DNA of 47,387 bases from a bacterium (GTDB taxonomy: Bacteria; Krumholzibacteriota; Krumholzibacteriia; G020349025). The position numbers and the translations under genes are program-made. The notes under the pieces are model-generated. The model saw only the letters and a list, made by a program, of their open reading frames with translations, was not told where the DNA came from and ran no database searches. Shown here one piece after another: positions 1 to 47,387 of the stretch (positions are counted from its first letter, which is position 1; each line of letters starts with the position of its first letter). The stretch covers positions 1-47,387 of the forward strand of contig JANLSU010000022.1 in the NCBI GenBank assembly GCA_031362565.1. The letters run 5' to 3'.

Positions 1-195
1 CACGGCCGATGGGTTTTTCCCCCGCGAACACGCGGGTCGCCCCCGATGCAACAATAACACGAATCTCGCAAAACGGGCGGGCGCGCGCCCGGCCGATCGC
101 GCGCTCGCGCGGCGCCGCGACGGAATCAAAACTGTCGGCACCTTCGACGACGAACTCGGCGCAGGCGCGTTGAAAATCAATACAACGGAGGAGAA

Positions 196-1794
196 TCATG
201 CACCGGTCCTCCCGTTGTCGACAGCACTCACGGTGTCAGTGGCACGCCCCGTGCCGGCCGCGGCGCCCTGCCCGTCGCGGCGCAGCACGATGAGCGTCAA
301 GTCGTCACTATGCGCGCGTGCACCGCGATGCCGGTCGACGGCGTCCAAGAGCGAGCCCACCACGGCGCTAGGCGGCGCCGCCGGCAAGGCGCGCAGCCGT
401 CCCAGCACGGCTTCGAACCCGAGCGTCCCACCGGCTGTATCCATGGCTTCCACGAGGCCGTCGCTGTACAACACGAGACCCGCACCGGGCTCGAGTTGCA
501 CGGTATGAGCCCGCAGGCTGCGTTCGAAGATGGCGTCCGGAAACAAACCGATTGGCTTGCCGCCGGCTTCGAGCAGGCGTGGCTCTTTTGCCCCGAACAG
601 AATCGGCGGACAGTGCCCGGCGCTCACGTAGTGAAAGGTATTCTGGCGCGTGTTCAGCACTCCATAGAGGCAGGTCACGAACATGCCGGGCCGGAGCGAC
701 TTCCGCAACATACGGCTGGCCTGCACGAGCGCGCCCTCGACGTCGCCATCCACCGGCGCGAGCATGTGGAGCGCGGTGCGCAGCATCGACATGACGACGA
801 GCCCCGGCACGCCCTTGCCGCTCACATCGGCGGTCACCAAAGCCACCCGGTCGGCGTCGAGCGGCAGCACATCGTAGTAATCGCCGCTCACTTCGAGCGC
901 CGGCACGTAGTGCGCTTGGAGCTGGTAGCCGGTGGGCGGTGCCGCAGCCTGTGGCAGGAGCATCGACTGCAGATCGCGGGCGATCTCGAGCTCGCGATCG
1001 AGCCGCTCCTTTTGAATGAGGTTCGTCTGCGCCGCCTGCAGTCCGGCGGCCATGGAATTCACCAGATCGGCGAACAGGCCCAGTTCGTTTCGCCGCCGCA
1101 CCCGAACGCGGGTCGCGAGATCGCCGGACGCCAGGCGCAGCACGCCGCGCCGCAACTCGTCGAGCGGCCGCAGATTGAGCCGCACGAGCAAGAGCACGGC
1201 GGCGATGGCCACGAGCGTGCCGGCGCCTCCCAACCACATGAGGTGCGATTGGGCGCGGTGCAGCGACGCCTCGATCCCGGCGCGGCTGGCGCGGGCCACC
1301 AACGTGCCGATGCGCTCGTCGAGGCGCAGGATCGGCTGTTCGATGACGATTTCATTGCCTTCGAGCCAGGCGTCGCCGGCCGCAATGCCCGGCAGAACGA
1401 CGCGCGTTCCCATCGGCCGTTGCGTCAAGTCGCGCCCGACTTGCAGCAGATCCCGATGCCCGAGCACCTTGTTCTGGGTGTCGAGAACGACGAGATCCAC
1501 CAAATCGGGAACCTGCGACAACGCCTTGACGACGAACGGCCGCAATTCGAATTCGGGGTCGCGGTGCAAGAGCGGTCCCGAGGCCGCCAGTGCCAAACTG
1601 CGCGTTTCGGACAACAAGCGTAGCGTGAACTGCCGGGTGAGCGTTTCACGCTGGCGTTCGACGGCAATCCAGCCGGTGGTGAGAAAACTCACGCCCACGA
1701 CGACGGCCACGGCCAAGCCGAGCTGTACGCCCAGCCGGCGATGCAGCGCCAGGCTACCGGGCGCTGCCGTTGCCTCGGATATGCTCGAGCTCAC
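196..1794 (-). CDS. Membrane HAMP + PP2C/SpoIIE (RsbU-like) serine phosphatase
   Basis: Two TM segments, HAMP (RPLDELRRGVLRLASGDL..RNELGLFA), PP2C motifs EVSGDYYD, ADVSGKGVP, SAGHCPP, YSDGLVEA, SDDLT. GTG start at 1794 follows AGGAGG and overlaps the 3' end of the upstream gene. Confidence 0.9.
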   Translation of the reverse strand: MSSSISEATAAPGSLALHRRLGVQLGLAVAVVVGVSFLTTGWIAVERQRETLTRQFTLRLLSETRSLALAASGPLLHRDPEFELRPFVVKALSQVPDLVDLVVLDTQNKVLGHRDLLQVGRDLTQRPMGTRVVLPGIAAGDAWLEGNEIVIEQPILRLDERIGTLVARASRAGIEASLHRAQSHLMWLGGAGTLVAIAAVLLLVRLNLRPLDELRRGVLRLASGDLATRVRVRRRNELGLFADLVNSMAAGLQAAQTNLIQKERLDRELEIARDLQSMLLPQAAAPPTGYQLQAHYVPALEVSGDYYDVLPLDADRVALVTADVSGKGVPGLVVMSMLRTALHMLAPVDGDVEGALVQASRMLRKSLRPGMFVTCLYGVLNTRQNTFHYVSAGHCPPILFGAKEPRLLEAGGKPIGLFPDAIFERSLRAHTVQLEPGAGLVLYSDGLVEAMDTAGGTLGFEAVLGRLRALPAAPPSAVVGSLLDAVDRHRGARAHSDDLTLIVLRRDGQGAAAGTGRATDTVSAVDNGRTGA

Positions 1795-3826
1795 TCTGTT
1801 CCTCCTGGACCCGCGCGAGGTATCGCAACGCCTTGTCGTTCTTGGGATCGATTTCGAGCACGCGCCGGCACCGGTCGGTCGCCGCCGCGTAGTTGCCGCT
1901 GCCATACAGCCCGATGATTTGATACAGGTACGCCTTCACCAAGTGATCGCCGATGTTCTCGTAGTCAGGCGCCAGCAACCACACCGCCTGCCATTCGCGG
2001 GTTGCGGTCTCGAAGTCGCCGCCTTGGAACGACTTGAATCCGGCCTGATAGCGCCGCTCGACTTCGCGCCGCTCGTCCGTCGAAAGGGTGCGATGCACGG
2101 CGCGGGAGTCGGTGTTGCTGCGCACCGCCGTACGCGCCGCGGCAGCCGCGGTGCGGCTCTCCAACTCGGCGGTCCGCACGACGTCGCGATCGTGGCGTGA
2201 TCGGCTACGCGCCGCCGTCCAGTCGGAGAGGAGCGCCGTCAGTTGCGTCGATTTCCCGAGCACGCGTTGGGTGTCCACCAAGAGACCGAGCGCCGTGTCG
2301 TAATCGCCGGCCGCCGCCGCGGCTCGCGCCCGGTCGAGTAGTTCCGAGCCGCGCGCGGCGCGCGCCGTGTGGACGCGTTGATACAGCTCGCGGCCGAGGG
2401 CGTGGTTCGGATCGAGGCGCGCCAATTCGGTCAGTGCTGTTTCGGCGCCTGCATAGTCGCTTTCAGTGAAGCGTGCCAGCGCGTCACGGAAAAGTGCATT
2501 CAACTGCCGCTCGCGGTCGGCGGCACTCTGAAGTTGGCCGCGCGCCCGCTCGAGACCCTGCGTCGCCCGCGGTTCCTTGGGCCAGCCGGTCAGGATCTGC
2601 TGGAATTCCGTCGTGGCGCGGGCCGCGTCGCCGCCTGCGAAGAGGGCGTTCGCACGTCCGAGCGCCACACCGAGTTCGGCGTTGTGCAGCCCGAGATCGG
2701 CCGCTGCATCGCTCGGGTCGAGCGCCAGCGCGCGCCGGTAGTCGTGCACCGCATCGTCATACCGCTGGGCCGCGAGCGCCGAATCGCCGGCCGCCCGCGA
2801 GCGCGCCCGCTCGGCTTCTTCGCGGCTTTCGAGCTGGTGGGCGAGTTGCTCGGTGACCTCGCTTTCGCGCTGGCGGCGCCGCGCCGCACGCCGGTCTTCG
2901 GTGCGCTGTCCGAGGCGGAAGGCGAGTGCGAAGCGATCGTTGCGTCCGAGCGCATCGTCGGCGCGCAGCGCATAGTCCAGCCGCACTTGCCGCCACGCAA
3001 CACCACAACCGAAGGTCGGATGGCCGGCGTCCAGTCCGGCGCGGAAGGCGAGAACGTCGCGATACAGGCATTCGGCGCCGGTTCCGAAGCGCGGATCAGC
3101 TCCGGCCGGCACATCGAAGTCGGCGGCGAACGCCCACCGGAGGTGGGCCCCGGTCATCGCCGTCGTGTATGCGGCACCCAGCTTGAGGGTGCGCGGGTCG
3201 GCGACGTCCTGGGAGACGAGATGCAGCTTGGGCTCGAGGGCGTTTTCGATCGACACCCCGATGCCGACGCGGTGGGTGCGCGACGCGCCCAAATCCCGCT
3301 CGTACGACAGGCCCAGGTTGCAGCCGATGCCGACATCGCTCGCAGTGGCGAGTTCTTGCTGCAGAATCCGTAGCGCCCCACCCAACGACAAGGAACTGCC
3401 GAGGGTGCGTCCAAAGCCGAGCAAGAGGCTCGATTCGGTGTCACGGGCTTCGCCGAGCGACTGGTTGCGGTCGTCGCGCCGGTCGATCCCGCCGACGGCT
3501 TTGCGTTGATAGCCGACGGCGAAGGTTCCGAGGTCGAGGGTCGGCAGCGCCAGGAACGCCGTACTGTAGACCGCACCGTCCACGAACAGCTCGGTGTGGA
3601 AGAGCGACAACTCGCTCTGCTGCACGCACCCGAGGCGCGCGCTGTTCCAATAGAGGGCCGTCGCATCACTCGTCAGCGCGACCGTGGCACGGCCCATTCC
3701 TAAAGCGCGCCCGCCCGCACCCAGTGTCAGTGGGCTCTCCGTACCATGGCTGTCGTCCCCGGCGAGGGTGCCCGTGGCCCGGCAGATGAGTGCGACTACG
3801 ACAACGATGGACATGGCGCGCTTCAT
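1754..3826 (-). CDS. PorV/PorQ (FadL-like) family outer-membrane protein fused to coiled-coil and TPR repeats
   Basis: Signal peptide; GAGGRALGMGRATVALTSDATALYWNSARL matches the PorV/FadL N-terminal motif; beta-strand-rich region to ~RFALAFRL; then TPR-like helices (YRRALALDP, RRVLEIDPKN). ATGA overlap with the upstream giant gene. Confidence 0.8.
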   Translation of the reverse strand: MKRAMSIVVVVALICRATGTLAGDDSHGTESPLTLGAGGRALGMGRATVALTSDATALYWNSARLGCVQQSELSLFHTELFVDGAVYSTAFLALPTLDLGTFAVGYQRKAVGGIDRRDDRNQSLGEARDTESSLLLGFGRTLGSSLSLGGALRILQQELATASDVGIGCNLGLSYERDLGASRTHRVGIGVSIENALEPKLHLVSQDVADPRTLKLGAAYTTAMTGAHLRWAFAADFDVPAGADPRFGTGAECLYRDVLAFRAGLDAGHPTFGCGVAWRQVRLDYALRADDALGRNDRFALAFRLGQRTEDRRAARRRQRESEVTEQLAHQLESREEAERARSRAAGDSALAAQRYDDAVHDYRRALALDPSDAAADLGLHNAELGVALGRANALFAGGDAARATTEFQQILTGWPKEPRATQGLERARGQLQSAADRERQLNALFRDALARFTESDYAGAETALTELARLDPNHALGRELYQRVHTARAARGSELLDRARAAAAAGDYDTALGLLVDTQRVLGKSTQLTALLSDWTAARSRSRHDRDVVRTAELESRTAAAAARTAVRSNTDSRAVHRTLSTDERREVERRYQAGFKSFQGGDFETATREWQAVWLLAPDYENIGDHLVKAYLYQIIGLYGSGNYAAATDRCRRVLEIDPKNDKALRYLARVQEEQSELEHIRGNGSAR

Positions 3827-6800
3827 CGCAGCACCGCCAGTTTGCGCAGATACCGGCCGCCCTGCGGTCCGTCGATTTGCAGGCGCAGGAGATAGGTGCC
3901 GTTGCGGACGAATTGCCCGGCGCCATTGCGCCCATCCCAGAGCAAGGTGTCGAAGAGGCCGGCCGGCAACGCCCGGCCGTCGATCAGGCGCACCACACGG
4001 TCGCCGGTCAGGGTGTAAATCTCTGCCGTGACGCGCGCATCGGCTGGCAAGTAGAAAGCGATGTGGGTCGATTCCCGTCCCGCCACGAAGGGGTTCGGAT
4101 AGTTGCTGAAGCTGGCTTCGACCGTTGGCGCCAACACGTGCACGGTCGGCGATGTGTACAGGAGCGTCCTGCCGTCGAGTCCGACCGCGGTCAAGGTGTT
4201 GCCGCCGGAGGTCGCCACCAGCGCCGAGTTTCCGATGACGAGCCGCACGTCGTCGGTAGCAGGCGCGGCGCGAATATCGAGTTCGAGTGCGAAATCGAGC
4301 GCTGCCGCCGGCGCCAACGGCGCGAGCGCCGCCAAGTCGAATTGCAGGCTGTCACCGGCCAGAGTCGCCGCGACCACCGTGCCCGCCGCCACCAACCGCG
4401 CCGCCGAAGCGAACGATGTGGCTGCCAGCGGCTTGGCGTTCGCGTCTTGCACCCGAACCACGAGCGTCGAAAGTGCCAGCGCCGCTTGATTGGCGTTGCC
4501 GGGATGAGCGATCTGGAGCCCCAGGAGTGCGGCGCCACTGGCGCCACGGGTCACGTTGGCGGGCGGTCCGGTCGTGACACCCAGGGCGACTTGGGTGGGC
4601 GCGGTGACGATGCGAATGAGATCGCTCGCAAACGGCAGTGATCCGGCCGGCAAGAGGGGTCGCGATGGATCATTTGCATCGCGCAGGCGCAGCGCGTCGG
4701 CATCGAATGCGAACCGCACCCACGCATGCTCGAGCGGCGACACGAGATCGGCTTCGAGTGTCAGCGCGACGGAGTCGCCCGGGGCGATCGCGACCGGCGA
4801 CGTCCACGGAATACTGATTGCGGCTCCGGCATCCGGAATTGCCGGCGCCGATGCAACGATCACTCCCGCTTGCCGAACTCGCAAGGCGCGGAGCACGCCG
4901 CGCGGCACGAGCCCATTGCCGGCATCGTCGAGGGTGCGGACAACGAGTTGCGTCAGCTCGATCGCGGCACTGCCCACGGGATCGACGTCGCGGATGACGA
5001 CATCGGCTACAGCCACGGATGCGGCGCCCGGAAATGAACTGGCGGGCGTCCGTGAGACGATTCCTGCGATCGCGTCGACGGCGGCGGTTTCGAGAGTCGC
5101 GAGGCCCAGGGTGCGCGGCATGGGATCGGCCGGGACTGGCTCGACCGGCACGAGAACGCCGCTCACGGCGTCGCGTGTCACGACATCGGTCGCGGCCGCC
5201 AGTTCCAAGCGCAGCGAACTCGCCGTCGCATTGGCCAAGATGTCGACGACCACGTCGACCGGTTCCGGCGCTCCCGAGGCGATCGTTTTCGGAATCGTCA
5301 GCGGCAACTGCAGGCGCCCGCTGCTGGTGTCAAAGGTCGACGTCGAGAGCAGAATGGTCGAGTTGCTGCGGATTTCGAGCCGTCCGAGCGCCGTGCTTGG
5401 ATCGAGCGGCGCGCCTGCCGCATCACGCACGTCGAGAGCGATCTGCGTCAGCCGGACTTCGCTCTCACCGGGTTGCCCCGGGACCGTGAACGTGATTCGG
5501 CCGGCCACGATGTTCGTCTGGCCGCGGTCGAGGCGCGGTGGCAAAAGGGCAACGATGGCAGCATCGACATGCGGGGTCGGCGTCCGGAGTGCCGCGGCTT
5601 GCGAAGTCCAGGGCAGCGACGCTTGAATCGTGACCGGCGCCGCACTGTTGGCGTCGATGGCGCTCACACCTGTCGCATCCACCACGCGCAGGCGGAAACT
5701 TGTCGCGGTTGCCGTTGCTGCAATCGCTACCTGCAGCGTGACGCTCCGCTCTTCGTCCGGCGCGAGCACGATCGGCGTACTGAGATCGACCTGCACCCAA
5801 GAGGTGTCCGGCGGGCTCGTCGAGGCCGCATAGACGGTGTTGCCGCTCCGAATGTCGAATGCCGACAGCACCGCAGAGGCGCGTTCCGCTACTCCCGATT
5901 GATCTTCGACGACGAACGCCAAGCGTTGCACGACGATGGGGGCGGCCTGCGCACCGTGATCGGGATGCAGGAGTTTCCAGGTGCACGCGACGATGCCGCT
6001 CTGCCCACGGCTCAATAGGGCCGGCAGGCTCGAGAGCATCGTGACACCCAGGCCCGTCGGCGGTTCTTGCACTTCGATACCGGCGCTCGAAGCCGGGGCG
6101 CTCTCGACACTGCTGTCAGGCCGGCCGACGACGGCGATCAATTGGGTCGAACCCGCGGCGTCGAAGTGGATGCGATAGGCGAGTGTATCGCTCACTCCGG
6201 GTGCCAGCTGAACCCTTGCCGGCACCGGGCCCGATTCAATCTGGAATGGGAGCGCCGGCGCCGCTTCGAAGCGGAGTGGCGCGATGCTGTCCAACGCGAC
6301 CGAACCGCGGTTGCGGGCCATGATGTGCACCGTCAAGCTTTGGCCGCGGCTGGCGCGCAGCGGCTGCACGAATGTCGTCGCGAGGAGTGCGCTGGCGGAC
6401 ATGTGATGTACGGTGGATCCGACAACCGGTGAATCGATCGGCCCATCGTTCGCAGATGCGACCTGCAAGCCGCCGAGCGGCACCTGCAATTGCATGGTTC
6501 GTCCGTCACCGGGTGCAGGCGCCGCATCGACCGTGACATAGAAGCGGTGTCCGCCGGTGGCGATCGGTGCCGCGAGTCCCCCGAACCGCAGCGCACCGCC
6601 CCCAGGGGTGAGTGTCCGCAACAGGATGTCCGTCGCCGCATCGAAGTGCGCCGCCGCGGGATCGAGGTCGCTTTCCTGCCAGAGGCGAATCGCCGCGATG
6701 TCGGGTCCGAACTCAGCCCCCGTGGGCGATGCCACGAACTCGACTGTGAGCGCCTCCAAGACGTCACTGTCGAGGCCGTTGGACGGCACGCGCAGGTCCA

Positions 6801-9800
6801 GGGTCACGACGTTTGTTTCGCCGCCACCAAGGGTCTGTGGGACGATGGCGCGGCTTTCGATCGCCCGCGCCAACACTCCATCGATGGTGTCGAGGCCCGG
6901 CGAATTGATCTCGAACTCGGCCGCGGTCGACGTCGTTCCCTGGCCACTGACCGCATAGGTGAACGAATTGGCATCGACAATGGCGGCATCGGCAGTCGAC
7001 GCATCTCGGGCGTTGCCGTCCGCCAGTGAATACACGACGAGCAAGCGCGCCTGTACGAGCGGTAAGACGTCGAAGGCGAAGGAACCGAAGTGCACGCTGC
7101 CGGCGTTGGCCGTGGCGGTCGCGAGTGGTGCTTCGCTCGCGTCGACGATGCCGTTTTGGTTGGTGTCCGCGTACAACCTCCAAACGTCGTACTCGAGATC
7201 CCCGGCCGTGCCGCGCGTCGCGACGTCGAGTGCAACCAAGGTGCGCGCCTGGGAGTAAGTGTTCAGGACTTCGAGGTTGAGAATGGTGCGATCGCGCCCA
7301 TCCGGATCGACGGTATGGTCGCCCACGACGCCGGCCACCCAGATGACTTGGTTCGGCGATGCAAAGACCAGCGGTCCGCCGCCACGCAGTTCGTGGTCGA
7401 CGGGACCATCGTTGCCGCTCGTGACGGTGACGCCCCCCGCCGGCACCCGCGCCTCGAACGTCCGGCCGGTCGTGGCGCCGGTTGCGGGGCGCACGGTGAC
7501 GATAAAACGCTGCGGTAAGCCCGCACGCAGCGGCAGGCTGAGTGTGGGTGACACCCAGGTGCGATCGCCCTGCGACACGAGTGGCGTGACGAGTGCGTCG
7601 CCGGCCCCGAGGACGCCGTCGCCATCCTCGTGGCGTAATGCGACCACTCCGACATCGGATGCCGTCACCGTTCCATTGTTCTCGATTTGCAGTCCGGTGA
7701 GGACATCGTCCTCCAAACCGTTCGCCGGCAGTTCGAAGTCGAGAGCGATCGTCTCGCCGCTGCCGGGTGCCAGAATGCGGTTCGTGATGGGCCGGACGCC
7801 ATAGCCCGCTGCCGATTGCCCATCGATGACCGGCGGATCGAGGGTCTGCAGCGCGCCGGAGACCTGCACGCTGAGTGCGCCGGAGGTCACGACATCCGTG
7901 GCATTCGCGACCCGCACCGCGAGTTGCTCGCCGTCGCGGATGTCGAGCGAGTCAGGCGTCAGCGTCACAAGGAACCGGTGCGGTTGCGCATCGAGAACGA
8001 CATGCAACAGACCCGTGGCGCCGAATACCAGCGAATCACCCGGCAGTGGGACGATTGCCTCGAGAAGCGGATCGGTATCACTCCGGACACCGTTGCCATC
8101 GGCGTCCGACCAGAGTGCGGCGCGCACCAATTCGGCGTTGGGGTTGGCGAGGGCGCCGCCCGGGCCACTCGCCAGGTTGCGCAGGCGGAGCAGGCGTAAG
8201 GTATCGGGCGCCGCTGCAACCGCGGTCAATTCGAGACCCAAGACCGCCAAGTCGGTCGAGGCGCGCGGCACGATGCCGGGCGCCGTGATGGGCGCCCGAG
8301 AAACGAACAGTGTATGCGGTGACTCGAGCGTCAGCACATTCGGGTTGTCCCACGCCGCGTCGACCGGACCCGTGCGTCCCGACGCGAAATCAAGGCTCGA
8401 GAGCGGCAATTCGAACTGTATGGTGCGGCCGGCTTCGCTCCCGAGCGCGGCATCGGCGATGACCCGTACCCAAAGGCCGGCGACCGGCACCGGAAGATGC
8501 AGATCGCTCGCCGCCCAACGGCCGCCGCCCGTGTGCACGAGATCGGCCACATCCGTCCACGGCGACGGACCGCTTTGGAGTTTCAGGTGTTCGATCTCGA
8601 GTCCCGCCCGCGCCGTTCCAAGCTGCCGGACGCCGAACGCGGTGAGTGAGTCGGCGCTGCCGCCGTCGTCCGGTAAACGCAGTTCGAACACGCTGTGATC
8701 GGTGGTTCCGGCGACGATCGTTCCGGCCGCGACCGGCTGGAAGACGACTTGCGCCTGCACGAAGTCATGGACGTGAACCGCACCCGCGCTCTGCAGTGGA
8801 AAATCGGCGACCAGCGCCGTCGCCGCCGCCCAGAAGATGTCGCCAACCGCCGCAACGCCTGCATCCGCGGTGCTGCCGTGCGCGGCGGCGGTCATCGACA
8901 CGTCGCCGGTGACGAACAACGTTTGCGACGTACCCACCGCCAGGTCGACACTCAACCCCGTCGCCGTCCATGTCCCGGCACTCGGCGCGCCCATGGCGAG
9001 TTCCGTGTCCTGGGGCGGGTCGAAGCCACCGTCACCATCGTCGCGCCACAGGTGGAGCGCCGTCAGCGGCCCAGAGACCTGGGCTCGCAACGCGGTCAGG
9101 CGGCGCACATCCAGATAGCGATTGGTAAGGCGCAGCGTGAGCAGCAATGCGGCCGGCGTTCCCGGCGTCACACTTTGATCGCCGGCTGCCAGGGCTTCGA
9201 CTTGCACGGCGGGCAGCACGGTCACGGTTGCGGCGGCCGACGTGAGGCCGGCGTAGGTCGCTGTGACGTTCACGGTGCCGAGCGCGATCGCGGTCGCAAC
9301 GCCGTTCCCATCGACGTACAAGAGACCCGGCGCGTCGGATGCCCAGGTCGAGAGCGCCGTTACGTCGGCGGTCGATCCATCGCTGAACGTCGCGCGCGAC
9401 GTCATCTGCTTGGTGCGGCCGAGCCGCAGTGTCGTGCTGGCGGGCAGCACGCTCACCAAAGTCGGCGTCGCCGGATTCACTTGCAGGCGGGCGGCAAGCG
9501 CCTGCACTCCGCCGACCGATGCTCCGACGGTCGTCAACCCGACGCCATGCGTCGTGACGAGTCCGCCGGCCTCGGCGGTCGCCACCAGCGTGTCGGCTGT
9601 CGACCACACGGCGAGGTTGGTGACGTCGTAGACGCTGGCATCGGCGTGTGCAAAGGCGCGATAGGGCAGTGTCGCCCCCAAGACGACGACCGTATCGGCG
9701 GGTGCAATGTGGAGCGAGTCCATGGCCGTGTCCCCGACGCGCACCGTGCAAGGCAGAGACGTGACACCGGAGAACGTGGCTTGTACGAGGGCGACACCCG

Positions 9801-12690
9801 GGCTGCCAGTGTGCAAGACGCCCGTCGAGTCGACGATGGCGACTGTCGAATCAGTCGTCGCCCACGTCGACTGCGCGGTACGGTCGGCATGGGTGCCGTC
9901 GTTGAAGAAGGCAGTTGCCGTCAATCCGTAGTCAGTCGCGGGCGGCAGCGCGATCGGTGCCGGCGAGACGCGAACGCTGTCGACGACACCCACGACGGGC
10001 GGGGTGACCGAGATGGAAATGTTGTTGCTCGTGACCCCGCCGAGTGTCGCGCTGACGGATGCCGTGCCGACGGCCGCGGAACTCGCGAAGCCGTCGGTGG
10101 CCACCGTCACAATTCCGCCCGGCACGGTGTTCCAGGTCACAGTTCCGGTCACGTCGAGCAAGGGCCCGCTCGAATAGGTTCCGGCGGCATGCAGCTGCAC
10201 GCCGTCTCCGAGGGCGATTGTCGACACCGGAGGCGTCAGCGTGATGAACAGGAGCTCTGGCGGGTTGACCGTCAACGTTGCCGTGTTGCTTGTCACGCCG
10301 CCGAGCGTCGCCGTGATAGCGGCCGAACCTTCGGCAAGCGAGCGTGCGAAGCCATCGGCGTCCAGGTCTACGACTCCGGGCGGCGCAGGTGTCCAGGTGA
10401 CGACACTCGTCAAGTCGAGCGTACTGGCGTCCGTATACGTGCCCTGCGCCTGCATCTGCACCGAGAAGCCGAGCGCAACGGTGGTGTCCGTGGGACTGAC
10501 GTGAATGGAGACGAGTTCCGCCGGCGTGACGTTGGCGGTCGCGGGCGGCGACTCGATGCCGGAGAGCGTTGCCGTGATCTTCGCTGTCCCGTTCCGCACG
10601 CCTTGGATCTGGCCGGGCCCGGTGACATGGGCCACCGTCGGGTCATAACTCGCCCACGTGGCGCTCGCCGTGACCGCGACACTGTCGCCGTTCTCGTAGA
10701 TACCGTAGGCGTCATACGCTTGGGTGACGCCGGCAGGGAAGGAAGCACTGGCCGGCAGCACCCGGACGTGGACGAGTGCCGGGGGATCAACTTGCAAGCG
10801 TGCCGCGGCACTGGTCCGGCTGGCGAACGTTGCGTTCACTTGGCCCGTGCCGGTGGAGTCAGTCGTCAACACGCCCGGCTTGCCGGCGAATGTGCCCAAG
10901 GCCGGGGGGGTCACCGCCCAGGTTGCGAACTCCGAGATGTCGGCGGTGTCGCCGGTGTTGTAGGTTGCGACGGCTCGATAGGGGACGGAATGCCCGGAGG
11001 CGACCGTCGTATCGGCCGGGGTCACCGCGATGCTGGTGATCGTCCCGGTGGTTGTCCGCACGGTCCACGTGTTGCCGTCGCCGGGAACGCCGTTCGCGTT
11101 GCCTTTGGACGCCGCCTGAGTCGTGTAGCCGCGCCGGTCATGGTCGATGATCGAGGCGAAATCGTCCCCGGAGGAATTCGCAACAAGTGGCGTTCCGGCG
11201 CGGAACACGAGGTCGAGGCGCGGATCGATGCTCCCAAGTCCGACTGGCGGGCTCCAGCGCACGTCGATGACGTTGCCCAGTCCCCACACTTCGTACTCGC
11301 CGCTTGTGAGCCGGGCGTCGGTGTTGGCTGTCAGAGGCAGACCCGCCGCGCGAAGGGAATCAACGCGGGTCGGCGTGAATCCCGCCGGCACGGTGATCGT
11401 GACCCGGTTCATCCCGGTGGTCGCCGCGTCGAAGCCACCGCGAACCGTATAGACGAAGCGCTGGTTTGGCACATTGGTGAGCACGTCGTTGGGAACGATT
11501 TCGGCCGTCGCACTGACGACTGCCGGGGCGGTGTACGTGTTTGGCGGAGCCAGCACGATGACCAGGCGCGCCGCGCGGTTGGAGCCGCTTTGTGCCTCGC
11601 GCGTCGCGAACGTCACACTGCGGCCGCTGGTCGCAGATGTCGCACGCAAGAGCACGCCCTGATTGGTGCGCGTCCCGGCGATCCAGTCTGCCGCGAGCTG
11701 CCGCAAATTGATCGCGGCAAACGAAGTGCTCGCGTCGACAATGGTCGACCCCGCCAACGTTGCATCATAGTAGCCGCCCTGGACCGTCCAGTTGTTGGTG
11801 CAGTCACGAGTGTCCCACGTGGCGCCGCCCACGCACCGGGCGTCATCCTGCGTTCCCTCGGTCCAGGTTTGCCGCAGCCGGTTCACGTTGATGGTGATCG
11901 GGGCGCCGGATGCGGCAGCCGGCCAGAGTTCCAGATACGCGGCTACCACGTCGTAGCCGACCGGCACTGGCGTGAGTCCCAAGTTGAACTGGAGCAAGCC
12001 GCGGCGGTTGTCACTCGTGTCGAAGTTGACCAGCGCCGCGCCGCCGTAGTTGTTCTGGTTCCCGCCGTTGGTTCGGTGGAGATAGGTGTCCATTTGCAGT
12101 GCCGGGACGATCGCAACGGCGTTTTCGTCCTCGATCCAGGTTGGCGCGCCGTGCGCCACTTGGCGTGCCGTCAGCAAACCGCGCACGACACCCAGGTGAT
12201 GCACGGGCTGGCCGATGCTGCCCACGGCCCGCACTTGCAGATCGACGAGCGTCGTGGCACCAATCCCGAGCGCGCTGATCGACAGCCGCAACGAGTCCGC
12301 GAAGACTTTCACCCGCAGATCGGTATCGGCAATCGCGGCGCCGTTCAACGTGATGCTGTTCGGAACGTAGCGCGCGGTCGAAGCAATCGAATACACGTAG
12401 TCGATGGTGCCGACGAGCAGAAGTCCGGACTGGTTGATTTGAAGACGCGCCGTGATCGGGTCGCCGGTCGAAGCGATGACCCGGTCAGCCCCGAGTGTCA
12501 CCGTAGCGCTACCGATCACCGGCAACGCGTGGACCGGCCCACAAAGCGCCAAGGCAATCCAGGCAACCCAAGCGGGTTGGGTGATCCGGCGTCGGAAAGG
12601 GTGCCCTGGCGGACCAGCTTGGTCCACCGGGCCGCCTGGCGGCGCCCGCATCGGGAGTCGGAACTGCATCGGGCAATGTCCCACGAACAA
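3823..12690 (-). CDS. Giant secreted/surface protein: DNRLRE-like domain, 7 Big_2 Ig repeats, further repeated beta modules, C-terminal FlgD-Ig/T9SS-A-like domain
   Basis: 2955-aa ORF (true start uncertain, 12627-12690). Signal peptide ending PVHA; DTYL..NYG..RGLLQFNL (DNRLRE-like); C-terminus NYPNPF..IYTLTGDRV..WDGRNGAG..NGTYLLRL..RKLAVLR. Confidence 0.88.
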   Translation of the reverse strand: MFVGHCPMQFRLPMRAPPGGPVDQAGPPGHPFRRRITQPAWVAWIALALCGPVHALPVIGSATVTLGADRVIASTGDPITARLQINQSGLLLVGTIDYVYSIASTARYVPNSITLNGAAIADTDLRVKVFADSLRLSISALGIGATTLVDLQVRAVGSIGQPVHHLGVVRGLLTARQVAHGAPTWIEDENAVAIVPALQMDTYLHRTNGGNQNNYGGAALVNFDTSDNRRGLLQFNLGLTPVPVGYDVVAAYLELWPAAASGAPITINVNRLRQTWTEGTQDDARCVGGATWDTRDCTNNWTVQGGYYDATLAGSTIVDASTSFAAINLRQLAADWIAGTRTNQGVLLRATSATSGRSVTFATREAQSGSNRAARLVIVLAPPNTYTAPAVVSATAEIVPNDVLTNVPNQRFVYTVRGGFDAATTGMNRVTITVPAGFTPTRVDSLRAAGLPLTANTDARLTSGEYEVWGLGNVIDVRWSPPVGLGSIDPRLDLVFRAGTPLVANSSGDDFASIIDHDRRGYTTQAASKGNANGVPGDGNTWTVRTTTGTITSIAVTPADTTVASGHSVPYRAVATYNTGDTADISEFATWAVTPPALGTFAGKPGVLTTDSTGTGQVNATFASRTSAAARLQVDPPALVHVRVLPASASFPAGVTQAYDAYGIYENGDSVAVTASATWASYDPTVAHVTGPGQIQGVRNGTAKITATLSGIESPPATANVTPAELVSIHVSPTDTTVALGFSVQMQAQGTYTDASTLDLTSVVTWTPAPPGVVDLDADGFARSLAEGSAAITATLGGVTSNTATLTVNPPELLFITLTPPVSTIALGDGVQLHAAGTYSSGPLLDVTGTVTWNTVPGGIVTVATDGFASSAAVGTASVSATLGGVTSNNISISVTPPVVGVVDSVRVSPAPIALPPATDYGLTATAFFNDGTHADRTAQSTWATTDSTVAIVDSTGVLHTGSPGVALVQATFSGVTSLPCTVRVGDTAMDSLHIAPADTVVVLGATLPYRAFAHADASVYDVTNLAVWSTADTLVATAEAGGLVTTHGVGLTTVGASVGGVQALAARLQVNPATPTLVSVLPASTTLRLGRTKQMTSRATFSDGSTADVTALSTWASDAPGLLYVDGNGVATAIALGTVNVTATYAGLTSAAATVTVLPAVQVEALAAGDQSVTPGTPAALLLTLRLTNRYLDVRRLTALRAQVSGPLTALHLWRDDGDGGFDPPQDTELAMGAPSAGTWTATGLSVDLAVGTSQTLFVTGDVSMTAAAHGSTADAGVAAVGDIFWAAATALVADFPLQSAGAVHVHDFVQAQVVFQPVAAGTIVAGTTDHSVFELRLPDDGGSADSLTAFGVRQLGTARAGLEIEHLKLQSGPSPWTDVADLVHTGGGRWAASDLHLPVPVAGLWVRVIADAALGSEAGRTIQFELPLSSLDFASGRTGPVDAAWDNPNVLTLESPHTLFVSRAPITAPGIVPRASTDLAVLGLELTAVAAAPDTLRLLRLRNLASGPGGALANPNAELVRAALWSDADGNGVRSDTDPLLEAIVPLPGDSLVFGATGLLHVVLDAQPHRFLVTLTPDSLDIRDGEQLAVRVANATDVVTSGALSVQVSGALQTLDPPVIDGQSAAGYGVRPITNRILAPGSGETIALDFELPANGLEDDVLTGLQIENNGTVTASDVGVVALRHEDGDGVLGAGDALVTPLVSQGDRTWVSPTLSLPLRAGLPQRFIVTVRPATGATTGRTFEARVPAGGVTVTSGNDGPVDHELRGGGPLVFASPNQVIWVAGVVGDHTVDPDGRDRTILNLEVLNTYSQARTLVALDVATRGTAGDLEYDVWRLYADTNQNGIVDASEAPLATATANAGSVHFGSFAFDVLPLVQARLLVVYSLADGNARDASTADAAIVDANSFTYAVSGQGTTSTAAEFEINSPGLDTIDGVLARAIESRAIVPQTLGGGETNVVTLDLRVPSNGLDSDVLEALTVEFVASPTGAEFGPDIAAIRLWQESDLDPAAAHFDAATDILLRTLTPGGGALRFGGLAAPIATGGHRFYVTVDAAPAPGDGRTMQLQVPLGGLQVASANDGPIDSPVVGSTVHHMSASALLATTFVQPLRASRGQSLTVHIMARNRGSVALDSIAPLRFEAAPALPFQIESGPVPARVQLAPGVSDTLAYRIHFDAAGSTQLIAVVGRPDSSVESAPASSAGIEVQEPPTGLGVTMLSSLPALLSRGQSGIVACTWKLLHPDHGAQAAPIVVQRLAFVVEDQSGVAERASAVLSAFDIRSGNTVYAASTSPPDTSWVQVDLSTPIVLAPDEERSVTLQVAIAATATATSFRLRVVDATGVSAIDANSAAPVTIQASLPWTSQAAALRTPTPHVDAAIVALLPPRLDRGQTNIVAGRITFTVPGQPGESEVRLTQIALDVRDAAGAPLDPSTALGRLEIRSNSTILLSTSTFDTSSGRLQLPLTIPKTIASGAPEPVDVVVDILANATASSLRLELAAATDVVTRDAVSGVLVPVEPVPADPMPRTLGLATLETAAVDAIAGIVSRTPASSFPGAASVAVADVVIRDVDPVGSAAIELTQLVVRTLDDAGNGLVPRGVLRALRVRQAGVIVASAPAIPDAGAAISIPWTSPVAIAPGDSVALTLEADLVSPLEHAWVRFAFDADALRLRDANDPSRPLLPAGSLPFASDLIRIVTAPTQVALGVTTGPPANVTRGASGAALLGLQIAHPGNANQAALALSTLVVRVQDANAKPLAATSFASAARLVAAGTVVAATLAGDSLQFDLAALAPLAPAAALDFALELDIRAAPATDDVRLVIGNSALVATSGGNTLTAVGLDGRTLLYTSPTVHVLAPTVEASFSNYPNPFVAGRESTHIAFYLPADARVTAEIYTLTGDRVVRLIDGRALPAGLFDTLLWDGRNGAGQFVRNGTYLLRLQIDGPQGGRYLRKLAVLR
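9205..11042 (-). repeat. Seven ~87-aa bacterial Ig-like (Big_2) repeats within the giant protein
   Basis: Repeating pattern of the form SIxVxP..T(V/I)..G...A.(G/A)TY..G...D(V/L)T...TW.....G......G...(V/I).AT..G.TS seen seven times; boundaries approximate. Confidence 0.85.
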
Positions 12691-12873
12691 CCTCGACCAC
12701 GCTGCGCGCCGTCGCGCACGGACTCAGGCGCACCAAAGCGGTGTCCGTCGTGTGGACACTTGCACCTCGCGTTCCAAGGTGATTTGGGTTGTCGATCTGG
12801 ACATTCCCGGAAAGAAAACGGGGCGGCTGGAAACCGCCCCGTCCACTGTCGTGCTGCTCTCGATTCGAAGGCG

Positions 12874-14283
<1,410 letters not shown>

Positions 14284-14285
14284 GA

Positions 14286-15917
14286 CTACGTCCTCCCCCA
14301 GTCGAAGCTCGGCCGCTCGGGCCGGCCGTACAATTTGAGCGCGCCGCGGTCACCGACCGCGTTCGGACGCTGGAAGACCCAGTTTTGCCAGGCGGAAAGC
14401 CGCCCAAAGACTTTGCTGCCCATGCTCTCGGCGCCGGCGACGCGGAGCGACGCTTCCATGCCGGTCAGTGCATCGGGCGAGAAGCTGGCGCGTTCTTCCA
14501 TTGCGACCCGCACTTCGTCTTCGTAGTCGATCTCGTCGGCGACGAAGGTGACGATGCCGGCGTCCTCCGCGGCTTCCGGATCGTACGGGCCGCCGGCGAG
14601 AATCTCGGCGACACGCCCCGGTGTTGCCATGTGGCGTACCGCCAAGCGTGTCGGGCCGTGCGTCATGGGCAAGGCACCGCCATTCAGCGGGCTCATGGTG
14701 AAGTGCACGGGTTGCTTGGCGTCGTCGAGCGCATAGGTACGATCGGCGGCGAGCGCCAGTTCCAGCAACGAGCCGGCGAAACACGAACCCGGTTCGGCAA
14801 GCGCGAAGAAGCTGCGCGCCGTTTGATCCATGCGCCGCAGCACGCGCGCCACTTGCAGCAGGATCTCACGCGCGAACCAATCGTCACGCAGGTCCCAGAG
14901 CGCCCGGTCCCAGGCGACAACGGCGTTCGCGTCGCCGCGTGTTTCGACGACGACGAGCCCGCAGGTCGGCTCATTGAATCGCAGGTGGAGGAGTGCGGCA
15001 TCGATTTCGCGGAACACTCGCAAGCTCCAGGCTTCGGCGCCGAGGGCGCGAAGCTCGGCAGCGGTTTTGGGCGGCGCCGACGCCGGCCCGTGCACCATGA
15101 GGCGCGCTTGGCGCTTGGCGCGGTCGACTTGTACGGTGACGTAGCGATAGCGGATGGCATCCGCAGTCACTTCGGGGTCGAGCGCACTCAGTGTCACGCC
15201 CGGTCCCGCTTTGGCGGTTGCTTTGGCGGCCGCGTCCTGGGCGCGCTTCTGTACTTCCGTTTCGAACTTGCTGCGCGGGATGATCGCATCCACCAACCGC
15301 CAATCGACGGCGCGCTTGCCGCGCATGCCTTCGGCCAATGTGCAAAAGATGTCGGCGCGGTCGCGCCGCACGTGGCGTTTGTCGATGACGCGCGTCAGGC
15401 CACCGGTGCCGGGCAGGACGCCCAAGAGCGGGACTTCGGGCAAGCTCACGGCCGAGCTGCCGTCGTCCATCAGGACGATCTCATCGCAGGCGAGCGCTAG
15501 TTCGTAGCCACCGCCCGCTGTTGTGCCGTTGCAGGCGGCGATGAAACGGATGCCGCTTCCCGCGCTGGCGTCTTCGAGGCTCAGGCGCGTTTCGTTCGTG
15601 TACTTGCAAAAGTTTACTTTGAAGGCGTGGGTCGAGCTTGCCAGCATGTGGATATTGGCGCCGGCGGAGAAGACGCGGTCCTTGCCGCTCGTGATGAGAA
15701 CGGCCCGCACTTCCGGATGCTCGAAGCGCAAACGCTGCACGACGTCGGCGAGTTCGATGTCGACGCCTAAGTCGTAGGAATTGAGCTTGAGGACGTAGCC
15801 CGGGCGCAACGGCCGGTCTTCCTGCACGTCCATGACGAGCCGTGCGACGGGGCCCTCGAACGCCAGTTTCCAGTGCACGTAGCGATCGGGATGGGTCTCG
15901 AAACGAATCGGGTCCAT
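14286..15917 (-). CDS. boxC: 2,3-epoxybenzoyl-CoA dihydrolase BoxC
   Basis: FETHPDRYVHWKL, LKLNSYDLGVDIEL, KVNFCKYTNETR, AGGGYELALACD, FGRLSAWQNWVFQRPNAVG. ATG at 15917 chosen; 2-nt gap to boxB. Confidence 0.96.
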   Translation of the reverse strand: MDPIRFETHPDRYVHWKLAFEGPVARLVMDVQEDRPLRPGYVLKLNSYDLGVDIELADVVQRLRFEHPEVRAVLITSGKDRVFSAGANIHMLASSTHAFKVNFCKYTNETRLSLEDASAGSGIRFIAACNGTTAGGGYELALACDEIVLMDDGSSAVSLPEVPLLGVLPGTGGLTRVIDKRHVRRDRADIFCTLAEGMRGKRAVDWRLVDAIIPRSKFETEVQKRAQDAAAKATAKAGPGVTLSALDPEVTADAIRYRYVTVQVDRAKRQARLMVHGPASAPPKTAAELRALGAEAWSLRVFREIDAALLHLRFNEPTCGLVVVETRGDANAVVAWDRALWDLRDDWFAREILLQVARVLRRMDQTARSFFALAEPGSCFAGSLLELALAADRTYALDDAKQPVHFTMSPLNGGALPMTHGPTRLAVRHMATPGRVAEILAGGPYDPEAAEDAGIVTFVADEIDYEDEVRVAMEERASFSPDALTGMEASLRVAGAESMGSKVFGRLSAWQNWVFQRPNAVGDRGALKLYGRPERPSFDWGRT

Positions 15918-15962
15918 GCACGCTCCGAAGATTTGGGCGCGCGAGCGTCGCGCGCCGGTGCG

Positions 15963-16019
15963 GCAGTATACTGCATGTGGAGTGTCTTGCAATCGCTTCG
16001 TTGATGCACTATAGTGCAT
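15963..16019. promoter_or_regulatory. Divergent boxC/boxR promoters with two BoxR/BzdR-type palindromic operators
   Basis: Perfect palindromes GCAGTATACTGC (15963-15974) and ATGCACTATAGTGCAT (16004-16019, TGCA-N6-TGCA). Plus strand TTGCAA(15987-92)-17-TATAGT; minus strand TTGCAA-16-TATACT. Confidence 0.8.
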
Positions 16020-16022
16020 GTC

Positions 16023-16988
16023 ATGCCGAACCCCGGACGCGCCGCAAACAAGTCCAATTCTTCGCCCGGCGATCTCCTGGGTGCACTCGGCCAGCGGGTG
16101 CGTGGGGAGCGCGAGGCGCGCGGCGAAAGTCGCGCTGCGCTCGCCGCGCGCTCCGGCGTATCGCTCCGCTTCTTGGCGCAACTCGAGTCGGGGAGCGCCA
16201 ATATCTCACTCCTGCGCTTGCACGAAGTCGCGCAAGCACTCGGGCTCGGGCTGGCGCCGCTTTTGGAATCGGCGAGTGTGTCACGATCGGCCGCACCTGG
16301 AGCTGCGGCGCCGGTCACACCGGGCGGTGGTCGCTCCGTGACGCAGCGCGCGACATCTCGCGCCGCGGTCGAAGCGCTGATCGCCAGCCGCACCGAACCG
16401 GAACTGGAGGAAGTGCGCGACTGGCTCGCGGCGCGTTTTGCGACGACCGGCGGCCCGTTGGTCGCCTTGCTGGGTCTACGCGGCGCCGGCAAGAGCACCG
16501 TCGGCCATCGTCTCGCGCGCCGCCTGCGCGTGCCATTCTACGAGTTGGATGCGCTCATTGAGAGCGCCGCGGGGATTCCGCTGGCGCAGATCTTCGAATT
16601 GCAGGGCGATGCGTACTACCGCCGGCTCGAGCGCGAAACGCTGGCGCGCTTTCTGGCAACGACACCCGCCGGCGTGTTGGCCACCGGCGGCGGGCTCGTC
16701 ACCGACCCCGAGACCTACGCATTGCTTCGCCGCCGTTGCCGCACTGTTTGGCTCCGCGCCGAACCCGAACTGCATTGGCAGCGCGTGATGCGCCAGGGCG
16801 ACCGCCGTCCAATGCGCGACAATCCCGCCGCCATGCAAGAGTTGCGGGCACTGCTCGCCGCCCGCACGCCGCTCTATGCGCAGTCGCACCACACCATCGA
16901 CACGACGGGCCGCAGTGCCGTCGAAGTCGCCGCGCGGGTCGCGGCGCTTGTGCAGAAGCCACACCGGCCGGTCCAGCCAGCATCGTAG
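16023..16988 (+). CDS. boxR: BoxR/BzdR-family regulator (XRE HTH + shikimate-kinase-like domain)
   Basis: N-terminal HTH (LAARSGVSLRFLAQLESGSANIS) and C-terminal LLGLRGAGKSTVG, VLATGGG, RVMRQGDRRPM; divergent from boxCB. Confidence 0.9.
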   Translation: MPNPGRAANKSNSSPGDLLGALGQRVRGEREARGESRAALAARSGVSLRFLAQLESGSANISLLRLHEVAQALGLGLAPLLESASVSRSAAPGAAAPVTPGGGRSVTQRATSRAAVEALIASRTEPELEEVRDWLAARFATTGGPLVALLGLRGAGKSTVGHRLARRLRVPFYELDALIESAAGIPLAQIFELQGDAYYRRLERETLARFLATTPAGVLATGGGLVTDPETYALLRRRCRTVWLRAEPELHWQRVMRQGDRRPMRDNPAAMQELRALLAARTPLYAQSHHTIDTTGRSAVEVAARVAALVQKPHRPVQPAS

Positions 16989-17100
16989 CCGCCCGATCAA
17001 CGGATCTCGTGGGTTGGGTTCACGGCGATCGGCTTGCTTGTCGGACTCCGGGGGCCTATGCTTGGAACGAGTCTGCCGACTCCAAGGTCCGGAGATCACA

Positions 17101-17769
17101 ATGTCGCCGCGACACTTCTTTGCGCTCATAAGCGTGCCGCTGTGGATCGGCGTGGCCGTCACCGGCTGTAACCACCATGTGGCCGATCCGCCAATCATCA
17201 TCGGCGGCATCCAAAGCGAAGCCGAACTCATCAACCGGTTGAAGACCGCATATCAGAAACGCGACTACGACACATTCGCAACCCTCTTCCACCCCGACTA
17301 TCAATTCTTCTTGAACGAAGCCCAACCGGATGGCACCACATTGTGGGGTCTGACGGACGAACTGCGCATTCACCAGCGCATGTTTCATCCCCAAGGCACA
17401 ATCCCACCGGTGCCACCGGAATTGTGGATCGTCAGCATTGATGTCACGCTCGTCGCGCGCGACGCATTTCGCGACGTGCCTAGCGCGTATCTCGGTCCCG
17501 AGAACCCCACGGGATTCGCTCGCGAGAATTTCGCCGTGACGCAAGCGGACTACGCAGCGTCCATTTTCTTCCAAACCCAGGGTCAAACCCAATACCGCGT
17601 CGACGGTGTGGCGAGCTTCGTGGTTGTGAACGATCTCTCCAAGGTGCTGGGAGACGACGGCAAGTTTCTGATCTACCGCTGGGAAGACCTCGGGACCTTC
17701 GCGTCGTCGTCGAAGTCGCAGACGACGTGGACCGGCGTCAAATCGCTCTATCGGGTGGGAGGAATCTGA
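17101..17769 (+). CDS. Putative lipoprotein, paralog 1 (short form; possible NTF2/SnoaL-like domain)
   Basis: GGAG RBS, lipobox-like VTGC, core ELINRLKTAYQKRDYDTFATLFHPDYQF..QTQGQTQYRVDG..IYRWEDLG, tail TTWTGVKSLYR. Confidence 0.8.
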   Translation: MSPRHFFALISVPLWIGVAVTGCNHHVADPPIIIGGIQSEAELINRLKTAYQKRDYDTFATLFHPDYQFFLNEAQPDGTTLWGLTDELRIHQRMFHPQGTIPPVPPELWIVSIDVTLVARDAFRDVPSAYLGPENPTGFARENFAVTQADYAASIFFQTQGQTQYRVDGVASFVVVNDLSKVLGDDGKFLIYRWEDLGTFASSSKSQTTWTGVKSLYRVGGI

Positions 17770-18770
17770 TGTCGCGCCGAAGCGCCTTTGCACTCGCGAT
17801 TGTTCCGCTGTGGATCAACCTGGCCGTCACCGGCTGCGACCACAGCACCGGTGTGCCGGACTTCGCGCCGCCGGCAGCGATTGGCGACTTGGGTTCGTAT
17901 GGTGTGAGCTCCACGACGGTGGTCCTGCGGTGGACAGCGCCAGGGAACGATGGAACACTCGGCACCGCCGCACAGTATGATGTGCGGCATTCGCTCACGC
18001 CGATTACCGATACTTCCTGGGACGCGGCCACTCCGGTCGCCGCGGCTGACGTCCCGAGCCCGGCCGCTGCTGGGACACTCCAAGAACTCACGATCGCGGG
18101 ACTGACGCCTCACCAGGTGCATTACTTCGCCCTGCGCGCAACGGATCAAGCTGGGAATCGGGCCGCAATCTCGAACTCGATCCTTGCCGCGACCGAAGAC
18201 TGGGGACGCGCCCAAAGCGAAGTTGAACTCATCGGTCAGTTCGAGATGGCGTATCGGACCCGTGACTTCGACAAGTTTCGCCTTCTCTTCCATCCGGACT
18301 ACCGATTCTACTTGAACCAGGCGCAGCCCGATGGCACCACTTCTTGGGGTCTGACCGAGGAACTGCGGATTCACCGGCGCATGTTCCGTTCCCAGGATTC
18401 GTTCCCTGGGGAGTACCCGGTGCCGCCGGATCTGTGGCTGGTGAGCATCGATATCACGCTCAACCTACGCGGCCCGTTCCAGGACGCCCGGTCGTATTAC
18501 TTCGACCCAATTTCGAACCCCGACGGCTTCCATCGCGAGGATTTCGCAGTGACGCAGGCCGACTACGTGGCGTCGTTGTTCTTTCAGACCCAGGGCGAAA
18601 CTCAATACCGCGTCGACGGCGCCGTGAACTTCGTGGTCGTGAACGATCTCGCCAAGGCGCTGGGCGACGAGGGGAAATTTCTCATCTATCGCTGGGAAGA
18701 CTTGGGAAGCGGTCGATCGCTCACGGCCGAAGCGAAGACCTGGGGCTCCATCAAAGAGCTCTACAGCTAG
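17769..18770 (+). CDS. Putative lipoprotein, paralog 2 (FN3 + shared core domain)
   Basis: TGATG overlap with paralog 1; VTGC lipobox; FN3 (LRWTAPGNDG..YDVRHS..YFALRATD.AGN); same core; tail KTWGSIKELYS. Confidence 0.85.
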   Translation: MSRRSAFALAIVPLWINLAVTGCDHSTGVPDFAPPAAIGDLGSYGVSSTTVVLRWTAPGNDGTLGTAAQYDVRHSLTPITDTSWDAATPVAAADVPSPAAAGTLQELTIAGLTPHQVHYFALRATDQAGNRAAISNSILAATEDWGRAQSEVELIGQFEMAYRTRDFDKFRLLFHPDYRFYLNQAQPDGTTSWGLTEELRIHRRMFRSQDSFPGEYPVPPDLWLVSIDITLNLRGPFQDARSYYFDPISNPDGFHREDFAVTQADYVASLFFQTQGETQYRVDGAVNFVVVNDLAKALGDEGKFLIYRWEDLGSGRSLTAEAKTWGSIKELYS

Positions 18771-18811
18771 AGGCACAATGCCGTCCTCCTCCTGGCCGAC
18801 CGGAGATCGCA

Positions 18812-19489
18812 ATGGCGCCGAGACAGTTCCTTGCGCTGGTATGCGTTTCTCTATGGAGCAGCGTGGCCGTTACCGGTTGCCGCAACCCAGACTCTCCACT
18901 CATTGTGTGCAAATCCTGTTGGCAGGCGGCGGCTCGAAACGAAGATGAACTCATCGGCCAGTTGAAAGCGGCGTACCAGCACCGTGATTACGATTCGTTC
19001 GGCGAAGCCTTGCACCCGGGGTACCAATCTGATTTCAGTCGACCAGACGGCACCACGAGCTGGGGTCTGACGCAAGAGCTGCGTATTCACCGCCGGATGT
19101 TCCGTCCAGAAGACGTGCGGCCGGACGAACATCCCGTGCCGCCCGACTTGTACCTCGCGAGCGTCGACATCACGCTCACGGCACGCGATTCGTTTCGGGA
19201 CGCGACCGCGTACTACTTCGACCCCGTCACGAATCCGGGTGGTTTCCATCGCGAGAGTTTCACGGTCACCCAGGCGGTCTACCAGGCGAGCGTGTTCTTT
19301 CAAACCCAGGGCGAAACGCAATACCGCGCCGACGGCGCCGAGACCTTCGTGGTCGTGAACGATCTCTCGAAGCCGGTGGGTGCCTCCGGGAAGTTCCTCC
19401 TTTATCGCTGGCAAGAGTGGGGGAACGGTAAATCGTCCGCACGGCAGAACACGTCATGGGCCAGTGTGAAAATGCTCTATGGCGACTAA
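18812..19489 (+). CDS. Putative lipoprotein, paralog 3 (short form)
   Basis: Leader cggagatcgcaATG nearly identical to paralog 1 (cggagatcacaATG); VTGC lipobox; same core; tail TSWASVKMLYGD. Confidence 0.8.
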   Translation: MAPRQFLALVCVSLWSSVAVTGCRNPDSPLIVCKSCWQAAARNEDELIGQLKAAYQHRDYDSFGEALHPGYQSDFSRPDGTTSWGLTQELRIHRRMFRPEDVRPDEHPVPPDLYLASVDITLTARDSFRDATAYYFDPVTNPGGFHRESFTVTQAVYQASVFFQTQGETQYRADGAETFVVVNDLSKPVGASGKFLLYRWQEWGNGKSSARQNTSWASVKMLYGD

Positions 19490-19500
19490 GAGGGGGAACG

Positions 19501-20505
19501 ATGTCGCTCCGAAATGTGTTGGTGCTCATCGGGATACCGCTGTGGATCAACGCTGCCGCCACTGGTTGCGACAACACGACGGGCGTGCCCGACCTGGCGC
19601 CACCTGCGGCGGTGGTCGACTTGCACGTGGATGATGTGACTACCACCTCGGTCGTTCTGCGGTGGACGGCGCCTGGGAACGACGGGTCGAACGGCACCGC
19701 CGCGCGGTACGACGTCCGCCACTCGGCGGCACCGATCACTGACAGTTCCTTCGATGCCGCGACGGCCGTCGCAGCCGCTGACGTCCCGAACCCCGCGGCT
19801 GCCGGGACTCCCCAGGAACTCACGGTCGCGGGGCTGACGCCACACGCAGTGCACTACTTCGCGCTCCGCGCCACGGATCGCGCCGGGAATCGGGCGGCGA
19901 TCTCGAACCTGATCCATACCGCGACTGAAAACTGGGGGCACGCCCAAAGCGAAGACGAACTCATCGGTCAGCTCAAGATGGCGTGTCAGGCGCGGGACTA
20001 TGACGGGTTTCGTCGTCTCTTACACCCGGGGCTTGCATTCTTCCTGAACGAACCCGCGTACGATGGCACCGCGCAGTGGGGCCAGGCGGAGGAATCGCGA
20101 ATTCATTTCCGCATGTTCCGCCCGGAGGCGGTGCAGCCGCCGGAACCAGCCGTGCCGGCGGAATTGTGGCTCGTGAGTGTCGACATTACGCTTACCGCGC
20201 GCGACGGGTTTCGAGACGCGACCACCTACTATTACGACCCCACTACAAATCCGACCGGCTTCCACCGCGAGGACTTCGCTGTTTCGCAGACGGACTATGC
20301 GGCGTCGGTGTTCTTCCAAACTCATGGTGAGACGCAATACCGCGTCGATGGGTCCCAATACTTCGTGGTCGTGAACGACCTCGCGAAGTTGCCAGGTGAC
20401 GAGGGCAAGTTTCTCCTGTATCGATGGGAGGACCTGGGGGCGCAGGCATCGGTTGCCAAGTCCCCCTCGACTTGGAGTTACGTCAAGTCCCTCTACAGGA
20501 GATAA
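19501..20505 (+). CDS. Putative lipoprotein, paralog 4 (FN3 + shared core domain)
   Basis: GAGGGG RBS, ATGC lipobox-like motif, FN3 highly similar to paralog 2, same core, tail STWSYVKSLYRR. Confidence 0.85.
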   Translation: MSLRNVLVLIGIPLWINAAATGCDNTTGVPDLAPPAAVVDLHVDDVTTTSVVLRWTAPGNDGSNGTAARYDVRHSAAPITDSSFDAATAVAAADVPNPAAAGTPQELTVAGLTPHAVHYFALRATDRAGNRAAISNLIHTATENWGHAQSEDELIGQLKMACQARDYDGFRRLLHPGLAFFLNEPAYDGTAQWGQAEESRIHFRMFRPEAVQPPEPAVPAELWLVSVDITLTARDGFRDATTYYYDPTTNPTGFHREDFAVSQTDYAASVFFQTHGETQYRVDGSQYFVVVNDLAKLPGDEGKFLLYRWEDLGAQASVAKSPSTWSYVKSLYRR

Positions 20506-20616
20506 GGGCGAGTCACGCCCGTCTTGGAGATCGTGATGTCGCGTCGGCGCTTCCTGCGCTCGTGATCGCTTCGGTGTGCATCAGGCCGCCACTCACGGCA
20601 AACATCTCCCGCAGTT

Positions 20617-21573
20617 TTACCGGAAAAGCTGCTTCATTTCGCCCCAGGACTTCTGCTGTACGCCGATCGTCCAATCGGGCAGATTCGTCGCCAGCCAAAT
20701 CGTGTACTGGTCGTTCAACGACGACGCGAACACCAGCCGGTCACCTTGTGCCGACCACGAGGGATGCGCATCATACGCTGGGCCCGAAGTCACTTGAACC
20801 GGAGTGCCGCCCGACGCCGCGATCACCCAGATGTTCCGGTTGCCGTTGCGGTCGGACGCATACGCAATCCACATCCCTTGCGGCGACCACGCGGGCTCGC
20901 CGTCGAATTCCGGCGTTTGGGTGAGCTGTCGTTCGGAGCCATCGCTGCTGCGGATCCACAGATCCCCGCCGCGCTCGAAGACGAACTGCAGGTTGGGCCC
21001 CCACGATGGGAAATGCCCGCCGCCCGCGACCATCATCGGCGTTCCACCGCCGCTCGGTACGATGTAGATTCCGCCCACTCCGACGCACGCAATCGAGCTC
21101 CCGTCGAGCGACCAGGCTGGATCGGCGAAGGCGCCGCTCGCGACATGCGTGGGCGGGGGAACCAGTGGGTTGCCGACCGACCTGGTCCAGATCCCAGAAC
21201 TCTCCACGGCGAAGGTGCCGATCGCGTACGCCACCCGGGTTCCATCGGGGGACCAGGCTGGAGACCTCGCATTCGCGACGTAGAACGTCCCACTGCATGA
21301 CGTGCCATCGATGCCGGTCATGACGAGGTACGGCCACCACTGGAAGGTCGGAGGTGACGACTCCTCGTGCGCAAACACAACACAGTGGCCGTCCGCCGAA
21401 AGCGACGGTCCGGTGAGCGCGCACCACGAAGACCCGGTGGGCTGCGAGCATTCGACGACCGGCCGTAGTTCGACCGCCGCGGCGGCCGTGGCGACAGTCA
21501 GCATCAAGCCTGAAATCACTGGCAGCAAGCGCAGATGCGGTGCCGAGACCCGTCGATTAGCGAGAACGTGCAT
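20617..21573 (-). CDS. Secreted TolB-like/PD40 beta-propeller protein
   Basis: GGAGG RBS; signal peptide; repeats PAWSPDG, PAWSLDG, PSWGP, PAWSPQG, PSWSAQG, YASDRNGNRNIW; tail KSWGEMKQLFR. Confidence 0.88.
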   Translation of the reverse strand: MHVLANRRVSAPHLRLLPVISGLMLTVATAAAAVELRPVVECSQPTGSSWCALTGPSLSADGHCVVFAHEESSPPTFQWWPYLVMTGIDGTSCSGTFYVANARSPAWSPDGTRVAYAIGTFAVESSGIWTRSVGNPLVPPPTHVASGAFADPAWSLDGSSIACVGVGGIYIVPSGGGTPMMVAGGGHFPSWGPNLQFVFERGGDLWIRSSDGSERQLTQTPEFDGEPAWSPQGMWIAYASDRNGNRNIWVIAASGGTPVQVTSGPAYDAHPSWSAQGDRLVFASSLNDQYTIWLATNLPDWTIGVQQKSWGEMKQLFR

Positions 21574-22212
21574 CACGGTACCTCCGGGCAAGATTGGCAA
21601 CGCAATTAGCATAGACCCAGCCTGCCACGCGTGCCAGCCCGGTTGGTAGTACACTTCTCGACGGTCCAGAGTGGTTCCTTGGGCGTCTTTCGAAGACTGG
21701 TATGACACCTCGAGGGTCACGATGCGATGGGCCTCGTTTCCATGCGGCGACCATGAAAGCCGATCTTCAACCCGACGATCGGGCCATGGCGGGAATCGCG
21801 CCTGGTTGAGGCGTCAGGTCGGATGGAAGGCGGCGCTTGCGATCCTCCGCCATGCCGCACCTGTCGCCAGTGCGATTACAACCCCATGCGTAGCGTTGGG
21901 TTCCTGCACCGATTACTCTAGGTATTGGACGATCGCGGCCGCCGTGTTCCCGCCGGCGTCTACGTCGTACGACTGCAGTCGCCCGGTGGGTTCGCAACCA
22001 CCCGGATCACCACGTTGCGCTGAGTTCTCTCTCCCCTTGGACCGGGGGTTGCTGTGCGCACCTACTGGCAGGTCGGAGGAGGCAGTCGCGCGACGCGGAA
22101 GATCAACGTTTGCGGACCGTGTGCAAGACGCGTCCAAACGGCCAAAACGTCACCTGTACGTCTCCGCAGGCGTGTTGTAACATCGCGCCAGGCCATGAGA
22201 TACACATCCGGC

Positions 22213-22298
22213 GGAGGATTAGCCTAATTGGCAAGGCAGCAGTTTTGAAAACTGCCGACCGCAAGGTCCTGGGGGTTCGAGTCCCTCATCCTCCGCCA
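22213..22298 (+). tRNA. tRNA-Ser(TGA)
   Basis: Acceptor stem GGAGGAT/ATCCTCC, G discriminator + CCA, anticodon arm GCAGT-TTTGAAA-ACTGC, long variable arm, GTTCGA T-loop. Confidence 0.95.
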
Positions 22299-22320
22299 TT
22301 TTTTTGCTTGTGGAGGCCGT

Positions 22321-23661
22321 GTGCGGACGTTCTTTTCCTTTGCGGCGTTGCTGCTCTGCGCCGGGCGCGTCGCGGCTCAACCCGACGTGTCGGCACCCAC
22401 GAATTCATCGCCGGTGACGCCCGACCCGGGTCGCTTGGGCACGTTCAAGTCGCTCAGCCTCGACGAGCGCGTTGGCGCAGCCATCGACGCACTCCGGGCC
22501 CGCGATGCCGACATCACCGAGCTGCAAATCCGCCTGGCCGAAATCCCGGCGCCGGATTTTCGGGCGCCGCTCCGCGCCGCGCACCTCCAAGAAGTCTTGC
22601 GCGGCATCGGCCTCGCTGACGTGCGGCAGGATGCAACCGGCAACGTCCTCGCCGTGTTGCCCGGCACCGACCGGCACCTGCCGGCGGTCGTGCTGTCGGC
22701 GCATCTCGACACGGTGTTTCCAGAACTCACCGAAATCAAAGTTGTGCGCGAAGGCACTGTGCTGCGCGGCCCGGGCATCGCCGATGACGCGGCCGGCTTG
22801 GCGGCCGTCGTCGCCATCGCGCGGGCGTTGCATGATGCGCGCGTGCCGCTCCGGCGCGATGTCGTCGTCGCCGCAACCGTCGGCGAGGAAGGCGAGGGCG
22901 ACCTGCGGGGCGTGAAGCATCTCTTCGCCGCCGACCTTCTGCCGGGCAACGTCGCGGCATTCTTGTCGTTCGATCTCGGCTCGCAAGTGCAGATCGTCAA
23001 TGAAGGCGTCGGCAGCCGGCGCTTGCTGGCCGCCGTGCACGGTCCGGGCGGTCACAGTTGGGGCGATTTCGGACGTCCCAATCCGATTCACGCCCTGGCG
23101 CGCTCGCTCAACGCGTTCCTCGAGACGCCGCTGCCCCAGGGCGCGCGCACGAGCTACAACGTCGGGGTCATCGAGGGTGGCAGCGGCGTCAATGTGATTC
23201 CCGAATCGGCGTCACTGCGGCTCGATTTGCGAAGCGAAGCCCTGCCGCAACTGGAAGCGCTCGAGTCGGCATTTCGCGCCGGACTCGAAAAGGGTTTGGC
23301 GCGGGAGCGCGACTGGAGCCATGGCGGCACGCTCGATCTCGACGTGCAAGTCATCGGCGACCGGCCTGTCGGCCACACGCCTCCCGACGGCAACCTTGTG
23401 CAGTCGGTGGTCGCGGCCTTCGCGACTCAAGACTTGAGTGTCGTGCTCGGCAGTTCGTCGACCGACGCCAACTTGCCCATGAGTCTCGGCGTACCGGCCG
23501 TGGCATTGCCGCACGGCGTCCAAGGGCACGAAGCGCACAGCCGCGGCGAATGGTGCGACGTCGCGGGCCGTCCGGCCGTTCTCGCCGCCGAACTCCTGGC
23601 CGTCGTCGGCCTGGCGGAGCTGGACGGACCCGTCCGGTTGCGGCGTTCGCCGACCGATTGA
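22321..23661 (+). CDS. M20/M25/M40 family metallo-hydrolase, likely exported
   Basis: SAHLDTVF, GPGIADDAAG, TVGEEGEGDLRG, GGHSWGDFG, STDAN, AHS; N-terminal signal peptide. Confidence 0.9.
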   Translation: MRTFFSFAALLLCAGRVAAQPDVSAPTNSSPVTPDPGRLGTFKSLSLDERVGAAIDALRARDADITELQIRLAEIPAPDFRAPLRAAHLQEVLRGIGLADVRQDATGNVLAVLPGTDRHLPAVVLSAHLDTVFPELTEIKVVREGTVLRGPGIADDAAGLAAVVAIARALHDARVPLRRDVVVAATVGEEGEGDLRGVKHLFAADLLPGNVAAFLSFDLGSQVQIVNEGVGSRRLLAAVHGPGGHSWGDFGRPNPIHALARSLNAFLETPLPQGARTSYNVGVIEGGSGVNVIPESASLRLDLRSEALPQLEALESAFRAGLEKGLARERDWSHGGTLDLDVQVIGDRPVGHTPPDGNLVQSVVAAFATQDLSVVLGSSSTDANLPMSLGVPAVALPHGVQGHEAHSRGEWCDVAGRPAVLAAELLAVVGLAELDGPVRLRRSPTD

Positions 23662-23687
23662 CAGACCGCGCCGGGCCCGACTACAGT
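23658..23687 (+). promoter_or_regulatory. Sigma70-like promoter upstream of tRNA-Ser(GCT)/tRNA-Arg(ACG)
   Basis: TTGACA-18-TACAGT about 100 nt upstream of the tRNA pair. Confidence 0.55.
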
Positions 23688-23786
23688 CGGCCGTCCCGGG
23701 CCAAGGGGCGTTGGCGCGCGCGCGGGCGCGAATTCAACGCCGAGCGGCGTTGCCGAAGCGCCGGGCGCCCAGGGCTCGAGCAAGCT

Positions 23787-23880
23787 GGAGAGATGCCCGA
23801 GTGGCCGAAGGGGCTCGCCTGCTAAGCGAGTGTAGGGGCACAAACTCTTACCGAGGGTTCGAATCCCTCTCTCTCCGCCA
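23787..23880 (+). tRNA. tRNA-Ser(GCT)
   Basis: GGAGAGA/TCTCTCC acceptor, anticodon arm CTCGC-CTGCTAA-GCGAG, long variable arm, GTTCGAATCC, GCCA end. Confidence 0.97.
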
Positions 23881-23918
23881 GTGTCGCCTGCTTGTGCAGG
23901 CCAGGAGACGACGAACGC

Positions 23919-23995
23919 GCGCCCATAGCTCAACTGGATAGAGCGTCTGACTACGGATCAGGAGGTTGGGGGTTCGACTCCTCCTGGGCGCACCA
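23919..23995 (+). tRNA. tRNA-Arg(ACG)
   Basis: GCGCCCA/TGGGCGC acceptor, TAGCTCAACTGGATAGAGC D-arm, anticodon loop CTACGGA, GTTCGACTCC, ACCA end. Confidence 0.97.
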
Positions 23996-23999
23996 TCTC

Positions 24000-24041
24000 G
24001 CGGCGGGTCGGCGAAATACCGCCGGCCCGTCGTTTTTTTTT
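24000..24041 (+). terminator. Intrinsic terminator after the tRNA pair
   Basis: GC-rich hairpin gcggcgggtcggcg-aaata-ccgccggcccgtcg followed by a run of 9 T. Confidence 0.85.
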
Positions 24042-24100
24042 GAGCCGCACCTTCGCGCCGCACCCAAAAGGGGCGACGGAGTGCAAGGCAGGGAATCCAC

Positions 24101-24997
24101 ATGACCGATCGTTGGCAGGAGTCCATCGCGGCGCTCGCGGGTGATCACTTGTCCCCGTCCAGCACTCTTGCTGAACGCGCCACGGTGCTGTTCGAAGAAG
24201 TAGCCCGCGAAGCGCCCGCCGACTTGCCGCGCGTCGCCTGCGCGGTCGTCGGCGCCCAACCGGCCATGGCGGCCCTGGCTTGCACGGCCAATGTCGCGTT
24301 GCGTGCCTTGGAGCAACTGGGCGCGCCTTCGGTCGGCCTTGCTCTCGACGCATTGCGGCGCGCTGTTGCGACCGACCGCCGCGCCGCCGCGGCCGCGCTC
24401 ACCGCGCACATCGACCGGCCGGTGCGTGTCGTGACGACGTCGGCGAGCGCCGCCGTCATCGAAGCGTTGCAAGCACTCCGGCAGGCTGAACGGTTGAGTG
24501 ACGTCGTTTGCGCCGAATCACGCCCGTTGCTGGAGGGCACGGCGCTGGCGCGTTGGCTCGCCGACCAAGGCTACGGCGTCACGTTGGTTTGTGATGCAGC
24601 GCTCGGCGAGTTTCTGGATGCCAACAGTATCTTCGTCGTTGGCACGGATGCGATCCTGCCGCACGGCATCGCCAACAAGACCGGCACGCGCTTGTTCGCG
24701 GTGTGGGCGGCGCTCGCCGGCGCCGAACGCTACGTGCTCGCCTCACGCGACAAACTGTACCCGCCGCAACTCACGCCCTGCTGGTCCAATCCACAACGGC
24801 CGGGGCTCGAGGTCGTACAAAAGCCGCCGGCGGCATTGCGGGTCGAGAATCGCGCCTTCGATATCACCTCGCGCGAACTGTGGACGCAGGTGTGGGTTGG
24901 GGGCTCGCTGCTGCAAGCGGCCGAATCGGCCGGCGACGGCGTACTGGCACGTGGCCTCGAGCCGCTCGTGCGGCCGGCCGAGCATACTCAGCCCTGA
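24101..24997 (+). CDS. eIF-2B/MtnA/ribose-1,5-bisphosphate isomerase (IF-2B) family protein
   Basis: QPAMA, VTTSASAAV, CAESRPLLEG, VTLVCDAA, VVGTDAI..NKTGT, NRAFDIT motifs of the IF-2B fold. Confidence 0.82.
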   Translation: MTDRWQESIAALAGDHLSPSSTLAERATVLFEEVAREAPADLPRVACAVVGAQPAMAALACTANVALRALEQLGAPSVGLALDALRRAVATDRRAAAAALTAHIDRPVRVVTTSASAAVIEALQALRQAERLSDVVCAESRPLLEGTALARWLADQGYGVTLVCDAALGEFLDANSIFVVGTDAILPHGIANKTGTRLFAVWAALAGAERYVLASRDKLYPPQLTPCWSNPQRPGLEVVQKPPAALRVENRAFDITSRELWTQVWVGGSLLQAAESAGDGVLARGLEPLVRPAEHTQP

Positions 24998-27090
24998 GCC
25001 CCGCGTAGTCCCTGCATGTAGCCGCGGGCCTGGCTCGCGCCCGCGCCGGATTTGACGACGCGCAGGTAGCGTTCGAGGATGCGGCGTGCACCGGCCGTGT
25101 CGCCGCTCTCCTTCGCACAGTCGGCAAGCCCCTTGGTGATGGGGTAGTACTCGGGCGTCAGTGCGTAGGCCTTTTCGAATTGCCGCGTCGCGCTGGCGCA
25201 ATCCTTGTCGAGGAATTCATAGGCGAGCCCGGCGTAGAAGAACGCTTGCCGGTCGTCCGGGAACTCGTGCACGTATTGCTCGATCGCCGCCCGGTCCTTT
25301 TCGCCGTGTTCGCCCTCGACCCACAATGAGTTCGCATCGGCCCACATGCGCTCCCGCCGGTTCATGTGGTCGCGCATCTCGTGGGCACGCCGGTTGGCTG
25401 CTTCGGCGAGGGCGCGATCGCCCAGGAACGAGTAAGCGCACGACAGCTCCGACCAGGCGATTCCCATCTCGGGATCGAGGCGCACGGCTTCTTCCAGTTC
25501 CGGCCGGGCGCTGTCGAATTCACCTACCCCGTTGAAGTCCTGGCCGCGCGCGTAGTGCACGTAGGCATCGTACGAATGCGTCGTCATCTCACTGACCGGC
25601 CGGATCGGTGAAAGCTCGGGGGCATTGCCGGCCGAGAGCGCCTGTTTGACCTCGAGCGCGAGTTCGCTCGTAAGCGCATCCAGGAGCTTTTCCTTGCCAT
25701 CCGCGTGGGCGCTGAACTTGCCGCGCAGCTTGCCGGTCGCCAGATCGGTGAGGGTTGCATCCAAGACGAAATTGGCGCCGATCTGCGACAGCGATCCCGC
25801 CAACATGCCATTGGCGCTCGCGCGCCGGCAAATGTCCTGCGCGAAATTGAAATCGCGTCCGGTGTCCGCGAAGGTTCGCTTGCGGCCCATCACCAAGCTC
25901 TGGATGCGGACGGGCGAAACGACCTGCAGTCCTTGGCAGTCGTACAGAATCTGCACGAAGGCGTCCGACAAGACGCGCCCGACATCCGATTGCACCAGAT
26001 CGGCGTCTGTCGTCTTGTTGTCGATCGACATGACGGCGACGACCGGCGTGCCAGGCGCGAACAATCCGGGAAGCGGTGCGGCGCGCCGCTGGGCCTGGAG
26101 CCAAACGCCGCCGCCCACGGCACCCACCACGACCAGTGCAACGACGGCGATTGCAGCCTGCATCCGTCGCCCGCGCGTGGCGCCGCTCGCGGCAACTCCC
26201 AAAGCGCCGGACGAACCGCGCGTCAGGCGGCCCGGCCGCGCCCCGGACCCCGTTCCGAGCGCCAGTTCGCGTTCGACGACGCGCGCCGATGCGGGCCGCT
26301 CTGCCGGATCCTTCTCGAGCAAGCGCATGACGAGAGCCGCGAAGGCCGGCGGAATGCCGCTTCGCACTTGCGCCACGGGTGGCGGCGTGTCGCGCAGCAC
26401 CGCCGACACCGTATCAGCGAGCGTCGCGCGCCGGAATGGATGCACGCCGGTAAGCAATTCGTACAGCACGACACCGAAGGCGAACAGATCCGAACGTTCG
26501 TCGGCGCGCTGGCCGCGGGCCTGTTCGGGGCTCATATAGGCCGCCGTGCCCATCACCAGACCGGTGGCTGTCGGGTCCGTGCCGAGAGAATCGACGAGGT
26601 TGGCCGCGGCGCCGCCCGCGGTGCGTTTCGCGAGTCCGAAGTCGAGGATTTTGACGATTCCATCGCCCGTCCACATTAGGTTCTCGGGCTTCAGGTCGCG
26701 ATGCACGAGCCCCGCATCATGCGCCTTGGCGAGACCCGACATCGTTTGCCAGGCGATGTCGAGGGCGACGTCGATGGGGACCGGACCGGCCGCGGCGATC
26801 TTGCGCAGCGTGTGGCCTTCCACCAGCTCGGTCACGATGTAGGGCGCGCCCTCGTGTTCACCAACGCCGTGAACGACGAGAATATTCGGGTGATTGAGGG
26901 CCGAGGCGGCTTTGGCTTCGCCGAGCAACCGGCGCACCGCGTCCGGCCCCGCCGCTTCGGGCAGAACCTTGATCGCGACCTCACGGCCCAGTTGCGTGTC
27001 GCGGGCGCGGAACACTTGCCCCATGCCGCCGGCACCCAGGGGCGCGATGATTTCGTACGTTCCCAAACGCTGTCCCGGGGACAACGGCAT
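24988..27090 (-). CDS. Hanks-type Ser/Thr protein kinase with TM helix and C-terminal TPR region
   Basis: LGAGGMGQV, VAIKVL, HRDLKPEN, DFGLAK, GTAAYMSPEQ; TM AAIAVVALVVVGAVGGGVWL; TPRs (EEAVRLDPEM). ATG at 27090. Confidence 0.93.
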   Translation of the reverse strand: MPLSPGQRLGTYEIIAPLGAGGMGQVFRARDTQLGREVAIKVLPEAAGPDAVRRLLGEAKAASALNHPNILVVHGVGEHEGAPYIVTELVEGHTLRKIAAAGPVPIDVALDIAWQTMSGLAKAHDAGLVHRDLKPENLMWTGDGIVKILDFGLAKRTAGGAAANLVDSLGTDPTATGLVMGTAAYMSPEQARGQRADERSDLFAFGVVLYELLTGVHPFRRATLADTVSAVLRDTPPPVAQVRSGIPPAFAALVMRLLEKDPAERPASARVVERELALGTGSGARPGRLTRGSSGALGVAASGATRGRRMQAAIAVVALVVVGAVGGGVWLQAQRRAAPLPGLFAPGTPVVAVMSIDNKTTDADLVQSDVGRVLSDAFVQILYDCQGLQVVSPVRIQSLVMGRKRTFADTGRDFNFAQDICRRASANGMLAGSLSQIGANFVLDATLTDLATGKLRGKFSAHADGKEKLLDALTSELALEVKQALSAGNAPELSPIRPVSEMTTHSYDAYVHYARGQDFNGVGEFDSARPELEEAVRLDPEMGIAWSELSCAYSFLGDRALAEAANRRAHEMRDHMNRRERMWADANSLWVEGEHGEKDRAAIEQYVHEFPDDRQAFFYAGLAYEFLDKDCASATRQFEKAYALTPEYYPITKGLADCAKESGDTAGARRILERYLRVVKSGAGASQARGYMQGLRGAQG

Positions 27091-27420
27091 GCGAGCTTTC
27101 CTTTGCACTGGCGGCGGGGCGAGTCTAGGCACGACGCGGTGAGCCGTCAAACGCGCAATCCCGCGCCGCCATGGGAGGTTCCATCGCACGGATCGGCAGG
27201 GGGCCGGGGCGAGCCGCACGGGGATGCGGGGTGGGGGCCCTCCGGGGCCTCCCGGTGGCGGTTGCCAGGATCCCGGCCGCGCAGGTAGAGTACCCAGGCG
27301 AGCCAGCCCTATCCCAGAGCAGCCGTCTGGCGTGACTTCTGCCATGCCGGCCAGGCGCCGAACTATTGTGTGGTTGCGGGTTTCGTTCGACGGCCGCACG
27401 GGCCGAGGGGAGATTTTCTG

Positions 27421-29010
27421 ATGCAGATCGGTTTCAAGCGCGGCGTTCCAGCGCGCCTGCGCGTACCGCTCCTGTGTGTCCCTTTGTTCGAGGGCGAAAA
27501 CCTACGCGGTGGGTGGATCAGTGAGCTCGACCGCGTCGCGGGTGGCGTCGTCGGCGCGCTCGCCCGGAGCGGCGATTTCACCGGGCGGCTGTGGTCGCAG
27601 GCGCTGCTCTACAACACTGAAAGCGCCGGCCCGCGCCGGATTCTGCTGCTGGGTGTTGGACGGCCGGAACAGTTGGATTTCGAGCGCATGCGCCAGGCCG
27701 CGGGGCGCGCCGTCAAGCGCGGTGGCGAATTAGGCGTCAAGGAGATGGCGCTGCTCTTCCCGAGCCGCACGGCACTCGATACACGGGGCGTGGCGCAGGC
27801 CCTCACCGAGGGTGCGGCGCTCGGCGACTACAAGTTCGATCGCTATCTCTCGGCGCGTGAGGCCGGCCCGCGCGGCGTGCAAACGTTGACTCTCGTCGCC
27901 GTGCAGGATACCGATCGCGCCGCCGTGCATGCCGGCATCGACCGCGGTCTCGTCCTTGGCGACGTGGTTTGCAAAGTGCGCGACATGGTCAACGCGCCCG
28001 GCAATGAACTGACGCCCACCGAAATGGCGCATCGCGCCACGACGTCCGCGAAGCAGTTCGGCTACCGCGCCGAAGTTCTGGAAAAACGTGAGATGCAGAA
28101 GCTCGGCATGGGCGGACTGCTGGCGGTCGCGCAGGGTAGCGATCAGCCGCCGAAGTTCATCGTCCTCGAGTATGACGGCGCACCGGCCAAGTCGGCGCCG
28201 TACCTCTTCGTAGGCAAGGGTCTGACGTTCGATGCCGGCGGCATTTGCCTCAAGCCGGCCACCAAGATGGATGAAATGAAGGGCGATATGGCGGGTGGCG
28301 CCGCGGTGCTCGGCTTGATGGAAGCCGTGGCACGGTTGCATTTGCCGGTGCGCATCATAGGCCTCGTGCCGGCCACCGAGAACTTGCTGGGCGCGAGCGC
28401 CTACCGGCCCGGCGACATCCTGCGCATGCTAAGCGGCAAGACGGTGTTCGTGGACAATACCGACGCCGAAGGGCGCATCATCCTGGCCGACGCACTGGCC
28501 TATGGGCAGCGCTACAAGCCGCGCGCCGTCGTCGATCTGGCAACGCTGACCGGTGCCGTTTTGGTTGCGCTCGGGCAAACGGCGACGGCGGTTGTCAGCA
28601 ACGACCGGCCGCTCACCCAACGTCTCATCGAATCCGGCGAGCGCACCTTCGAGCGCCTGTGGGAACTGCCGATGTGGGAAGAGTTCGAAGAACTCATCAA
28701 GTCACCGATCGCCGACATCAAGAACACCGGCGGCAAGAATGGCGGCACGATCACCGCCGCCGCGTTCCTGAAGCAGTTCGTCGGCACGACCCCCTGGGCG
28801 CATCTCGATATTGCCGGCACGTCGTACTTGGACAAGCCGGAGGGATACCGGCCCCAGGGCGGCACCGGGGTCGGCGTGCGGTTGCTGGTCGACTTCTTGG
28901 AGCGCGAAGCGGCACGCGAACCGGCGCCGAAGCCGGCACACAAACCCGCGACGAAGGCTGCACCGCGGGCTCGTGCCCGCGCCGGTAGCCGCGGCCGTGC
29001 GCGCCGCTGA
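27421..29010 (+). CDS. pepA: Leucyl aminopeptidase (M17)
   Basis: VGKGLTFDAGG, MKGDMAGGA, NTDAEGR, DLATLTGA, WAHLDIAGT. Confidence 0.96.
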   Translation: MQIGFKRGVPARLRVPLLCVPLFEGENLRGGWISELDRVAGGVVGALARSGDFTGRLWSQALLYNTESAGPRRILLLGVGRPEQLDFERMRQAAGRAVKRGGELGVKEMALLFPSRTALDTRGVAQALTEGAALGDYKFDRYLSAREAGPRGVQTLTLVAVQDTDRAAVHAGIDRGLVLGDVVCKVRDMVNAPGNELTPTEMAHRATTSAKQFGYRAEVLEKREMQKLGMGGLLAVAQGSDQPPKFIVLEYDGAPAKSAPYLFVGKGLTFDAGGICLKPATKMDEMKGDMAGGAAVLGLMEAVARLHLPVRIIGLVPATENLLGASAYRPGDILRMLSGKTVFVDNTDAEGRIILADALAYGQRYKPRAVVDLATLTGAVLVALGQTATAVVSNDRPLTQRLIESGERTFERLWELPMWEEFEELIKSPIADIKNTGGKNGGTITAAAFLKQFVGTTPWAHLDIAGTSYLDKPEGYRPQGGTGVGVRLLVDFLEREAAREPAPKPAHKPATKAAPRARARAGSRGRARR

Positions 29011-30067
29011 CCCAGCGCGCTATGTGCAGCTCATGCCGAAGGTCGAGCTGCATGTTCACCTCGAAGGTGCGGTGCGCCCGGCGCGCTTGCTGGCGATTTG
29101 GCGCCGGCACGGCGTGCACTCGCATCTGCGGACGCCCGAGGCGATCGCCCACCTTTTCCGCCACGCGAACTTCGGGGAATTCCTCGATCATTTTCGCTTC
29201 GTCGTGACCTCGTTTCGGGATGTGCAGGATCTCCACGATATTGCGGCCGATCTTTGCGCCGATCTCGCCGCCGAGAACGTCGTTTATGCGGAGGTGATCT
29301 TCTCGGCGGCGATCTTCGCGCGGCTGGGCATTCCCCTCGCGGATTCGATGGCGGCAGTGAGCGAGGCGGCGGCCGATGCTGAACGAACCCTGGCCGCCGG
29401 CACCGATGGGCCCGTGCGCTACAACTTCGTCATCGACCTGGTGCGCAACTTTGGCGCCGAAGCGGGCCGCGAACTCGCCGGTGAGATCGTGCGCCTCGAG
29501 CATCCGCGCATCGTCGGCTTGCACCTGGGAGGCGATGAAGTCCGCTTCCCAGGCCGCGACTTCCAAGCCGCGTTCGACATCGCCCGCGAAGCCGGCTTGG
29601 GCCGCGCGGCGCATGCCGGCGAGGCGGATGGCGCGGCGAGCGTGCGGGAGGCGGTCGAAGTGTTGGGTGCAACGCGCATCGGGCACGGGATCCGGTGCCT
29701 CGAAGACGCGGCGGTGGTGCGCACGTTGGTGGACCGCCAGGTGACACTCGAAGTCTGCCCGACGAGCAACGTATGCACCGGGGTCGTGCCGGATTTGGCG
29801 CGCCACCCGTTGCCCGAACTGCTGCGCGCCGGCCTGCGCTTGACCCTGGGCGCCGACGACCCGAGTTTCTTCGCCACCACTCTCGGTGGCGAACTCGAGC
29901 GCGCCCGCACGGAATATGGTTTGGCGGTCGATGCGGTCGAGGGCTTCGGGATCACGGGGCTGGAGGCGGCGTTCCTGCCGGCGCTCGAGCGCCAGGCGCG
30001 CCGGGCGCGATTCACCGCGGGCTGCGACCGGATCCGAACCGAGTGTGGATTGGAACCGCGCGCCTGA
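28997..30067 (+). CDS. add: Adenosine/adenine deaminase
   Basis: PKVELHVHLEG, AHAGE, RIGHG, LEVCPTSN, GADDP. Start is GTG 28997 (overlapping the pepA end) or ATG 29033. Confidence 0.92.
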   Translation: MRAADPARYVQLMPKVELHVHLEGAVRPARLLAIWRRHGVHSHLRTPEAIAHLFRHANFGEFLDHFRFVVTSFRDVQDLHDIAADLCADLAAENVVYAEVIFSAAIFARLGIPLADSMAAVSEAAADAERTLAAGTDGPVRYNFVIDLVRNFGAEAGRELAGEIVRLEHPRIVGLHLGGDEVRFPGRDFQAAFDIAREAGLGRAAHAGEADGAASVREAVEVLGATRIGHGIRCLEDAAVVRTLVDRQVTLEVCPTSNVCTGVVPDLARHPLPELLRAGLRLTLGADDPSFFATTLGGELERARTEYGLAVDAVEGFGITGLEAAFLPALERQARRARFTAGCDRIRTECGLEPRA

Positions 30068-30068
30068 C

Positions 30069-30587
30069 TTAGCGCAGGAGCGCCGCAATGACCTTGGCGA
30101 GGAGCGCGATGCCGCCGACCAAGGACGCGCCGACCGCGACCGGGCTCGGAATCCCGACATGCACGGGCGGCGCTGGTGGCTCGAGCGCCTTCTTCTCCGT
30201 CGGGGTCAATTCGGTGGCCCGGCGCTTTGCTTCATCGACCAAACGGATGCTGCTCGAATCGGTCTCGGCAACCCGCGGCGGCTGGTTCCCGTAGCGGTCG
30301 AGCCACGCAAGATCCCGGTTGCGGCGCGATGTTGGGTTCGAGAATGACGCGATTGTTTGCTCGTAACTCACTGTCAAATTAGAAACACCAAAGATGTCGC
30401 CGGGATGGGGCGCCGGCCGGAAGCCAAGCCGGCGTTCGACCACGGAGTCCGGTTCGGCGATGGCGCCCAAGGGCGGGGTGCTGGCCGGCGCGGCCGGGGC
30501 CGTGGTCAAAAGCACCAACCCCACGACAGCCCACGGCAGCCGGCGACGCGCGCGCGGGTCCAAAGTCTGCGGGATCGTGGGTCGCAA
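30069..30587 (-). CDS. Hypothetical exported protein with C-terminal hydrophobic helix
   Basis: TTG start after AGGAG; RRRLPWAVVGLVLLTTAPAAPA signal-like region; C-terminus VAVGASLVGGIALLAKVIAALLR. Confidence 0.55.
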   Translation of the reverse strand: MRPTIPQTLDPRARRRLPWAVVGLVLLTTAPAAPASTPPLGAIAEPDSVVERRLGFRPAPHPGDIFGVSNLTVSYEQTIASFSNPTSRRNRDLAWLDRYGNQPPRVAETDSSSIRLVDEAKRRATELTPTEKKALEPPAPPVHVGIPSPVAVGASLVGGIALLAKVIAALLR

Positions 30588-30883
30588 CGCGGGCTCCTGT
30601 GCCCAGGGGCGTGATCGCCCTTGGAATCCTTCGCGGGCCTGAGCAATAGTACGCGCCGGGAGACCCTGGGGCCAGTTGTGTTCGGAATCCGGCCCGAGAC
30701 ACCGCCGGGTCTCACGCCCAGGACAGCCCCTCGCTTGCCATTTGCCGGTCGAACGTGTTACAGCTTGAGTCGGTGGAGCGACTCCAAGTCGTTCCGGACT
30801 TGTCACTTGCGGACCAGCGCGCGCCCCTGCCGAAGCGAGGTGCGCAGGCCGCACCCGATCTCGAGAAGGAGGCAGAGCGTCGC

Positions 30884-31165
30884 ATGACGCGCCGACGCAA
30901 TCCGCCGCCCCGCACGCCCCTGAGGCCGCAGCGTTCCAAGGAAAAGGAAATCGATAACGATTTGCGTTTGGCCCGTGCCACGCGCAAGGCCGAATCGATG
31001 CAAAAGCAGCAGCTTCGCCGCCAACAGTGGGACAACGACTACGAAGAGGTCGGCGGCGATCCCGCAGGCGAGCTGCCGGTCGACGACGAACTGCTCATCA
31101 CGCCCGGCGACCAAGAGGATGAGGACGCAGGCGAGGACGACGAGGACGACGACGATCGCGGCTGA
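30884..31165 (+). CDS. Small hypothetical protein, basic N-terminus and acidic C-terminus
   Basis: AAGGAGG upstream of ATG 30884; 93 aa ending DQEDEDAGEDDEDDDDRG; followed by a strong hairpin. Confidence 0.7.
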   Translation: MTRRRNPPPRTPLRPQRSKEKEIDNDLRLARATRKAESMQKQQLRRQQWDNDYEEVGGDPAGELPVDDELLITPGDQEDEDAGEDDEDDDDRG

Positions 31166-31189
31166 GGCCCGCGCCACCGGTCCAGGACT

Positions 31190-31214
31190 CGAAGCCCTCC
31201 ATCGGAGGGCTTCG
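31190..31214 (+). terminator. Stem-loop (terminator-like or mRNA-stabilising)
   Basis: cgaagccctcc-atc-ggagggcttcg, perfect 11-bp stem; the U-tract is weak. Confidence 0.5.
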
Positions 31215-31231
31215 TTGCGAAGGGGAATTCA

Positions 31232-31960
31232 ATGCGGCGCGTACGCGTGACGTTGGGGCTGTTAGCGCTCTTGATCGCCGGCTGCGGTGGGACCGCCGGC
31301 ACGCAGCATCCGCTCACGAACAATCTCGATCCGGCATTCAAGACCGTCCCGGTGCGCACGCTCGCAGCGCTACCGTTCGCGACCGATATTGCCGACGACG
31401 AGGATCCCGACAAGATTGCGGCCTCGATGGCCGAAGGCAAGTTCTATCCCGCGCTCAACGCGGGGAGCGGCTTCACGATTCTCCCGGCGAGCGAAGTGCG
31501 GCGGATTTTGGAACAGGAAAACCTGCTGAACGACTACCGGATCTTCTGCAAGAAATGGATCTCGGATCAAAGCGATGTCGACACCGGTTTCATCAAGAAC
31601 CTGGCGTCTCAAATCAAGGTCGATGGCGTGATCGTTGGTGCGGTGGACGTGTGGCACCAGGCGCCGGTGGACATTACGCAGTCGGGCGCGGCGCGTACGT
31701 CGGTTGGCATTCTCGTCGGTTTGTTCGATGGCGCGACGGGAAAACGTCTCTGGCTCGGCCGCGACGAGAACTTCAAGGAAGCGTTGCGTTATACGCCGAA
31801 CGATACCGGGTCCGACTTGGCACGCAATCAGACCCGGGGCGAAATGGAGCGCACGAATCTGCGCACCGCGACCGGTGTCTATGCGCCGCCCGATTTTCCA
31901 GCCGTCGTGGACGGCGTCGTGGCGTCCTTGGTGGCGGCCTTCCCGAAGCGGGTCAAATGA
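31232..31960 (+). CDS. Hypothetical lipoprotein (possibly TolB-N/CsgG/LpoB-like alpha-beta fold)
   Basis: Lipobox LIAG-C; LAALPF..., VDGVIVGAV, LFDGATGKRLW pattern. Confidence 0.75.
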   Translation: MRRVRVTLGLLALLIAGCGGTAGTQHPLTNNLDPAFKTVPVRTLAALPFATDIADDEDPDKIAASMAEGKFYPALNAGSGFTILPASEVRRILEQENLLNDYRIFCKKWISDQSDVDTGFIKNLASQIKVDGVIVGAVDVWHQAPVDITQSGAARTSVGILVGLFDGATGKRLWLGRDENFKEALRYTPNDTGSDLARNQTRGEMERTNLRTATGVYAPPDFPAVVDGVVASLVAAFPKRVK

Positions 31961-32550
31961 ATCGCCCGCGCATCGTGCCCGGCGGCGCGACACCGAGGAG
32001 CGGTCAAGGCTCCGGCGGTGGCGGCGGCGCGGCTGACGGCAATCCGCCCGAATCGAGTGACGAAGACGAGCGTTGGATGCGCCTGGCACTGGACGAAGCC
32101 ATGCGCGCCGCCGAAGCCGGCGAAGTCCCGGTCGGTGCCGTCGTCGTGCTCGACGGACGATTGCTGGGCCGAGGCCACAATCGCACCGAAGCCACCCATG
32201 ACCCGACGGCGCACGCGGAAATCATGGCCATCGGTGCCGCGAGCACGGCTCTCGGCGACTGGCGGTTGTCGGGTGCCGACATCTACGTGACGCTTGAACC
32301 CTGTTCGATGTGCGCCGGCGCGATTCAATTGGGCCGGTTCCGGCGCGTCATTTTTGGGCCGCGCGATCCGAAGTTCGGTGCCTGCGGGTCGGTGCTGAAC
32401 GTCGTCGAGGCACCGCGACTCAACCACCAAGTGGGCGTCGTCGAAGGCGTCCTGGCCGAAGAGAGCCGTTTCGCCCTGCGCCAGTTCTTCCGGCGGCTCC
32501 GCCAATCGGGGCGTGAGACCGCGTCGGGGGATCCGTTCGAATCCGAATAG
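31957..32550 (+). CDS. tadA: tRNA-specific adenosine-34 deaminase
   Basis: GEVPVGAVVV, DPTAHAEI, YVTLEPCSMCAGA, DPKFGACGS, LNH, FF. ATGA overlap with the upstream lipoprotein (a later start at ATG 32078 is possible). Confidence 0.95.
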   Translation: MNRPRIVPGGATPRSGQGSGGGGGAADGNPPESSDEDERWMRLALDEAMRAAEAGEVPVGAVVVLDGRLLGRGHNRTEATHDPTAHAEIMAIGAASTALGDWRLSGADIYVTLEPCSMCAGAIQLGRFRRVIFGPRDPKFGACGSVLNVVEAPRLNHQVGVVEGVLAEESRFALRQFFRRLRQSGRETASGDPFESE

Positions 32551-32606
32551 AAAGCGCCGTCGAGGCCGCGGCCTTTTTGTTATCGTCCCGGCGCCCGACC
32601 CCAAAA

Positions 32607-32696
32607 GGAGAGATGCGAGAGCGGTTTAATCGGCACGGTTGGAAACCGTGTGTATGGGAAACCGTACCGAGGGTTCGAATCCCTCTCTCTCCGCCA
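32607..32696 (+). tRNA. tRNA-Ser(GGA)
   Basis: GGAGAGA/TCTCTCC acceptor, anticodon arm CACGG-TTGGAAA-CCGTG, long variable arm, GCCA end. Confidence 0.96.
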
Positions 32697-32777
32697 CTCG
32701 AATGCCGGCCGAGCGCCCCGCGCCGGCCGGCGTTCCGCTTCAGCGACCGACTTCCCACGCCGAGCAATGCTCAGGCT

Positions 32778-34970
32778 TCACCGCGCGGCGGCGGTGGGCA
32801 AGCCGGCTGCAGCGAGCGTTGGACCGCAACCGATGTACTTTTCGACCCAAGCGAAGAATTCCTGGTGCCACAGCCGGCTCGATTGCGGCTTCATGATCCA
32901 GTGGTTCTCGTCCGGGAAGAGGACGATGCGGGCCGGTACACCCTTGGCGGTCAAGACTCCGTAGAGTTCGATGCCCTGCGTGACCGGCACGCGGTAATCC
33001 TTTTCGCCGTGCAGGATGAGGGTTGGGGTCGTGAAGCGGGCGGCGTAGCGATTCGGTGACCACACGTCGATGCGATCGGGATCGACCCACGGCGCGGCGC
33101 CGTAGTTCGCCGACCGGCCCCACGTGGCGTCCGATGCGAACTGGGCCATTAAATCGTACACGCCCGCATGGCTGACGAGCGCCTTGAAGCGGTCCGTGTG
33201 GCCGAGAATCCAGTCGACCATGTAACCGCCGTAGGAACCGCCGGCGGCCGCCATGCGCGTCGAGTCGACGAGACCGTGGGCGATGAGCCAGTCGGTCGAC
33301 TTCATGAGGTCGGTGAAGGGTTTGTCGCCGTGCGCGCCGACGATCGACTCGCAGAACGATTGCCCCACACCGGTCGAACCATGGAAATTGACGAACGCGG
33401 CGACGTGCCCACGCGAGGTGAGCAGCATCGGATTCCAACGATAGTGGAACTGGTCGAGCCAGGCGCCGGTGGGGCCGCCGTGGATGATTTGTAAGAAGGG
33501 ATAGCGTTTGCCGGGCGCGTACCCCGGTGGCAGAACGACGAACATCTGCACCGAGTCGCCGTCCGCGCCCGCGAACGTGACGTCTCGCACGGTGCCGAAG
33601 TCGAGGCCGGCCAACGTCTCGCGGTTGAACGAAATCAAGGCCCGCACGTCGCGGACCGCGAGGCGATCGCCGGTGCCTTCCAAGTGCGCCGTCCACAGTT
33701 CGACCGGCTCGCGAATCGAATCGCGGCTGAAAACGAGCCCGCCATTCGCAGTCGCGACCACGCCGTTCGTGTTGCCGCCGCGCACCAGGAGCCGGGGCGT
33801 GCCGCCGTCGATGCTCATCGCATACAAGTGGTTGCGCCCGAGCGCCGTGGCGTGAAAAAGAATCGTGCGGCTGTCGGGGGTTGTCGTCCAGCCGGAGGGC
33901 TGCGCATCCCACGCTTCGGCCAACAGGCGTGCTTGGCCGCTTGCCCGGTCGTAGCGCGCCAAGCGCACGAAGTCGGAATCCAACTCCGGGCGGCGATTGT
34001 GGCCGAAAAGGATGAACTTGCCGTCGGGTGTGTAACGCGGCCGGCTGTCATCGGCCGGATTGTCGGCGGTGATACGGCGCGGGGTGCCGCCCGTCGTGGG
34101 CACGACCCACACGTCATAGTCGAGAGTGCGATGCGGCGGTTCGGTGACGTTGGCCGAGAAGGCGATCTCGGTGCCGTCGGGTGCAATATCCCAGGTTCCG
34201 GCAGGGTCGTCGAGGTTCCAAGCCCGCGCCGAGCCGGGAAGGACATCGGTCACGGCGTGCGTCGCCAAGTCCGCGACGAAAATGTGCACTGCCTGCCCGT
34301 CGGCCAGGTAGTGATCCCAGTAGCGCAACACGCGGCTCTCGCTCGCCTGGGCGTGCGTCTTGTCGTTTTTCGCGTCGTCGAGGCGCTTCTTCACCGCGGC
34401 AAAATCCGCGTTCAAGTCCGGCCACGTGGATGCGAGGAAGGCGATGCGTTTGCCATCCGGCAACCAGTGCGGGTCGGAGGCCGCAACCGGCAGCTCGGTG
34501 ATCTGTTGTGGCTCGCCACCCGCCAAATCGAGTACGAAGAGCTGCGCCGGGTCGTCGCCGCGCTTCGATACATAGGCGAGGCGTCCGCCATCCGGACTCC
34601 ACACCGGGCTCGAATCGGGGCCCTTGTTCGATGTCAAGCGCCGGGGAGGTGCCGTGCGCGCCAGGTCGGCGAGCCAAACGTCGCCTTGGCCGCGGTTGTC
34701 CTCCATCGAATAGGCCGTGACCGTGAAGGCCACCAAACGGCCATCGGGCGAAACGGCGGGCGTGCCGACGCGCTGCATTGCCCACAGGTCTTCCAGCGTC
34801 ATCGCATGCGTCGCGTCGGCGGACTTTGGCGCCGCGACGGGCGCCGGGTTGGGGGCGCTCTTCGCTGTCCTTCGCGGCTTGGCGCTTGCCGCCGGAACGG
34901 TGGCGGCTACCAGCAGCGTGGCGGCAACGGCGTTCAAAAAGGCGGCTCGGCAAGCAGCGCGGTGCGGCAT
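32778..34970 (-). CDS. S9 family (prolyl oligopeptidase/acylaminoacyl) peptidase, exported
   Basis: AGGAGG RBS before ATG 34970; signal peptide; PD40 propeller; IHGGP, GGSYGG, HGEKDYRVP, FPDENHW. Confidence 0.94.
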   Translation of the reverse strand: MPHRAACRAAFLNAVAATLLVAATVPAASAKPRRTAKSAPNPAPVAAPKSADATHAMTLEDLWAMQRVGTPAVSPDGRLVAFTVTAYSMEDNRGQGDVWLADLARTAPPRRLTSNKGPDSSPVWSPDGGRLAYVSKRGDDPAQLFVLDLAGGEPQQITELPVAASDPHWLPDGKRIAFLASTWPDLNADFAAVKKRLDDAKNDKTHAQASESRVLRYWDHYLADGQAVHIFVADLATHAVTDVLPGSARAWNLDDPAGTWDIAPDGTEIAFSANVTEPPHRTLDYDVWVVPTTGGTPRRITADNPADDSRPRYTPDGKFILFGHNRRPELDSDFVRLARYDRASGQARLLAEAWDAQPSGWTTTPDSRTILFHATALGRNHLYAMSIDGGTPRLLVRGGNTNGVVATANGGLVFSRDSIREPVELWTAHLEGTGDRLAVRDVRALISFNRETLAGLDFGTVRDVTFAGADGDSVQMFVVLPPGYAPGKRYPFLQIIHGGPTGAWLDQFHYRWNPMLLTSRGHVAAFVNFHGSTGVGQSFCESIVGAHGDKPFTDLMKSTDWLIAHGLVDSTRMAAAGGSYGGYMVDWILGHTDRFKALVSHAGVYDLMAQFASDATWGRSANYGAAPWVDPDRIDVWSPNRYAARFTTPTLILHGEKDYRVPVTQGIELYGVLTAKGVPARIVLFPDENHWIMKPQSSRLWHQEFFAWVEKYIGCGPTLAAAGLPTAAAR

Positions 34971-35094
34971 CGGCGTTGAACCTCCTAAGAAAACCCACGA
35001 GAGCCGGTATTGTAGCCTGCCGGCGCCGCGTTGCCAACGCGCTCGGTCTTTCTCTATGCTCGCCCCTGCGTCGCGTCGCACCGAAGGGGATCGA

Positions 35095-36201
35095 GTGACC
35101 GTCATCGCGCCAACACCGGCTCTGCGGCGATTCTCGGGCGCACCGCCCGCCATGTTGACCCCGGCGGCCGATGCGGTTTTCGTCGGTGGCGCATCGGTCG
35201 TTCTCATCATCGCGTGGATGATCCTGAAGCTCGACCTGACATCACCGAACACCATGCAACGCTTCGTCTTCATCAACTTCCTCATCAACGCGCCGCACTT
35301 CATGGCGTCGTACAAGTTGCTGTACGGGGCCCGCGACAAGCGCCGCGACTATCCGGGCGTCACGTGGTGGGTTCCGGCCGTGCTGGTCCTGTGGTCCGTC
35401 GTGGGGCTCGCGACATACGGCCAGAGCCGTCTCATGATGCAGGCGCTGTTCGGCGCCTCCGTCGTCTCGCTGTCGTGGCACTACACCGGGCAGACGTGGG
35501 GCATGATGGCGTCGTTCGCCCACATTCAGGGCCTGGGTTTCACGCCCACCGAGCGCCGGCTCATACGCGCCAATCTCTGGACACTCGCGGCGTTTCATAT
35601 TGCCTGGGCGGTGATCGTCGTTCGCAAGATCTTCGCCGGCCCCGGCACCGGAGAGCCGCTCCTGTCGGCCGCGCAAGGCGACGGTCTGTACCAGGCCATC
35701 GCCGCCCTCGCATTGGGGTCGAGCGTTCTCGGCCTGGCGGGGCTCGGGCTCTGGTGGCAGCGGGTGCGGCGCGCGCCGCCGCTCCGAGTCTGGGTGCCGT
35801 GGCTCGCAGTCCACTTGTGGTATTGGCTCTTGTACCGTGAACCCACCGCGCTCTTTTGGGTGCAGAATGCGCACGCGCTGCAGTATCTGCTGTTTCCGAT
35901 GCGCGTCGAACTGAATCGCGACACGCACGCCGGCCGTGGAACGGGCCGCATGGCCGTCGGGCTGCGCATGGTGCGCTACTATGGGGTCATCGTCGCGGCG
36001 GGGCTGGCCGTCCTTTGGGCTCTGCCCTGGCTTTTGCGCAACGAGCGCGGCGCGGTGGGGCTCGCGGGTCTCCCGGTGGAGTTGACGCTCATTTCGTGCG
36101 TCAACCTGCACCACTATTTCATCGACGGGGTGATTTGGAAGATTCGCAATCCGGTCGTCCGGCGCGATCTTTTCTCGCATCTCGCCGCCGCACGTTCGTG
36201 A
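35095..36201 (+). CDS. Polytopic membrane protein with multiple His motifs, function unknown
   Basis: About 8-9 hydrophobic segments; NAPHFMASY, SWHYTGQTWG, AHALQY, NLHHYFIDGVIWK. GTG start after GAAGGGG (uncertain). Confidence 0.75.
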   Translation: MTVIAPTPALRRFSGAPPAMLTPAADAVFVGGASVVLIIAWMILKLDLTSPNTMQRFVFINFLINAPHFMASYKLLYGARDKRRDYPGVTWWVPAVLVLWSVVGLATYGQSRLMMQALFGASVVSLSWHYTGQTWGMMASFAHIQGLGFTPTERRLIRANLWTLAAFHIAWAVIVVRKIFAGPGTGEPLLSAAQGDGLYQAIAALALGSSVLGLAGLGLWWQRVRRAPPLRVWVPWLAVHLWYWLLYREPTALFWVQNAHALQYLLFPMRVELNRDTHAGRGTGRMAVGLRMVRYYGVIVAAGLAVLWALPWLLRNERGAVGLAGLPVELTLISCVNLHHYFIDGVIWKIRNPVVRRDLFSHLAAARS

Positions 36202-36237
36202 CGCGGCGCTCCCGGCGCGTGGTAGAGTAGGCACGCC

Positions 36238-37545
36238 ATGGCCGATCTCTTCACAGAGCAGTTCGACCGCGAACGGGCGCGCGATGCGCCGCTTGCGGAC
36301 CGCATGCGCCCGGCGACGCTGGACGAATTCTTTGGCCAGGAGTCGGCGGTCGGGCCAGGCACGGTGCTGCGCCGTGCACTGGAGCAGGACGAACTCTTCT
36401 CGATCATTCTTTGGGGACCGCCCGGTACGGGCAAGACGACGCTGGCGCGCCTCTGCGCCGCCGCAACCCGTTCGACGTTCGTCCAGCTTTCGGCGGTCAC
36501 GAGCGGCAAAGAGGATCTGCGGCGCGTCGTGCAGGAAGCCGAGCAGCGCCGGGCGTATCACCAGAAGCGGACGATTCTTTTCCTGGACGAAATCCACCGC
36601 TGGAATCGCGCCCAGCAGGACGGCCTCTTGCCGCATGTCGAGCAGGGAGTTCTGACCCTGGTCGGTGCGACCACCGAAAACCCGAGCTTCGAGGTCGTCG
36701 GCCCGCTGCTCTCACGCAGCCGCATCGTCGTCCTGGAGCGGCTTTCGGAGCCGGCGCTCGAACGCATTCTGGATCGCGCCCTCACCGACATCGAGCGTGG
36801 CCTCGGTGAGCGCCGCGTCGAACTGGCTCCCGAGGCGCGCGCCCTGCTCATACTGGCAGCGAACGGCGACGCCCGCACCCTCTTGAACGGACTCGAGATC
36901 GCCGCCAAGGCGACCCCGCCCAGCGGCGATGGACGGCGTCTCGTCGACCGCCGGATCATGGCCGACGTGTTCCAACGCCAAGCCCTGCGCTACGACAAAT
37001 CGGGCGAAGAGCATTACAACATCATCTCGGCGTTCATCAAATCGATGCGCGCCTCCGATCCGGATGCGGCACTCTACTGGATGATGCGCATGGTGGAAAG
37101 CGGTGAGGATCCGCTCTTCATCGCCCGCCGCATGGTGATCTTCGCGTCCGAAGATGTGGGTGTCGCCGATCCTGGCGCACTCGGACTCGCGGTGGCCTGC
37201 TTCAAGGCGTGCGAGGTGATCGGCTATCCGGAGTGCCGCATCAACTTGGGGCACGCGGCAGTCTACCTGGCGCGCGCACCCAAGAGCCGGCACGCCTACG
37301 AGGCGATCGGCCGGGCTCAGGACGACGTCCGGCGCACGCTGAACGAACCCGTGCCGATGCACTTGCGTAACGCTCCGACCGCCCTCCTCGCGGAGCTTGG
37401 ATACGGAACGCGCCAAGACCACGGGCAGGGAAATGAAAACTTGCCGCGCACGCTGGCGGCAAAGCGCTACTGGCTGGCGCCAGGCGCCGCCGGCTCCACG
37501 GCGCGGACGCCTGGCAGTACAGAGTCCGCACCCGCGGCGGAATGA
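36238..37545 (+). CDS. rarA: Replication-associated recombination protein A (RarA/MgsA AAA+ ATPase)
   Basis: [65 protein letters not shown]. Confidence 0.96.
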
Positions 37546-37589
37546 ATGGCGACCGCGGCACGGCGCGCGAGCGCTGGAATGGAGGTTTT

Positions 37590-38393
37590 GTGCTCAAAGC
37601 CGGCATTTTCCTCGACATGAACAACCTCATGCGCAATGGCGGTTGGGGACTGCGATACGATGTCATCAAGGACTTGGTGAGCGCCCAGGGTACGACCGTG
37701 CTGCGGGCCAATTCGTACATGGCGGTGGATCACGAGCGCGAGAAGCTCGACCCCGAGTACCGGCTGCGTCTCGAGGCCTATCGCAACGCGATTCGCCGCA
37801 ACGGCTATCACTTGGTTCCCAAGGAAGTGAAACGCTATCGCGATGCCGACGGCGAGATCGTCATGAAAGCCAACGCCGATCTCGACCTGGCCGTAGACGC
37901 CATGCTGCAGTCGGAGAACCTGGACTATATTTTACTGGGAACCGGTGACGGTGATTTCCTGCGCCTGGTGCGCGCCCTGCAGAGCCACGGCCGGCGGGTC
38001 GACCTCTTGTCGTTCGACAATACGAGTACCGAGCTACGCCAAGAGGTCGACAATCACTTCAGCGGTTTCCTGATTCCGGGGCTCCTGCCGCCCAAAGAAG
38101 GGGTGGACCGCCGCCAACGCGGTTACCTGCACTTCGTCGACGAAAAACGCGGCTACGGTTTCTTGACCGTGCGGACGGGGCTCGGAGTGCAGGACGTCAC
38201 CGATGATGTCTTCTGCCATATTCGCGACTTCAGCCGCGACGGCCAGCCCATCGACAACCTCGGCTTCTCGGCGTTGCGGGCCCGTAACGTGATCCTGGAA
38301 TTCGACTTGGTGCAGGACAACGAGGGGCGCCCGAAGGCCGTCAACGTCGTCGAGTTCCGTTGGGCGGACAGCCGGCCCGCACCACGTTCTTGA
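37590..38393 (+). CDS. NYN/LabA (PIN-like) domain protein with C-terminal cold-shock domain
   Basis: IFLDMNN, KANADLDLAVD, GTGDGDF (NYN acidic residues); KRGYGFL and DVFCH (CSD RNP1/RNP2-like). GTG 37590 after GGAGG (or ATG 37542). Confidence 0.88.
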   Translation: MLKAGIFLDMNNLMRNGGWGLRYDVIKDLVSAQGTTVLRANSYMAVDHEREKLDPEYRLRLEAYRNAIRRNGYHLVPKEVKRYRDADGEIVMKANADLDLAVDAMLQSENLDYILLGTGDGDFLRLVRALQSHGRRVDLLSFDNTSTELRQEVDNHFSGFLIPGLLPPKEGVDRRQRGYLHFVDEKRGYGFLTVRTGLGVQDVTDDVFCHIRDFSRDGQPIDNLGFSALRARNVILEFDLVQDNEGRPKAVNVVEFRWADSRPAPRS

Positions 38394-38549
38394 CAAGCAT
38401 GTAAACCGCGGCACCGCTTGCGGAATGCTCTGACGAAACTTCGCAGGTGGTCCGCGGGTTCCAACGGCAGACCCCTGAGCGCTGTGGCCGCCGGCCACGG
38501 ACGAGCGCTGCTTGCGTTGGCGTGCGGCGCCACCACTCTGGAGGAACCC

Positions 38550-39230
38550 ATGTCAGTCGCGACTCGCGACCGGGTGCCGCGCCGGCGGCGCTCCCGGACC
38601 CGCGCTCTGCTCATCGCCGCCCCGCTGTTTCTGGCCTCGACGCCCTCCGTCGCCGACTCGCCGCGCGACTCTGCCAGCCTGGACTCGACGCACCTCAGCG
38701 CCCGGCCCGATGAAACGCGCCACGCGTTGTTGCGCGCTCTGGCGGCCTATTCGGCCGGTGATGTCGCGATGGCGCAATCGTGGACCGGGCGCGCCAAAGC
38801 ACTTCTCGATCGGGCGCCCCGTCCGGACGACAGCCAGCGCAAGTGGATCACGGGCAACTCCGATCAGCTTCTCCGGACACTCGAGGTCTATGCGGAGTAC
38901 GCCTACGGCCGGCATCTCGAGCTCGACGCCGAGTTCGACTTGACGGTTGCCAGGCTCCGGCGGATCGATTTCGTGAACCGGAGCCGGTTCGGGACGAACC
39001 GCCGTCGCGATGCAACCATGTCGATCGACGCGTTCACGCATCTTGTGACCCGCCTCGGAGACCTTGTGATCGACTACGACCCCTTCACGCTGCAGATCAC
39101 CCGGCTTGGCGATCTGCGGATCGACTACAACGCCTTCACGCGGCTGCCCGAGAGAATCGGCGCCATCGGCATCCACTACGATCCCTTCAACGGACGTCTG
39201 ACACGCATCGCAGACGTGAACCTCCAATAA
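38550..39230 (+). CDS. Hypothetical exported protein with C-terminal 17-aa repeats
   Basis: GGAGG RBS; Arg-rich signal-like N-terminus; repeats RLGDLVIDYDPFTLQIT / RLGDLRIDYNAFTRLPE / RIGAIGIHYDPFNGRLT. Confidence 0.7.
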   Translation: MSVATRDRVPRRRRSRTRALLIAAPLFLASTPSVADSPRDSASLDSTHLSARPDETRHALLRALAAYSAGDVAMAQSWTGRAKALLDRAPRPDDSQRKWITGNSDQLLRTLEVYAEYAYGRHLELDAEFDLTVARLRRIDFVNRSRFGTNRRRDATMSIDAFTHLVTRLGDLVIDYDPFTLQITRLGDLRIDYNAFTRLPERIGAIGIHYDPFNGRLTRIADVNLQ

Positions 39231-39551
39231 TCGCGCCCCGCACGGGGCACAAAAGCTGCTTGGTTCGTACGAGTACTGAAGCCCTGCGAATGACGCTGTT
39301 CGTACTTGCGGAAGGAGCCGCATGCGCGCACGCGCACTGCAGCCTCAAGCCTGTAGGCTGCGCCGTTCACCGACGGCGCGCGCCGGGTGCATGCTTGGCC
39401 CGTTCGTCCTCCGAATGAATGAGGATGCACGGCGCCTATGGCGACGGCCCCGTAGCCAGTCAGCGCCCTCCGAGCATGCGTTTCGCAAGCCATCCATCGC
39501 GCCCCGCTCTTCCGCACCCACATTTCCGTTCGCACCTGGGGATGGCCTGGC

Positions 39552-41405
39552 ATGTTGAGACGCCAGGCGGTGCACGAGGGGCGCATTCTCGTTCTCGCCG
39601 GCAACGCGGCGGCGCAAGCGGAGCTTTGCCGGCTTCTCGGTGCGCCGGACCCGAACACCGCGGACGCGAATCGGGTTCGGGCAAACTTCGAAGTTGATGC
39701 GGTGACGGCGCTTGATGCGGCTCTGGCGCGCATTGCGGACGCGCGGCGTCGAGGCGAACCCTACCGTGCGGTCTTCATCGATCTCGTCGATGGCTCGAGT
39801 GGCGCGGGCGCCATGGCGCTCGATGCCCTTTGGCACGCAGACCCCGCCTTGCACTTGGCGGTGTGCGTCGAAAACCACGATCCGGATCGCGGCGGGGCGC
39901 TGGCTGGACGTTTTGCCGGCCATCATGCGCTGCTCGTCGTCGAAAAGCCGTTGGCGCCGTTGGCCGTATTTCAGGCCGCGACGGTGCTCTGTGACAAATG
40001 GCGCATGGAGCGCAGTGCCGCGCAAGCGAACGACCGTTCCGTGGCGTTGGCCGGTACGCCACAGGTGGAATCGGATCCCGGGTCTGATCTCGACGCTCTC
40101 ACCGGGCTCCCGAGCCGCAGCCTCGGCTTGCAGCGGGTGCGTGATTGCATCCAACGCGCCCAGCGCAACGCCCAGACATTCGCGGTTCTCGTTCTCGATC
40201 TCGATCGCTTCAAACTCGTCAATGGCACCCTGGGGCACGAAGTCGGCGACCAGCTCCTGGTGACGATGGCTGCACGGCTCCGCCAGAGCTTGCGAGGCGG
40301 CGATGTCGTCTGCAGTGCGAGCACCCTGTCGCGTCTGGGTGGCGACAAGTTCATGGTGCTTCTCGAGAACCTCGGCGATTCGCGCGACGCGGCCCGAGTC
40401 GCCCAACGGTTGGTGGATGCGGTCGCCGAGCCGTACACGCTCCAGGCGCAGCAGATCGTGGTGACCACCAGTGTCGGCATCGCGACCAGTGGCCGCGAAT
40501 ACGTGCGCGCCGAGGACATGGTGCGTGACGCCGATGCCGCAATGGCAAACGCCAAATCGGCTGGCGGCGCGGGCTACGTGATTTTCGACGCGGCGATGCA
40601 CCAGGCCGTGACCAACCGGCTGGGGCTCGAGACTGCACTCCGCGATGCGATCCGCGACGACCAGCTGACGCTGCACTACCAGCCGATCGTGCGGGTGAAC
40701 GACGGACGCCTCGTTGGATTCGAGGCGCTGGTGCGCTGGACCGACGCGCACTACGGGACGGTGCCGGCCTGCCAACTGATCGAGATCGCCGAGGAAACCG
40801 GCCTCATCCATCCGCTCGGCGTCAACATTCTGCGCATGGCGTGCCGGCAACTGGTCACGTGGCAGCAGCGCCATCGGGCAGCGCGCGACTTGTCAATGAG
40901 CGTCAATGTATCGCGGAAACAGTTGCTCGATCCGGAGCTGCCGGGCAAAGTGGCGGCCGTCATTCGTGCCACCGGTGTGAATCCGCACTCGCTCGGCCTG
41001 GAGATCACGGAGAGCGCGTTCCTGCATGATACGGACGCTGCGATCGCGCGGCTCGAAGAGTTGCGCGCTCTCGGCCTTAAACTCGAGCTGGACGACTTCG
41101 GCACCGGGTATTCATCGCTCGGCTGTCTCTACAAGATGCCGATCGATGTGCTCAAGATCGATCGGGCCTTCGTGACCCAAGCTTGCACGCGCACCGATCA
41201 TGCGCGCGTTCTCGAAGCAATCGTGAGCATCGCCCGTGCGTTCCAGCTGCAAGTCACCGTCGAGGGTATCGAAACGCCGGAGCAAATGGCGATGGCACGG
41301 GCTCTCAAGATCGATCGTGCCCAGGGTTATCTGCTCGGCAGGCCGGTTCCGCCCGAGCAAGCCGAAGCTCTGGTGCGCAGCCCCGCCGTGCTGGCGCCGG
41401 TCTGA
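39552..41405 (+). CDS. GGDEF-EAL protein with degenerate receiver-like N-terminus; probable c-di-GMP phosphodiesterase
   Basis: DALTGLP, LDLDRFKLVN, RLGGDKF (degenerate); EAL domain YQPIV, FEALVRW, EITES, DDFGTGYSSL, KIDRAF, EGIET, QGY. Confidence 0.92.
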   Translation: MLRRQAVHEGRILVLAGNAAAQAELCRLLGAPDPNTADANRVRANFEVDAVTALDAALARIADARRRGEPYRAVFIDLVDGSSGAGAMALDALWHADPALHLAVCVENHDPDRGGALAGRFAGHHALLVVEKPLAPLAVFQAATVLCDKWRMERSAAQANDRSVALAGTPQVESDPGSDLDALTGLPSRSLGLQRVRDCIQRAQRNAQTFAVLVLDLDRFKLVNGTLGHEVGDQLLVTMAARLRQSLRGGDVVCSASTLSRLGGDKFMVLLENLGDSRDAARVAQRLVDAVAEPYTLQAQQIVVTTSVGIATSGREYVRAEDMVRDADAAMANAKSAGGAGYVIFDAAMHQAVTNRLGLETALRDAIRDDQLTLHYQPIVRVNDGRLVGFEALVRWTDAHYGTVPACQLIEIAEETGLIHPLGVNILRMACRQLVTWQQRHRAARDLSMSVNVSRKQLLDPELPGKVAAVIRATGVNPHSLGLEITESAFLHDTDAAIARLEELRALGLKLELDDFGTGYSSLGCLYKMPIDVLKIDRAFVTQACTRTDHARVLEAIVSIARAFQLQVTVEGIETPEQMAMARALKIDRAQGYLLGRPVPPEQAEALVRSPAVLAPV

Positions 41406-41535
41406 AGTCATCTCGACGCCCCGTCCGGGTTTGCCGCCCCTCTCCAGTACGATTCGCCACCCCGCTCGATCGGAGCACGCCTCGCTCGTGCTACAGTCGA
41501 GGCGTCGTTCGGTTGGCGATTTCACGGGAGGAATC

Positions 41536-42120
41536 ATGGTCGCTGTAAACTCCACGATGTTGCCGCTTGGTACACCGGCGCCCGATTTCAGTCTGCCCGA
41601 TACCGAGGGGCGCACCGTGCGTCGCGACGACTTCAGCGGCAAGCCGCTTCTCGTCGCTTTCATCTGTAATCACTGTCCGTTCGTGAAACACCTCGCCGAT
41701 GAGTTTGCGCGCTTCGCGCGCGACGCGCAGGAAAAAGGAGTCGCGATCGTCGCGATCAACAGTAACGACACCGTGACGCATCCGGCCGATGGTTTGCCGC
41801 ACATGCGGGACGAAAAACGGTCGCGGGGTTATGTCTTCCCGTATGTGCTCGACGAATCACAGGCGGTTGCCAAGGCCTATCACGCGGCGTGCACTCCGGA
41901 TTTCTATCTCTTCGACGCCACGCACCGGCTGGTGTATCGCGGCCGCTTCGACGCGACACGTCCGCAGCAGACCCCGCCGCAAACGCCGCACGGCGAAGAA
42001 CTGCGGGCCGCCGTCGAGATGCTGCTGGCCGGCGAACCCGTCGCCAGCGAACAGCGCGCGTCCATCGGCTGCAATATCAAATGGAAGCCGAACAACGCGC
42101 CGGAGTATTTCCCGGCGTGA
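41536..42120 (+). CDS. Thioredoxin/AhpC-TSA-like protein
   Basis: GGAGG RBS; LGTPAPDFSLPD, FICNHCPFV, AACTPDFYLFD, SIGCNIKWK. Confidence 0.92.
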   Translation: MVAVNSTMLPLGTPAPDFSLPDTEGRTVRRDDFSGKPLLVAFICNHCPFVKHLADEFARFARDAQEKGVAIVAINSNDTVTHPADGLPHMRDEKRSRGYVFPYVLDESQAVAKAYHAACTPDFYLFDATHRLVYRGRFDATRPQQTPPQTPHGEELRAAVEMLLAGEPVASEQRASIGCNIKWKPNNAPEYFPA

Positions 42121-42148
42121 ATTGGCCGCCGGTGGCCTTGGGCGATCG

Positions 42149-42544
42149 CTACCGGACCCGCCGGGTGCGACTTCTCGTGATGGCGGATGGATTCGCGTCG
42201 CGTAGTTGTTTTGCCGAGGCAGCGCCGACCGCTCGCGCGAGCAAGTAGACAAGATACTGGTTGATCGAGACGGCCGCATCCGTTGCGAGTTCCTCGATCG
42301 AGCGATGTAGTTCCGGCGGCATGCGCAGAAGGAAACGGCCGCTGTAGTTGCGCGTCGAACTGGGCTCCGGGATCTCCCGGCCGAGGTCTCGGGCCGTTTC
42401 CAGCCACGCTGCGCCAGCAACCTGTATTTCACGGACAGCTTCTTCGGGTGTTGTTCCGAACGCGGAGCAGCCAGGAAGTTCCGGCGCCGTAGCGATGTAG
42501 CCCGCATCCTCGGTGCTGTACTCGACTTGGACACGGTACTTCAT
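42149..42544 (-). CDS. hicB: HicB family antitoxin (RNase H-like + RHH)
   Basis: YIATAPELPGCSAFGTTPEEA, IPEP, YSGRFLLRMPPELHR, VSINQY. Confidence 0.92.
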   Translation of the reverse strand: MKYRVQVEYSTEDAGYIATAPELPGCSAFGTTPEEAVREIQVAGAAWLETARDLGREIPEPSSTRNYSGRFLLRMPPELHRSIEELATDAAVSINQYLVYLLARAVGAASAKQLRDANPSAITRSRTRRVR

Positions 42545-42784
42545 GCGTCGCGCTCCAAGATGAGAGCGTAGGAATCGACGAGGCGGAGAAACTGACGCAC
42601 CTGATACGGCTTTGCCATCGCGCTGCGCTCCGGGGATCACGAGAATCTCTTGCACGTCTTCGCGTGAATATACGCTGTGGCTGCCGCGCGTTCGCCGGAA
42701 AACGAAACCGAAAACACTCACGAGGAACACAAACTCATCGAAACGCAGGCTGGCTGCGTTCCTCCGGGCTCGATACAGAAGCAT
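42541..42784 (-). pseudogene. hicA: HicA family toxin, frameshifted
   Basis: LRFDEF..FGF..RTRGSH in one frame; the typical C-terminus MAKPYQVRQFLRLVDSYAL..* lies in a shifted frame and ends with an ATGA overlap on hicB. Confidence 0.82.
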
Positions 42785-42814
42785 TGCTGGCCCGCGCACC
42801 GGACTGCACTGGAA

Positions 42815-42843
42815 ATGATATCGTATATGATATCGTTAATCAA
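42815..42843 (-). promoter_or_regulatory. hicAB promoter with tandem near-palindromic operator
   Basis: Minus strand TTGATT-17-TATCAT; ATGATATCGT occurs twice (42815-42824, 42827-42836), overlapping the -10 and the spacer. Confidence 0.75.
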
Positions 42844-43196
42844 GACCCCCCTATTCACGACTTGCAAGCTCGGCCCCAAACCGCTCTGGACGGTCTCTCG
42901 GTGGCGTGCCCCGTTAGGCTTTCTCATGATTCACCAATGTGTTGAGCAATCTGTGACGGGCGCGCGAGGCGCGCTTGTGGCAGCATGGGCTGTCCTGTGG
43001 AGCTGCGAAAACGTCAACGCGAACGACGGCTTCGTCAACGTGCGATCACGCCCTCGTTGACCCGCGCCACGTCGGCGACGAGACGGCGCCGCATCGGTCG
43101 TCGACCGTGACCGGCGCCACACTGTTCATTGTCGACTGATCTCAGCGCGGCCACGCGTGGCCGGGAATCGCCCCACCCCTCGCCGCACCATGATGT

Positions 43197-44939
43197 ATGC
43201 TACCAGGAGGTAGCAGGCGTCAAACAGCCGATTCCGGTGCGATGACTCGACTTCTCGACTGCCCGGAGTTTGGGGCAACCTCGCGGCGACTCACGTCAAT
43301 TCTTCTCGGGTGGCCAGGGGCCCGTACGGGCGCGCTGGGCCGCGGGCTCGTGGTGCTGTTCGTGCAGTGCGCGCTGGCCGGTCCCGCGACGGCGGCGGCC
43401 CCGCCGGGTCGCACGATCGGCACGATCAGCATCGAGATTCATGACGTTTTCGACACGCTGGTGCCCTCCGAGAACAACCGCGTTTTCAACATTGCGAACG
43501 GCGTCCACCGCAACACGCGCGAGGCCGTGGTCCGGCGTGAGCTGCTCTTCTCAGAGGGTGGCACCTACGACGCGGCCCTGCTTCAGGAAACCGAACGCAA
43601 CTTGCGCCGTCTGTCCTTCATCCGCCGCGCCGATTGCGTTGCAGCTCCGGACTCCGGGGCGATCGTCAATGTGTTGGTACGCACCTACGACGCGTGGACT
43701 CTGCAAGTGATCACCAGCTTCAAGCGCGCCGGCGGTCGCGAAATCTGGCGGGCGGGCCTGGTCGATCACAATCTCGCCGGCGAGGGCAAAGACCTCTCCG
43801 CCCGGTACAGCCACGACGATTCGACGTCGGCGGTGATTTGCGCTTGGAAGGACCCGTATTTTCTCGGCCGCAAGCTGGACTACTCGATGGCCGCAGTACT
43901 CGGTCCGGACCACCGTAGCTATTCGTTCGGCCTCAACCGCCCCTTCTACGCTTCGACCGTACGTTCGGCGCTTGGCTTCTCCGGCAGTTACGCGCAGCAA
44001 CACGTGGACACCTTTGTGGGTGAAACAGCGGTGGGTACGGCCCGCAAGCGCACGCAAGAACTCGGCGTCAACTATGGCGTGGCGCTCGGAACTTCGCCCT
44101 ACCGCAATCGCCACATCACGGCTGGCGTGCTGCACCACCGGGTCCGCTTCGATGCGATTCCCGGCACGCCCTCCGGCCCGGCGCCGAACAACGAGTCTCT
44201 GGAGTTCTTGCAGTTGGGCGGGGAATGGGAGGTCTTGGACTTTATCAAAGAGCGGCACATCCAGAAGTTCTCGCACCTCGAGGACATCAACCTGGGCTTG
44301 GGCGTGTTTCCGGGCGTGGTCTGGGCGCCGCACCTGCGGTCGCTGTCCAGTGCGGGGTCGCAGCTTCTGCCCAGTGTAGCGTTGCGCAAGGGTTTCCGAT
44401 CGACGGCGCGCCACCTGGTCTTGCTGCACGCGGCCTACACATCGATCTACACGGACGGCGGCAATAGCAACCGCATCGCGTCGATGGACGCGGCGTATTT
44501 CCTGCGCGCCTTGCCGCGGCAGACCCTGGCGTTTCATGCGGACTACGACCACGGATGGCGGCTCGATCCGGCAAGGCCATTGACGCTGGGTGAGAGCAAT
44601 GGGCTGCGGGGGTACGGGCTGCGGCAGTTCGCGGGCAACCGGCGCTTGCTCTTCAACAGCGAAGACCGCATTTTCATCCGCGACGAACTCTGGAGCCTGC
44701 TCGACGTTGGCGCGGTGGTGTTCTACGACGCGGGCTACGCCTGGCCGGCAGGCAGCCCGCTACGCTTCGCCGATCTCAAGAACAGCCTGGGCTTCGGGCT
44801 GCGCTTGGCGCCGTCCCGTTCGAGCAGCAACTCGCCGTTGCGGATCGACCTCGCGTACGCCCTGCGCGACAATCAGCGACAGTCCCGCTGGTCGCTCTCG
44901 ATCCTGGGCGGACATTCGTTTGGAGCTCGTTCCGACTAA
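43197..44939 (+). CDS. Omp85 (BamA/TamA-like) outer-membrane protein with a POTRA-like N-terminus
   Basis: TREAVVRRELLFSEG..LQETERNLR (POTRA), NLAGEG, LRGY, FYDAG, GFGLR, LRIDLAYAL. Start uncertain (43197, 43242 or later). Confidence 0.88.
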   Translation: MLPGGSRRQTADSGAMTRLLDCPEFGATSRRLTSILLGWPGARTGALGRGLVVLFVQCALAGPATAAAPPGRTIGTISIEIHDVFDTLVPSENNRVFNIANGVHRNTREAVVRRELLFSEGGTYDAALLQETERNLRRLSFIRRADCVAAPDSGAIVNVLVRTYDAWTLQVITSFKRAGGREIWRAGLVDHNLAGEGKDLSARYSHDDSTSAVICAWKDPYFLGRKLDYSMAAVLGPDHRSYSFGLNRPFYASTVRSALGFSGSYAQQHVDTFVGETAVGTARKRTQELGVNYGVALGTSPYRNRHITAGVLHHRVRFDAIPGTPSGPAPNNESLEFLQLGGEWEVLDFIKERHIQKFSHLEDINLGLGVFPGVVWAPHLRSLSSAGSQLLPSVALRKGFRSTARHLVLLHAAYTSIYTDGGNSNRIASMDAAYFLRALPRQTLAFHADYDHGWRLDPARPLTLGESNGLRGYGLRQFAGNRRLLFNSEDRIFIRDELWSLLDVGAVVFYDAGYAWPAGSPLRFADLKNSLGFGLRLAPSRSSSNSPLRIDLAYALRDNQRQSRWSLSILGGHSFGARSD

Positions 44940-44966
44940 GCGCCGGGCCGCGGATCCGGGCCGCCA

Positions 44967-45440
44967 TCACGCGGGTAGCGGTGCGGTTCGGTCGGCGAGT
45001 GGCAGGCGGATGTAGAACGTCGTGCCGCTTCCCGGCTCGCTCTTGAATGTGATGCTGCCGCCGTGTTTGTCCACGACGACGCTGCGGGCGACCGGCAGGC
45101 CCTGTTCCGTTCCCTTGCCGACCTCCTTGGTCGTAAAGAAGGGATCGAAGACGTTGGCGCGGATTCCTTCTGGAATCCCCGGGCCGGTATCCGAGATCGC
45201 CACCAGAACACCGTCAGCCTCGAGCCGGGTGACGATGCGAATGCGCCCTCTCTTGCCGGTATCCTTGACGACGTCGCCGATGGCGTGCGCCGCGTTCACC
45301 ACGATGTTCAGGAATGCCTGGTTCAGCTCGCTGATGTAGCAGACAACCGGCGGCAAGTTGCCGAAGTCGGTCTCGACGTCCGCCACGTATTTGCATTCGC
45401 TATGGGCGATGGCCAGCGTCGCTGCAAGCGCGTGGTTGTT
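44967..45440 (-). pseudogene. Truncated histidine kinase (HATPase_c domain only)
   Basis: N box LNQAFLNIVVNAAHA, G1 DTGPGI, F box FDPFFTTK, G2 altered GKGTEQGL. No H-box/HisKA or sensor upstream; similarity fades near 45440. Confidence 0.75.
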
Positions 45441-45610
45441 GCGGGATCGTAGGGCGCAGGAGTGTGTGATCAAACCCTTCCGGGTGGCCGATCTGCTGCG
45501 GCCGTCGATCGCTTCACGAAGTACGACCACAGCCCATCGCCGGCGTTGTAGCGGCGAATTCGCCACCGCGGAGCATGGCTCAACCGTCAAGGGCCGCACG
45601 CCTCGACGTC

Positions 45611-45649
45611 TTGACATATATTCACTAAAACTATATTTTGCAAATATAT
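45611..45649 (+). promoter_or_regulatory. AT-rich sigma70-like promoter/operator island
   Basis: TTGACA-17-TATTTT with an imperfect palindrome ATATTTTGCAAATAT, in otherwise GC-rich DNA. Confidence 0.5.
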
Positions 45650-45762
45650 CGTCCGGGCTCCGGCGCCCAGCGAGGGCGGCGGGCACGCGTGAAGTGTGCG
45701 TGCTGTACGCCGTTGGCGGCCGCAATGTCCCGCGCCCCCACGCGGGCGCTGCGGCCGTGCGC

Positions 45763-46407
45763 TCACGAGCCGCGCGGCCGGCGCGCGCCTTTGCGCCCCG
45801 CGGCGGGCTTCGTACGTACCGGGGTCAGGGTCCAAGTGAAGGCGATGAACGGCGCCTTGGCGTCGCCATCCTCCAACATCAGTTCAAGGACCTCTTCGAG
45901 CCGTTGATTGATCGCGGCGAGCGTCGCCGGACCCGGCGAACCCAGGACTCGCACCACACCCAAGTTACGCTCCGGGCCGAGTGTTTTGGTGTCGGCGCGC
46001 GCGATGCCATGGGCGAAATCACGGGTCATTTGCCGCCCCAGGGTTGCGACGAGCTGCACCAGGAGAGCGCGGAAACGCGGCTCGGCGAGGGCGTGTACGA
46101 GCCGCATGCGGGGCGCCGGTGTGCGGTAGAGCATTTCGGGCCGCCGGTGCCCGGCGCGCATCCCCGCTTCCACGACGAGACCGACATCCACGAGCCGGCT
46201 GAGGTGGCGGTAGAGGGCCGAAGGCTTCATGCCGATGCCCGAAGCCAGTTCGCGCACCGACATCGGCCCGGCGACCATGAGCCGGTCGAGCATGTCGGTG
46301 CGCTGCGGCGACACCAGGCAGCGGAGTTGATCGCGGTCGAGAATCCAGTACTCGTTCTTGGGATGGGCGATGGGTTTGGCGCCGCGTCGGATGGTGGAAC
46401 CCGCCAC
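45763..46407 (-). CDS. ArsR/winged-HTH transcriptional regulator
   Basis: GGAGG RBS before GTG; LVSPQRTDMLDRL..GPMSVRELA..PSALYRHLSRLVDVGLV..YR. Confidence 0.85.
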   Translation of the reverse strand: MAGSTIRRGAKPIAHPKNEYWILDRDQLRCLVSPQRTDMLDRLMVAGPMSVRELASGIGMKPSALYRHLSRLVDVGLVVEAGMRAGHRRPEMLYRTPAPRMRLVHALAEPRFRALLVQLVATLGRQMTRDFAHGIARADTKTLGPERNLGVVRVLGSPGPATLAAINQRLEEVLELMLEDGDAKAPFIAFTWTLTPVRTKPAAGRKGARRPRGS

Positions 46408-46641
46408 TACGACCTCCGTCGTGCCGCCGCGCAGCCGTGGCGAAGCGCTTTGGCGGCCTCGCCGTGGCGCGGGCTCGCCGGCGCCTCGCGGGTGCGTCGG
46501 CGTGGTGACGGTACACTAGCATGACAAACCATTCATGAACTTGCTTTTCGGCCGACGTGTGGTAGCGTTCGGGCGAGTGAGCTGAAGCGCGCCCGAGTGG
46601 CGCGCGACATTGCGATCGGATCGAACGCGGGAGAGGAATCC

Positions 46642-46968
46642 ATGCGGATCGAAGAAGGAGCGATTACCGGCAGCGCTGCGGGTATGAACGTGCAACCCAC
46701 GGGCCAGATGGAAATCAAAGGGCGCGAATTGGGACGCAAAGCCGATCAGATGGGACGGCAGGTGCGCGGGCGCGTCGGCGAGGCCAAGGTGCGCCTCGTT
46801 GGCCGCGTCCATGACGGCCGCGATCACGTGACACAAGAAGTGCAAGCACATCCCACGCGCGCGCTCCTCTGGGCCGTTGGCGCCGGAGCGCTGGTCGGCG
46901 TGTTGCTGGCACGGCGCGCACGGAACGCCGCGACCACGTCGAGCGAGACGAGATCCGCAGCCGTTTGA
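46642..46968 (+). CDS. YqjD/ElaB (DUF883)-like tail-anchored protein, paralog 1
   Basis: GAGAGG RBS; helical N-terminus, EVQAHPTRALLWAVGAGALVGVLLARR. Confidence 0.75.
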   Translation: MRIEEGAITGSAAGMNVQPTGQMEIKGRELGRKADQMGRQVRGRVGEAKVRLVGRVHDGRDHVTQEVQAHPTRALLWAVGAGALVGVLLARRARNAATTSSETRSAAV

Positions 46969-47007
46969 CCCGTCTACACTCGAAGCCCCAACCCGAGGAG
47001 TGAAATC

Positions 47008-47313
47008 ATGGCGATCGAAGAAAGTACGGCCATCAGCAAGGCCATCGGCAGCGGCCCGATGGAGCGCACGGGAGCCGAACTGGGACGAAAAGCCGACCAC
47101 ATCGGCGAACGCGTGTCGAGCAACGTGCGTGACAAGGCCCATGACCTGCAGGAACGCGCCGGCGACGTCCGGACGAAACTGACCGACCGTGTTCACGGCG
47201 GGCGTCAGCGCCTCGAAACCGAAGTGCAGGCGCGCCCCATGCGCACCCTTTTGTGGGCCGCCGGCGTCGCTGCGGTTCTGGGTCTCATGATCGGACGCCG
47301 TTCGCGTCGGTAG
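47008..47313 (+). CDS. YqjD/ElaB (DUF883)-like tail-anchored protein, paralog 2
   Basis: GAGGAG RBS; EVQARPMRTLLWAAGVAAVLGLMIGRR; shares ELGRKAD and RVH.GR with paralog 1. Confidence 0.8.
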   Translation: MAIEESTAISKAIGSGPMERTGAELGRKADHIGERVSSNVRDKAHDLQERAGDVRTKLTDRVHGGRQRLETEVQARPMRTLLWAAGVAAVLGLMIGRRSRR

Positions 47314-47387
47314 TCCTTCGGCGCCGGTTTCATCGATCGCCGCGCAGGAGCGCGCTGACCCGCAGCTCCTGTGCGTCCCTGTCGTTC

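Follow-up and report, generated by a model that had tools for sequence, protein, structure and literature searches.

A short C-terminal tag on exported proteins of a Krumholzibacteriota bacterium and an NTF2-like lipoprotein as its candidate receptor

Here we describe a candidate reader for a short C-terminal tag of exported proteins: an NTF2-like lipoprotein, NTF-B, which is encoded beside a large outer-membrane barrel and is predicted by structure models to dock the tag. The tag was noticed in the window, a stretch of 47,387 nucleotides from a bacterium of the phylum Krumholzibacteriota (contig JANLSU010000022.1). The best explanation overall, which we hold to be reasonably probable, is that the tag is a docking peptide read by the NTF-B/barrel module.

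The tag in the window and across the genome

The original prediction held that tails of the form [ST]W-x-x-[VIM]K-x-L[YF] on five exported proteins of two unrelated folds are a candidate portable signal. The five quoted tails are present as described, 1–5 residues before the stop (5, 1, 2, 2 and 1 residues in gene order; Table 1). All five proteins also bear export signals when the sequence is read: a lipobox (..TGC) in the four plus-strand genes and a type I signal peptide on the minus-strand propeller. The typical tag comprises about 16–18 residues and opens with [PT]-[VT]-[AG]-V-[EQ]; this opening is present in the propeller and absent from the four lipoproteins, which are NTF2-like paralogs of the tail-less core lipoprotein NTF-B. 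Their NTF2-like domain resembles known folds (Foldseek, E 2e-6), and VIA-align placed the receptor domain on 3rob_A with Z 14.3 and an rmsd of 2.7 Å over 125 residues. The modelled domain has the cone-shaped α+β fold with a cavity that characterizes the NTF2-like superfamily.

Table 1. Tailed genes of the window and their C-terminal tails
Feature	Position	Strand	Basis
NTF2-like lipoprotein of 222 aa, a paralog of NTF-B with a tail	17101..17769	+	AlphaFold2, mean pLDDT 92.9; NTF2-like fold
Tail TWTGVKSLYR; its helix (mature-chain residues W188-S193) is predicted to lie against the NTF2 domain of the same protein	17725..17754	+	AlphaFold2
Lipoprotein, FN3 domain + NTF2-like domain + tail, 333 aa	17769..18770	+	
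Tail TWGSIKELY	18738..18764	+	Pattern scan
NTF2-like lipoprotein + tail, 225 aa	18812..19489	+	
Tail SWASVKMLY	19454..19480	+	Pattern scan
Lipoprotein, FN3 domain + NTF2-like domain + tail, 334 aa	19501..20505	+	
Tail TWSYVKSLY	20470..20496	+	Pattern scan
TolB-like PD40 β-propeller (318 aa), an ordinary cargo protein with a type I signal peptide	20617..21573	-	
Complete propeller tag, IGVQQKSWGEMKQLFR, modelled as docked on NTF-B	20620..20667	-	

The search was extended to the whole genome, in which 50,273 stop-to-stop ORFs are 60 aa or longer. The strict pattern occurred 77 times within six residues of the stop and five times deeper inside, four of these still within 13 residues of the stop; the motif at ORF ends is far above chance expectation. 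An 18-column PSSM trained on the strict-pattern matches split off 133 ORF ends scoring at least 21 bits, while the remaining ends and all internal windows scored below 12 bits. On the contig of the window, only the five ORFs in Table 1 score. By single-linkage clustering the 133 tailed ORFs form 77 clusters with many unrelated folds, so that, as had been argued, paralogy alone does not explain the tail. Pfam matches, found on 65 of them, include S8 and trypsin-like proteases, a phosphoesterase, CHRD, ice-binding and TED domains, and NHL, Kelch and PD40 propellers. According to one heuristic, signal peptides occur on 113/132 tailed proteins and 178/233 CTD proteins, as compared to 845/3167 other genes, the enrichment that had been anticipated. 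The tailed proteins have a median length of 230 aa, although tailed open frames of 750–1250 aa also occur in Eisenbacteria, and the small-cargo size rule is therefore loose.

The tag was also found in all 101 genomes of the source phylum and in 37/41 genomes of the Eisenbacteria phylum. In 88 of the 133 tailed chains the distance from the Trp to the chain end is nine residues, and no hydrophobic or transmembrane segment was found in any of the 133 tails. The tag had no matching entry in NCBIfam, Pfam or the PDB, in line with the view that it is not an already characterized sorting signal; none of 75 tails matched an NCBIfam model, an Atlas search with the tail alone returned no usable match, and no paper on the tag or on the barrel-NTF module was found in a literature search whose coverage is thin for subscription journals. 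In relatives, the motif follows every repeated domain, forms two to four tandem copies, or stands directly after the signal peptide, as expected for a binding motif. The claim of a short helix without a transmembrane segment that acts as a sorting or partner-binding signal is supported, all tests being compatible with it, and the tag is very probably a portable targeting tag.

NTF-B as a candidate receptor

In AlphaFold2 models of a cohesin-fold cargo protein and a window lipoprotein, the tail forms a coil followed by a helix. On the lipoprotein it packs onto the NTF2 domain (tail pLDDT 81–94), whereas on the cohesin-fold cargo it is placed with low confidence (pLDDT 59–61). The supposition that the tail is a free appendage thus held for the cohesin-fold cargo, but not for the lipoprotein family, in which the tail is predicted to lie on its own domain; for this one family the objection raised with the original prediction, that the tail may be integral to the fold, applies. 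This packing led us to an NTF2-like candidate receptor.

When tail-less NTF-B was modelled with the last 32 residues of the propeller, in line with the peptide docking proposed originally as a check, the runs gave ipSAE values of 0.89, 0.90 and 0.91, while the best of three controls reached 0.02. The ipSAE mark is reached by 116/157 solved pairs versus 2/215 mismatched pairs, a calibration that applies only approximately since the NTF-B complex was built on custom alignments. The runs share at least 93% of contacts, with a partner pLDDT of at least 66. The modelled interface is formed by partner residues 17–25 and 27–32, and Lys28 of the tail contacts residues 51, 69, 72, 73 and 76 of NTF-B, among which position 69 is Asp or Glu in 49 of 51 family rows. 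No solved structure similar by sequence to NTF-B or to the propeller peptide was found, but natural proteins that fuse an NTF2 domain to the tail may have taught the predictor this contact. Judging from these models, the NTF2-like lipoprotein quite probably binds the tag. In a quick tree, tailed NTF2 paralogs emerge in several separate NTF-B lineages, and NTF2 paralogs are more numerous in tail-rich genomes.

Cohesin had also been considered as the receptor, given that a cohesin fold is seen in the largest of the tailed families and that the tail resembled a dockerin helix. This candidate was rejected: the domain occurs only as a single, N-terminal copy, CTD proteins carry it as well, and no packing of the tail against it is modelled. 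The cohesin-fold family is regarded as cargo. A genome scan for the Ca-binding dockerin pattern gave three unconvincing matches, and the genome has no multi-cohesin scaffold, all 37 cohesin-fold proteins being single-domain. In both cohesin-dockerin pairs and chaperone-usher donor-strand complementation, one chain contributes a short element that fills out a site on its partner's domain, and subunits bearing site and ligand together exist, as do repeated units. The tag and its NTF2 pocket would follow the same logic, with a peptide completing a partner domain, both on one chain in some proteins, and repeats; they differ from cohesin-dockerin in the NTF2-like receptor and from chaperone-usher in a barrel that has no usher match.

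The barrel module and its distribution

The search for a partner yielded a candidate co-occurring module, but the originally suggested Omp85, PorV and PorU were not the best candidates; the evidence points to the NTF2-like lipoprotein and an uncharacterized barrel as better ones. The barrel of about 600 aa, NTF-A and NTF-B occur in this conserved order at 21/21 loci from two phyla, the loci having been picked by a match to either gene. The barrel is single-copy, lacks a recognizable plug and has an estimated 30 or so strand-like segments, as judged from hydrophobic periodicity in the sequence (31 peaks). NTF-A terminates in its own copy of the tag helix. None of the 21 barrels matched DUF560/Slam in Pfam or NCBIfam at E values up to 0.05, with weak generic barrel matches only, and no usher or other family match was found. 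The barrel was detected in 12/12 further tail-positive genomes at E 1e-49 or better; at the eight Ignavibacteria loci that were read, it does not adjoin the NTF pair. Gene order and co-occurrence are observed, and from these we infer a physical complex of the barrel, NTF-A and NTF-B. The barrel probably works in the same pathway as the tag; that it translocates tagged proteins is close to an even question, leaning slightly toward no. As far as the available accounts of type XI secretion (Slam/DUF560) go, the common element is an outer-membrane barrel devoted to bringing lipoproteins or small proteins to the cell surface, whereas the present barrel has no DUF560/Slam match, its barrel region is much longer, and it comes with lipoproteins as partners and a peptide as the signal.

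The Melioribacter phylum was sampled with 151 genomes; the barrel was found in 56, and the motif in 46/56 barrel-positive versus 4/95 barrel-negative genomes (41/51 barrel-positive genomes after removal of the five that supplied profile rows). The motif went undetected in 10/56 barrel-positive genomes, and one genome, G181, has the small tailed protein and no barrel match. As the genomes are related by descent, this co-occurrence is not a series of independent events. Of the 29 motif loci read in this phylum, 24 encode a small Ig-domain protein and five NTF-A. All 120 homologs of the Ig-domain protein among the matches listed finish in RTWGSIKA[ML]FR, and its Ig domain resembles the domain immediately preceding CTDs. 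The barrel, NTF-A, NTF-B and the tagged Ig protein are all present in a genome labelled Melioribacter roseus, a cultured species.

With narrow profiles the barrel and NTF pair had appeared restricted to the tail-rich phyla (32/42 and 21/42 versus 0/14). Deeper profiles overturned this restriction, finding the NTF pair in 8/14 genomes (8/9 Ignavibacteria) and the barrel in the 56/151 above. Similarly, the apparent lack of the tail in Ignavibacteria (0/14) arose because profile A1 was not sensitive enough; one or two copies are present. Three Cloacimonadota, one WOR-3 and one other genome, all small and maybe incomplete, gave no tail (A1), NTF or barrel (A7).

Relation to known sorting systems and alternative explanations

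The tag and the CTD system of the type A T9SS coexist in the same genomes. In this genome 234 ORFs carry a CTD (TIGR04183/PF18962), none of which has the tag, and no tailed ORF (0/133) matched a local CTD HMM; the proposed signal is genome-wide, phylum-wide and exclusive of the CTD. The two swap at the same point in paralogs (53% over 518 aa; 49% over 201 aa), and in the 37-member cohesin-fold family, 27 proteins have the tail, eight the CTD and two neither. Over the cut-off we found one SprA (TIGR04189), three PorU (NF033707) and seven PorV-family genes (NF033709); PorU-PorV was found in 27/27 phylum genomes tested. PorV-family genes occur in every tail-positive genome tested and PorU in nearly all, so that the tag may still depend on T9SS. 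GldM and GldN had no match here or in any control genome. A dedicated tag gene in the PorU-PorV operon was rejected, as the 22 loci contained neither a tailed gene nor a clear tail-specific gene. An NHL propeller is found at 16 of these 22 loci, along with an extra small barrel.

These genes would suit a reading, in our view rather improbable, in which the tag is a minimal T9SS signal read by a PorV-family shuttle and SprA and cut by PorU, with NTF2 binding a side role or relic. Like the CTD, the tag is C-terminal on Sec-exported proteins, occupies the same position in paralogs and has a PT/GI-like site ahead: [GAS]-[VIL] stands in 91/133 tags where the cut consensus published as PT/GI (PMC11969387, section 3.5) would fall, and PorU may cleave the tag. 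At the corresponding position, 66/131 CTD proteins show T[DG][VAT], compared with 16–20 in control windows. The tail linker PSSM by itself scarcely distinguishes CTD linkers from controls (29% versus 14–26%). The Ig domain of the small, presumably ancestral client, like the pre-CTD domain, fits too. According to PMC11969387, 22 residues of HBP35 were the portion needed for GFP secretion, which also suits this reading. The same paper describes short CTDs of 40–55 aa in Prevotella intermedia, and motifs B, D and E as strand-and-loop elements that bind PorV; the tag has 16–18 residues, lacks these motifs and is helical in the models, unlike the β-sandwich or three-stranded sheet of the CTD. Internal, N-terminal and tandem copies are hard to explain as cut sites, the [AG]V part is missing from the window lipoproteins, and the motif follows the barrel across the Melioribacter-phylum sample. 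The [GAS]-[VIL] residues also lie within the predicted interface with NTF-B, itself a reader unlike those of T9SS, and this interface can account for the conservation of the linker. Docking on NTF-B followed by PorU cleavage is a hybrid, counted within the best explanation.

A tether without export is unlikely, although less so: the tag and the NTF2 pocket would act like dockerin and cohesin, the lipoprotein would anchor its client in the periplasm or on the surface, no cargo would pass the barrel, and the barrel would place or support lipoproteins or be plugged by the small Ig protein. The same binding models suit it, as do the NTF2 paralogs with internal and tandem motif copies, their expansion in tail-rich genomes, and the single, invariant, subunit-like client of Ignavibacteria. 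What speaks for export is that seven NTF-B-type pockets face 133 clients in this genome, a ratio easier to reconcile with transient passage than with lasting one-to-one tethers; that the tag takes the position of the CTD, a known export signal, in paralogs; and that the kinds of cargo are ones common among surface proteins. Binding of an amphipathic helix to membrane or LPS, or a shortened exosortase-type signal, neither requiring a protein pocket, is highly improbable. Trp, Tyr, Lys and Arg on a short helix, three exosortase-family genes in the genome, and one homolog of a tailed propeller with a transmembrane CTERM end adjoining an exosortase gene would agree with it; the 11 residues near-invariant across one phylum exceed what lipids would demand, and a specific NTF-B pocket is predicted. 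According to 10.1101/2023.06.07.544157, tripartite signals (PEP-CTERM/exosortase, MYXO-CTERM) share with the tag a short, portable, C-terminal form and a many-to-one relation to the machinery, but require a transmembrane segment; the tag has neither this helix nor the basic cluster, and its candidate reader is a binding pocket rather than an intramembrane protease. That the tail has no signal role, being paralogy or part of a fold, is hardly credible and is refuted for the genome as a whole by the 77 clusters, the many folds and the free tail of cohesin-fold cargo; it is narrowly true of the four window lipoproteins, whose modelled helix packs on the domain.

Under docking on NTF-B, tagged proteins would cross the inner membrane by Sec, in keeping with the signal peptides seen in the sequence. 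The tag, in which a short strand leads into an amphipathic helix and one Lys is nearly invariant, is predicted to extend the edge of the NTF2 sheet with its strand, and the Lys to enter a pocket beside the conserved Asp/Glu. NTF-B, NTF-A and the barrel would constitute one module, which most likely moves mostly small tagged proteins over the outer membrane and/or retains them at the surface, on a route probably parallel to the T9SS with its larger CTD cargo. Given that many tags open with a PorU-type site, the sortase may, less certainly, clip and anchor tagged proteins afterwards. Ignavibacteria and relatives have the module with one tagged client, the Ig-domain protein of about 135 aa, whereas in the source and Eisenbacteria phyla the tag appears to have spread onto tens to more than 100 proteins. 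The four window lipoproteins, apparently NTF-B duplicates that gained a tag and thus hold pocket and ligand on one chain, are probably extra, self-plugged docking sites or adaptors. More tentatively, we propose an undescribed system for secretion across the outer membrane, in which a barrel without a plug and with about 30 strands cooperates with two NTF2-like lipoproteins that recognize a 16-residue tag by donor-helix complementation. It would serve a single client in Ignavibacteria and their relatives and would have become a main export route for tens to more than 100 small surface proteins in two uncultured phyla, beside a perhaps motor-less T9SS with which it may share a sortase.

A widespread tag without a known reader thereby gains a candidate receptor at residue level and a candidate pore, and the presence of all four parts in the Melioribacter roseus genome makes the idea testable at the bench. 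The 16-residue tag and its small soluble receptor could be a useful pair for protein engineering. If the barrel does export tagged proteins, it would represent a new bacterial secretion route; if the tag only tethers, it would represent a new peptide-and-pocket code for the assembly of cell surfaces. Either reading would give a place to some 130 proteins of this genome, most of which lack annotation.

The C-terminal tag and its carriers

The original prediction of a C-terminal tail shared by five genes of the window is borne out by the sequence, in which genes and tails alike match the description given. Four of the products are lipoproteins with an NTF2-like domain, preceded in two of them by an FN3 domain, and the remaining one is a TolB-like PD40 propeller. 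In the 5.4-Mb source genome, across 50,273 ORFs, the strict tail pattern was terminal 77 times and further inside five times, just once deep inside a protein. A PSSM trained on the strict-pattern matches of this genome gave 133 ORF ends a score of at least 21 bits and left everything else below 12 bits; the motif is not confined to the window genes. The consensus of these ends is [PT]-[VT]-[AG]-V-[EQ]-x-x-[TS]-W-[SG]-x-[VI]-K-x-L-[YF]-R, and the chain ends nine residues from the tail Trp in 88 of them. The tail matched no model or solved structure searched. The source genome was assigned to Krumholzibacteriota by inference from Atlas taxa, its closest SprA relatives and its distinctness from the phylum of the Eisenbacteria record. 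At an E cut-off of 0.01 the tail profile matches 101/101 genomes of this phylum, and at 0.001 it matches 37/41 of the Eisenbacteria phylum, where the four profile-negative genomes carry weaker terminal copies.

A heuristic run on our own gene calls, with approximate gene starts, called a signal peptide in 113/132 tailed, 178/233 CTD and 845/3167 other genes without later TM segments, an enrichment of the tail on signal-peptide proteins. The tailed bodies form 77 single-linkage clusters, in line with the earlier view that paralogy alone does not explain the tail. When 65 of the tailed bodies were run against Pfam, proteases, phosphoesterases, CHRD, ice-binding, propeller and thioester domains were found, the majority being unmatched, and no clearly cytoplasmic family appeared. 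At a median of 230 aa versus 701, the tailed proteins are small. The tag behaves as a portable signal.

A family of 37 unannotated, Cys-rich genes of about 155 aa (e.g. loci L030, L021 and L031) has a cohesin fold, always single and N-terminal; 27 members are tailed, eight carry a CTD and two end otherwise. The tag works like a dockerin, yet it is not one, and no dockerin partner for this family was found in the source genome.

Several carriers and neighbours are listed in the table. The tailed thioredoxin-like protein, with one TGA read through as U-G-E-C and an intact signal peptide, is likely a selenoprotein carrying the tag, and its paralog on contig C11 has a CTD in place of the tail. Another NHL propeller, akin to a tailed propeller and directly followed by an exosortase-family gene, has a TM-bearing CTERM at its end, which we take to be IPTL-like; this CTERM is a third interchangeable C-terminal signal. 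In the window, the tailed cluster lies directly upstream of tRNA-Ser(TGA) and adjoins genes that are presumably of the box (benzoyl-CoA) pathway, including a BoxC-like gene and a BoxR/shikimate-kinase-like regulator.

Locations of the features discussed
Feature	Location	Strand
CTD protein (~2,900 aa), then PorV-family barrel fused to TPR repeats	window, 1757-12690	-
Presumed box pathway genes	window, 12874-16988	
Presumed BoxB-like gene	window, 12874-14283	
Five tailed genes	window, 17101-21573	
First window lipoprotein	window, 17101-17769	+
TolB-like propeller	window, 20617-21573	-
Three tRNA-Ser and one tRNA-Arg	window, 22213-22298, 23787-23995, 32607-32696	
PorU gene order, source genome	locus L051, 664-3295	
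PorU and 54-aa ORF, two tandem copies	locus L051 (contig C85), 7840-16609	
Tailed thioredoxin-like protein	locus L130 (contig C75), 2825-3367	-
NHL propeller with CTERM	locus L127 (contig C36), 17376-19118	

Relation to the T9SS C-terminal domain

TIGR04183 matches number at least 149 in the source genome, and a local CTD profile marks 234 ORFs; the tail is absent from all of these (0/234). Tail and CTD swap at the same point in two pairs of paralogs, one of S8 proteases (53% identity over 518 aa) and another at 49% over 201 aa. The tag works similarly to a CTD, yet it is not itself a CTD. One SprA, three PorU and seven PorV-family genes over the cut-off were found, and GldM and GldN gave no match in this genome or in control genomes; the organism possibly has a T9SS without the known motor. 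PorU and PorV-family genes occur in 27/27 genomes of the phylum tested.

In published work, motifs B, D and E, which lie on β-strands, mediate the binding of CTDs to PorV, and a PT/GI cut consensus lies in the linker preceding the CTD (PMC11969387; PMC10202324). At the corresponding place, 91/133 tags have [GAS]-[VIL], and T[DG][VAT] lies 16-24 residues ahead of the CTD in 66/131 CTD proteins, versus 16-20 in control windows. The tag may thus begin with a PorU site.

Most PorV-family genes of the source genome adjoin their own CTD protein; a pair similar to that of the window lies on contig C123. The tandem PorU copies of contig C85, identical at their visible ends, reflect a recent duplication or an assembly repeat, and the third PorU (contig C131) has an N-terminal DUF4403 domain. 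The order accA, PorU, PorV, M6-like CTD protein, two small unannotated barrels and NHL propeller is conserved at this genome's locus and 20 further PorU loci (L063-L082), with just one small barrel seen in the two Ignavibacteria loci.

The NTF2-like lipoproteins and the barrel

Searching the whole library with the tail profile gave 130 matches, with multi-copy matches ranked first by construction; nearly all of the multi-copy matches read were of the window lipoprotein family, save three repetitive chance matches. In these relatives the motif stands behind every repeated domain, forms arrays of two to four, or directly follows the signal peptide. Two NTF2-like proteins (P0071 and P0044) have one copy directly after the signal peptide and another at the C-terminus. 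The family also includes tail-less members, which made up 11/17 matches. The tail-less member of the source genome, NTF-B, is 66% identical to the first window lipoprotein and lies in the operon tatD-ksgA-barrel-NTF-A-NTF-B-polysaccharide deacetylase-secD-secF. The order barrel-NTF-A-NTF-B is kept in 21/21 loci from both phyla, picked by a match to either gene, and some loci have extra NTF2 paralogs downstream, often tailed. In these 21 loci the NTF-A C-terminus is a worn copy of the tail helix, and NTF-A of Ignavibacteria has a clear terminal copy (e.g. SWSDLKGRFY). A quick tree of 109 domains (41/106 inner branches open) places the origin of tailed NTF2 paralogs in several separate NTF-B lineages.

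The barrel is single-copy, with about 600-700 aa past a variable N-terminus, a conserved DxD motif and, in the phylum of the source genome, an aromatic terminal strand. By a rough estimate it has 31 amphipathic strand-like segments over 596 aligned columns, and thus no room for a plug domain. It had no PDB match, and family searches gave just weak generic barrel matches. It is present in 12/12 further tail-positive genomes and, by a broader profile, in 56/151 genomes of the Melioribacter phylum, where the loci read show it apart from the NTF pair. There, an ancestral-helix profile matches 50/151 genomes, 46/56 barrel-positive and 4/95 barrel-negative, or 41/51 barrel-positive without the five genomes that gave rows to the profiles; these genomes are kin rather than independent. 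Of 29 ancestral-helix loci read, five were NTF-A and 24 a small protein of about 135 aa with a signal peptide, one FN3-like Ig domain and the tail. This Ig domain resembles the domain just N-terminal to CTDs in the source genome. A search for the family found 2,534 proteins among 8,000 candidates scored, and every one of the 120 listed has RTWGSIKA[ML]FR as its C-terminus. A genome labelled Melioribacter roseus has the barrel, NTF-A, NTF-B and the small Ig protein.

Predicted docking of the tag and a proposed mechanism

The possibility that the tail is an integral part of each fold received a divided answer from predicted structures. On a cohesin-fold cargo protein the tail is modelled as an unattached coil and helix (pLDDT about 60), whereas on the first window lipoprotein, NTF2-like by structure comparison, it forms a bridge and helix at pLDDT 81-94 (model mean 92.9). 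We modelled a single pair, tail-less NTF-B and the C-terminal 32 residues of the unrelated window propeller. The ipSAE was 0.90 (0.89, 0.90 and 0.91), against 0.02 for the best of three controls; the mark was reached by 116/157 solved complexes and 2/215 mismatched pairs, counts that apply approximately here since our own alignments were used. The runs share at least 93% of contacts, with partner pLDDT of at least 66. Tag residues 20-22 run along NTF-B strand 149-152, and Lys28 contacts residues 51, 69, 72, 73 and 76, position 69 being Asp/Glu in 49/51 alignment rows. Neither chain had a solved relative by sequence, but alignments with some NTF2-like structures cover the tail region, and natural fusions may have taught the model this contact. 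The model supports, rather than proves, binding of the tag by the NTF2 pocket.

The sequence data establish the tag, its distribution, its absence from CTD proteins, the operon and the co-occurrence. We propose that the tag docks in the NTF2 pocket, as predicted by this model, and that the barrel and NTF lipoproteins would form one machine. Counted against this mechanism are ten barrel-positive genomes without a motif match, one or more tailed genomes lacking a barrel match, T9SS genes wherever tested in tailed genomes, and some large tailed frames in Eisenbacteria.

The literature searched, which excluded most subscription journals, contained no description of the tag or module, and the consulted passages of a CTERM paper (10.1101/2023.06.07.544157) mention neither Eisenbacteria nor T9SS. 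The tag is real, and the candidate receptor and module are new. The proposed machine would export or anchor tagged proteins, on which PorU may act afterwards, and the four window lipoproteins would be self-plugged adaptors.
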